Shown here: piece by piece, positions 1 through 64,000 of the stretch
How the letters are laid out: every line of letters begins with the position of its first letter
Numbering within the stretch: the first letter of the stretch is position 1
NCBI RefSeq assembly: GCF_964194025.1
Contig: NC_134480.1
Coordinates: 13,144,001 to 13,208,000 of the forward strand
Direction: 5' to 3'
Source: Convolutriloba macropyga
Taxonomy: Eukaryota
DNA length: 64,000 bases
Translations under genes and position numbers: made by a program
The notes under the pieces: model-generated
Seen by the model: the letters and a program-made list of their open reading frames with translations, nothing else
What the model was told of the DNA's origin: nothing
The model's database searches: none

Positions 1-356
1 GCCATTAAAACCCCCATTAATTAAAGGAATCAAATTCTTTTCCACAAAGCTATTTCGGACTCAAGAAAGGATTTCGTATAAAAATCCACCCTGTATTATC
101 TCCAAAGAAACATTTGTCGAGTATAGAGCTTGAATCAACATTACGCATTTTTAAACTAAACCATTTCTGAACTTAAATGAGTTTAATTTTGCCACCATTA
201 GTTATCGAAACCTCAAAATTTATCTACTGAAAATAAACCAAAGTTCCTCTTTTGCTTTATGAAACTCCAATAAATAGAAGTTCCAAGTTTCCCGGCGTTT
301 TCCGAAACCTCCAAAACCACCACATTAAGCCTCCCAATCAAGTCGACATAGTTAGA

Positions 357-3300
357 TCACACCACTTTTGGTCGTAACCTAATCGCTGTCAACCAGCGAG
401 TACATTTGAAAACAACCCCACCTCCCGATGCGTTGGCACCTTTGTTCAATCGTTTTCCAGCTGCTCGCTTCTTCGCAGCTGCACTCGGTGACCCACCAGC
501 TGTGGTATTTGGGGGTACAATAGATGCTCCGGGGTTCTGCTGTTGGTCTAACATCTCTGATGCTATCAGGGGAGGGGTCGAAGCACGCATTTGTCTCACT
601 ACTTTGATAGAGTCTTCTGGCAGGGGATCCAGGCCGAGCTCGAGACGTCTGCTGTTCTTCAATTCCTGTGCATGATCCAGGCCGCCCAATGATGACTGAA
701 AACAATCAACATCAAAACATTCAATGATGTGTCGTCGTTTCCAAAAATTTTCGAACTTCACAATTTTCTTACATTACAATTTGCTTTACATTACAATTCT
801 CTTTACAGCGGAGAAACACAAATTAATCTCCACAATTGAGTAGAAGAGAGCATAAATAATAATTCGGAAAAACAGTCATACATCTTTTCATTATCTTCGA
901 ATAAGTTAGTATCATAACATTATCATAAAATGTCCAAAGAAAGTTCTGAACGCCAAATGGTTGCGCAGTTTTCGTCTGAGAAGAACCCCTTTGATCACAT
1001 GTGACTTTTTCTAAAATACTCGATAACTTTCCTTTCTATTAGTTATGATACTGACCAGAATGATTTTCCACAGTAGCAACAGCGTCTTCTTTGTGGGAAT
1101 AGGAGAGCTCTTATCACTGGCAACATTGAGCACCAGTTGGAACAGGATCACAGCCGGTAGCTCCCCGTCTATGATGGGCTGACCCAATTCAGACACAAAC
1201 TGCTCTCTGAGGACTGCCTGTTCTTTCGTGTCTGCTAGGTCTGAGGTTCTCAGTACTTCTGTTATTGTGTACAGTACGCTCAGAATCATTCTGTAATATA
1301 ATATTATTCAATGTCTTTGCTACCTCTGATATAACTAAGTCAATTGGAAGATACTACAGGAATTCGGTAAATTTCAAAATTAAGTTTTTATTTTAATTTG
1401 AAAGTATTTGAAAGTCTACACTCAGTAAGCTCTCATCTTCAATTACTCGAAAACATTTATGAAAAACCTTTTTATTTTTTGATGAAAACGCTGAATCCTG
1501 ATAACAAGCTGCATAAACAAGCCTTTAAAAATTAAACTCAAGTTGTCTAAGTTAATTTTCTTCTCATTCCATTAATTTGCAACGTTAGTAAAATAAAGCA
1601 TTTGAAACCAAATTTTACTCAAAGAAAATAGATACATTGTAGTCAGATGTTATGAAAGCACCAAATTACTACAATATAACGGTACCTTAGCTCTATACAA
1701 TCTCCCAATGTTGCTGCTTGCTGGCTGTTTGGTTTTCTACCCCCGGCCCCTCCGGCATTGGGAGCCACAGTACTGGGGGCATAAGTGCTTCCGTAGGTAG
1801 CTCCTGCCACTGTTTTGTCTCCCTGGCGTGGTAAGTAGATGTCAACCTTGAGTTTGAGGGTGTCGAAGAGAGCAAGGAATATTCCCATTTTGTACAGGAG
1901 GAAACAGTTTTTCCTTGTCCAGGATATAAGCTCACTTTCGCTCTCGATTTCTGAGAAATTTCCTGAAATAGAACACAAAACAGTTTAATTTACCAGAACA
2001 AGAAATCATTTTCACACAAAGAGCCTCAAAACAATAGTAAAAACCAATCAGAATCTTTTGTCAATTGATTGCTTCATGAGGCTTGCAGCGACTATTAAGC
2101 TCTTGTCTATCTAGAATTTGGTGAACATTTTTTATCACCCCTGGACTTTACTACATTGTCTCTGTTCAAATGCTACACAATCCTCAACAGTTAAAAATTG
2201 AGACCTTAAGCAAATTTATGTATCTTATATACGTGCTGCTGAACGCACTTTTAGTTGTGCTGCAACTATATTTTACTGCTAAAAATCAACGTCAAGTTCA
2301 GAGCTTTCATTGAGAGTCGAAGACTTCACGACTTTATTATAACATTTTCACATTCCACGTCTGTTTAATTCCCCAGATGAGGAAAGATATAGAAATTCCC
2401 ACTGACCTTGACACAAATAGGCGAGTGCCCTCACAGCCCCAAGTCGTTTCTCCTCGGAGGCTACTTCCAAACAGTCCAACAGAACTAGGATGAGATTCTT
2501 TTGCTCCTTCTCGCTCAGTTTACTCCATTCTTTTTCTTTACCTTAAACAAAAACGCGGACTTACTCAAAAATAACAATAGGAGAGTTTGGGAATAGAATA
2601 GACAAAGTTTCGGGATTTTGAAAATAATTTTAATCGCTATCAGCGACAGTAGTAATAGGGTGAGCAAGTCTCCCCGGGGGGGGGGGGGGTGTAGACCCCA
2701 TGTATTAAGATAGGGTATAGGAGTAATTTTTGAGAGAGGGTCTACACTAATGTATTAAGATAGGGTATAGGTTACATGTATTAAGATAGGTTATAGCGGC
2801 GCCACGTATTAAGATTAGTAATAGCTGCCGCCACGTATTAGGATTAGTTATAGCGGCCGCCACGTATTAAGATTAGTTATAGCGGCCGCCACGTATTAAG
2901 ATTAGTTATAGCGGCCACCACGTATTAAGATTAGGAATATCCTCCGCAATGTATTAAGATTGGGGATAAATCTAGGGGTGTTCCAGGGGGTGAGTAGTAA
3001 GGCAGGAGCAGACCAGGGTGATTTTCCGGAGCCACTTGTCACGTGATTTTAGAGGTCATTTAGGGATTAGCAGGGAATTATACATGCAGCGCGCAGGGAA
3101 TTGCACAGTCAGCGCGTACGTACAGGCGGGGAATTATACATGCAGCGCGCAGGGAATTGTACAGTCAGCGCGTACGTACAGGCGGGGAATTGTACAAGCA
3201 CAGCAATGTATTAAGATTAGGTATAGCCGCCGCAATGTATTAAGATTAGGTATAGCCGCCGCAATGTATTAAGATTAGGTATAGCCGCCGCAATGTATTA

Positions 3301-6300
3301 AGATTAGGTATAGCCGCCGCAATGTATTAAGATTAGGTATAGCCGCCGCAATGTATTAAGATTAGGTATAGCCGCCGCAATGTATTAAGATTAGGTATAG
3401 CCGCCGCAATGTATTAAGATTAGGTATAGCCGCCGCAATGTATTAAGATTAGGTATAGCCGCCGCAATGTATTAAGATTAGGTATAGCCGCCGCAATGTA
3501 TTAAGATTAGGTATAGCCGCCGCAATGTATTAAGATTAGTTATAGCCGCCGCAATGTATTAAGATTAGGTATAGCCGCCGCAATGTATTAAGATTAGGTA
3601 TAGCCGCCGCAATGTATTAAGGTCAGTTATATCCACTAAAAATGAGAAAATTGAAAATTTTTAAAACAATGAATTATGAAGGTACAAAAAGACAGACACA
3701 GTATTAATCAAGTACATTATAAGTAATTTTAAACACAACAGAGAGCGCTCACAATACGAAAATTGATTCAATAAATTACAAGTTCAGGGGTACAGTATGA
3801 ATTCCATCAGATAACACTTTTCGTTTAGGATAAAAATATGAGAGTCCTTTCTTTGTTTGTTCATAGGTAGCGACGCAGTGGTTGATTGTCCGAAATCCTC
3901 TATTTGTAGATGTTAAATTGATGATTTCTTCCATCACTCGCCCATATTTTTCCAATGGTCCATCTCCGGTCTCTTCCAATGTTCGTTTGTTCAGTCCTTT
4001 GCTGCTGAATTTGTACTTATCCGATTTGGCATCGTAGCAACAATATGTTTTGCTACAGAGACAAATCATTTCAGGACATCTAAATTCTTCCTTGAACAGA
4101 CCTGGTTCACGCTTATCGTGCTTTTTATGTTTATCACAACAAGTTCTAGGGAAGAAATTTTGTACAGCATCAGCTTTGAAAGAATCATCACAATCGTGTT
4201 CCCTCAGAGTTTCCCAATCTGCTTTTTTAGATGGACGAATGCAATCGTACAAATTATCGTGCGCTAGAGCTAAGTATAAGGAGTCAGTGTCCATTTCTAA
4301 CTCTTCGAACGTGTCGACATCGCAAAATTTATCAAAAAAATTGTAATAAAGCTCCAACATACGTAATTTTGCGTACTGAAGTATAAAAAAGCCGACTATT
4401 ATCGGTTCACGGTCATCAATTTTTGATTTTACAAGTTCAACTTCGTATAGTTCTTTTGACACACTGTTAAGTCTCTTAAACAATTTCCCGTTGATAGCTT
4501 TGTGTGTCTGCTTCTGTCCATGATTTGGTAACCATAGGAACTATTCCCTAACAATTTCATTGTTTCTGCTACAATGCTTGATTCAGGATTTTCATCTCCA
4601 ACTCTTCTAGCATCAACAACCGATTGGACAAAATTGTTGAAGCATTTTTTGGGTGTGTACTGAACGAAGCGATAAATTTTGGTGCATTTTAGCCCAAGAC
4701 TAAGGTAAAAATTGAGTAATGGTGTTATGACTGTTCCATTCTCCAACTTGAAGCTTGAAATTAACATGCGTTGCGGTTGCTTGAGTAAATCGTTATCAAT
4801 TGCATAATCCCTCATATAATCACCAATATCTGCTCGACTAACATTAAAGTTTTTAAAGATTGGTGGAAAGTTCGAGAACTTGTATTTCAACCCATCTGGA
4901 ACTTCGAGATCACACTGAACGTAACCAAATAGTTTATCTTCTCTTATCTTTGTAAGTAGAGATTCTTGAGTCAGAGGTAGCTTGAATGGGAAATTGTTTC
5001 TCACGTGATTTTTTACAGATTCATCACCTTTGACAGTTTCCCACCAGTTACATTCCCATATCTCAACAACTTTATATCCTTTGTTTCGCAAATAGTCTCG
5101 TCTTAGTTCATCGTATTCCCGTTTCTTTAATCCTTTCTGAGTCTCTTCCTCTGACATGCTTGCTCTTGCTTCCTGACATGCACAAAAGTGAAAGTAACAA
5201 CCCATTGCTTCAAAAATAGTTTTACAGTGAGCACAAAATCCGTCTACATTAAAACAATCAATCTTTTTCTGAGTTCCAGTTGTGTAGTAGCTTTCAATAG
5301 TGCAGTTAGGACGTTGAGATTGTAGGTACGACATAACCATGTTCTCAAATTTCCTCGATTTATTTTGTCTAGCTTTAAACTTCTGAGAGTCTGAATCAAA
5401 CTCCCATCTAGTGTAAAGCCCAGTGGGCATTTCTTGACACATTGAGAAGGGGTAAAGTTGACTGGCGTCTATACCCACAATTGATTTGCAAATGTTTTCT
5501 GTGTTTCGAATGTAGGTTTGATCCACAATTGCTTTTCTAGTAAACACAATAGAAGGACCACCGGTCATATCTTCGCGTATTTTATCATGTAAATCTTTGT
5601 CTGCTTCAACGAAAGGATAGAATTTGCTATTAGTTGATTTGTGTAGACAAATATTTGCTAAATTAGGTAGTGTGCAACCCAGTTTTAACATATCAATCCC
5701 TTTGTTATGATAGAATTCCATCATTTTCTGCATCGCTTCTAGTGTCGGGACAACATCTTTGTTATTATACCACCTGACAAAGTCTTGAAAAATTGTCATT
5801 TGTTCGTGCTCCCACACACTTTCCAGGTAATTGTAGTTGTCGAATCCCGAGGGGGGCACTACCTTCAACCTAAGTTTTTTCAGAGCCTCCTGTTGGGAAA
5901 GTCCACTATTCAACAATTTTGTGAAATCCGTAAATTCTTTTTCCAAGGGATTGTGATCTCTCAACTTACTAAAGAAACATTCGTAAGGGGGTAGGAAAGT
6001 TACATCCAATTTGTTTGGTGAGCCGAACCATTCATAAGGGAAAAATCCTTTGGTCTCATTTGTCTTGTAAGCTTTGACGAACGAATCTAGTGATGTTGCT
6101 CCACCAAGAAAGTTTAGAATATCGAGAAACTGAACATCGCCAAATTTAAAGGATACAAAATGAATAGCTTTTTTAATAAACGTTGGTTGAATATCGCGCT
6201 CGTGAATGAGGTAGGGTAGTAAATAAGACTTGATAAGATTCAGATCATATTTCCCGCTGTTGAATCCAAATACAGGTAAAATGCTGACATAACGTTCAAA

Positions 6301-9300
6301 ATGTTGTTGTAGTTCGAGAAGTTGATTTTTCTGAATTTGGAGGAATTGAGTCGACATATCAATTTTTTCTTCTTCGATATATTGAAATTCAAACATTGGA
6401 GTACTCTCATCTTTCCTTCCATTTAGCTTCTGGAAAACAGAACTTACTCTGTTTTTAATTGCATTTTCAATTGAGGAAAATTTTTGCAACATTTCTGCTT
6501 TACTTCTGCTAGCTAGTTCTTTCAATGCTTCAACAAAAGATACAATCAGTGTCTTGGGTTCTCTGTTGCAAAGGAAAATAGGTTCTTGTAATAAATTAGA
6601 GGAAATTGACACAGATATTGGTTCATGTTTTCCTATCCAAGTAGTTGTATTGGTATCTTTTAGTTCATTAGATGGAACGCAGATTGATTCGAAGTCAAAT
6701 ACAGCCAAGTTTTTGAACAGTTTTTGTTCTTCCTCATATCCAATTCCAAAACCGTCAAGTTTATCGAACAAAGTTTCTCTCAAAGTGTAAACACTCTTCG
6801 GATAAATGTGCTGTATCCTATCTTTACAAGATTTCACGTGACGGTGGAAATTACCAGCACGCTTAATAAAGGTATCACAATTAGGACAGCGGAATCGTTT
6901 GAAAAACGTGTTGATATCATCAACATAGCAAATGTGGTTGTTGTAGCGCAGTAGATTAATGTTGTTCTCGTACATCTTAATACTTCTTCTGGCAAGTTCA
7001 CCTACAAAATCCCCGTCCTCAATGTCAATGTCATAAATGAAAATGTTGTGTTTTATAGCATTTTCAACAAACACAAGGTGATCCATTGACACTCCTCTAA
7101 AGTTAATTGCGTCATGACAAGACTCGTGGAGAAAGTCACTGAACAACTTAGCTGCGTTTGTTTCCAGCTCAGCTGATCCATACAAGTGAACAGCCACAGC
7201 TCTAAACAAGCAAAGGTAGTCCTTGTAGGTTTTTCCGTATCCATTCGTAACGAGACAATTTACATCGTTTCTCCTCAACAACTGTTCAGGTATAACAGCA
7301 TCTAAACATCCCATTGGGATATTGTTGAGAAGAGCACAGAAAACAGTTACATTCGTAGTTAGTGCATACCACCATTTTGTGTTTGCCCTTTCTTGAGCAC
7401 AAGTCTCAATCAAATCCAATTTCTCTACTCTATCCTGAAGTGAGACTAAGTCTCCCTTAGAACAAAGTAAATGAGACTTCTCAAAGAAGGTGTTGTTCTC
7501 ATGAGCATAAAAGTATCGGTATTCGTCTGTGTCAACATTTCGTAAAATAAATCCCAGGGATAAATTTATTTTTGCAGCACAGTTAAGCTTTTCAAACACT
7601 TCCTTCAGTTTTTCATTAATTTCGCTGGGATCAAGTCTCGACAATTTAAAATTGAATACTCTATGTCTCCCATTCTCCATCTCAGTATTGTCAAAGAAGT
7701 GTTGACAGGCACTAAGTTCCTGCTGTAACTGTTCGTTTTTCCTATCCAATTCTTCCGATTCTAGTACTTCTTTCAAGCTTTCGCTGGATTTGGTTCCAAC
7801 TTTGGTTGATGTTCCGTGTTTCCGTCTCTTATGTTGTTGAAGAGAATAAAAACTTGGAAATTCCTCCAAGCATATAGTGCACACTGTACTAAGCTTCTTT
7901 TCTTGAGGAGCGTGATGCTTAGCAAGGTGGTAGTTCAAGTCCTCTTTCCTCTTTGTGTAGAAATGTGGACACTTAGGACATTTTAAAGTCCCACTATCAC
8001 ACGATTTTTTGTGTCGAGCCATTTGCTGCTTGACAACCATTTTCTCGCACTTTGAGCATTTGACAGGTAGATTTCTATCAAGAGAAGGCATTGTATTGTT
8101 GTGATCCAAAATAAATTGAAGAAACTTTAAGTAAATTGCCGAGCAACTGTATCTGATAACAAAGTGAGAATGAATACAATTTTTGGTTTTTTAGTTAGAA
8201 TTGCTTTTATGACTAATTATTTCCATATAAGGAAATGACGTAATTTCTATTTTTAGTAACATTACGCAATACGAAAGTTCAAGAACTTCCTACGAAGCAG
8301 TCACAGTGTTACATTATACATTGTATTTAAATCCAGAAAACATCAAAAATGTGTAACCTTATTCCTTGGAGGAAAATCGGAAATCTTAAGTTATATTTAT
8401 TTGTCATATTGTTGATTTGTGTTACTTTTTTACAAAACAATACTATTCATCCCAAAACAGACTTCTTAACAAAATCTATCTGTCAGATGTTTGCTCACTT
8501 AGAGAATACAAATATTATTGTAAACAAACTAATTTTGTAATTTCATCGATAAAACACTAAATGTGTTTTTACAATAATATTAAAACATTAGAGAAGAAAA
8601 CTCCTACTTTAATTGAAGATAACTTATATACAATTGACGTTAACGTGATTATATTACAAACTACAAACCAATCAAATTTTAGTATTAGGAAACTTGTTGT
8701 AAAAGTTAATGATATCGTTTTGCTTATCTCATTCTCTCTTTTAACATTTTTTTATTTTAATAGATTAATACGTGAAATTTTACTCATTTGTGAAACATGT
8801 TGATCAAAAACCACTTACAAATATTGGAGAAGATTTACAAGAGAAAAGAAGGTATACCTGATTCATACAAAATTGACGAAATTGATGTAGATTTATACTT
8901 TTTTTACAATTTTTTGGACATTTTCACAAAATCCAGCAGAATAATCCGATTTAGTAAAGGACTTGAGTATGCAACGTTCTCTATTAAAAAATTTCAATAT
9001 GAGGAGTTTATTGCGAAACAGTCTTTCGATTTATCCTCAGAATTGCATGTAAGCAAATACGAATTGTTGTTCAATTTGAACTCCGTTCCCGATATATTGG
9101 AACAGAACAGAAATATTTCACAAACAAACTTTGTTCCTCTCCCAGAACCAATAACAATAACTTCTTCACTACAGAGTGCTTTGTACTTCCATTATTACAA
9201 CGACTACAATGCAGTGGGAGTACTGATCAGGTTCGGAATTCGTTTACCTAACGCATATATACAGAAATTTGATTCCAAAAATGGAACATTTTCCGAGATT

Positions 9301-12300
9301 GATCTGAAATTTGACGAATTGGAAAAAATTTATCAAAGCTTGACTTTTTTGGTAAATTATGTCACTTCATTTCAACTTAAATAGACCATTTTAGGTAAAA
9401 GCATAGTCGGAAACCTGTATGTATCCTTCACTTCCTACCTTGTTAGAAAATTTTACTCAAAATTGGATTTGAATTTCAGTTCGTCCAGAAATTTCAAGCT
9501 AAACCTCCCTTTTTCTCATAAAATCTTCCATCTTTGGTTACTGTTGTCTGATTGGACAGAGCACACTATATATAGAGGTTGTTGATTTTGACATTATCAT
9601 TTGATCCAACTTCTCTGAAAACATCATCACTACTTTCTCACATTATACTAACTACTCCTCAACATTTTATCCTGCTATCGAGCTCCAACATTCACTTTCT
9701 TTTTGTTTAAAAATACTTACTTTAGTTCTAACTTTTGTTTAAATCTAATTTATATATCCTGTTCCCTTCCTAAAAAGGAAATTTGCTGCTTTATAACTTT
9801 CTCTCCACTGATTGCTTTTATCACGTTCTCGACAAGAATCTTTTCATCCATTCTCATCACTTTCTAACAAAAACCTCTTCTATCATTTATTCCAAAATGG
9901 AGTTCACCGTTCAAAATAATAACCTTCTGTACTCATTTTCTTTTACTGAGGATATTGCTCGGATAGGAGTTCGAGATTTATCAAACGGACTGTATGAGTC
10001 TCTGATCACTTTACCCATTACTGTGTGGCACATTATTGAGCACCAGCAACAACAGTTTGATACATATCATCAGGGACAGGTCCCAATCACAGAGAATCAA
10101 CTCGGAACTCACGCGATGGGACACGAAGTTGCTGTTGTCAGTGGACACCACTATCCTCACGTTAATGGATCTGATTTTCCTACCAACTACGTAGCTGGAA
10201 ATATTCAGTACACATTTCCTTGGGAGGAAGGGCAAATTCCAAACAGTTGGTTCACTACACCGGATGTAGGTGAGGTATCAGGCCCGGAGGTGGAAAATAA
10301 TCTTCTCCAAATAGCTTCAAGAGCTCATAGAAGAGAACATAGCGAGTTGAGTATTGATACTAGTACCACCACGTCATTTAACGATCTGGAAAACTTTGAT
10401 CCAGCGCAGTACTATGGATCTACTGACATGTCAACTACACCTTCGATGACAACCCCATCCATTGAGGAAGGAACAGCTCACAACCCTATCTTTTTGAGTG
10501 ATGTACCTAATATCCCAGTCACTGTTCAACCAACTCAACTACCTGGTAGAATTGAGCGACAAAGAGGTTTCGGTAATGAAATTCAGAACTTACCAGAATA
10601 TGTTATTGAAACTCTTTTTGAATGATTTCTATGTTCAATTTTGTAAACTATTTTGTATTTGTTCGTAAAAATAATAAAGTTTCTGAATACCTTTTGGGTG
10701 TTTCGTATTAAATTTACATTTTCAATTTTATAATTTTTTTATAGTTTTCCAGAATCAAAGATTAACACGAAAGGTTACTTGATAATTTAGGTACTTGGTT
10801 ATTATTGAAAATTTGTTTTTCGACAATTAAGAAAAATACCGAATTTAATTTTGATATTTAAGAAAATTGTCGAATTTATTTTCGATATTTAACAAAAAAT
10901 GTCGAGAAAAAATTCGATTTTTAAGAAAAAATTACTGTTACAAATCCGATTTTTAAGCTGCAAGAACAGATTCAAAACTTAAAAATTTTAAAAATTTTAA
11001 AAATCATTTTTAAAATTATTAAAATTTATGTTTTTTGCTTAAAATCATACCGTAAAACTAAGAAAAATGAGAAAAAATTGCACATTTTGCACGCACAGTT
11101 TGGTAACATTTTTGATTTTTAATGAAAAATCTGAGGTTCTATTTTTGACTTTTAACAAAAAATGTTGTGTGAAAATTCGACATTTAACAAACAAATCGAC
11201 TTCAAATTTCGACTTTTAGAATATACACTAATAATAAAACATTTTAGTACAAACACTTTATTACTTTCTAACTTCAAAGTACAACATGGGGTTATCAATT
11301 ATTCCATGACCATCTAGTAAACAATCAGCAATTTTTATTAATTCACTCTCATACTTTGAGTTCTTAAGTGACTGAATTTGGTCGAAGAAGGATGATCTCA
11401 ATGTTTGTGTGCTTGCATTTCTTTGCTCAGCTCTCAGTAGATGTCTCTTGAACTTTTTTCTACTCAATCTCTTCTTAGACACGCTGGGTAGTTTTTCAAC
11501 AAATTTGTTTTCCGAATTATGTTGTACCGCTCTCTTCAATTGGGTGAAAACAAGTCCTGCTTCTTCGTTTGTGTGACCAAAAAACTGATGTTTATATAAG
11601 GTGTATAAGCAGTCCACTGTCTGATATTGAAAAGATAAATCATCCAATTTTTGGAGTAATTCATTAATGGAAGATGAAATGAGAATTATGTGATAAGAAC
11701 AATTTTTCAGAGGACAAAAAGTGTAATTGTGAGACGCAACAGAGTATTCACTAGTAAGCAAGTAAGGTTTATAATCCTTAACTGATACGCAATTGAACAA
11801 GGCTTTCTCACAAAATTTTTTATAAAAGTCAGGTAAAACTTGACACATAACTGCTGCCATTCTGTAACCAAAGTGATTTTGGAGTGATTCTTTTAAACTA
11901 CCGTATAAGGAAATAACGCAATTCAGTTCAAATGCAGCGAAAATTTCATTTGAAAAATGACACAGTTCAAGAGACAGCAACTCAAAAAAATCCGTTGTTT
12001 TACTTGTTCTAAATATTTCAAACACTATTACTCGCTAATGCAACACAGACGTGCTAAACATCAAGATAAATATGCTGCTCTAGTTCAAATGTTTGCTCAA
12101 CTTAAAATTTCTGACTAAGTTTCCTTATAAGGAATTTTTGCAAAATGACGCAATTGAACTTTCCATATTTGGAAATGAAAGAAGGATAATGACATCATTA
12201 CCAAATAAAGGTGATCGGAAACAATAGAGGAAGTAAAATTACAAGTCAAATCATTCAATTAATTTCTATCTGTCACATTAAGTTGATAAAATGTCTCTCT

Positions 12301-15300
12301 CTCTAAAGTCTCTCCGTTTTACTCGAGTGCTCCGTCTATGTTTACCGATTCTCAACCTAAAACTGGAACTTATTCGGTTCCATTTTATATAGACTTTGGT
12401 TCTAACCTAAAAAGATTTGGGAGATTTACTGTGTCCCAGATTTTTAAAAACGGACAAAATTATTCCGAACCAACTTTCCAAGTCTTCAAAAAAGATAATT
12501 CTGGAACATTTGAGAAGTACCAACAACTTCGAATATGAGATTACGAATTCAAGAAATTCTGTTTCCTCAAGAACAATATCCTGGATGGGGAGTTGGAACT
12601 GAGTGAGCACCCGACTCAATTTGATAAGAACCCATGTATGGAGGATGTGCTGCAACGATGTCACAAAGTCAGAGAGGTCAGCATAGGACGAAATCGACGA
12701 ATATATGTGACTTTCATTCAATACGTTCAGGAGAATCCAGCCTCCATTTATGTGCAGATTCGGCTCTTTTGTCGCAAGGAAAACGAGTTCAAGCAGGTGA
12801 CTTATGTCAGCTACACCTTGGACGAGTTCAAGGAACTGATTCAAAATTTGAATGACTTTTCTAACATTGAACAATGTACATTTCAATAATAATTGTTGTG
12901 TGATTTTGTAATATGTCTTTGTCTTCTCTACAATAAATTTTTCATTTTAAAAATCTTTGATCTGAGAATGAGTTGGGATATTGGTTGCTCAAGAAACATT
13001 TTTTTGAGTCTCAGAGACAAGTCAAAGGTTTTTCACGTTAGACTTCATTCCGAACTTAAAAGATATTCCTATACTGTTCTTGAAGCTCAAAATTTTCCCA
13101 AATTAGAAAATTTGGACATAGAGTCCCAAATTTCAGAATTTAAGTGGGTTATTCACAACGGATTACGCAGAACAAGTCTTATATATCGTTCAGATAAACA
13201 ACAAGTTACCATTTCACAACATCGTTGGAACGGATATCAGTGGAGTTTTCTGACAAATATTGAATTAAAAAAAGAAGAGTACGAGAACTTACTAGAGCAT
13301 CTCCCTACACTTTTATCTTATATTGAAAAGTTTAAGAAAACTTGCATTGACATGGATGAAGGAACGCAAAGTTGATGGATATTGTCATTCTTGTCAACAT
13401 ATTCAATTGCTACGGAAGCATCCTTTCAATGTTTCCCGAAAATGAAAAACGCAAAAACTGTTGTTTAGCGGCCTGTAAAATTTGGGACGAAAATATAAAT
13501 TTGGAGGAAATTAACCAAAAATTTCCTCACGGAGGACTTATTGGTTATAGAAATTCCTTTTTAGATTTTTTCTTTGCTAGATTGAAAGTTTTTCGATTAC
13601 ATGCTATACTACACGATTCTGCTGGAGCGGTTAAAGCAACTACAAACAAGGGACCAGGATACTGTAACATGTTACCAAATTTTCCAAGCTCATGTTTCTT
13701 GGGACATTTAACTGGGTTAATCTTTTGTGTCTTTATTAAATTTTATCATCCTCAAATTTTCAAAATGCTAGACTGCTAATCGTTTTTGTAATAATTCAAC
13801 CTAGAAAAAAGAATGTCTCTCGTTGTGTTTGATATTGAGTGCTTGGAAGGGAAAATTGTCAAGGAGTTGGGTGTTTTCAAGGATGGAATTGTATTGGGAT
13901 ACAGTTTCCTCCCACCCAAAGACTATAAACCTACTTTTCAAGCAAAATGGAACACTAAAAATTTACATGGGATTAATTGGAACAATGGAAAACTGGAATA
14001 CACTGAGTTGTCATCAATCATTCACCAACATTGTTCATCTACAACAGAATACTTTGCAAAAGGGTTAGAGAAGTGTAATCTTCTCTCAAATTACTTGTGT
14101 AAAGATGTGGAGAATCTAGATGAACTTGGTTGTCCAAAAGTTTCCAAACTTCTCAATAACTCGGATACTGACTGGGATTGTAGCAATTATCCGTATCGAC
14201 ACAAAAAGACATTTCACTGTGCAGAGAAGAAAGCTTATGCTTACGGAACTTGGACTCTGGATTTTTTGATAACGTATAACATTTGTAATTTCTATTTGTA
14301 TTTGTGATCGTTTTGTAATTTATTATTTTTATTTTACTACTTTTGAAATCAGAGAGAAGTTGCATTCCCAGTTCAAAAAATTGATTTTCCCTTAAAAATA
14401 AGGTATAAATGACCGAGCATACAGATAACGGTTTAAATTTAGGTAATTTTGTCTTTGATGATAATAACCAGGAACGACAATCGTGGTAATGTTTTGGACA
14501 GACTTGTAATAGATCTGTGGTGATTTTTTTGGCCCAATTTTTTGTTATTTTGTTAATATTAGCGTGCTGTAAAGTAAGAATAACTCTTGCCGAAACCTGT
14601 GAAGAAACAACAGTTTGGATTGCTATCTTATCTAGTACAGTCGGTTATATTTTACCTTCTCCTAAACTATGAACAAAATAATCTCCACTAAGGAACGCAT
14701 TTTTATTTCATTGGTGGGACCAAGCGGGTCTGGAAAATCTCATCTTATCCATGATTGGCTAATTATTGGAACTTTTCAACCCGATTTTGATAAAATTTAC
14801 TATTTTTATCAACATTATCAATCACTTTACGGTCTAATGTCCAAAAACATTAAGAACATTCAATTTATTCAAGGAGTTGACTTTGAGTTCATTCAGAGTC
14901 TACCCAATAATGGAACAAAGTATTTGCTGATTTTTGATGATTCTCGTGAAGAAATCTTAAGCTCGAAAGAATTTGTTAAAATCGCGACAGCTGGAAGACA
15001 CAAAGGTCTTAGTACAATATATATAAAGCATAATCTTTTTCATCAGAGTAGGTTGGGAAGAGATATTGAGTTACAAAATACTCATATAGTTTTATTCAAG
15101 TCTCCTAGAGATGTTCTCCAGATAAATACTCTTAGTCAACAGCTCGGGTTAGGATCACAATTAAAAGATTGGTATACAAAAGCTACTTCAATCCCGTATG
15201 GTCATTTACTCATTGATCTAACTCCGAAAACAGTCGACTCTCTTCGATTTTGCAGAAACAGTGGTTCTATTCCCACTATTTTTTTCCCTAAAACGAAACA

Positions 15301-18300
15301 AGAGATTACTTTTTTGAACGATGAACACACAACATCTCTCTACGCTGATAACGTTCCAAACGTATTCCCAGAACTTCAAGAAATCGTTCCTAAGAAATTG
15401 TCCAAAAGATTTCATTCAGTATCTAAACGAATGCATAGTAAACCTTCTCGGGGGACAACTACAGGAAATACAAAAACAAGGCGTAATAAAGTACAGAGAC
15501 GAAATTCATCAACTCGTGCTAAAAAGAACCGGAATAAATAAAAGAAGAGCAATTTTAAGTTCACGAAAAGGAATAGAGCTCATATCAATTTTGACACCAT
15601 CTACCATTAATCGATTGTCTTGAAATGGAACAGTTTGTTTTGATTCCTCAACACCTTTACGAACAAAAATTCAAATTAGAAGTTAAAAAGTTGGACACTT
15701 TTGAGCAGAAACCAGTTTCTGTCCCAACACATTTGAACCCTAATTACAAGGAAATCAGCAACAAAACCAGATCTTTAAAGAACGAATCAATTGTAGATCA
15801 AATTTTGAATTCACCGCGAGTCAAGCTATCTCTCAACGACACAATTTTATTAGATGGAAGAGATACAGAAGTAGCTTTTGCAGATTTTATTTTTGCATTA
15901 AAAAGAAAGAACGTTGATTTTCCCGACATATATTACACAATACTTGATGCTACCGGAATAAATCCGCAAAAAGTAATAAACAAAGATGCCAAAAGCAAAG
16001 ACAGAGGGAGCTGGATTCCTTTCAAAATCTGAAAAAGCCAAGCTACAAAGGCTGTATAGAGATGGAAAAGCCGCATATGGATCAATTAAAAATCTACAAA
16101 AGGCAAGTGGGTTATCCAAAAAAAAGTTGCCTACTTTCTACACAGTAAAGATTCTTACACAAAGTATCGTCATGCAACACGACATTTCAAAAGATTACCA
16201 GCATTTGCTAAGCGAATCAATGAGATCTGGTGTCTCGATCTAGCTTTTATGGATAAATTATCGGATACTAATAATGGAGTGAAGTATTTATTAGTATGTG
16301 CTGACATCTTTTCTCGCTTTGTTCGTGTGCAACCAATGAAGTCAAAGTACTCTACCGATGCAGTTGTAGCTTTCAAAAAAATGTTGCGTAAAAAAAGTAT
16401 GTCCGCGAAAGTATGGGTTGACCAGGGAACAGAGTATAGTGGTGAGTTTCGAAAGTTTTGTATGGACAAGAAATTTAAAATTTACTCTACTAGAAGTGAA
16501 ACGAAAGCTGCTGTAGCAGAACGAGCCATTAAATCCCTGAAAAACATTATTTATCGCTATATGGAAGAAAATGGTGACAAATACATGAGAAAAATGGATT
16601 CCTTTGTCAAAACTATGAACACAAGAGTTAATCGCTCAACAGGTAAAGCTCCAAAAAATGTAACAAACAAAGACTTTTTGTCAATTCTTTACAGAAACCC
16701 AATTAACCAATATAAACGACCACGTTTTGAAGTGGGTGAAAATGTTCGTATATCAAAAAAAGATATTCCATTCAGAAAAGGTTATAAATCACAGTTCACA
16801 AATGAAATAATCAAAATTGCTAAAGCTGCTGCTTTTAAACCGCCAACCTATAACCTTTGTGGAGAACAAGGTGATGAAATTCTAGGTAAATTTTATGAAC
16901 AAGAGCTTTCAAAGTGTATTATTTAAAGATGAGTTCTTTCACTGTTGAGTTGGTTTCCAATGCGTCGTTTGATTGTTAACCAAACAATACACTAAGTTCT
17001 TTCACGAATTTTCTACCTGAACAAATTAATCTTGATGGAGAATGGGAGGTAGCGATAAGAGAACTGTCGTACCCTTCCTTGTACCAAAACATAACAGAGG
17101 GTAAATTCTTCTATCTAGATGAAGCAACACCAGATACAAAACCATCGGATTATTACACACTTGATCCAGGTCTATAACCCTCGATCTCTGATATTGTCAA
17201 TGAAATGAATAGAAAAATTCAGGAACGTGAAAAATATGAAAAAACGCCCATCAAATTACACGTTAACAAAATTACACAGCGAATTTCTTTGAGTCTTCCA
17301 AATCAGAACTCTTTACTTGTCATTTTTAGTGCCGATCTTTGTCATGTCTTTGGATGCGAAGAAGCTGTTTATGGTATGGGTAATTTCATGAGTGGTGGTG
17401 GTCCACATTTTCCCAAGTTTCCTTATGACATTGTACGAATACACACCTTAATGATATATAGTGATATTGTTGAATACAATATTGTGGGTGATACAAAAGC
17501 TGCTCTTTTACGATGCATTCCGTTTATATCAAAAGTTGAGAATGGAGATATCATCTCAACGGGACAATGCACGAATTATCAAAATTTTCCAAACTTACAA
17601 TTTAAAAAAATTCTAAAAAACTCATTCCACAGCATAAAACTCGAGCTCCGGGACTCTTATGGTGAAAAAGTTCCTTTCAACTCTGTTGGTGTGACAAGAG
17701 CGGTACTAATGTTTAGAAAAACTTCTGATAATCATTTTTAGATTTAAAGTTGTAGAAAATGGTTGCTGATAGTGATTTACCGTATTTTCGTGGTTATTCA
17801 AGACAGAGGGGAAGAGGATTCGGAGCGTTAGCACAACAATTGGGAGGACAGCTATTCCATTCTTGAGGAGATATGTTGTCCCAGCAGCAAAAAGAGTTGG
17901 TGCTGATTTGCTTGATATAGCTGCACCAGAAATTGGAAATGTTCTAACTGGAAAGAAAAAATTCAAATCTGTGGCTGCAGATGTTGGAAAGAAAACATTA
18001 CGTAAACAGCTAGGTGGTGGAAAAATTAGGAAACGGCGCATAATTCGAAGAATTACCCCAAAAACCAGTCGACGTCGTCGAACTAGAAGCGATATTTTTT
18101 CTAATCTAAAATGAATACTAGATCAACAAACGATAGCAACTTTCGTTATGGTCACTTTACGAACTCTTGCTTGGAGATTTTTGACAAAATTCCTGTTTTG
18201 GAACCAATTGAATCTTCTCACGTTCAAGAAGTTTATCCCAGTACTTCATTGGATGAAAGCAGCATTGAGTTCGAGTTTGAAACAGATAGAACCATATATC

Positions 18301-21300
18301 TTGATATGAGAGATATCCACGTTCAAATCAAAGTTGGATTACAAAAGGGAAGATTGTTTGATGACTTTATGAAAAAAGACGAGCATGGAAAAGCAGATAT
18401 GGGAATGTCTTTCACAGATGATGATTCACATTATCTAACTCACGTCAACAATTTATTGCACTCGCTCTTCTCCAACTGTGAGGTGTATCTGAACAATCAA
18501 CAGGTTTACAACTCAAATGGTCTCTATGGACACAAAGCTTTAATTTCCAACGAATTTAACGCTTCCACAAGAAATAATGAAGGTATTTTGGCTTGTCATG
18601 GATATGAATTTGAAAAAGAACCCAGCGATTTTGAGAAAAACCCTTTTATAGATCGAGAGGAAGAACTTTTGCTGAAAAATGGAACTACTTATTACGGTAA
18701 ATTAGCAATTGATTTGTTCCAATGTGAAAAGTTACTGCTTCCAAATACAAAAGTTAGACTGAAATTGATTCGTGCAAGACCCAATTTTTACATGATCTCC
18801 TACAATCCTTACGTCTCCCTTAAAGTTCTTGACTGTTCCCTGTTTACAAGACGTGTTGTTGTTAACGAAGTGTATCACCAGACTATCAAATATCAATTAA
18901 CTCATCAACCTGCTTGTTACAACTTTATGGAAACAATTGCACGCACATTTATTATTCCTTCAGGACAGAACCAGTTTATTCAGGAAAATGTTTTTAACAA
19001 TGCTCCAATCAGAAGAGTAGCTATTGCGATGAACACAAATTCAGCATTCACAGGACATTTTCAAGAAAATCCTTTCCATTATCAGAAATTTGGTTTACGA
19101 GAACTAAGAATTGTTCGAGGAGGTAGAGCTATAGAATCAGTTGATACAACCAATGACTGTAGGGAATATGTAACAAGAATGAAAGCAATGAATTTTAACG
19201 AAAAGATTCCCGCGTTACCACATAATCTATTTCAGAACCATTACGTGCTTGTATTTGATCTCACTTCACTTCAAGATGCTGGAGAAAGTATTCATTATCC
19301 TGAGCTCAGCGGTGAAAGTATCCGATTAGAAATGTTTTTCGACCGCCCGCTAAGAAGCGTGACAGAATTAATTGTTCTAGGAGAAAGGATGTCCACTGTT
19401 AAAATTGATCAGTTCGGAACGGTTGCTAAAAAGGTCTGAAGATTTTTGCGTTAACGAAAATTTTTTCATATTTTTTTCAGTTTTTTATGGGTTTTACATT
19501 GGAACATTTCTGCATTGGAACATTTTTGGGTTATATATTATCGTCACCCAGTTGCCATTCTCTTCACCAAATAATTTCTTAAAATGGACGTTAACTGGGG
19601 GCGAACTAATTTAAACTTTTTTGTTTACGTTCCTCTCCTAATTTTTCTGGTACTTTTTATAATTATTTTATTCTACCCCAAATCCCATAACAATTCTGTT
19701 GACAAAATTAAAAAGTCAAGCAACCTTTTATTAGAGCAAGGTAAAAAGTCCAATGATTGTTGCTTTTATGAAGAGAATGAGTCTTTTCAGCTGGACTGTA
19801 CAGTTAGAAATCCGTGTGTTAATGGTACTTGCGAAATAAAGCAGAGAAAAATTGTTTGTCATGGATAACACTTCCCTGAGACAGATTATTGAACGAATCC
19901 CAGAACTCAAATACCGCTATATTGGATCGTTTCCAGCAGATTGTGTTCCAAGGCTACCCACATTCAGTTTTGCTATCATCAACACTTCTCCGAGCAGTGA
20001 AGCTGGAGAGCATTGGATAATGATTGCTCGACTCAATCGAACTTATTACTATGCTGATTCTTTGGCTCGTCTAATCACAAAATACAAATTTTTGAATAAA
20101 AAGTATCAGAAAATGATACAACAACCAGTTCAGAAAACTGATAATTTGTGTGGATTTTACACAATATTTGCAGCATTTCAAATATTTAAATTTTTTCAAA
20201 CAAAACTGAACAAGGTTCATGACGTTCATGTTTTAAACTTTATAAGTAATTATATGTGAATTAGATAAATTTAATGTAAAATAAGTCGAAGTGTAATAAA
20301 GTCGACAGTAATTTTTTTTCTAAATTCCTTAATTCTTCGTTAGTTACTCAAATTTTTGTTGTCGACTTTATTAACTACTCGGCTAAATGTACTTTAATAC
20401 TCTTTTCTTTTGTACTATCATCATGTAAACGTTTGATTATATTTGTATTTGCATGTGCTTAATTTGTACTGTGTCTGTTATTTTGTACTTATTAATTCAA
20501 TTTTTTTTCTTTTATTTAACTTTTTTCCATGTTATGAGCGCGTAAAAGTCCACTAGTACTGTGACAATGCCAGATCAGCAAGAGGTAGTTTCGATCTACC
20601 GACCTCTGGGTTATGAGCCCAGCACGCTTTCGCTGCGCCATCTTGCTATTTAGGGTCGGCTATACCTAATCTTAATACATTGCGGCGGCTATACCTAATC
20701 TTAATACATTGCGGCAGCTATACCTAATCTTAATACATTGCGGCGGCTATACCTAATCTTAATACATTGCGGCGGCTATACCTAGTCTTAATACATTGCG
20801 GCGGCTATACCTAATCTTAATACATTGCGGCGGCTATACCTAATCTTAATACATTGCCGCGGCTATACCTAATCTTAATACATTGCTGTGGTTAAACCAA
20901 AAAATGTTGAAATTTACTGCGAGGGAAATTATCCGTTAATGCGCGCTACCTGTACAATTCCCCGCCTGTACGTACGCACTGACTGTACAATTCCCTGCGC
21001 GCTGCATGTATAATTCCCTGCCTGTACGTACGCGCTGACTGCAATTACCTGCGCGCTGCATGTATAATTCCCTGCTAATCCCTAAATGACCTCTAAAATC
21101 ACGTGACAAGTGGCTCCGGAAAATCACCCTGGTCTGCTCCTGCCTTACTACTCACCCCCTGGAACACCCCTAGATTTATCCCCAATCTTAATACATTGCG
21201 GAGGATATTCCTAATCTTAATACGTGGCGGCCGCTATAACTAATCTTAATAAGTGGCGGCCGCTATAACTAATCTTAATACGTGGCGGCCGCTATAACTA

Positions 21301-24300
21301 ATCTTAATACGTGACGGCCGCTATAACTAATCTTAATACGTGGCGGCCGCTATAACTAATCTTAATACGTGGCGGCCGCTATAACTAATCTTAATACGTG
21401 GCGGCCGCTATTACTAATCTTAATACGTGGCGCCGCTATAACCTATCTTAATACATGTAACCTATACCCTATCTTAATACATTAGTGTAGACCCTCTCTC
21501 AAAAATTACTCCTATACCCTATCTTAATACATGGGGTCTACACACCCCCCCCCCCCCCCCCCCAACCCCCGAACCCCCCCCCCCCCCCCCCGGGGAGACT
21601 TGCTCACCCTATTACTACTAGCGACTCCCTATCTCCAATTGAATTGAATTCAAATTTAAAACATAACCGACAAACGTCGGGCGAATTACTCTCAAACAAC
21701 CGGCGAGAAGTTGGCTTCGTCAGTAGCTAGCCACGGTTTAGTGAGGCTAGCTTTAGCTTGTTTGTTTCGACTCTTCGACTTTTAGTTTTCTAACCTTGTT
21801 AGTAAATAAATCAAATAAAAAACTGATTTTGCAAAATTTAAAAAGCTTCGAGATTTCTCAGTGAATATGTTAAAAACTATTTGTTGTCTCAGGCGTTATG
21901 TCAAGTAGTCCATCTGCAAGACCTGAAAAGCTTCGTTGGCCAGTAATGATCGTTAAACTCAGAAAAGGACCAAAAATTTCAAAAATTTTAGAAACAATTG
22001 CAAATTTTAACAAAATCGTGCTAAAAAGTCGTGATATTAATATCTTCCGAACAATTTCATTGTCACAATAGACTATCCAGTATCCCTATTTCAAGCTTTA
22101 AATCTTTGCTCATATAGATCCATAAACTTGGAACATTAATTTTCCGAAAAATTGAAAATTAAATTTTATCAAAATATTGCTTAAGCTGGAGTCATTGAAA
22201 TATTAATCACCATTCCATTAATTCTAAAAACTATGAGGCAGCTTATCATCAAACCTTTGATGAGGACCCTAGGACCCTGGTGCCCGAAAATATGATAAGT
22301 TCAAAAAGTTTCAATAAAAACTTAAAAATATTTACAAATATTGCAAAAATAGCAAATATTTTTTAAAAATTGCTGATATTAAAATCTCGAATAACATACC
22401 ATTACATCTAGAAGCTATGCATTAAACTATAATAAAACCCTAGAGGAGATTATGCGGCTCTTGAGACTGAAGAAACACAAAAAATGACCAAAATTTTAAA
22501 GAACTTGAAAAAAAATGGCAAGTTGCATAAAAAAAACTGCTAAAATTTGTTATAACAAAAGTTGAAAACTAATGCACAAAAAAAATTTTCCAGTAACTTA
22601 TTACCAAACGCTAACGGAGATTTTCTGTTGGGCTGAAAAAAAGAATGACAATAAGTGTAAAAAAATTGCAAATTTGTAAAGAAATGCTAAAATTCGTGAC
22701 GTTCAAATCTTGAGAACATTCCATTTTCTTTAGAACCTATACAGTAATTATTGTAAAATTCTAGAGGAGGTTCTTCGTCTCTTGAGGCTGACGAAACCTA
22801 AAAAACCGACAAACTTTCAAAAAATTTGAAAAAAAAATGCAAGTTTTATCAAAAAAAATCGCTAAAATTAGTCATATTAAAAAATTGAAAGCTATTCCAT
22901 GACAAAAATTTTTTTAAGTAACTTATTATCAAACTCTTAAGGACGTTTTCTGGCGCCTGCGTCTGGAAAAACGCCAATAATGAAAAATGTCAAAAAAAAA
23001 TTGAAAAAAATTGCAAGTGTTGTAAAAAAAATTGCTAAAATTCGTTTTGTTAAAATGTTGAAACCATTCCACTACCACTAGAAACTATGCAGTAAATTGT
23101 TATAAAACTCTAGCGGAGGTTCCTTGACACCTAGGGCTGAAAGAACTCAAAAACGAAAAAATTTTCAAAAAGCTTGAAAATTGTGAAAATTAGTATAAAA
23201 TTGTGGGTTGTTTTTAGCGATGGTTTGTTCGAACGCAGCTACGGGGGAGGGAGGGGGCGCGCAACAGTGGGGGGAATAGCGCGGTGGGGGCAATAGTGTG
23301 GGTGTCTTCAACCTCTAAGAACCACCCTTCACACCATTACTATAAGTCTCCAAAACAGTTTGAGCAGAAAAGCTCTAAGAGCACTTAATGCCCGCTGGGC
23401 GCTACCTGTTATCACGTTTTCGAGAACGAAAAGTCAAACATACCCGGCAGATTGCCGGAAAAAAAGCCCCCGTTGATTCCAATAAGCATGATTGGGATTG
23501 AAAGAATAGAAGATATTGAAAAAAAGATTTTTGTACGAAAACATTTTTTAAGTCCGATTTATTTTGATGGCATTTCGTAGTTGAACATACTTCTGTTTCT
23601 TAGAGAGAGGCTACAGGGGCTAATATCAATACCACTAAGCATTGGAGATGGTAACTAAGACTTATAGGAACGACGTTCAAATAGCGGGCATCTAAAATTG
23701 GGATTTATGGGTTTATCCCGTTTCTATTTCTGACTTCAATTTTTTATTCTGACTCTTTTCATTTTGAACTGCTTTGCTGAGCAACTGATGTTCAAATTAA
23801 CTTTTAGCAGAATGAGAGAAGAGAGAAACTAGCCTAGAGAAGTCAAAAAGATATCACGCAAAATGTTGAAAAAGCGGCAAAATGAGGTAAAGCGAAACAT
23901 TTTTTTATTCGACGAAGTAAAAAAAAATAGGAGCGCTATAATAGCCGGCTGAGAAGATGAGGGCGGCTATTGAAAAATGTCAGACAAAAATCGGTCAAGC
24001 GAAAAATCGCATAAAAAAAAACCGACAGAACAAATATACCCGGGAGATTGCCGGAAAATAGCCGCCGTTGATTCCAATAAGCATGATTGCGATTGAACGA
24101 ATAGAAGATATTGAAAAAAAAAAGATTTTTGTACAAAAAAATTTTTTAAGTCCGATTTATTTTGATGGCATTTCGTAGTTGAACATACTTCTGTTTCTTA
24201 GAGAGAGGCTACAGGGGCTAATATCAATACCACTAAGCATTGGAGATGGTAACTAAGACTTATAGGAACGACGTTTAAATAGCGGGCATCTAAAATTGGG

Positions 24301-27300
24301 CTTTATGGGTTTATCCCGTTTCTATTTCTGACTTCAATTTTATATACTGACTCTGTTCATTTTGAATTGCTTTGCCGAGCAACTGATGTTCAAAATCACT
24401 TTTAGCAGAATGAAAGAAGAGAGAAACTAGCCTAGAGAAGTCAAAAAGATATCACGCAAAATGTTGAAAAAGCGGCAAAATGAGGTAAAGCGAAACATTT
24501 TTTTATTCGACGAAGTAAAAAAAAATAGGAGCGCTATAATAGCCGGCTGAGAAGATGAGGGCGGCTATTGAAAAATGTCAGACAAAAATCGGTCAAGCGA
24601 AAAATCGCATAAAAAAAGACCGACAGAACAAACATACCCGGGAGATTGCCGGAAAATAGCCGCCGTTGATTCCAATAAGCATGATTGGGATTGAACGAAT
24701 AGAAGATATTGAAAAAAAAAAGATTTTTGTACAAAAAAATTTTTTAAGTCCGATTTATTTTGATGGCATTTCGTAGTTGAACATACTTCTGTTTCTTAGA
24801 GAGGCTACGGGGGCTACTATCAACACCAATAAGCATAAGAGATGGTAACTAAGACTTATAGGATCGACGTTCAAATAGCGGGCATCTAAAATTGGGCTTT
24901 ATGGGTTTATCCCGTTTCTATTTCTGACTTGAATTTTTTATACTGACTCTGTTCATTTTGAATTGCTTTGCTGAGCAACTGATGTTCAAATTCACTTTTA
25001 GCAGAATGATAGAAGAGATAAACTAGCCTACAGAAGTCAAAAAGATTTCACGCAAAATGTCGAAAAAGCGGCAAAATGGTAAAGCGAAAAAAAGTTCGAC
25101 GAAGTAAAAAAAAATACGAGCGCAATAATAGCCGGCTGAGATGAGGGCGGCTATTAAACATAATTGCTACAAACTTCGTTTGAGAGCAATTAAACAAAAC
25201 CGACTATCGAGCCAATCATTCTCAGAAGACTGTCGGGTGTTACCTTTGGGAGCAGTTTGCTCAACCTGAGGGACGCTATCCTCAGTGGGGAAGTGGTGAG
25301 AGGATTGAAAAACGAGGTTTTAATCTCTTAAAATCACCCTTCCCACCATGAATTTCTTGATCGCACACTTACAGCTTACTAAGCAGTAAGAGCTGCACAG
25401 CAACCTGATGCCATCAGTATTTTCCAGCTTAGCCCGTTTCTGAGGATGATAGGTGAAATTTATCAGTAGAAAGTTGATCAAGAAATAATTGCATCAAAAA
25501 GTATCATCAGGACCCAAGCAATTGCTTTCAACTTCGTTTGAGAGCAATTAACAAAGCATTAACACTCTCTCATAGTGACTCGTCACGTAATTAACACTGA
25601 CAGCACAAAAAATGACGGTGGCCACCAAGCAAGGCTATAATGATGCTCATACCTAACAGATCGTAAAAGCTCTCCTTGTTGTCATCGAAGTCTGCTGCCT
25701 CTGTGTAGGAGTAGAACTCTGAAACGAAACAAAACTGCTGTTTGAGTAACCGGAGCCCATATTTTGTCCTGTTTCTAACATCAAAAACTTACCAGGTCTA
25801 TCGCACTTTTTCAAATAACTAAGACTATAGAAGATATATTCTGTTCGTTGAGATTTAAAAATTTTATTAGCATGCAATAATCTGAATTGTGAGACAATTG
25901 AAAAATCGGATTCGCCAGTGGTTCCTATGTCACTCGTAACTAAGTTTCTAAATGTCGATTTCAGCTTTAAAAAATTATATAACTGATCTGAACAATCGCT
26001 ATTGCTTGCTTTAATCAACTATCAGGCTAGTAAAATAAGCTTCCACCAAATACGACATTTCACAGGTTTTCGAGTAGATTTTGAGAATATAAATGGCAGA
26101 ACGAGTTAATGAACAAAATCACATATAATCTGGACTAACCAGCTAACTCTGAAGCGAAGTGGTCCGAATCATCATAGATGAAGTCCAGATCCAACACATT
26201 CCCAGCACTGATTTCGCCCTTAAACACACATACAATTTTACCCATTCGTTCAATAGGGAGCATAGCGCACTCGTCACACGTGAAGTCCCAGCGTTCAGTG
26301 GGAGTTAGCTTCATAAAGGAAAAGTCAATATGAGTTGAAAATGCAAAACTGTGAAGGAGGAAACTGAATCCTGTGAAACTGAATCCTGTGAAACTGAATC
26401 CTGTGAAAGTTATCACACAACGTTGAATAAATTAAATAAATTAACAAAACGAGGAATTGAGTAAATGGGAAACAACGTGTTTGTAGTTGAAACACACACA
26501 CGTGTTATTTTCGGCTAAATTGAAGACAAGTTTAAGAAATGCCACGAAATTTCAGCCAACTTAGAACCTGCAAAATGCGTGTTTCAAGTTAGGTTACTTG
26601 ACTTTGGTAAAATTCAAAATTCTGTCTTAAAATCTCAGACCATTACGCGATTCAGAATGGGCGGTAGAAGTTTTGTGATTTTTTATTTTAACCAATACAT
26701 ATAATACAGCTTCATCCGTTTCTACAGGTTCTGGGAAAATTTGATAACAGTTGCCAACTGAAAAATACAAACATTCGTGAAAAATAGCTCTTTTAATGTT
26801 CTATAGCAAATCGTAAGTTAGCCAATAATCGCAAAATGCTTATTTTTCAAAAAAATTAAAGTGCAGTCAAGCACAAAAGGTTGGATTTTATAACTAAAAA
26901 AGCCTTGTGAAATGAAGCGTTATTTTGTCCATGCCACACGCACTCATGAGCATGTACTTTTTCCACTTCAAGAGAAGGAGTTCTCTCTGAGATCACGGGA
27001 CCCGGAGAAGCAGAAACGAAACCAACTCCTGCAGCCGAATTGGTCTGACTTGTGCTTGGAGACGAGGGGGGAGTGGGAGATGTTGTAGTGTCGTCAAAAC
27101 ACTGGTTAGCTATCTGAGCCTTCTTCACTTTGGTCATAATCTGTTTCACTTGGCAGAATGGTATCCTGTCCTATTACACACCAGCTGATATCATGTTAAA
27201 TAGGCTACACGAGAACTCTGCCTATTTTGAAATTGTGTTTTGACAAATTCACGAAAATGATTAGAGCAAAAACAATCATCCTTGGTGGAAAAAATGAAAA

Positions 27301-30300
27301 AAAAAAAACAGCCGATTAACATCTTAGCCATTGCTCTCAAAATTCAGGCGTTTCTTCAATTTTAGTCGGCACACTTTGTTTCATTGGTTTTTATGTCAAA
27401 AGTAGAATAATCATCAAAGTTCAAGATATGCAGTAGTAGTAGTAGTAAAGAACTTAAATTTACCAAGGAAGGGATTTTAAAAATCAAGGACAGTGCAAAA
27501 TTAAAACAAGGACAGTGCGCTTTTTAAAGGTAGGCAAAATAAGATGTTGAGTTTTTTCACTGCCCAAAGATCTTGGATTTGATTTGATCAAAAATAATTA
27601 GCAAAGTCGATACAGTTTCTTCCATTTCTTATTGATACAAAAAATGAGATCCGCTGGATGAGTTGATAGGTTAGGCAAAGCGTTTGCTTGCTTCAACAAG
27701 AAATTATAGTCTTGTTTGCCATAGCACGAACAAAGACCTTTATGATAAAACTTCTCCATTAGTAGAATGTGGGTGACATCAGGGCTCCAAACTTGAGACC
27801 CGTACAAACGAACTGATAGAACGCAAGCTGAGTTAAATTTGACAGAGCTAGGCAGACTATAAGGCACATTGTGCTTCAAGTAATTGAAATTTCGCGCAGC
27901 TTCGGATAATTTAGATCGTATATAAAGATCCCATTTTAAATTGGACAACTTGATACCTAAGTCTGATACTGAGTCAATACAACTCAAATTCTGACCGTCC
28001 AGAAAAAGAACCAATACCGACGCTATAGAATTGAATGATATAAAATTTCTCTTTATTGAACGTTAAGGTGTTTTCTGTACACAAATTGTTGAGTAGATCT
28101 AGATATTTCTAACAGGAAGCAGAGGCATATTTAGCCGCAGTGTTTAGCTTCGTATCGTCTGCAAAACAGTAGCAGTTAGAATTCAGATGTAAAATAAAAA
28201 ACAGACCTATTTACGGAGAAAATCCAGAGAGAAGTCGGTCAATTTTTCTTATACAGCACTAGGCTACATCCCGCGTGAAATCAGGACCGTTCAAGAGCAA
28301 CGTCTCCGCAAGGCTGAAGTAATGCTGTTCAGAGTTCTATCGAACACTCAAAAAAGATGCACGACTAAACAAATGAAAACAAAGGCAACTAAGCAATTTT
28401 TGAAAATACTAATAGCGACTAAAGACAATAAATTAAAACAATCGACCGCGGCTGCATTGCTCGCAAGCTAATGACCAGGGCTGAATTCTATTATAGCTTG
28501 CTTCAGCTGGGGGGAGGAGCAATAGTAGCGGTTCGAAAGAGTGAAAAAATGAACTAATTTTGGCACTTTTTTTATTTGACTGTAAATAGTAAATGTGGGC
28601 AATTCCACTCAATTGCCAAAGGTTGCGAGCGAGAGTCTTGTTTGCCATAGCACGAACAAAGACCTTTATGATAAAACTTCTCCATTAGTAGAATGTGGGT
28701 GACATCAGGGCTCCAAACTTGAGACCCGTACAAACGAACTGATAGAACGCAAGCTGAGTTAAATTTGACAGAGCTAGGCAGACTATAAGGCACATTGTGC
28801 TTCAAGTAATTGAAATTTCGCGCAGCTTCGGATAATTTAGATCGTATATAAAGATCCCATTTTAAATTGGACAACTTGATACCTAAGTCTGATACTGAGT
28901 CAATACAACTCAAATTCTGACCGTCCAGAAAAAGAACCAATACCGACGCTATAGAATTGAATGATATAAAATTTCTCTTTATTGAACGTTAAGGTGTTTT
29001 CTGTACACAAATTGTTGAGTAGATCTAGATATTTCTAACAGGAAGCAGAGGCATATTTAGCCGCAGTGTTTAGCTTCGTATCGTCTGCAAAACAGTAGCA
29101 GTTAGAATTCAGATGTAAAATAAAAAACAGACCTATTTACGGAGAAAATCCAGAGAGAAGTCGGTCAATTTTTCTTATACAGCACTAGGCTACATCCCGC
29201 GTGAAATCAGGACCGTTCAAGAGCAATGTCGCCGCAAGGCTGAAGTAATGCTGTTCAGAGTTCTATCGAACACTCAAAAAAGATGCACGACTAAACAAAT
29301 GAAAACAAAGGCAACTAAGCAATTTTTGAAAATACTAATAGCGACTAAAGACAATAAATTAAAACAATCGACCGCGGCTGCATTGCTCGCAAGCTAATGA
29401 CCAGGGCTGAATTCTATTATAGCTTGCTTCAGCTGGGGGGAGGAGCAATAGTAGCGGTTCGAAAGAGTGAAAAAATGAACTAATTTTGGCACTTTTTTTT
29501 TATTTGACTGTAAATAGTAAATGTGGGCAATTCCACTCAATTGCCAAAGGTTGCGAGCGAGAGAGCAATTTAAATCACAACAAGGCGGCTCAGTAATGTG
29601 CAATGGCACATAAGGTTCCGACCCCGCCCATCCACAATTTTGGCATAATTGTCTACCAAATGAGGAACAGATAGAAAAACCCAAAAATTATTTTTTGCGA
29701 ATCCCAAAAAAGCCCAAGTCTTTTTCAAAAAATTCTGTATGAACGATGAGATAACCTCCAAAACAAATAACTCAGTGGAGTAAAAATTGATGCATTAGAT
29801 TGCTGTAATATATCAATATTAAGAAAGCGAGTCAAAACGAACAGCAAAATGAAACAACAACAACAACAACAAACATTAATTACATCAAAAAATTTATGTC
29901 CCTCTTAAAAACTAAATTTAATAACAAAGTCAACATACCGTCAGATAAACCTGAAACTAAACAAAAATAACTTATAAATCACCAGAAAACATATGCGACC
30001 AGTCCATGAAAAGGTTTGGTAACAATTATACAAAAAAGAACAAAAACAGAAAAGTAAAAAAAATTAACTTATTTTTTTGAAACAATTAACTTCAAAGTAA
30101 TAAATACCATTAGGAATAAATTAATATTACCACAAATTTGCGATTACCACTGCTTCTATAGAAGGGCATTAGGACCTGATCTTATTCATTTTTAGAGCGG
30201 CTAAAAAGAACAACAAAGAACAAACAAAATTTCAATTGAAACTTGCCAGAAAACGCTGTCAAAACCGTCAAGCCAAATTTTGGCACTCAAAATATATTTG

Positions 30301-33300
30301 ATTGCGCCTTCTTCAAACAGCTATAATGTAGTACGTGGCCATTCATTAGTAAGACTAGGTAACAAGTAGAAAAAAATGCGAAGTGCTAAAGTATGTAATA
30401 CTTAATTTTTTTTCGAAACAAAATTACATTCAATGTCATGAAAGGCATTATTACAAAAAGAGCTATTTAAATATCCTCGTTTTTTCATGAAAAGGAAACC
30501 CTCGAGACCTGTAATTATCCAGAATATTTCTTGCATCTACAAAAAGAACGTCAAATTTGACAAAAATCAAATTAATTTAATTTTTTTTTGTGAAAAAGCG
30601 GTGTCGAAGCCAGTAAGGTCATAACAAAATCTTTAAAAAAAAGATTTTGGGACACCAATCCCTTTTATTCCCTTGACACCCATAATGCCATATTTGACCT
30701 GTAATCAACTAACGAGATTAGGTAACAAAAAGAAACATAAAAAGAACAAAATTGCGAAGTTAAAAAAGTTTTTTTTTAATTTTGGAAAACGATGGGTTTG
30801 AAAGTCATAAAAGCCATCATATATCTGCTAATATCAAAAAATCGGTTTTTCTATTCTTCCATGAAAAGTCAATGAAAGCTATCACTATACAGGAAATTTC
30901 ATACGACCGAAACTACAAAGTATAAATGACAGTTAAGACAAAATTAAAAAATTCAATTGATTTCTTCAAGAAAGAGGCGTCGAGGCCATTAAAACGATGA
31001 TTTATATCTTTCAGGATTTTAATATGTTCAATTGTGTTTTAATTTGAATGCTAATAAGGTGACATGAGAACTGTCAATAATGTGATAATGTGACAAAATT
31101 AGAAAACGTGAAAAACTGGCAAATATCAAAACAAACAAAAATCTAAAATCTTGTAGTATCAAAGCCAGAAAACAATAATTTCAGGCTTAAAACTGCAACC
31201 GAGAATGAATGTTAACTGAGTAGAAAGAAGAAGCAGTCTTTTTTTGCTGACACTAAGCTGGAAGTTGAACAAATTAAGAAAAAAATAGAGGAAAAGTTAA
31301 TTAAGCCATTATTTATTGAAAAGTCAATTATTTTCAAAAAAGAAACGACCATAAACTTTCAATTAAAAAACTAAATGCATTAGCCTTGAGCTGTTTAGCA
31401 AGCGAATTGGTTGGACCTATCACTCCTGAGCTTTGATTTGATATGTTCTGTTCTTTATTATTAATAAAAAAGTCTTTTTTTTTTTTAAAAAAAAAGACCG
31501 ACTGATTACAACCCGATTTTTTTTGGATTGTAACAGTCCAAGAATGGCCCAAAACTACCCCTGATAATACTTATTGTCCGTTAAGAACAATTGATTTTTC
31601 TAATGTTGTAGATATAGATAATTTCTGAGTTGAAACTCAAAATAAATTTTGCCTTTTTGATAATCAACGAGTAAAGTTAGCAAAAAACGGCAAAGTTTTA
31701 ACTACAAGGCACTCTCTGCGGACTCTGAAGTAGAAATAGCCCCCCTCTGAGTCTACAAAGATTGTATGAGTGTTGTTTGGGGGTGTACTGTAGGCAAATT
31801 TAATCAAAGTGGACTAAAGTAGCTTATTTCGTGCTGTTGTTGATGAAAAAGGCTAAATTTTGAAATGTTTATCCAGATTTTTTGACCAAAAAATTAAATC
31901 AAAACAATCAAAAATGTTTGTTCGTCTTCAAAAATAAAATCAACGACACTATTCTTAAAAATTATAACAAATTTTAGCAAAATTGACGAAAATTTAGGCA
32001 AAAATTCCGGAAAATGTGAATAAAAACAACGTGAATTCACTCTTCTTTTCTCAGAAGTTTAAGCCTCGATAACTCCCTGTAGAAAACGAAAATTAAAAAA
32101 ATCTTTTTAATTTCATATTTTACGCTGGACGAGCTTTCTAATGATACCAGTCTCAACTCTCTACGGTGAATATATCGAGCGGCGAAAATTGACTGAACAA
32201 AAAAAAAAAAAACCCAGTTGAGTATATAGTTCCTCCCCCCTCAAGAGGGTCGGAACAAAAATCATGAAGTCACGCATGCAAAAAGTAACTACAAAACTCA
32301 AAACAGTGGAGCAAAAAATTTGTATGACAAACGACTGCAATAATTGTTTCAGCTTCGTTCGGCAGCAATTAAGAATTGATGAAATTGCCACGTAATGTTC
32401 AAGTCACTTTCGAACGTGAGTATGCAATCTCAGGACATAAAAATGACTAAAAAGCTACAAATTATTCTCTTTAATTTGTAGCAAAATTCTCTTGGCAAGG
32501 AAACGCCGTTCTTTTGCTCAGAAGTTGCTTGAGAAGATTATCAAGCAATTGCCTATCTTTTCTTCACTTCTTCGAAAACAGAAATCGACTGAAAAATTTA
32601 CATGGCAAACTCCCAATGTTTTTAGAAATACAATCGAATCAAGTCAGAAGAACTTGTAATTAAAGGCGGGGGTTTATTTCTTCTGAAGTGGGTTTCACCC
32701 TAAAAATTTACTCGAATAGTCACACCTCTCAAGCAGGCATTTTCATAACAACGCGTCTTAAGACTTATATAACAACTTCAAACATTGTTCGAAACCAATT
32801 ATAAAGCCCAATAATCAGACGACAGGGGGAATCGTCTATAAAAATGAGTGCAGTAAATTTTTTATTACTCGACGAAATAGTATAATGGCATCTTCCGCTA
32901 ATTTTTACAGCAGATGTGTCAAAATTCTTAAAATTCGAAAAGACAGTATAAACGTAAGCCAAGCACAACTCAAATGTCATGAATGAAGAACTATAAAACT
33001 GACCATCCCATAAACCTTCCGACAAATCCAAAATATCGACAACTTAAAGACTGATCAAATAATTGCCAAAATATTGATTTCAGAGTAATCGAATCAAAGA
33101 TCTAATAGTGACATGTACCAGTGAGTCATCGGCCAGCTGCTGGTGTTGCAGAGGCTGTTTTTCACTCAGCAGGTGCTTGAATGGACTGCTCGACAGTGGC
33201 ACTTTACTCTCCATTCCTTTACTATCCAAATCTAGAGAAGAATCTTCTTCGCTCTTTCTTTCACTCTAAATAAGATTACTCCGTTTAAAAACAACAAACC

Positions 33301-34454
33301 GCTCTGCCAAAAAGCAACACTACTCAATTGCGACTATTGTGTCAAGGTAACACAAGCAGGAGGGTTCAAGCTAGAAAGCAAAAAAATGATTTTCGTTTTT
33401 TTTTTCAGTTAAAACTATCCAAAACACTCGTAATATAATGGCACAAAAGACTTCGATGATACAGATTTATAAATATTTGTCCAAAACGATATTCATGTGG
33501 TAAAATATTCCTGTGATATTCCTTTTTATACGCCTGCAGGTTTAAAAAAGCTTTTCCATATACCCCGGTCAACAACTGTCGCAGTGGTGGTCAATGGCTT
33601 CATTCATTAACAGAATACAAAAAGATGAAAAATTCACCAGGTTTGTTTTTTCAAAATTTTTTACATGCTCAAGTTTTATATCCGGGTTAAAAAAATAATC
33701 TGACACTTTCTTCAATTCAGTTTAAAATATTTTTATTATGAATTCTAGCAATACGACGCAAAAAATGCAGCATTACAACCAATAACTTATGATCTCGAAA
33801 TTCGAGTCCACGTGACTCGAAGTCAATTTAGAAAAAGAGACCAAAATTAGAAAACTCATATGAAGCAGCATTAATCATCAAGTCTTGAAGAACAGCCTAG
33901 ACTTTTAAAAAAGAAGCAACTTTTATTTATCTACCACTTGTTTTGTTCTTTAAACTGTTAGACAATTTTCAACTATTAAAGAAATATAACTGATTCACTT
34001 TGGATGAACTGCTTTCAAACCTATGACCGGTTGAAAGATACATTAAAACCACAATTGAGTAAAATAAACAGCAAAGCCATTCTAGATAATTTTGATTAAT
34101 TGATGAATTTCCAAGTGATGTTCGTTAATCAATAAATATGGAAACTTTCCTCACATACCGGCTCAGGAAATTACGCTTTAATATGATATATTCAACATAT
34201 AACCATTTGTTAATAATAGCGCATATAAAATACCAACATGACATAAAAATTACCAAGTAATTATTTAGGAGCAGTTCATAATATGAACAGATCAAGTTCA
34301 TAGTGAATATAAAATTTGAAAGTACCTGTGAGTCATCGTTCAGTTGGGGTTGTTGTAGAGATTGTTTCTTACTGAGGAAGTCTTTGAGTGGAATCTGTTC
34401 CTCGAGCTGTTCATCCCTGTCCAAATCTAGAGAGATGTCTCTTTCTCCACTCAT
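357..34454 (-). CDS. STRIP1: Striatin-interacting protein (STRIP1/2, FAM40, Far11 family), multi-exon; 3' part runs off the window start
   Basis: Phase-compatible GT-AG exons read by hand: 34326-34454, 33119-33265, 26958-27170 (N-terminal, less certain), 26140-26218 (LDLDFIYDDSDHFASELA), 25653-25718 (EFYSYTEAADFDDNKESF), 2407-2541 (KEWSKL...LLDCLEVASEEKRLGAVRALAYLCQG), 1686-1962, 1056-1290 (PTKKTLLLLWKIIL), and 695 to ~400 (SLGG...LGLDPLPEDSIKVVRQMRASTPP). These match recalled STRIP N1221-domain motifs. The STRIP1 vs STRIP2 distinction does not apply to a single invertebrate gene. Confidence 0.9.
2648..3620 (+). repeat. Left TIR with G-tract, outer 29-bp array (GCGGCCGCCACGTATTAAGATTAGTTATA), two ~56-bp repeats and inner 29-bp array (GCCGCCGCAATGTATTAAGATTAGGTATA, ~14 copies)
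   Basis: Direct reverse-complement match to 20657-21619; repeat units read from the sequence. Confidence 0.95.
3776..8109 (-). pseudogene. Protein-primed family B DNA polymerase (pPolB) with N-terminal C2H2 zinc fingers and an internal Vsr/DUF559-like nuclease insert; frameshifted near 4500
   Basis: Exo motifs VFDFES, FNSGKYD, YNNKDV; Pol motifs DASQLYP, KLLGNSSYG, MDTDS, KTY. The ORF is split into 4429-8109 and 3776-4483. Confidence 0.95.
8221..8270. promoter_or_regulatory. CArG box + ATF/CRE-like + C/EBP-like sites in the divergent intergenic region upstream of pPolB
   Basis: TTCCATATAAGGAA (8221-8234), TGACGTAA (8236-8243), ATTACGCAAT (8261-8270). Confidence 0.55.
8561..8803 (+). CDS. 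Polinton hypothetical protein
   Basis: 80-aa ATG ORF overlapping the start of the next ORF; no recognisable motif. Confidence 0.4.
   Translation: MCFYNNIKTLEKKTPTLIEDNLYTIDVNVIILQTTNQSNFSIRKLVVKVNDIVLLISFSLLTFFYFNRLIREILLICETC
8797..9384 (+). CDS. Polinton accessory protein, possibly divergent PC4-like
   Basis: 195-aa ORF; segment AYIQKFDSKNGTFSEIDLKFDELEKIYQSL resembles the PC4 strand-strand-helix pattern (by eye). Confidence 0.55.
   Translation: MLIKNHLQILEKIYKRKEGIPDSYKIDEIDVDLYFFYNFLDIFTKSSRIIRFSKGLEYATFSIKKFQYEEFIAKQSFDLSSELHVSKYELLFNLNSVPDILEQNRNISQTNFVPLPEPITITSSLQSALYFHYYNDYNAVGVLIRFGIRLPNAYIQKFDSKNGTFSEIDLKFDELEKIYQSLTFLVNYVTSFQLK
9898..10625 (+). CDS. Polinton accessory protein: short folded N-terminus and acidic/Ser-Thr-Pro-rich tail
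   Basis: ATG at 9898 (MEFTVQ) inside ORF 9783-10625; TATA-like TATATATAG near 9568 and AATAAA near 10673. Confidence 0.7.
11261..12061 (-). CDS. Polinton hypothetical protein with basic NLS-like tract and STQT motif; probable premature TAG at codon 9
   Basis: 254-aa open frame 11261-12025; in-frame ATG at 12061 separated from it by a TAG near 12036. Confidence 0.65.
12121..12198. promoter_or_regulatory. Two CArG boxes + two bZIP-type sites in the second divergent intergenic region
   Basis: TTCCTTATAAGGAA (12121-12134), ATGACGCAAT (12145-12154), TTCCATATTTGGAA (12161-12174), ATGACATCAT (12189-12198). Confidence 0.55.
12338..12889 (+). pseudogene. Tandem PC4-like ssDNA-binding protein interrupted by an in-frame TGA (12536-12538)
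   Basis: ORFs 12338-12538 and 12593-12889 are in the same frame; YVQIRLFCRKENEFKQVTYVSYTLDEFKELIQNL resembles the PC4 fold signature. Confidence 0.6.
12893..13375 (+). CDS. Polinton accessory protein, PC4-like C-terminal half (likely ATG at 12968)
   Basis: VTISQHRWNGYQWSFLTNIELKKEEYENLLEHL pattern. Confidence 0.5.
   Translation: MLCDFVICLCLLYNKFFILKIFDLRMSWDIGCSRNIFLSLRDKSKVFHVRLHSELKRYSYTVLEAQNFPKLENLDIESQISEFKWVIHNGLRRTSLIYRSDKQQVTISQHRWNGYQWSFLTNIELKKEEYENLLEHLPTLLSYIEKFKKTCIDMDEGTQS
13372..13779 (+). CDS. Polinton hypothetical protein with HxxxHD motif (possibly phospholipase A2-like)
   Basis: GGLIG...FRLHAILHDSAG...GPGY...CFLGH motifs. Confidence 0.55.
   Translation: MMDIVILVNIFNCYGSILSMFPENEKRKNCCLAACKIWDENINLEEINQKFPHGGLIGYRNSFLDFFFARLKVFRLHAILHDSAGAVKATTNKGPGYCNMLPNFPSSCFLGHLTGLIFCVFIKFYHPQIFKMLDC
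13813..14307 (+). CDS. DEDD/DnaQ-fold exonuclease-like protein with C-terminal Cys/His cluster (Maelstrom-like)
   Basis: VVFDIE, KELG, HGINW, AKGLEK, LGCP, C-x6-H-x5-C. Confidence 0.75.
   Translation: MSLVVFDIECLEGKIVKELGVFKDGIVLGYSFLPPKDYKPTFQAKWNTKNLHGINWNNGKLEYTELSSIIHQHCSSTTEYFAKGLEKCNLLSNYLCKDVENLDELGCPKVSKLLNNSDTDWDCSNYPYRHKKTFHCAEKKAYAYGTWTLDFLITYNICNFYLYL
14409..14672 (+). pseudogene. Small two-TM membrane protein with premature TAA (14487-14489); missing from the ORF track
   Basis: Manual translation MTEHTD...QSW*CFGQTCNRSVVIFLAQFFVILLILACC...VWIAILSSTVGYILPSPKL; its stop overlaps the ATPase start as ATGA. Confidence 0.7.
14669..15541 (+). CDS. A32/FtsK-HerA family genome-packaging ATPase
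   Basis: Walker A GPSGSGKS, Walker B LLIFDD, AGRH arginine-finger region, HNLF. Confidence 0.95.
   Translation: MNKIISTKERIFISLVGPSGSGKSHLIHDWLIIGTFQPDFDKIYYFYQHYQSLYGLMSKNIKNIQFIQGVDFEFIQSLPNNGTKYLLIFDDSREEILSSKEFVKIATAGRHKGLSTIYIKHNLFHQSRLGRDIELQNTHIVLFKSPRDVLQINTLSQQLGLGSQLKDWYTKATSIPYGHLLIDLTPKTVDSLRFCRNSGSIPTIFFPKTKQEITFLNDEHTTSLYADNVPNVFPELQEIVPKKLSKRFHSVSKRMHSKPSRGTTTGNTKTRRNKVQRRNSSTRAKKNRNK
15321..15623 (+). CDS. Small basic Polinton protein overlapping the ATPase 3' end in another frame
   Basis: FIQYLNECIVNLLGGQL...KYRDEIHQL...KRRAIL pattern recalled from the ORF that follows Polinton ATPases. Confidence 0.7.
   Translation: MNTQHLSTLITFQTYSQNFKKSFLRNCPKDFIQYLNECIVNLLGGQLQEIQKQGVIKYRDEIHQLVLKRTGINKRRAILSSRKGIELISILTPSTINRLS
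15625..16032 (+). CDS. Polinton hypothetical protein
   Basis: 135-aa ATG ORF tightly packed between the previous ORF and the integrase. Confidence 0.7.
   Translation: MEQFVLIPQHLYEQKFKLEVKKLDTFEQKPVSVPTHLNPNYKEISNKTRSLKNESIVDQILNSPRVKLSLNDTILLDGRDTEVAFADFIFALKRKNVDFPDIYYTILDATGINPQKVINKDAKSKDRGSWIPFKI
15986..16926 (+). pseudogene. Retroviral-like (rve) DDE integrase, frameshifted at the A-run 16118-16125
   Basis: N-part LYRDGKAAYGSIKNL joins in the -1 frame to FLHSKDSYTKY...WCLD...VDQGTEY...AERAIKSLK; C-terminal GKFYEQEL. Confidence 0.93.
16929..17741 (+). pseudogene. Minor capsid (penton) protein with two premature TAA codons (16977, 17175)
   Basis: MSSFTVELVSNAS...PNNTLSSFTNFLP..INLDGEWEVAI...IYSDIVE..IVGD...LLRCI...IKLELRDSYGEKVPF. 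Confidence 0.88.
17759..18114 (+). pseudogene. Arg-rich core/membrane-active virion protein precursor, frameshifted near 17836
   Basis: MVADSDLPYFRGYSRQRGRGFGALAQ / IGRTAIPFLRRYVVP...QLGGGKIRKRR...RRRRTRSDIF; Gly-rich sites resemble adenain cleavage motifs. Confidence 0.75.
18111..19439 (+). CDS. Major capsid protein (double jelly-roll), intact
   Basis: 442 aa; NNLLHSLFSNCEVYLN, KLLLPNTKVRLKLIR, AFTGHFQENPFHYQ, VFDLT. Confidence 0.93.
   Translation: MNTRSTNDSNFRYGHFTNSCLEIFDKIPVLEPIESSHVQEVYPSTSLDESSIEFEFETDRTIYLDMRDIHVQIKVGLQKGRLFDDFMKKDEHGKADMGMSFTDDDSHYLTHVNNLLHSLFSNCEVYLNNQQVYNSNGLYGHKALISNEFNASTRNNEGILACHGYEFEKEPSDFEKNPFIDREEELLLKNGTTYYGKLAIDLFQCEKLLLPNTKVRLKLIRARPNFYMISYNPYVSLKVLDCSLFTRRVVVNEVYHQTIKYQLTHQPACYNFMETIARTFIIPSGQNQFIQENVFNNAPIRRVAIAMNTNSAFTGHFQENPFHYQKFGLRELRIVRGGRAIESVDTTNDCREYVTRMKAMNFNEKIPALPHNLFQNHYVLVFDLTSLQDAGESIHYPELSGESIRLEMFFDRPLRSVTELIVLGERMSTVKIDQFGTVAKKV
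19584..19868 (+). CDS. Small single-pass membrane protein with six-Cys, EGF-like C-terminus
   Basis: Hydrophobic FFVYVPLLIFLVLFIIILFY; CC-x11-C-x5-C-x4-C-x8-C including NPCVNGTC. Confidence 0.65.
   Translation: MDVNWGRTNLNFFVYVPLLIFLVLFIIILFYPKSHNNSVDKIKKSSNLLLEQGKKSNDCCFYEENESFQLDCTVRNPCVNGTCEIKQRKIVCHG
19861..20259 (+). CDS. Adenain-like cysteine protease
   Basis: YIGSFPAD, IINT, GEHW (His), ADS (Asp), Q-x5-CG (Gln, Cys). Confidence 0.93.
   Translation: MDNTSLRQIIERIPELKYRYIGSFPADCVPRLPTFSFAIINTSPSSEAGEHWIMIARLNRTYYYADSLARLITKYKFLNKKYQKMIQQPVQKTDNLCGFYTIFAAFQIFKFFQTKLNKVHDVHVLNFISNYM
20576..20647 (-). tRNA. Initiator tRNA-Met (CAT) inside the Polinton
   Basis: AGCAAGA TG GCGC AGCGAAA GCGT G CTGGG CTCATAA CCCAG AGGTC GGTAG ATCGAAA CTACC TCTTGCT G. 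All four stems pair; A1:T72, three G-C pairs at the anticodon stem base and the ATCGAAA T-loop are eukaryotic initiator hallmarks. TTTT terminator at 20544-20547. Confidence 0.95.
20657..21619 (-). repeat. Right TIR (inner array ~8 copies, longer outer array, expanded C-tract)
   Basis: Reverse complement of the left TIR with different repeat copy numbers and a ~60-bp extra segment near 20891-20950. Confidence 0.95.
23437..25157. repeat. ~598-bp tandem repeat, ~3 copies, intronic
   Basis: Near-identical ORFs at 23936 and 24534 (offset 598); the unit recurs from ~23437, ~24030 and ~24630. Confidence 0.9.
27432..28190 (-). mobile_element. 5'-truncated, decayed CR1/L2-like LINE (RT C-terminus) with (TAC)n tail
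   Basis: CFADDTKL, VSDLGI, LKW..YI, LYGSQVWSP; GTAGTAGTAGTAGTA at ~27433-27447. Confidence 0.8.
27709..29563. repeat. 926-bp tandem duplication copying part of the LINE and flank
   Basis: Identical ORF starts at 28014 and 28940 (offset 926). Confidence 0.9.
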
Positions 34455-35763
34455 AGTTTATAGTAACTATTTATACGCTAAATTACATAAAAACTGACAA
34501 AATCTTCTATAGAAATGACAATTTCTGGAACAGTGATCTCCAGTTTCCGGCAGTCAATTCGTAATTCTCACATTTTGTACCTGAAAGACAAAAGACCTAG
34601 TTATCACCTAAAGGAGTTCCGTAGATAAGCAAAACTACCAATTAAATCAGACTTGAAGACTTGTTTGAACTCAATACAAGTATCCTGGTGGTAGAATAAT
34701 GGATAGAAAGTACATAGAATACAATTATCTAAATCTTCCTCTTGCTCTTTTTTAAAAGTATTTTCCAGCTGTTATTTTCTAAACACCACCTCGCGATCGT
34801 TTCATGCCCTCGTTAAACTATGACCATAGTAATTGATAGTTCTACATTTATGAGAGTATATAATAATGTTAATGGATTACACCACCATTTATTGCACCAA
34901 ACAAAATATTATCAGGTCAAAACACGCATTAGCTCATTCGTATAGGGTAAAAAAACCAAAATTTCTGTGAGCTGCGAGAAAACATATAATCTCTTTTAAA
35001 TTGCATTAGTTTGTTCACACAGGCTTGACAAAAACAAAAGATTTGTTCACCTGAGCAGAGAAAATGAAATCAGACGGAACGCTGTCGAACAACTGACGCG
35101 CACTGTCTTCTATTGCAACATACGTTTACGAATAAAGGGGTAGAAGCGAGACATGAAGTTTATCAAGGAGCTTCATATGATGTTATTTGTACTCATGTTG
35201 TCCACGAGTAATATTTGAAGTCAAAAAAGGAAACCAACCCAGCACTCTCTTCAATTGATTACATTCAATAAAATGATGCCAATTTAGTAAAGCTGATTAG
35301 AATTGTGAACCAGAGAGCAATTTAGATCACGCAAAAATCAAAAAGTCAAGCATGATTGAAGTCACTCGAAAAGTCGAAACGGCCAAGCGAAAATATTGCA
35401 TTAGACACACATGAACACATTAGATGCTTCAAACCGCGCTCGAGAGCAACTAATTAAATCAGTCTGATTACCGAAAAAAACATGAAAAACTTTGCTTCAT
35501 GAAAAACGATAATGCCATGATGCCAGCATACTGACAGATTGCACGAGCTTTTAAATGAACAATTGTTGTTTTTAGGAAACGAGTCTGTTATTCCAATAAT
35601 ACTTTTGTTAAAATTAATAATCAAAAGCTCCGTTCATGACTTTCCACTCGAAATCTTTCAATATGCTTTCTAGAGCCTAAAACTCAATTCAAATGAGTAA
35701 AAATAACAAATAAATAAAAATATGACGTGTCCAGAACTGTTAAGGGGGCGAAATTTAAAACAG

Positions 35764-36129
35764 TAAAACTATTGCAAGATTTTTACGGATTGCATTTAAA
35801 ACTATTGCAAGATTTTTACGGATTGCATTTAAAACTATTGCAAGATTTTTACGGATTGCATTTAAAACTATTGCAAGATTTTTACGGATTGCATTTAAAA
35901 CTATTGCAAGATTTTTACGGATTGCATTTAAAACTATTGCAAGATTTTTACGGATTGCATTTAAAACTATTGCAAGATTTTTACGGATTGCATTTAAAAC
36001 TATTGCAAGATTTTTACGGATTGCATTTAAAACTATTGCAAGATTTTTACGGATTGCATTTAAAACTATTGCAAGATTTTTACGGATTGCATTTAAAACT
36101 ATTGCAAGATTTTTACGGATTGCATTTAA
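35764..36129. repeat. Perfect 33-bp minisatellite x11 (TAAAACTATTGCAAGATTTTTACGGATTGCATT)
   Basis: Direct reading; produces the KLLQDFYGLHL x11 ORF. Confidence 0.97.
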
Positions 36130-37156
36130 TAGTTTTCATTGATTTCCTGATTCCATAAACAAAAAATGAGCATGATCATCTAGTTATTACTTATGGGGTC
36201 ATCTTGACAAACCTGAAACCAAATATTTATAGAGCAAGTGAAAAAATAAAAAGGCAAAAATAGTCAGCTGGAAAGCAAGAGCACTTTCTGATCATAATTC
36301 CGTGACTACGTCGATTCTTCCAAATTCTAAACCATATTTGAATTTTCTTTGAGTCGTACAATTTGAAAAAATTGTGGTAGCATACTCCAGCAGTTTCGAA
36401 GTTAGTAAGTAACAGCCTTAGAGCATTGAGGCGATCCGCTTCTCTTCAAACATAAACAGAACATAACCGACCACAGTCGGGCAAATTGGTCTTATACGAC
36501 TGCCGAGCGGTTGGCTTCAATATGTTAAGATCGCTATCGACAAACGAAACTAATCTACAGTTACACTCACACAAACCAACAATAACTTTACTCTGAAGTC
36601 AAATTTATTCTGAACAATCGGTCGGAGACCAGTGAAAAAAATGGTGCGAGTCAAAGAGTGGCAACTTTTTTTCGGCGTTTTTGGTCCCGTCCTAACAGAT
36701 GTATGAACACAGACCATACTGGTCTTTCAACAAAAAAATATCTCATTCTGCCCATAATCTGCTGATGATCAAAAAGAGTTTTATTTCAATCCACATTTCC
36801 ACACTTTTTACGAGCTCATCCGCAGCTAGCATAAATTGCTTGCATCGATTAAAAAAACATGCAACAACATTACATCTTGACTCATTGCATTGGAGAATTA
36901 ATAGTACTGTTAAATGACACGACTACGAATATAAATTTTAAAAAAAATATGGCTCTCAGCGCCTACCATGTCACTATTTGCAGCTCATTTGCCTAGAAAT
37001 TACTTCTCATGTCTAGCAAATGGACGAAAGAGAAGACCGAAAATAGATTTAATTCCCATTTGTGAAGATTAATTGCTTTCAAGATATCAAATTAGAACTA
37101 TTGAAAAGAACTTCACAAGTAAAAACTTAGTTGCTATCATTTATAATAATTCATAT

Positions 37157-38275
37157 CTAATGCGCATAGTTTTTAATGTTAGAGTGCACCTCAATGTTCA
37201 GCATGTGTTTCACACTGACAACTATATTCTCAATCTGAGGCATCGTTAGTCGCTCTAAATTTGCCGCATACGGCACCGGAACATCGGCTTGTGTGACTCG
37301 CATAGGATTAGCATCTAGAAAATCAAAAGCATCGGATTCCACAATCCTAGTAATAATTTCAGCTCCAATACCACTTTGGGGCCATCCACCCTCGACTGTG
37401 AGTAAATAGTTAGTCTTTCGAACCGAATTGCAAATAGTCTCTGTATCCATAGGTCTCAACGTCCGCAAATTGACAACCTCGGCCTCGACTCCAAATTCCT
37501 GTTTCAGGACCTGAGCTGCTTCAAGGCACAGTCCAACATGTTTCGAGAACGAAACAATAGTGACGTCTTTGCCTTCAAGCTCGATATGCGCTTTTCCAAT
37601 GGGCAAGAGGAAATCTTCACTCTTGGCTTCTTCGCTGATTTCTGTAGGATTTCCGTAGGCCAATTCATTTTCAAGGAAAACAACAGGATCGTCATCACGA
37701 ACCGCAGATTTCAAAAGTCCTCGGTAGTCTTCACCAGAAAATGGCGCAATGACTTTCAGTCCTGGAACGTGCGAGTAATAGGCTCCGTAGCAAACGCTAT
37801 GCTGTGCTGCAACTCCAGCCGCTGCCCCATTCGGACCCCGAAATACAATAGGACATTTGACGTCACCAGCCGACATGTAATGGGATTTCGCAGCCGAGTT
37901 CACAATCTGGTCGATGGCCTGCATCGAGAAATTGAACGTCATGAACTCGCAGATTGGTCTCAGACCTGCAAATGCCGCACCCACAGCCATTCCTGCAAAA
38001 CCCAGTTCAGTAATTGGTGTGTCGATAACACGCTTGTCTCCCCATTTTGTGTGCAGGTTCTTCGTAACTTTGTACGCCCCGTTATATTGCGCAACCTCCT
38101 CGCCCATCAGGAAAACTCGATCGTCTCTGGTAATTTCTTCGTCAATTGCGCTGTTTAGTGCATCTCGAATCGTCGTTTGTTGCGATGCCATTAGTCTGTT
38201 TTGTTGCATTTGCAGAGATTGAACTTGTCTCTGAGCCTTGGACAGCATAGTAAGGCACCGCTTCATGTTCAACAT
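37157..38275 (-). CDS. PDHB: Pyruvate dehydrogenase E1 beta subunit, mitochondrial; intronless CDS
   Basis: [59 protein letters not shown]; basic N-terminal transit-like peptide. Confidence 0.97.
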
Positions 38276-38576
38276 TGCTTCTGAAAACAGTATTGATAGC
38301 CGAGCGCAAAATACAATCTACTGGTATCCTGTTTCACGCGTCTGATAATGACAAGACTGAAGCTTGCTAGCTGTTTCTTGCGCTTTTAATTAAAAATTCT
38401 TAACTGAGTTTCGCATAAAATGCAGTACGTAATCAGCTTAGATTCTTTCATTCTTTCAGTCCACTTAGTTTTATGCATCGATAAAAACTGCATATAATAC
38501 TAAATTAAGCGTCAGTTTACTTTCAATTTATCAACAACTGTAAACAATATCAGTATCAATGTGAAATTAAGGCGTG

Positions 38577-41500
38577 TTATCGTTTTCTAAACTGCTTTTT
38601 GCGTCTAGGTCCTCTCTGTCCAATCTTTTGACGCTCTCGCCTTCTCGGATCCCTTGTCAACAAACCGGACAGTCTTAACTTTTCCACTAAATTCTCCTCT
38701 AAAAATGGCACCATAGCTCTGGACAATGCCAGTCTAACGGAATTTGATTGGCTACTTCGACCACCGCCCTCGACGGTGGCATTAATGTGAAACTTTTCGT
38801 ACATTTTGGTGACTGATATTGGAAACATGACTTGTTCTCTGTCTTGTATAAAGTCAAAATGTTCACTTAGAAGGCGTCCGTTGATAGTGACCTGTGGTTC
38901 TTCGTCTTCTTTGCAAGGTCTTACTTCAACCTAAACATAAAACAAAAAATAATAGCCGAAAGTTCAACCAAACATGCAATTTACTAAGAACGCGCCGACT
39001 GAAAACTATGATGAAAACCAAAATGATTGAGACCCTCGCAAACCTTGCAAATTATTATTCGACTGTACTAAGCCAGGCTAAGCTAAAGATAAAGTTTTGG
39101 GCACATAATGGGACGCTTTCAAACTGAAGTCTTCGTGTAGCCATCAAAATTATTTTGCATCTAATATCTAGTAGCAGATTAGTAGAATATTTTATGTTTC
39201 AAATGGCATAAAATCAGTACTAGTCGGGCTTTTAGCAATTCTGTTATAGGTTTAATGGGAGCGAAAAGGAGCGCGCACGAAATTTGATCGAGATTACTCA
39301 ATGCAACAAAAAACCTTCAGTAGAAAAACAGGATTTGTAAATTGCTCCAACAAAGATGTGGAAAATGACTGAAGCGCAATAAGAGTTGAGCTCGTAGGAC
39401 TATTTAAAAAACAGGTATTTCATATTATAGCCCCCCATTATGGTATGATTACACTGAATGGGGGGGGGGGGCTATACGTTATTTCACCACTGAAACGGTG
39501 GAATATAATGAGGAAAAACCCAACATCACTACTGGATTTTGGACAAAAATTTTGTCAAGGATCGAGACATCATCAATCAGGCTGCATAAAATTTGTGAAC
39601 CATATTAAAGGACACTTAAGTGCAGAACACAACCCAGTTATACAACCTTTGCTCTGGCAGTGAACTTGCTCCCTTTGGCTACAGCGACTCTGTCGTAGGG
39701 ATTGCTTTGGAGGAATCCGTCGACGTTATTGATAGTTGGAGCCATATTTCGCCCTTCGTTGCCGTCAAATGATGAACTGACTGATGAGTCTGTTTTCACT
39801 CTGAACACATCCAGCAGTGCCTCGTACTTTGCTGCCATTGGATGACACCTAAATATCCCATTACATGCATTCATCATCGATACATACTGAATACTACTAA
39901 AAATTTTGGGATCTCTATTTTTGCCGGCCAAGCTTAAGGAATGCTCAATTTTCGATTAAAAAAACTTGAGTAATCCTTTCTGGGTATTTTAACGCATTGG
40001 GATTACAGAAAACGCCGGAAACTCATTCGAAGTCAACACTTGGAACACAAATCTGGCAAAAATCCAGTTAGAAAAATAATTGCTATGAACTTCGTTCAAG
40101 AGCAATTAAAAATATTGTCAAGCAGTTTTTTTTAGAAATTGAACATTAGGTTAAGGCTGCAATTTCTTTCATGTTTACCGAAGAGCCATAACTTGCTATC
40201 AAAAACGTAATTAAAACAGTTTTGCCAATCTCCGAGATAGTTTTACACAACATAAAAAATACTCAATACTGGATTCCGAAAGGGCTGATCTTTTCTCAAA
40301 TGAACATAAATGCTTGCAGTCTCTATCAGTCTAAATTGTTTGATTGGTAATAGCTACTTCCTGTCAGAGAAAGTAACAAGAAGGTTCAGTGCGTTGCACA
40401 GAATGGTCGAATATATCTCTCAAAGTTGCAAAAAAAATTTAAAATTGTCAGAAAACCCGCCATGGGTATCCGAAAGCAAACCATATGCATTGGAGAAAAT
40501 TAGTTGTCCTATTTTAACCAAAAACATGCCATATTTTTGGCAGACAGAAACGAAAACTCTTCGCCAGCTTCTAGAAAGGTAAGAGCAGAACAATTTGAAA
40601 CACAGACAAAGAAAAAACCATAAAACCAACACTCAACACATTTTACACAAAAAACAACACCAAATAAAATTAATGGGTCAATACTCAAGATTCGTCTGTT
40701 CATTTAGGTCCTGTCTATTTCTTAAAAAACTTTGCGTGCACTTTTTCAAGCAATTCTATAAACTTTGATAATTCATGAACATAAAAAATATCTCAAAACG
40801 TGTCACCGAGATCCGAAAACAAACTGTTTTGATTTTGGACTTACTTAATGCCGCCATTTTTAGAAAAAACTACGTAATTTCTGTAATTTACATGTATGCC
40901 GACAGCTTTTGTCCTCTGCCTCTACATTTTATTTACCATTTAAACGAACCAACTCTCTAAAACTAGCTATCTCTATTACAAATGAGCTTTTTAGCATAAT
41001 GGGCCAATTATTTTTAAAAAATCTCAATGTGATATCAGCGAAAAATAAAAATAGATTTTCGTCTTCTCGGATACTTGAAGCGGCATTCAGTAGCAAATAT
41101 TAAGCCGTTTCTCAAGTACTTGAAGACTTCTGACAGTTTTTGCTTCTTGCCTCTATTTTTATTTAACAGTTAAAGGAACAAACTCTCTAAGATTTCTCCT
41201 TTTTTGTCCCTCTTACACACATCACATTTTTAAAACAAATACACACACACGCGCACACATATACGTACACCCACACAAGCCATAACACACACAAATCTCG
41301 CCACCAGAAAGATCCTTCTTGGCATCTGGTCTTTTACTCAAGGCTCGTCGTAATTGATTTAGGTCTTGATTATTTTTTCTGGAAAATTAGATGTATACTT
41401 CTTGAGCAAATGGTATCGCTCAATGTAAAATTTGTGAATTCTACCTTAAAGTTTTAATGGGCCCAAATTGTTTTTTAAAAAAAAACAGATGGGTTTGTTA

Positions 41501-43405
41501 TCTGCTAGAACCACTAAACCAATTCCTTGTCTTGAATATATTAACAACCCCGCAGCAATTAATGAAGATTTTCTAATTCAAAATTTCTGGCAGTTTCTCC
41601 GCATCTAATTGTGTCAAGAAGCACGTTAAGGAACATCAAAAACTATCCCTCTACTCTCATTGAAAACCGCGGAGAAATATTATTTATCAGTAAAATTTAT
41701 GTTTTGTCCTCTTCGCAATTTTAAGTAAGAGTAGTGTTTAAGAAACAAAAATTTTAATAAATTTTTTGCGAATTAAGGAAAAGAAACGAAAAACGTTGGC
41801 TCTTCATATGAGGATTTAAAAACAACAATTGTTTGCTTTTTTAATCTACAGAACCACTCAAATAATGGAAAAGATTAGTTCAAAGAGCATTTCAAAATAA
41901 AAAGAAAAAATTAAAATTTTCGAAAAAAATTATGTATAACATTTAAATTCAATTTTTCAATTTGGCGACACAAAAACCTCTCTAACTCTCAAATTCTTCT
42001 TTATTCCAGAATAGGTTAGTTCGAACGATTGGCTCTGACAATAGAAAGAAAAAGGAACAGAAGAAAAAAAAGGTAAGAGAAGATTTCCATTTAAAATTCA
42101 CTAAGGTTTTTGTTTGATTTGATTTTCTTTTCATGACGGGATTTTTTTAGGTCTTAAAAATTTTGAAAATACTAAATTTGCTAGTTCTGTTGATATATGA
42201 GGCGTTATTTGCAAACACAGCATTAGAATTTAAAAAATACACTTTTCCGCTTTAAGATTCACATTTTCTCAGTTGATTTTTGCTAGTTTGAGAGATCTAA
42301 ATTGCCCTTTTTGTTTTGGGTGACTTTGAAGCTCTGGTGAACTTTGCACGCAAGGCAAAAAGTTTCACGAGATTTGGGCACATTCACCATGATGTGGTCA
42401 TAGAAGACGTTGCACAAAAGTTTGACTTATGACCAAATATATATATTCCTCAATTTTTGAATGACCAAGAAGATGTTCTGACGAATGAATAAAAAGTGTT
42501 CCAATGAGGGCAAAAATTATAGACCACCAAGTGTCAACACAAATGTGAGTGTCATGAATGACCAATAATTTTCAATCTTTGAATTTTTGAACAAGAGTTG
42601 GAAGTGGTGAGAAAATGTTGAAAATGAGCACAAAATACAAAACCGAAATTTTCCAATAACGTACCATTCTAGCTAAAAAAATTACCTAGAGAAATCAACC
42701 GAATCCAAAAGATCACACAACTGTTTGAGATCAAGCTTAGCAAAAAATCTAATGAAAGTGATGGAACAACACTTACGCCAGTCTTCTGACGAGAGAATTG
42801 AAATGAATCATGTTTTCATCTGAGACTGAACTCTTTATAATAGATCCAAGTTTGTCTGCTGATAACCAGTTTTGCGATTTGGGATCATAAGGGAGCAACC
42901 TCTCTGACCTCTTACCATCCCTAAGATCATTATCGCATTTCTCAATTGCGTCAGAAATAACGAAGCACAGATTGCTGAACTGAGCATTTGGTGTGTAAAA
43001 GAATGGGTTCCTCGGACGTTTAGTTTCGTCAACATCTAGTTGAGCTGAAACGGTAAACATCTCGCGAGGATCTTTCATTACTGGTCGAGAAAGTTTGGAA
43101 AATATCCCTGTTGGAAATAAATACCGAATAGCATGATTTATATCTTTTTGTGTCATTAACTCGGAGTCAACACCCATCATATTTCCCAAATGTCGTTTCC
43201 CAAGTTCAAACTGTTTAATTTGATACTGCATGAATTCTTTATCAGCTCCTGTTTTGTTCGCAGGAGGACGCGGCGATACCCTGTGAGGAGGTTGTGGGTC
43301 CTGGCGATAGGGGTCTGTAGGCCTGCTAAAACGGGGAGATTCTCTCATAATTTTATCCCCTGGTCCGCCTTTGAACCGGCAGAGCACAAGTGTGACTCGT
43401 CTCAT
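38577..43405 (-). CDS. MRPS9: Mitochondrial ribosomal protein uS9m; exons 42777-43405, 39647-39848, 38577-38930
   Basis: [65 protein letters not shown]; GT-AG junction phases are compatible. Confidence 0.92.
42303..42436 (-). pseudogene. RPL36A 5' fragment in MRPS9 intron 1 (shorter copy at ~44613-44718)
   Basis: Matches RPL36A codons 1-~29 plus upstream sequence but lacks ~25 bp containing the splice acceptor. Confidence 0.85.
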
Positions 43406-43679
43406 GTTTACATATCAAAAACCTGAAAAACAACAAATGTTGCAACAGGAAAAGGTATGACAATCCATAGAACAAAGTTCAGCCAATTCATTATGATCTC
43501 AACATGCTGCTTCACTATCTTTAAATTTATGAAATTAGCTGCTATTTGACTTCTTGTACCCATTTCTCAAAAAAAAGTGAGGCGTAAATTCAATTTAAGT
43601 GAACTGAAAAATACTGATGCAGAATATATCCCACGTAACATTCAGTTCGGCAGAAATCAAACATCCGGCTGAAAATAAA

Positions 43680-43994
43680 TCAGTACATGATCATCTGTCC
43701 CTTCTTCTTCTTGTCTCCACCCAGCTCGAAGTGCATGCAACGCTTCAGTGGTTTCTGCATGTACTTCTTACACTTCATGCACTGAAGCTTGAGCACAATC
43801 TTTTTGGTTGTTTTAGCCTTTTTTCGGAACACAGGCTTCGTTTGTCCACCAAATCCTCTCTGCTTCCTGTCATATCTCCTCTTTCCCTGCGCCAGCAAAG
43901 AATCCTTGCCCTTTTTGTATTGGGTGACTTTGAAGCTCTGGTGAACTTTGCACGCCGGGCAAAAAGTTTTACGAGATTTGGGCACATTTACCAT
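43680..43994 (-). CDS. RPL36A: 60S ribosomal protein eL42 (L36a/L44), copy A, KRCMH variant
   Basis: [12 protein letters not shown]...[37 protein letters not shown]; true start is the MVNV ATG at 43994. Confidence 0.96.
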
Positions 43995-45057
43995 GATGGA
44001 AACCTCAATCTGAAAAGAAAATGTGGTCATAGAAGACGTTGCACAAAAGTTTGACTTATGACCAAAGATATCGTTCTAATAAAAGGATGTCATATGAATG
44101 TGCGTTTTACTTTGGTGATGGTTTCCTAAATATAATGTAAACTTGCATTCAAAGAAAAACCAATAGCTGTGCCTATCAAGTTACCATGTTATATGGTTCG
44201 GGTACACACCAATTGAGAATTCAAAAACTAATAAATCAGAATTGCAATAGTAGAGTTCATTACACCATGAGCTGCCAGATTAGCGCAAGCGTTGGATTGA
44301 CCCATAAAAAGAAGTTACCAACCGTGGGCGAATATCTCAAAAATCCTCCTCCATAACATAAGCAAGACACACTTCCAGGACCACTTCAACTGATTTTATT
44401 TAAAAATGGGATCTTTTCTGGTTGCATATTAATTGCGCCCCGAGACGCCCGTGCCATATTTCAATAATGATTTACTGCGTAATGGCACGTGCTCTGCAAC
44501 TGGGGGAGCATAAAATAATGGGGGGGGGCGCACCAACGAAAAGATCCAAAAAATAATTAACCTACAAGTTTTCTAGAGGTAACCTAGAGGCTATGTTTAA
44601 TTACCTGGAATCTTCTGGTGAACTTTGAACGCAAGGCAAAAAGTTTCACGAGATTTGGGCACATTCACCATGATGTGGTCATAGAAGACGTTGTACAAAA
44701 GTTTGACTTATGACCAAATATATATATTCCTCAATTTTTGAATGACCAAGAAGATGTTCTGACGAATGAATAAAAAGTGTTCCAATGAGGGCAAAAATTA
44801 TAGACCACCAAGTGTCAACACAAATGTGAGTGTCATGAATGACCAATAATTTTCAATCTTTGAATTTTTGAACAAGAGTTGGAAGTGGTGAGAAAATGTT
44901 GAAAATGAGCACAAAATACAAAACCGAAATTTTCCAATAACGTACCATTCTAGCTAAAAAGATTACCTAGAGAAATCAACCGGATCCAAAAGATCACACA
45001 ACTGTTTGAGATCAAGCTTAGCAAAAAATCTAATGAAAGTGATGGAACAACACTTAC

Positions 45058-45686
45058 GCCAGTCTTCTGACGAGAGAATTGAAATGACTCATGTTTTCAT
45101 CTGAGACTGAACTCTTTATAATAGATCCAAGTTTGTCTGCTGATAACCACTTTTGCGATTTGGGATCATAAGGGAGCAACCTCTCTGACCTCTTACCATC
45201 CCTAAGATCATTATCGCATTTCTCAATTGCGTCAGAAATAACGAAGCACAGATTGCTGAACTGAGCATTTGGTGTGTAAAAGAATGGGTTCCTCGGACGT
45301 TTAGTTTCGTCAACATCTAGTTGAGCTGAAACGGTAAACATCTCGCGAGGATCTTTCATTACTGGTCGAGAAAGTTTGGAAAATATCCCTGTTGGAAATA
45401 AATACCGAATAGCATGATTTATATCTTTTTGTGTCATTAACTCGGAGTCAACACCCATCATATTTCCCAAATGTCGTTTCCCAAGTTCAAACTGTTTAAT
45501 TTGATACTGCATGAATTCTTTATCAGCTCCTGTTTTGTTAGCAGGAGGACGCGGCGATACCCTGTGAGGAGGTTGTGGGTCCTGGCGATAGGGGTCTGTA
45601 GGCCTGCTAAAACGGGGAGGTTCTCTCATAATTTTATCCCCTGGTCCGCCTTTGAACCGGCAGAGCACAAGTGTGACGCGTCTCAT
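45058..45686 (-). CDS. MRPS9: Duplicate MRPS9 exon 1 (open frame, intact GTAAGT donor)
   Basis: Differs from the 42777-43405 copy by three amino acids (S/P, N/K, I/S). Confidence 0.8.
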
Positions 45687-45960
45687 GTTTACATATCAAA
45701 AACCTGAAAAACAACAAATGTTGCAACAGGAAAAGGTATGATAATCCATAGAACAAAGTTCAGCCAATTCATTATGATCTCAACATGCTGCTTCACTATC
45801 TTTAAATTTATGAAATTAGCTGCTATTTGACTTCTTGTACCCATTTCTCAAAAATAAGTGAGGCATAAATTCAATTTAAGTGAACTGAAAAATACTGATG
45901 CAGAATATATCCCACGTAACATTCAGTTCGGCAGAAATCAAACATCCGGCTGAAAATAAA

Positions 45961-46275
45961 TCAGTACATGATCATCTGTCCCTTCTTCTTCTTGTCTCCA
46001 CCCAGCTCGAAGTGCTTGCAACGCTTCAGTGGTTTCTGCATGTACTTCTTACACTTCATGCACTGAAGCTTGAGCACAATCTTTTTGGTTGTTTTAGCCT
46101 TTTTTCGGAACACAGGCTTCGTTTGTCCACCAAATCCTCTCTGCTTCCTGTCATATCTCCTCTTTCCCTGCGCCAGCAAAGAATCCTTGCCCTTTTTGTA
46201 TTGGGTGACTTTGAAGCTCTGGTGAACTTTGCACGCCGGGCAAAAGGTTTTACGAGATTTGGGCACATTTACCAT
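45961..46275 (-). CDS. RPL36A: 60S ribosomal protein eL42 (L36a/L44), copy B, canonical KRCKH
   Basis: As copy A but with [10 protein letters not shown]. Confidence 0.96.
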
Positions 46276-47044
46276 GATGGAAACCTCAATCTGAAAAGAA
46301 AATGTGGTCATAGAAGACGTTGCACAAAAGTTTGACTTATGACCAAAGATATCGTTCTAATAAAAGGATGTCATATGAATGTGCGGTTTACTTTGGTGAT
46401 GGTTTCCTAAATATATTGTAAACTTGCATTCAAAGAAAAACCAATAGCTGTGCCTATCAAGTTACCATGTTATATGGTTCGGGTACATACCAATTGAGAA
46501 TTCAAAAACTAATAAATCAGATTTGCAATAGTAGAGTTCATTACACCATGAGCTGCCAGATTAGTGCAAGGGTTGGATTAACCCATAAAGAGAAGTTACC
46601 AACCGTGGGCGAATATCTCAAAAATCCTCCTCCATAACATAACCAAGACACACTTCCAGGACCACTTCAACTGATTTTATTTAAAAATGGGATCTTTTCT
46701 GGTTGCATATTAATTGCGCCCCGAGACGCCCGTGCCAAATTTCAATAATGATTTACTGCGTAATGGCACGTGCTCTGCAACTGGGGGAGCATAAAATATT
46801 GGGGGGGGGGGCGCACCAACGAAAAGATCAAAAATAATTAACCTACAAGTTTTCTAGAGGTAACCTAGAGGCGATGTTTAATTACCTGGAATCTTCATTG
46901 TGTTAACCACAATCAAGAAGTAACGTACGAATTTCAGCACGGTAAAAGCGTCATCGATTTATATTTCGTAAGCAAGGAACTCCTATAACACTTTAGTAGT
47001 AGTAAAAGTGAGCTTCAAAAGGGTGATCTTTAATGAGATAAAGA

Positions 47045-47797
47045 TCACCAATTCTTTCTTAACACCGACATGCTGTTACCGCCATATTCACTGGAATCAC
47101 CATCAGCTTTTCCCGGTAATTTCAGAACCAAACAATTAACCACCTCGACTAGGGATTTGTCTGAGTCATCTTGTCTAATGGCAGCAATTTGAGGCACTTG
47201 TTCCTCTTCTATTCTTGTCACGACTTCCAGATGTAACGCTCTTTCTAGCGCTTTGTGCACAGTCATATCTTCATCTTCTAATGTTTTTCTTAGGTCTAAC
47301 CTAACCTCACTGTGATGTATTACCTCCAGAAAACCCCGGAGCACTAAGTGGTCATGGATATCCTGTCACTCCTCTGGGTATGCTCTATGAGCTAAGTGAC
47401 TCCTCTGGGTATGCTCTGTGAGCTAAGTGCTTTAAATCCCCCCGAAAATCCGTTAATTTTTCACCTGGGTGCTGAACACGACTCGCTAGCTCTCTGCGGA
47501 AAACAACAGGTTTATCGCTGTAGTGATTTCGATAGCCTTAACAGTTTCATCGTAGCTATCTCTCACGTTCTACGGTAAGGTTCGACAGAACTCAATTGCA
47601 GACTTCCGTAAGCGGAGGGCAAAATAGTGCGGCCGCTCATCTATTTCGCGAGCTGCTCCACAAGAGGTTGCAGGTCCCGTACATTTTCATTTTTGCAGCT
47701 CCGCCAATAGCTCAAAATGTGTAAAAAAGCTCTCAAAATCATTTGAACCGGTAAGAGCCTCAGGCAATAACATTTTTGATACGGAACCCTCTGCCAT
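47045..47797 (-). mobile_element. Decayed Ty3/Gypsy-like gag fragment (second small piece at ~49075-49180)
   Basis: Multi-frame translation LPEALTGSNDFESFFTHFELLA, FALRLRKSAIEF, RVQHPGEKLTDF..DLKHLAHRAYP, LRGFLE...ALERALHLE; no LTRs seen. Confidence 0.7.
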
Positions 47798-50700
47798 TTT
47801 GACTTAAATTACTGGGATACTTCCTTTATTTTACAGTTATGTTGCAGTACTGTTATATATTGTTATATACATATACAATTTTTTTTAGTTTGGAGCAATT
47901 TTAGATTCTAAAGTATATATCCGTTTTTCTGGGTAATAGTTTCGTTTTAATGTTTGAGGTAGCCAAATAAGACAATCTAATGCTTACTAAACTGAAAATT
48001 CCAAAACCTAATGATTTGCTAAATCATTTGAAACGGAAACTGCAATTAGTTTCGATACTTACCTTTTTCTGTTCAGAAAAGCAAATCTTTGCCCCAGTTT
48101 CCGGTTGTTACATTAAATTATTTGCTAAATTGAAAAGTGCAAAACTGAGTGGAATCTTAACTCATTTGAAAAGGAAACTGTAATAGATTTTGATAATCAC
48201 CTTATTTCGCTCAGGAATGCAAATCTCTGCCTCAATTTTCGGTTGTTACGTTAAATTTTTTATTAATGACACAAATCGCACCTTTAATGTGAATTAACCT
48301 GTTATTTGTGGTAATTCAATGCAGCTCTCCGCACTTGAAAAACTGTGGGTTCCCTTCTTCTAGGAAGATCTTTCACTCCAAAGAAACAGCCCATTATCAC
48401 TGACCACTGAAACCGAGCTCCGCAAAGAACGTCCGCTGACTGCTCAGACACTCCCAGTTGATTGCTCTGATACCCTTCTCTGAATAATTGTTCACTCCCA
48501 GCAACCCGCTGTATTTCTGCTCAATGTTGATTAATTTGTCACACCGCAGGAACTGACTCTTCTTCTTTTTCTACAGTGTTTTGCCTGCCGTTTTTCTCTC
48601 AACTTGCTGCCCAATGTTTTCTCTGCAATGCCGTATTGTGTCGCTGCCGCTATCCTTGCTTGTTTTATTCAAACTCTTTCCGAGCCGAGAAAGTGTGTTT
48701 CAATTCTCGCAGCAACAATTGCCGTGTTGACAAAACTTGCTTTCCCTCTTCCGCACAATCACTGGCCATGCCGATAGTTGAAACACTGGGTTTTGTTCCG
48801 GGTTCGGTGTTTTTTGCTTAACAAAAAAACAATTATCTGTCGCAAATATCCCTTGTAATTAACTTAGATTCTAAAGTACCTCTAAATTCTTGTGAAATAT
48901 TTGAAATGGAGGAAGTCGTTGAATTCAGAAATTATAGACAAAGTTCAGCTCAAAAAAAATTAAAACAATTTAACTTCAGCAATTGCGTTAAAAGTTATTA
49001 TGAACCGTGATACTCGAATTTACCCGGTTTAGCCTACGGTTTTATATTTATTTGCGTTTGGCCAAATAACTCGGTCCCTTCTTCTATTCTTGTCACGACT
49101 TCCAGATGTAACGCTCTTTCTGGCGCTTTGCTCACAGTCACATTTTATCTTCTAAAAATTTTCTTAGGTCAATACTAACCACAGTGTTTGGTCCCAGCGA
49201 TAGCATTGAACATCGTATTTATTCTCTAACATGATCTCGTTTGTAATGTTTGGACCATAAATTCTTCTGACAATTGGTTAAAGATACTGTCTCATAAATA
49301 ATAAGCCATAAATCTGCTATTTAGCTGTCATTTTCAAGTGGTTTTTTATTGAAGCCATTTAAAAAGTAATTTGCTTCTGCATTATTAAATTTGTGAGCAT
49401 ATTTGTAGGGTCTATACAAAATGTTTGTTTTTGACAACTGTAAAAAATTCCAAACAGTTTTTAGTGTGATCTGATGGCTAGGTCAGTTATATTGTGCTGT
49501 TTTTAGAGGTTTTCATCACATATAAATTTTACTGAATTTTAAGTTGAGGCTGCAGAGAAGAAAGAATTGTCAATTAAAATATATATTGATTTTGAAAAAG
49601 GAGCGTTCGTGGACATTGCGTTCAACGTCAGGTTGATAGTTGAACCAAATTATTCGCAAAGTATTTAAACTTTTCTTTGAATCTATCTATTGAATAACAA
49701 AAATGAGTTAAAATAGCAAACAATATTCGAAATGATTCACAGTTAAGATCATATTTGCAACAGTTTTTTACCTAAATTTTTTATATCTCTATTTTCAAAA
49801 AATTCGCGGGTATTTTGTTTTCTATTCCTGAAAAATAATTTTTACTTTCATTCCTATATGTTGTTATCTTTTTCTTGTTGGGGTTGACAAAATTTTGAAT
49901 TAACATGTACCCGAATAATTTTGGATATTCAGAATTCATTTTTTTTTCATTAGAACAAATACTTCAAGGTAAATTCTATCCGCGGTACTCATCGAGCGTG
50001 TTTAGTTACTGTTTCAGCCTTCTGATGTATATTGCTTCTATTGTCATCAGTTTTTCAACAACGCGACATGCAACCAAAAACTCCCATTCATAATTACCAC
50101 ATTCATTGTACCACAACACTTAGCAAAGTGTTGTGCCACAAAGAAATTTTTTCATTATTTTGAGATGTTGTTCATGTTTGGGGGTTTTGGCGTAACCGTT
50201 TCCCTATTTTATCCATCGTCTCATTACTACGCATACAGCCCATTGTGGACGTACAAGAGTTTGTTTTGAGTAGTAATTTCGAAGAAGTTCCATTAAATCA
50301 TCGTTAACAGAGGTCTTGGTGAGTCAGCAATTTCAAGTTTCGTTTTAGTATTAGTGATGAAATTTTATGGCTTGTACGCTTCCAGTAATTCTTATCGTAT
50401 TGGCTCGTGCGTTTTTTGGAATGTTGAAGTTTAAGTTTTCTAATCTTTAGCCATCTCTCCTGTCAGTTTTTTCATCGGGGGGTCATTTCTCCATCAAAGT
50501 GATGTTTTAAATTTTTCCGCCATCCAATGTTGGATTGTTCTATTCTTGAAAATGTCCACACTATTGCTTCCGGTAACTTCTTCCGATACATCAACGCATT
50601 CTTGCTCGGCTTTTGCATAAGCAGCTGACGTTCCTTCTCTAGTATTTCTTTCTAAGTACTTCGCAACTTTCGGTATCTATCCTCCTCAATAGGATCTTGA

Positions 50701-50949
50701 ATATCTAAACCATTTAACTTCCCTTTCATCTCTATTCCATAGTAGGAAGATTCAGGTGCTTCAGTCTTCCACAATTGTTCGAGAACCTATCCATTGCACA
50801 GATCTTGCTACCCTCTATTGCACCTCTGAGCTATTAAGCTTTTCCACCCATGCAAGTTTCTGCTGCAATTTCGAGATGAAGTCGTACAGGAGCATTATGG
50901 AGCTAAACAAGCATTTTCGATGTCAAATTCTTTTTACAATCTCTAACAA

Positions 50950-53900
50950 GTGGGATCTACGCTAAAAATTAATGCTAAATATGTAAGATCTACGCCAAAA
51001 TTCAACGGAAATTTATGTACGATTAGCGTTGAATGCGTTGAATTTATGTAAGATCAACGCTAAAATTCAACGCTAAATATGTAAGATCTACGCCAAGGTT
51101 CAACGCAAAATTAAGCAAGATTAGAGTTGAATGCGGTAAATTTATGTAAGATCAACGCTAAACTCAACGCTAAATATATACGATCTACGCTAAAATTCAA
51201 CTCTTAATATGTGAGATCTACGCCCAAATTCAACCCATTCAACGCCAATCTTACATAATTTTGCGTTTTTTAGCGTTGACACCTCGGCCCGGGAAGTTCA
51301 AGTATTGTTTTAGTATTAGTGATGAAAATTTATGGCTTGTACGCTTCCAGTAATTCTCAACGCATTTGCTCGTGCGTTTTTTGGAATAATGAAGTTTACC
51401 CAAGTTGAGATGTCGAATTATGAAAAGACCGTGGTCGACCAATGTTGGGTATGAAATGGTTTTAGGTCAACCCTAATTGTCTTGGTCGGCTTTGGGTCGA
51501 CCCTAAAAGGTCATGCTCCACTTTAGGTCGACTGATATGGTCATGGTCGACTTTAGGTCGACCGATATGGTCATGAACTACTTTAAGTCGACAGATATGG
51601 CACTGGTCGACCTTGGGTTTTAATTGATGCGTTTTTGCATATAATGTAGTTGCGAGTGTTAATGGTTTTGTTTCAGTTGGCAAAAACTTTTGGCCATGGA
51701 CAAAATTTGTTTTTTAAAAAATCTTTGTTCCAGCCAATATATTGTCCGATGTTTCTAGTGCATTTGATTTTATCTTTGTACATACAAATTGTTCAACACT
51801 GGGAATCAAAGAACTCATGAAACCCTACAAATGTACCTAATATTTGGTAAAAAAGACCTATGAAGTCTTTTAAGACCTATGAAGACTTTAGGTCTACGGT
51901 ACTGGATATGAAAAGACCATTGGTCGACTTATGAGAAGACTTTAGGTCGACAGTATCATCTATGAACAGACTATGGGTTGAACGTTATCCGGGTATGAAA
52001 AGAACCTAGCGTCAACCACTATTGGATATGAAAATACCGTTGGCGGACTTATGAAAAGACTTTAAGTCGACGTTACTAAGGGATTCGACCTTGTATTTCA
52101 GGTAAGGAGACTACCCCCCATGTCGACATTATAAGTCTTTTCATAAGTTCGACCACTCAACTGGGGTAAGGTTGCTAATCTTTAGGCATCTCTCCTATCA
52201 GTTCTTTTGTAGGGGGGGTCACTTCTCCATCAAAGTGATGTTTTAAATTTTTCCGCAGTCCAATGTTGGATTGATCTATTCTTGAAAATGTCCACACTAT
52301 TGCTTCGAGTAACTTCTTCCGATACATCAACGCATTCTTTCTGGGTTTTTGCATTAGTACCTGACGTTTACTTCTCTAGTTTTTCTTTCTAAGTACTTCG
52401 CATTTTTTGGTATCTATCCTCCTCAATAAAATCTTGAATATCTAAACCATTTGACTTCCTTTTCATCTCTATTCCATAGTAGGAAGATTCAGGTGCTTCA
52501 GTCTTCCACAATTTTTCGAGAACCTACCCATCGCACAGGTCTTGCTACCCTCTCTTGCACATCTGAGCTATCAAGTTTTTCCGCCCATGCAAGTTTCTGC
52601 TGCATATTCTAGATGAAGTCGTACAAGAGCATTATGGAGCTAAACGAACATTTTCGGAGTCAAACTCTTAAAACATTCTGTAACAAGTGGGATGAGCGTA
52701 TTAGCTCCCCCATTTTAGTTAGGATACTCTCAAATTTCAAACAGCTGTCTGGTATTCTTCCAAGATATTTGGGATCAATTGTAAATCCCAGGTTTTTTTG
52801 TTTTGACAAAAATTCCAATGAAAGTTTTTGCGCTAAAGCTTTTTTTTCTGACCAGTCTTAAAGCTCATCTAAACCATTTGGCAGTATTTGGGCGTCTTAT
52901 GTCCAATAATCCTATCATAGACGACTAGGTATTGTTCTGAGGAGGTTGTTTGTGGCAATGATTTCATTTAGAAGACAAACAAAACAAGGCCTAGTACCAC
53001 ACCTGGTGGACTTCAGCTTCACTAAATCCTCCAGTTTGAGAAGATTTTGATGATGCTAGATAGTGGTTGTATAGCCAGTAGGAAATTGTTAATCAAATTA
53101 ACTGTCAAGCAATTACATCCGTTTCGATAGGACATTGTCTTGGTGGTTCCTTCTTGAACACAAAAGCAAAGAGGGAAGCTAACACCTCTGCGTTCTCTTT
53201 GTTCGTCTCTGTTAAGCTACCCTTATCTTTCTCCAGGCAATGGTCGCCTTCAATTTTTTTTCCATTTTTTTGACATAATTTAAAATAAATTTGGGTTCCT
53301 TTCACTTCCAGGCAATTTTTTCTTCAACTTCTAAAAACCAAATTCTACATTTTCTGGCACTGTATTTTTTTGCGTAATCTTTGTAACTGTCTACATTTTT
53401 ATCGTTACACTATAACTTCCAGGCAATCTTGTTTTCCAGCAATCAATTTCGCAGAGCAATTCTGTTTATTCTGTAACTAATTATTTTGACCAAAATTACG
53501 CAAGGTTTTCATAACTAGTGATTTGTACGTTTGCTATTTTTTTAGTCATTTTTTGACCTTTGTCATAAAAAACTCTTGTTCAGACGCTTGCGGAATTTTC
53601 CAAATTTTCATATTTTTGAAATGTTGACTGTATTTGGTTCAGATTCAGTTTTGATGGCGATTTCTGCATTTGAAAGCCAATGGTACGCTTTGGCCAAGAT
53701 GCTCTGCTATTTCAAGTTTCGTTTGTTCAATTGAACCATTAGTGAAAATAAAAGCTATCATGAAATTTTACTGGTTTTTATTTGTTCCAGTTAAACATTA
53801 CACATTTTGCTCTAGAACAATGTCATTTGTTTGCCTCTTTTCAATTCTCTTTGACCAAGGTTGCTTGACTGTTACCTACAATTAATTGTTAAGTAAATTT

Positions 53901-56900
53901 TGTCGAAAATTGTAATGACTGTTGTAGAGCTTCCAATAGGCTAAGGTTATTGGTGATTGTTTCATAGTTTTTCCTCTTTCGAATTGTGAATTGTTTATAC
54001 CGCAGCAAGATCTATGATTTTTCCAGTGAGTCTCAATTCAAAGTGCTGCTTTTCCTTAATAAGCTTGTGAAGTCGTTAGTTCATATACTGGATATTTCCA
54101 CTAACGTGAAACATAAGTCGATTTACGTTGGAATTGGGTTTCATGGTTTCCCTTTCAAGCTGCATACTTCTAACTGGTGCAATATTGGGTTACAATTGCA
54201 ACAGAATTTCTAGGTTTCGCTTTATTAATAACCAAGATCCTTATTTGGTAACTTTCATTTTGTTTGTATAGAATCCTCTTTTACCCTTGTTTTATGTGTT
54301 TCCTCTTGTTTTTACAGAGTTTGTTTTGTTTTACAATCCATATTCAGTTTCATTGATGGTAGCAAATAATTGTTATAATAAAATTCTGCCTGAATGATGA
54401 AAATCAAAAGAAGAGCATTAATAAACTTGAAGTAATTGAAAAAGTGCAGCAGCTCCTGCCCTCTGAGTCAGAATTTTTAATTGTACCATGAATCAAGATT
54501 CAATGATGTGTCTTGTTTCTGAGCTTTGACCATTTGTATTTTATTTACAAATCATATTTAAGACGCGTACGCTATAACGGGAACTATATAGCCCCTATAG
54601 GCATTTTTTCATATGCTCTGATTTTAACCGATTTTCAGTTTAATTTTTCTTCCATCGAGGCTTTTATAGGCTCGATTTTGAGTAAGTCAAAAAATTTTCC
54701 ACGTAAGATCAACGCTAATTTCAACGCTAAATATGTAAGATCTACGCTAAAAATTAACGCTAAATATGTAAGATCTACGCCAAAATTCAACGCAAAATTA
54801 TGTAAGATTAGCGTTGAATGCGTTGAATTTATGTAAGACCAACGCTAAAATTCAACGCTAAATATGTAAGATCTACGCTAACAATTAACGCTAAATATGT
54901 AAGATCTACGCCAAAATTCAATGCAAATTTAAGTAAGGTTAGCGTTGAATGCGTTGAATTTATGTAAGATCAACGCTAAAATTCAACGCTAAATATGTAA
55001 GATCAACGCCAAGATTCAACGCAAAATTAAGCAAGATTAGAGTTGAATGCGGTAAATTTATGTAAGATCAACGCTAAACTCAACGCTAAATATATACGAT
55101 CTACGCTAAAATTCAACTCTTAATATGTGAGATCTACGCCCAAATTCAACCCATTCAACGCCAATCTTACATAATTTTGCGTTTTTTAGCGTTGACACCT
55201 CGGCCCGGGAAGTTCAAGTATTGTTTTAGTATTAGTGATGAAAATTTATGGCTTGTACGCTTCCAGTAATTCTCAACGCATTTGCTCGTGCGTTTTTTGG
55301 AATAATGAAGTTTACCCAAGTTGAGATGTCGAATTATGAAAAGACCGTGGTCGACCAATGGTGGGTATGAAATGGTTTTATGTCAACCCTAATTGTCTTG
55401 GTCGGCTTTAGGTTGACCCTAAAAGGTCATGCTCCCCTTTAGGTCGACTGATATGGTCATGGTCGACTTTAGGTCGACCGATATGGTCATGAACTACTTT
55501 AAGTCGACAGATATGGCACTGGTTGACCTTGGGTTTTAATTGATGCGTTTTTGCATAAAATTTAGTTGCAAGTGTTAATGGTTTTGTTTCAGTTGGCAAA
55601 AACTTTTGGCCAAGGACAAAATTTCTTTTTTAAAAAATCTTTGTTCCAGCCAACATATTGTCCGATGTTTCTGGTGCAATTTATTTTATCTTTGTACATA
55701 CAAAGTGTTCAACACTGGGATTCAAAGAACTCATGAAACCCTACAAATGCACCAAATATTTGGTAAAAAAGACCTATGAAGTAGACTTTAGGTCTACCGT
55801 ACTGGATATGAAAAGACCATGTCGACTTATGAGAAGACTTTAGGTCGACAGTATCATCTATGAACAGACTATGGGTTGAACGTTATCCGGGTATGAAAAG
55901 AACCTAGAGTCGAACACTATTGGATGTGAAAATACCGTTGGCCGGCTTATGAAAAGACTTTAAGTCGACGTTACTAAGGGATTCGACCTTGTATTTCGGG
56001 TAAGGAGACTACCCCCATGTCGACATTAAAAGTCTTTTCATAAGTTCGACCACTCAACTGGGGTAAGGTTGCTAATCTTAAGGCATCTCTCCTATCAGTT
56101 CTTTTGTAGGGGCGGGTCACTTCTCCATCAAAGTGATGTTTTAAATTTTTCCGCAGTCCAATGTTGGATTGATCTATTCTTGAAAATGTCCACACTAGTG
56201 CTTCGAGTAACTTCCGATACATCAACGCATTCTTTCTGGGTTTTTGCATTAGTAGCTGACGTTTACTTCTCTAGTTTTTCTTTCTAAGTACTTCGCATTT
56301 TTTGGTATCTATCCTCCTCAATAAAATCTTGAATATCTGAACCATTTGACTTCCCTTTCATCTCTATTCCATAGTAGGAAGATTCAGGTGCTTCAGTCTT
56401 CCACAATTTTTCGAGAACCTACCCGTCGCACAGGTCTTGCTACCCTCTCTTGCAACTCTGAGCTATCAAACTTTTCCGCCCATGCAAGTTTCTACTGCAT
56501 ATTCTAGATGAAGTCGTACAAGAGCATTATGGAGCTAAACGAACATTTTCGGAGTCAAACTCTTAAAACATTCTGTAACAAGTGGGATGGGCGTATTAGC
56601 TCCCCCATTTTAGTTAGGATACTCTCAAATTTCAAACAGCTGTCTGGTATTCTCCCAAGATATTTGGGATCAATTGTAAATCCCAGGTTTTTTTGTTTTG
56701 ACAAAAATTCCAATGAAAGTTTTTTGCGCTAAAGCTTTTTTTTTCTGACCAGTCTTAAAGCTCATCTAAACCATTTGGCAGTATTTCGGCGTCTCATGTC
56801 AATAATCCTATCATAGACGACTAGGTATTGTTCTGAGGAGGTTGTTTGCGGCAATGAGTTCATTTAGAAGACAAACAAAACAAGGCCTAGTACCACACCT

Positions 56901-58560
56901 GGTGGACTTCAGCTTCACAAAATCCTCCAGTTTGAGAAGAATTTGATGATGCTAGATAGTGGTTGTATAGCCAGAAGGAAATTGTTAATCAAATTAACTG
57001 TCAAGCAATTACATCCGTTTCGATAGGACATTGTCTTGGTGGTTCCTTCTTGAACACAAAAGCAAAGAGGGAAGCTAACACCTCTGCGTTCTCTTTGTTC
57101 GTCTCTGTTAAGCTACCCTTATCTTTCTCCAGGCAACGGTCGCCTTCAATTTTTTTTCATTTTTTTGACATAATTTAAAATAAAATTGGGTTCCTTTCAC
57201 TTCCAGGCAATTTTTTCTTCAACTTCTAAAAACCAAATTCTACATTTTCTGGCACTGTATTTTTTTGCGTAATCTTTGTAACTGTCTACATTTTCATCGT
57301 TACACTATAACTTCCAGGCAATCTTGTTTTCCAGCAACCAATTTCGCAGAGCACTTCTGTTTATTCTGTAACTAATTATTTTGACCAAAATTACGCAAGG
57401 TTTTCATAACTAGTGATTTGTACGTTTGCTATTTTTCTAATCATTTTTTGACCTTTGTCATAAAAAACTCTTGTTCAGACGCTTGCGGAATTTTCCAAAT
57501 TTTCATGTTTTTGAAATGTTGACTGTATTTGGTTCAGATTCAGTTTTGATGGCAATTTCTGCATTTGAAAGCCAATGGTACGCTTTGGCCAAGATGCTCT
57601 GCTATTTCAAGTTTCGTTTGTTCAATTGAACCATTAGTGAAAATAAAAGCTATCATGAAGTTTTACTGGTTTTTATTTGTTCCAGTTAAACATTACACAT
57701 TTTGCTCTAGAACAATGTCATTTGTTTGCCTCTTTTCAATTCTTTTTGACCAAGGTTGCTTGACTGTTACCTACAATTATTTGTTAAGTAAATTTGTCGA
57801 AAATTCTAATGACTGTTGTAGAGCTTCCAATAGGCTAAGGTTATTGGTGATTGTTTCATAGTTTTTCCTCTTTCGAATTGTGAATTGTTTATACTGCAGT
57901 GAGATCTATGATTTTTCCAGTGAGTCTTAATTCAAAGTGCTGCTTTTCCTTAATAAGCTTTTGAAGTCGTTAGTTCATATACTGGATACTTTCACTAACG
58001 TGAAACATCAGCCGATTTACGTTGGAATTGGGTTTCATGGTTTCCCTTTCAAGCTGCATACTTCTAACTGGTGCAATATTGGGTTACAATTGCAACAGAA
58101 TTTTTAGGTTTCGCTTTATTAATAACCAAGATCCTTATTTGATAACTTTCATTTTGTTTGTATAGAATCCTCTTTTACCCTTGTTTTATGTGTTTCCTCT
58201 TGTTTTTACAGAGTTTGTTTTGTTTTACAATCCATATTCAGTTTCATTGATGGTAGCCAATAATTGTTATAATAAAATTCTGCCTGAATGATGAAAATCA
58301 ATAGAAGAGCATTAATAAACTTGAAGTAATTGAAAAAGTGCAGCAGCTCCTGCCCTCTGAGTCAGAATTTTTAATTGTACCATGAATCAAGATTCAATGA
58401 TCTGTCTCGTTTCTGAGCATTGACTATTTGTATTTTATTTACACATCATCTTTAAGACGCGTACGCTATAACGGGAACTATATAGCCCCTATAGGAATTT
58501 ATTTTCATATGCTCTGATTTCAATCGGTTTTCAGTTTAAGTTTTCTTGCATCAAATTTTC
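50950..58560. repeat. ~3.9-kb tandem duplication (2 copies) containing a ~33-bp AAGATC(T/A)ACGC minisatellite, GTCGAC-rich ~24-bp repeats and a decayed CR1-like LINE on the minus strand
   Basis: ORF pairs offset ~3900 (51251/55167, 52613/56508, 53670/57565); LINE-like remnants LTETNKENAEVLASLFAFVFKKE and IFTNGSIEQTKLEIAEHLGQS. Confidence 0.85.
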
Positions 58561-59599
58561 TAGGTCTCTTTATTTCGTTTTTCCCCCTTAAAAATCGGAA
58601 GGATGCAGTTTGGAAGGATGCAATCACCAATTATTTTATGGAGAGAAAAGTTTTCAGACACAAGACAACAAACTACAAATCAAGGGAATTTTAGAGCGTC
58701 TATAACAATCTGTTGCCAAAAATTTCAACTTTGCAGTAAATTAGGAACGTTTTGGAATTTTATCCTACGGATATTTTAATTGGTTAAAGAAGTTTTGCGA
58801 TTGGGAACATTTCGTCATAGGCTTTTGTAGGCTCGATTGCGAGTTCTTCAAAACATTTATTCAAAAATAAAAAAAAATTTCAAATGTGTGATAATGAGCT
58901 ATCCACTTGTGCATGTAAAAAATGTAAAAAATTTTTCCACGTAGAAAAAATTGACAAATCAATTTGCATATTTACTTTTCCTTGTGCGCTGAGCGGTTGT
59001 TGATCTGCTGTGGTGACAGATCCAGTCCTTAAAATTGAACACAAATTTTTTTAAAAGTGTAAGAGAAACACAAACAAGACATACACAATGTTCTTATTAG
59101 TTTTCAAAATGTATCGAGAAGCGTATCCAAGTGAAGTATTTTGTTAATGATACAACCCAAAAAAAATATCGTGGGTATATCACTAAGTTTGCTCACATTA
59201 TCACATTAGTCAGAGAGTGTCATTACGAAAAATAGCTCCCAATACCCATGAATTATCTATTTATTTTTGAAATGCTTTCTTGAGCATAAAAACAAAGATG
59301 GAAGCTAACACGTCTGCATTCCCTTTTTTTTCCGTTAAGTTACTGTTATCGTTCTCCAGGCAACGGGCGCTTTCCATTTCTTCAATTTTTTGACAAAATT
59401 TAAAATAACTTTGGTTTCCTTTCACTTCCAGGCTATTTTTTCTTCAACTTCTAAAAACCAATTTTTACATTTTCTGGCACTGTATTTTTTTGCGTAATCT
59501 TTGTAACTGTCTACAATTTTGTCGTTCCATTATAGTTTCCAGGCATTCTTTTTCTTTCTGACAGCAATCAATGTCACAAAGCATTTTGTTTTTTGTTGA

Positions 59600-62500
59600 T
59601 TATTTTGTCCAAAATTACGTAACGTATTCATAACTACTGATTTGAAATTTTGCTACTTTGTATCAATGCTTTGACCATTGTCATAAATAAACCCACGTTC
59701 CAACCACTTGCGGAATTCTCCAAATTGGCGTTTTTTGAAGCGTTGACTGTGTTTTGTTGAGATTCAATTATGATGGCGAATTTAACTTTTGAAAGTCAAT
59801 GTTACACTTTGGCCAAGATGCGCTCCTATTTCAAGTTTCGTTAGTTCAATTGAACCATTAGTGAAGATAAAAGCTATCAAGAATTTTCACTAGTTTCTAT
59901 TTGTTCTAGTTAAATATTACACGCTCCGCTTTAGAACAATGTCATTCACTTGCCTCTTTCCAATTCTTCTCCGCCAAGGTTGCTTGATTGTTACCTACAA
60001 TTATTTGTTAGGTAAAGTCTTCCGATAGGCTAATGTTATTGTTGATTGTTTCATCGCTTTCCTTCTTCGGATTTTGATTTCTGTATACCGCATTGAGATC
60101 TAGGTTTTTTTCAGTGAGCCTCAGTTCAAGGTGCTGCATTTCCGTGATAGGCGTGAGAAATCGTTGGTTCATATATTGGATATTTTCACTAACGTGAAAC
60201 ATCAGTCGGCGTACGATGGAAATGGTTTTCATGTTTTCTCGTTCAAGCTGCATACTTCTAACTGGTGCAACATTGGGTTACAATTGCAACAGAATTTCTA
60301 GGCTTCGCTTTATTAATAACCAAGATCCTTATGTGATAACTTTCATTTTGTTTGTATAGAATCCTCTTTTACCCTTGTTTTATGTGTTTCCTCTTGTTTT
60401 TACAGAGTTTGTTTTGTTTTACAATCCATATTCAGTTTCATTGATGGTAGCCAATAATTGTTATAATAAAATTCTGCCTGAATGATGAAAATCAATAGAG
60501 GAGCATTAATAAACTTGAAGTAATTGAAAAAGTGCAGCAGCTCCTGCCCTCTGAGTCAGAATTTTTAATTGTACCATGAATCAAGATTCAATGATCTGTC
60601 TCGTTTCTGAGCATTGACTATTTGTATTTTATTTACACATCATCTTTAAGACGCGTACGCTATAACGGGAACTATATAGCCCCTATAGGCATTTATTTTC
60701 ATACGCTCTGATTTCAATCGGTTTCAGTTTAAGTTTTCTTCCATCAAATTTTCTAAGTCTTTATTTCATTTTCCCCCTTAAAATTTTCGCGTTCAAAGTG
60801 GTTTGAAAGGATGCAATCACGAATTCATTTTATGGAGAGAAAAATTTTCAGACACCAGACAACAAACTACATCTAAAGGGTATTTTAGAGCGTTTATAAC
60901 AATCTGTTGCAAAAACTTTCAACTTTGCAGTAAATTAGGAACGTTTTGGAATTTTATCCTACGGATATTTTAATTGGTTAAAGAAGTTAAGAACTTTGTT
61001 GTCACTGATTATTTTGTCAGAAATTACGTAACGTATTCATAACTACTGATTTGAAAGTTTGCTATTTTGTATCAATGCTTTGACCTTTGTCATAAAGAAA
61101 CTCACGTTCCAACAATTTGCGGAATTTTCCAAATTGGCGTTTTTTGATGCGTTGACTGTGTTTTGTTGAGATTCAATCATGATGGCGATTTTAACTTTTG
61201 AAAGTCAATGTTACACTTTGGCCAAGATGCGCTCCTATTTCAAGTTTCGTTTGTTCAATTGAACCATTAGTGAAGATAAGAGCTATCAAGAGTTTTCACA
61301 AGTTTCTATTTGCTCTAGTTAAATATTACACGCTCCACTTTTGAACAATGTCATTGACTTGCCTCTTTCCAATTCTTTTCCACCAAGGTTGCTTGGTTGT
61401 TACCTAGAATTTTTTGTTAGGTAAAGTCTTTCGATAGGCTACGGTTATTGGTGATTGTTTCATCGTTTTCCTCTTTCGAATTTCTATTTCTGTATACCGC
61501 ATTGAGATATGGTTTTTTTAGTGAGCCTCAGTTCAAATTGCTGCATTTCCGTGATAGGCATGAGAAATCGTTGGTTCATGTATTGGAAATTTTCACTAAC
61601 GTGAAGCATCAGTCGACGTACGTTGGGATGGTGTTCATGTTTTGCCGCTCAAGCTGCTTACTTCTAACTGGTGCCAAACTGGGTTACAACTGCAATAGAA
61701 TTTCTAGTTTTCGCTTTGTTAATAACCAATATCCATCTTTGATAACTTTCTTTTTGTTTGTATAGAATCCTCTTTCACCCTTGTTTTATGTGTTTCCTCT
61801 TGTTTTTACAGAGTTTGTTTTACAATCCATATTCAGTGTCATTGATGGCAGCAAGTTATTGTTATAATAATACTCTCCTTGAATAATGAAAGGCAATAGA
61901 AGCGCATTAAAAAATTTGAAGTAATTGAACAATGAAGTAGCTCCTGCCCTCTGAGTCAGAATTTTTAATTGTACCATGAATCAAGATTCAATGATGTGTC
62001 TTGTTTCTGAGCTTTGATCATTTGTATTTTAATTACACATCATTTTTAAGACGAGTATGCTATAACGGGAACTATATAGCCCCTATAGGCATTTATTTTC
62101 ATACGCTCTGATTTCAATCGGTTTCAGTTTAAGTTTTCTTCCATCAAATTTTCGAAGTCTTTATTTCGTTTTCCCCCTTAAAATTTTCGCGTTCAAAGCG
62201 GTTTGAAAGGATGCAATCACGAATTGATTTTATGGAGAGAAAAATTTTCAGACACCAGACAACAAACTACATCTAAAGTGTATTTTAGAGCGTTTATAAC
62301 AATCTGTTGCAAAAAATTTCAACTTTGCAGTAAATTAGGAACGTTTTGGAATTTTATCCTACGGATATTTTAATTGGTTAAAGAAGTTAAGAACTTTGTT
62401 GTCACTGATTATTTTGTCAGAAATTACGTAACGTATTCATAACTACTGATTTGAAAGTTTGCTATTTTGTATCAATGCTTTGACCTTTGTCATAAAGAAA

Positions 62501-64000
62501 CTCACGTTCCAACAATTTGCGGAATTTTCCAAATTGGCGTTTTTTGATGCGTTGACTGTGTTTTGTTGAGATTCAATCATGATGGCGATTTTAACTTTTG
62601 AAAGTCAATGTTACACTTTGGCCAAGATGCGCTCCTATTTCAAGTTTCGTTTGTTCAATTGAACCATTAGTGAAGATAAGAGCTATCAAGAGTTTTCACA
62701 AGTTTCTATTTGCTCTAGTTAAATATTACACGCTCCACTTTTGAACAATGTCATTGACTTGCCTCTTTCCAATTCTTTTCCACCAAGGTTGCTTGGTTGT
62801 TACCTAGAATTTTTTGTTAGGTAAAGTCTTTCGATAGGCTACGGTTATTGGTGATTGTTTCATCGTTTTCATCTTTCGAATTTCTATTTCTGTATACCGC
62901 ATTGAGATATGGTTTTTTTAGTGAGCCTCAGTTCAAATTGCTGCATTTCCGTGATAGGCATGAGAAGTCGTTGGTTCATGTATTGGAAATTTTCACTAAC
63001 GTGAAGCATCAGTCGACGTACGTTGGAATGGTGTTCATGTTTTGCCCCTCAAGCTGCTTACTTCTACCTGGTGCCAAACTGGGTTACAACTGCAATAGAA
63101 TTTCTAGTTTTCGCTTTGTTAATAACCAAGATCCATCTTTGATAACTTTCTTTTTGTTTGTATAGAATCCTCTTTCACCCTTGTTTTATGTGTTTCCTCT
63201 TGTTTTTACAGAGTTTGTTTTACAATCCATATTCAGTGTCATTGATGGCAGCAAGTAATTGTTATAATAATACTCTCCTTGAATAATGAAAGGCAATAGA
63301 AGCGCATTAAAAAATTTGAAGTAATTGAAAAATGAAGTAGCTCCTGCCCTCTGAGTCAGAATTTTTAATTGTACCATGAATCAAGATTCAATGATGTGTC
63401 TTGTTTCTGAGCTTTGATCATTTGTATTTTAATTACACATCATTTTTAAGACGAGTATGCTATAACGGGAACTATATAGCCCCTATAGGCATTTATTTTC
63501 ATACGCTCTGATTTCAATCGGTTTCAGTTTAAGTTTTCTTCCATCAAATTTTCGAAGTCTTTATTTCGTTTTCCCCCTTAAAATTTTCGCGTTCAAAGCG
63601 GTTTGAAAGGATGCAATCACGAATTGATTTTATGGAGAGAAAAATTTTCAGACACCAGACAACAAACTACATCTAAAGTGTATTTTAGAGCGTTTATAAC
63701 AATCTGTTGCAAAAGATTTCAACTTTGCAGTAAATTAGGAACGTTTTGGAATTTTATCCTACGGATATTTTAATTGGTTAAAGAAGTTAAGAATTTTGCT
63801 GTCACTGATCATTTGTCCAAAATTACGTAACGTATTCATAACTACTGATTTGAAAGTTTGCTATTTTGTATCAATGCTTTGACCTTTGTCATAAAGAAAC
63901 GCACGTTCCAACCACTTGCGGAGTTTTCCAAGTTGGCGTTTTTTGAAGCGTTGACTGGGTTTTGTTCAGGTTCAATTATGATGGCTACTTTAACTTTTGA
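59600..64000. repeat. ~1400-bp tandem array (~3 copies, continues past the window end) derived from the same LINE endonuclease-region fragment plus flank
   Basis: ORF pairs 61448/62848 and 61786/63186 offset exactly 1400; shared motif GCTATAACGGGAACTATATAGCCCCTATAGG. Confidence 0.88.

Follow-up and report, generated by a model that had tools for sequence, protein, structure and literature searches.

A gene for an initiator-type tRNA-Met is carried as fixed cargo, in hundreds of copies, by a Polinton lineage of the genome from which the window (the whole analysed stretch of 64,000 nucleotides) was taken. The gene was found in three placements, namely at the right end facing inward (subfamily A, the arrangement of the window copy), at the right end facing outward (subfamily B) and at the left end facing inward (subfamily C'); one subfamily has lost it. 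The RNA is probably under selection in the replicating element and not in the integrated copies. With a rough probability of 50%, the gene would be transcribed by Pol III into a variant initiator tRNA that gives the element a modest and dispensable gain in translation initiation.

The window element is a Polinton, and its features are collated in Table 1. The Pfam matches to Pox_A32, rve and Peptidase_C5 were each slightly below the curated cut-off. The capsid model (pLDDT 68) was compared by Foldseek and returned the PBCV-1 capsid (E 6e-14) and the mavirus MCP (E 2.5e-13); searches with the sequences against PDB identified neither the capsid nor PolB. The PolB-like gene gave a weak PHROG DNA polymerase match (E 0.036) and no match to PF03175 in the Pfam profile search; polymerase motifs, under the names that we take to apply to them, are visible in it. 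An 85-aa ORF (15986-16243) upstream of the rve ORF may be the separated N-terminal part of the integrase. Two further ORFs of the element (13375-13779 and 13813-14307) were without credible Pfam match and have relatives in distant Polintons; to our eye they resemble, presumably and in resemblance only, a PLA2-like HD motif and a DEDD-type nuclease. An inverted repeat at 20294-20306 and 20361-20373, with AATAAA on each strand, is kept in subfamilies A, B and C and may be a paired poly(A) signal. Elsewhere in the window, an intron-free ORF for a mitochondrial-type pyruvate dehydrogenase E1 beta (37157-38275, minus strand), a duplicated 2.28-kb segment (42773-46335) whose two ORFs had no Pfam match, a 33-bp tandem array (35764-36145) and a 1.4-kb tandem repeat (59597-64000) were recorded.

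Table 1. Features of the Polinton and of its tRNA gene, in window positions.
Feature	Position	Strand	Remarks
Whole Polinton	2648-21619		18,972 bp; AGTAGT at start, ACTACT at end; 6-bp TSD AGCGAC on both sides
Left TIR	2648..3621		starts AGTAGT; TSD AGCGAC at 2642-2647; no tRNA inside
Right TIR	20671..21619		29-bp repeat arrays; ends ACTACT; TSD AGCGAC at 21620-21625
PolB-like gene, protein-primed type	3776..8091	-	two ORFs in the window copy, 4429-8091 and 3776-4360
A32-like packaging ATPase	14669..15541	+	Pfam Pox_A32, E 8e-5
rve integrase core ORF	16249..16926	+	Pfam rve, E 1.6e-7
Double jelly-roll major capsid protein	18111..19439	+	Foldseek on predicted structure
Adenovirus-type cysteine protease	19861..20259	+	Pfam Peptidase_C5, E 0.002; tRNA slot starts 316 bp after
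Initiator-type tRNA-Met(CAT) gene	20576..20647	-	72 nt; CCA not encoded
Internal A box region	20630..20640	-	tRNA positions 8-19; private A19 falls inside
Internal B box region	20587..20597	-	tRNA positions 52-62
3' trailer	20548..20575	-	28 nt; 89% identity between subfamilies A and C'
T4, candidate Pol III terminator	20544..20547	-	+29 to +32; missing from subfamily C'
Short motif	20521..20548		common to subfamilies A and B, same orientation
TATTAA	20672..20677	-	-30 to -25; last hexamer within the right TIR; repeats every 29 bp

A tRNA-Met(CAT) at 20575-20648 (minus strand) was the sole tRNA called by ARAGORN in the window, and Rfam RF00005 was matched over its full model at 20576-20647 (56.7 bits, E 1.4e-9); neither program gave a second tRNA over the whole window, the left TIR included. 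The observations of an earlier note on this DNA, that an initiator-type tRNA-Met lies inside a TSD-bounded Polinton, that a T4 follows downstream, that TATTAA stands at -30 to -25 and that the left TIR is without such a gene, were all borne out. Its distance of about 10 bp from the TIR edge applies to the end of a partial repeat unit; strict TIR identity ends 23 bp before +1 (at 20671). The RNA has A1:U72, the pairs G29:C41, G30:C40 and G31:C39, the T-loop AUCGAAA and G73. The states A5:U68, U33 and G73 belong to the subfamily, and A19 in the D loop, by which G18-G19 is broken, is private to the window copy, G being found at 29 of 30 loci. Because A19 was seen at only one of these 30 loci, the window copy is, as judged from its sequence, a decayed member of the family; its 72-mer is matched in full by one other copy. 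The D-loop GA and G73 had been read earlier as decay or as a signal: the former is private decay, and the latter is the state of the young subfamily. Similarly, where both acceptor and T stem had been set apart from the vertebrate tRNAi, A5:U68 in the acceptor is element-specific, and the T stem GGTAG/CTACC is the host tRNAi state. The change from C33 of the host genes to U33 had been overlooked.

The status of the gene as cargo was established from copies chosen in two ways. A genome search with the tRNA gave 40 scored matches at 99-100% identity, and the protease side, the tRNA and the TIR were present at all 30 loci fetched. Subfamily-A copies picked by their protease, not by their tRNA, contained the full gene in 26 of 28 cases, with deletions in the other two; the gene is not absent from the other family copies, a possibility the earlier note had raised against itself. 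Polinton flanks were found around every A5-type tRNA gene in five partly overlapping sets (29/29, 26/26, 17/17, 30/30 and 32/32) and around none of the 14 host-type tRNAi genes examined. The host tRNAi genes comprise 32 exact matches with unrelated flanks (G5 in 31, C5 in one, A5 in none). Identity with a host gene and recent passive capture, which had also been considered, do not agree with these flanks, and a tRNA-derived SINE was ruled out, every element-type gene examined being situated in Polinton flanks. Exact-pattern counts gave at least 100 genes of young A (132 less at most 32 host genes), 96 of B and 57 of the pyrimidine-20 type. The element-borne genes thus total 253 or more, some eight times the 32 host genes; all these counts are minimum values, and some genes may be counted twice through unplaced contigs. 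For annotation this means that Polintons bear no fewer than 253 of the roughly 285 initiator-type genes matched by exact pattern, and that tRNA counts in this genome mostly count mobile elements. At one locus (L061, G000:C7:7430000-7433500), host tRNAi genes stand in a tandem array with a period of about 705 bp.

The pair A1:U72, A60 and the three anticodon-stem G-C pairs 29:41, 30:40 and 31:39 are marks of eukaryotic initiator tRNAs. The anticodon CAU, A1:U72, A54 and A60 were kept in all six aligned sequences (host, A, window, C', B and L159, a distant relative described below), and the three G-C pairs are present in the window copy, A, B and C', L159 having A29:U41. Differences from host tRNAi were found at seven sites in B, four in A and five in C', all of them fold-neutral. 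The four sites in young A are A5:U68 (host G5:C68), U33 (C33) and G73 (A73). U33 is shared by the window copy, A, C' and L159; B has the C33 of the host. Young A has G73 as its discriminator, as does the window copy, A73 is found in B, in C' and in part of the older A copies, and C73 in L159; the host tRNAi genes inspected have A73. Older A copies vary at positions 20 and 73. B keeps every initiator mark checked except A20. The change from G5:C68 to A5:U68 is compensatory and absent from all 32 host genes, an element-specific change of the kind the earlier note had proposed to look for; it could be the allele of a former host. In the literature, A54 in the T loop is a feature of initiator tRNA-Met and C33 a metazoan Met-i signature (PMC9023262), and A73 is listed as a eukaryotic Met determinant (PMC9976931, Table 1 and section 6). 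The C33 of the host tRNAi genes suggests that the host, a eukaryote by its mitochondrial-type pyruvate dehydrogenase gene, is an animal.

Twelve copies at 84-85% protease identity were inspected as sisters. Four carry the gene in the same slot (subfamily B), and eight are without it at the right end. In subfamily B the gene starts 316 bp after the protease, faces outward and has non-TIR DNA upstream. Its tRNA keeps A5:U68, C33 and A73 and adds G20, G10:C25, A47 and A57; a T-run follows at +8 after a different, 7-nt trailer. The motif at 20521..20548 serves both arrangements, its A-run being the T4 of the inward gene (A) and its T-run the terminator of the outward gene (B); a simple inversion via the acceptor arms was rejected as the relation between A and B, the shared terminator motif lying on opposite sides of the gene. 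There are 96 exact matches to the B gene, the fetched genes were identical (30/30), and 40 of 40 scored matches were identical over 181 bp, so that subfamily B is very young. Among the eight copies negative at the right end, four have polB homology and no left-end tRNA, two are polB-less and represent C', and two have left ends that were not reached; one further copy with polB homology and both TIRs was also without tRNA. Because five sister copies with polB homology have a tRNA at neither end, the gene is dispensable for the Polinton.

The C' elements lack polB; their gene faces inward and is set back from the left end by about 300 bp in the C5 copy or by a greater distance. Whichever end it occupies and whichever way it faces, the tRNA of the Polintons in this genome always lies within about 300 bp of the inner edge of a TIR. 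A supposed family D was given up, since it represents the left end of derivatives of subfamily C that lack polB. Five foldback derivatives (L269-L275, L281-L284; G000 C8, C12, C3867, C6, C9) consist of two inverted left arms with a tRNA at both ends and little or no core gene content; two have mutated anticodons and two have matching TSDs. Two capsid types that differ at 46% of four-fold sites (L276-L278 and L285-L286) share a common protease-tRNA-TIR end module, a pattern that points to an exchange of modules among subfamilies. In nine copies belonging to more distant families, whose capsids are 44-48% identical, no tRNA was found in the stretches covered, which for eight of them did not include a located right terminus; relaxed ARAGORN calls inside distant families of the genome were noise.

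Relatives were also sought in other sources. In runs labelled organisms B, C and D, contigs were found that span the join of tRNA and Polinton flank (presence only), one such run containing a B-type joint and another a B-type trailer; run X9 gave only short pieces, none of which bridged tRNA and flank. Searches of IMG/VR gave no close relatives by single capsid or exact tRNA core, and a capsid alignment led to one distant locus there. From metagenomes and IMG/VR, 81 mostly short capsid-bearing contigs were collected, 35 of which were scanned with Rfam; a tRNA was found in two of the 35 (L159 and L192). L159 (JAAUXY010163060.1) is the closest (capsid 37% identical, with the gene order unchanged: integrase, minor capsid, capsid, protease) and has an inward, initiator-like tRNA-Met 1.16 kb after the protease, with A29:U41, U33, A57 and C73. 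The motif CCTTATATGG, which we take to resemble a CArG or TATA box, occurs at L159:5080-5090 and 5667-5676, near a small ORF of the minus strand and again 32 bp upstream of the tRNA gene. In L192 (capsid 26% identical), a tRNA-Leu(TAA) at 5011-5097 (minus strand, 53 bits, T-run behind) lies between ATPase and integrase. Relaxed ARAGORN calls on L169, L196, L210 and L213 were below the Rfam thresholds and were discarded. The IMG/VR loci L151-L157 and L324-L337 carry eukaryotic initiator-type tRNA-Met genes, some on contigs labelled GVMAG; L324 has three Met-CAT genes in a row.

The selection on the RNA was assessed from its folding and its rate of change. Every one of the 126 stem cells is paired across the six natural sequences, and compensatory pairs were seen at 5:68 and 29:41; the shuffle control for this figure is not a probability. 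Stem-breaking or anticodon changes account for none of the 14 lineage states relative to host and for 13 of 21 distinct post-insertion changes (Fisher P=0.0002), the latter taken from 19 of 20 young copies picked by protease (one was dropped, its gene being deleted). The tRNA is 90% identical between A and B and 95% between A and C', as compared with 76% and 69% for the flanks and 60% for a shuffled control; the capsid gene differs at 24-45% of four-fold sites between A and its sisters. Over the 50 positions that belong to neither the A box nor the B box, five differences were counted for A-B (P=0.011) and two for A-C' (P=2e-6), and the first 28 trailer bases differ at two positions between A and C' (P=0.003). 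After insertion, the tRNA has decayed by 2.0% and the trailer by 1.5%. Because the integrated tRNA decays like its trailer, the selection would fall on the element while it replicates; domestication of integrated copies by the host was rejected on the same ground. The C' block is colinear with the right end of A over 385 bp, and its far part is somewhat nearer to C (74% vs 68%). The tRNA block may accordingly have been moved later between subfamilies, in which case the flank comparison would overstate its age.

The earlier note had cast the TIR as the upstream promoter of the tRNA gene. That the last TIR repeat supplies a needed upstream TATA element is improbable. Among 80 distinct A-like copies, 68 have TATTAA at -30, C' retains a derived repeat unit at the same spacing, and host tRNAi genes are AT-rich at -32 to -24, L159 having TTATAT at -30. 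Against these points, the gene of subfamily B has non-TIR DNA upstream; the hexamer at -30 in C' is TATTAA in 0 of 17 cases and TTTTAA in 11; the 33 bases upstream of the C' gene are conserved at 26 positions, not above the flank (P=0.15); and TATTAA recurs every 29 bp, with a chance of about 7 in 29 of falling within 3 bp of -30. The family has kept the internal A and B boxes intact; their positions in Table 1 follow the layout of type-2 Pol III promoters. The TIR is at most an incidental AT-rich upstream platform in subfamily A, and as a requirement it is not supported.

In the preferred reading, the Polinton lineage holds a variant host initiator tRNA-Met gene as fixed cargo near its terminal repeat. 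Pol III would likely transcribe this gene from the internal boxes, the transcript would be processed, provided with CCA and charged, and extra initiator tRNA would likely be supplied while the element replicates at high copy. Such a supply is favoured because CAU, A1:U72, A54 and A60 are kept throughout and B has nearly the complete set of initiator marks. A yeast phenotype that is due to limiting ternary complex is suppressed by additional copies of the tRNAi gene (available part of PMC5404910); in yeast, tRNAi overexpression can also activate Gcn2 and lower translation (available part of PMC6097839). The reading is weakened by this last effect of excess tRNAi, by the loss of A73 in young A and L159 and by the dispensability of the gene; U33 in place of C33 in A, C' and L159, the loss of one of the three G-C pairs in L159 and the left-end version on polB-less derivatives, without a near T4, also speak against it, as do the lack of a tRNA in the covered stretches of the nine more distant copies and the yield of only two tRNAs from 35 distant contigs.

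Some of these deviations would be expected of an RNA that is made and folded but left uncharged, as a decoy or regulator in the manner of the MHV68 vtRNAs/TMERs, with MetRS, eIF2, modifying enzymes or tRNA-cutting defence nucleases as proposed targets, or with release of a trailer RNA as its purpose. This is unlikely. The three discriminator states of the viral genes (A, G and C, against host A73), the recurrence of U33, non-A20 and G-C pair loss, the conserved trailer of A and C' and the finding that MHV68 vtRNAs are not aminoacylated (available part of PMC4337559) are in its favour, but CAU and A1:U72 are kept in all lineages, with B retaining nearly all marks, and the trailers contain no significant hairpin, that of B being different and of 7 nt only. 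A trailer unit of miRNA or TMER type was rejected, the A, C' and L159 trailers folding no better than shuffles (z +0.43, +0.67 and -1.41). It is quite improbable that the gene is passive cargo, captured perhaps repeatedly or from earlier hosts, with its apparent conservation due to selected host genes and recent moves. The patchy presence, the varying placement, the possibly mosaic C' block, the spread of sister copies without the gene, and the facts that L159 is a single contig and that the comparison was limited to host alleles of one species are compatible with passive carriage; independent neutral drift, by contrast, would break stems, as post-insertion changes do, and the differences from host are all fold-neutral, A5 is in none of the host genes, and the same tRNA type recurs in a second lineage with a capsid only 37% identical. 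A role of the gene as DNA, namely as a site for TFIIIC/Pol III by which silencing would be kept off the element or the TIR would be demarcated, is very improbable and, as a DNA-only role, fits worst of the earlier suggestions. It would account for the constant position of the gene at about 300 bp or less from the TIR inner edge and for C' being without a near terminator, but not for the constraint beyond the A and B boxes, the compensatory pairs in acceptor and anticodon stems or the neutral decay of integrated copies.

Returning to the supply of a charged initiator, this tRNA is the cargo of the eIF2 step, which animal cells shut down under stress and infection, and the retention of a copy of it, probably selected as an RNA, by a small integrating DNA virus suggests translation as a process on which animal Polintons act. 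A bolder version, in which they keep initiation going through host shut-off or tRNA-directed defence by means of an own tRNAi retuned at positions 20, 33 and 73, is rather unlikely. If true, it would be a tRNA-based counterpart of adenovirus VA RNA across a broad animal Polinton lineage, and the integrated copies, which make up most initiator-type tRNA genes here, may also feed the host initiator pool.

An animal Polinton with an initiator tRNA was not described in the literature covered, outside of which lay subscription journals, Repbase, bioRxiv supplements and the supplementary maps of PMC8502044. The earlier note did not count tRNA genes as standard Polinton cargo; more precedent exists in the available parts of PMC12220804 and PMC6905037. 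PLV and virophage genomes gave 558 Rfam tRNA hits, and tRNA-Met has three entries in Table S12, two of them from Polarella elements and one from a Chlorella virophage (PMC12220804); among clade-14 virophage tRNAs, 57% are Met-CAT (PMC6905037). Codon compensation and the countering of tRNA depletion were proposed as their roles (both sources). The protist PLVs and virophages belong to the same wider group as the Polinton described here, and they too are small DNA viruses that integrate and carry tRNA genes. In the parts available, however, their Met genes are not split into initiator and elongator, whereas here the tRNA is of initiator type, the host is likely an animal, selection was tested against host genes, and the element-borne genes outnumber those of the host about 8 to 1.

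According to the available part of PMC8502044, the beta class of adintovirus-type elements has a divergent PolB without PF03175 match. The window element is likely of this Beta adintovirus type, sharing with such Mavericks/Polintons the TIRs, a 6-bp TSD, rve integrase, ATPase, protease and double jelly-roll capsid, and having a PolB-like gene that likewise gave no PF03175 match; the sole mention of tRNA in the main text of that source is a legend for MELD viruses with other replicases. The MHV68 vtRNAs/TMERs are likewise tRNA-shaped Pol III genes with 3' trailers near the genome end of an animal DNA virus, but they are divergent and uncharged and carry miRNA hairpins (available part of PMC4337559), whereas the Polinton tRNA is 90-94% identical to host tRNAi. 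The large-virus contigs of IMG/VR also contain Met-CAT genes, most with an A54 T-loop (4 of 15 labelled GVMAG). A capsid relative was found on none of these 15 loci and several lie in multi-tRNA clusters; the Polinton, in contrast, bears a single tRNA gene, for whose transcription it would depend on the nuclear Pol III of the host. Adenovirus VA RNA, a decoy for PKR with a length of about 160 nt that is proposed to protect initiation, is likewise Pol III cargo of an animal DNA virus whose genome is bounded by inverted repeats and replicated by protein priming. The Rfam scan of the window gave no match to VA RNA, and the Polinton gene differs from it in being a cloverleaf with a CAU anticodon. 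tRNA cargo itself is known from PLVs and virophages; what the present lineage likely adds to these systems is an initiator-type tRNA as family-wide, selected cargo of a Polinton whose host is likely an animal.
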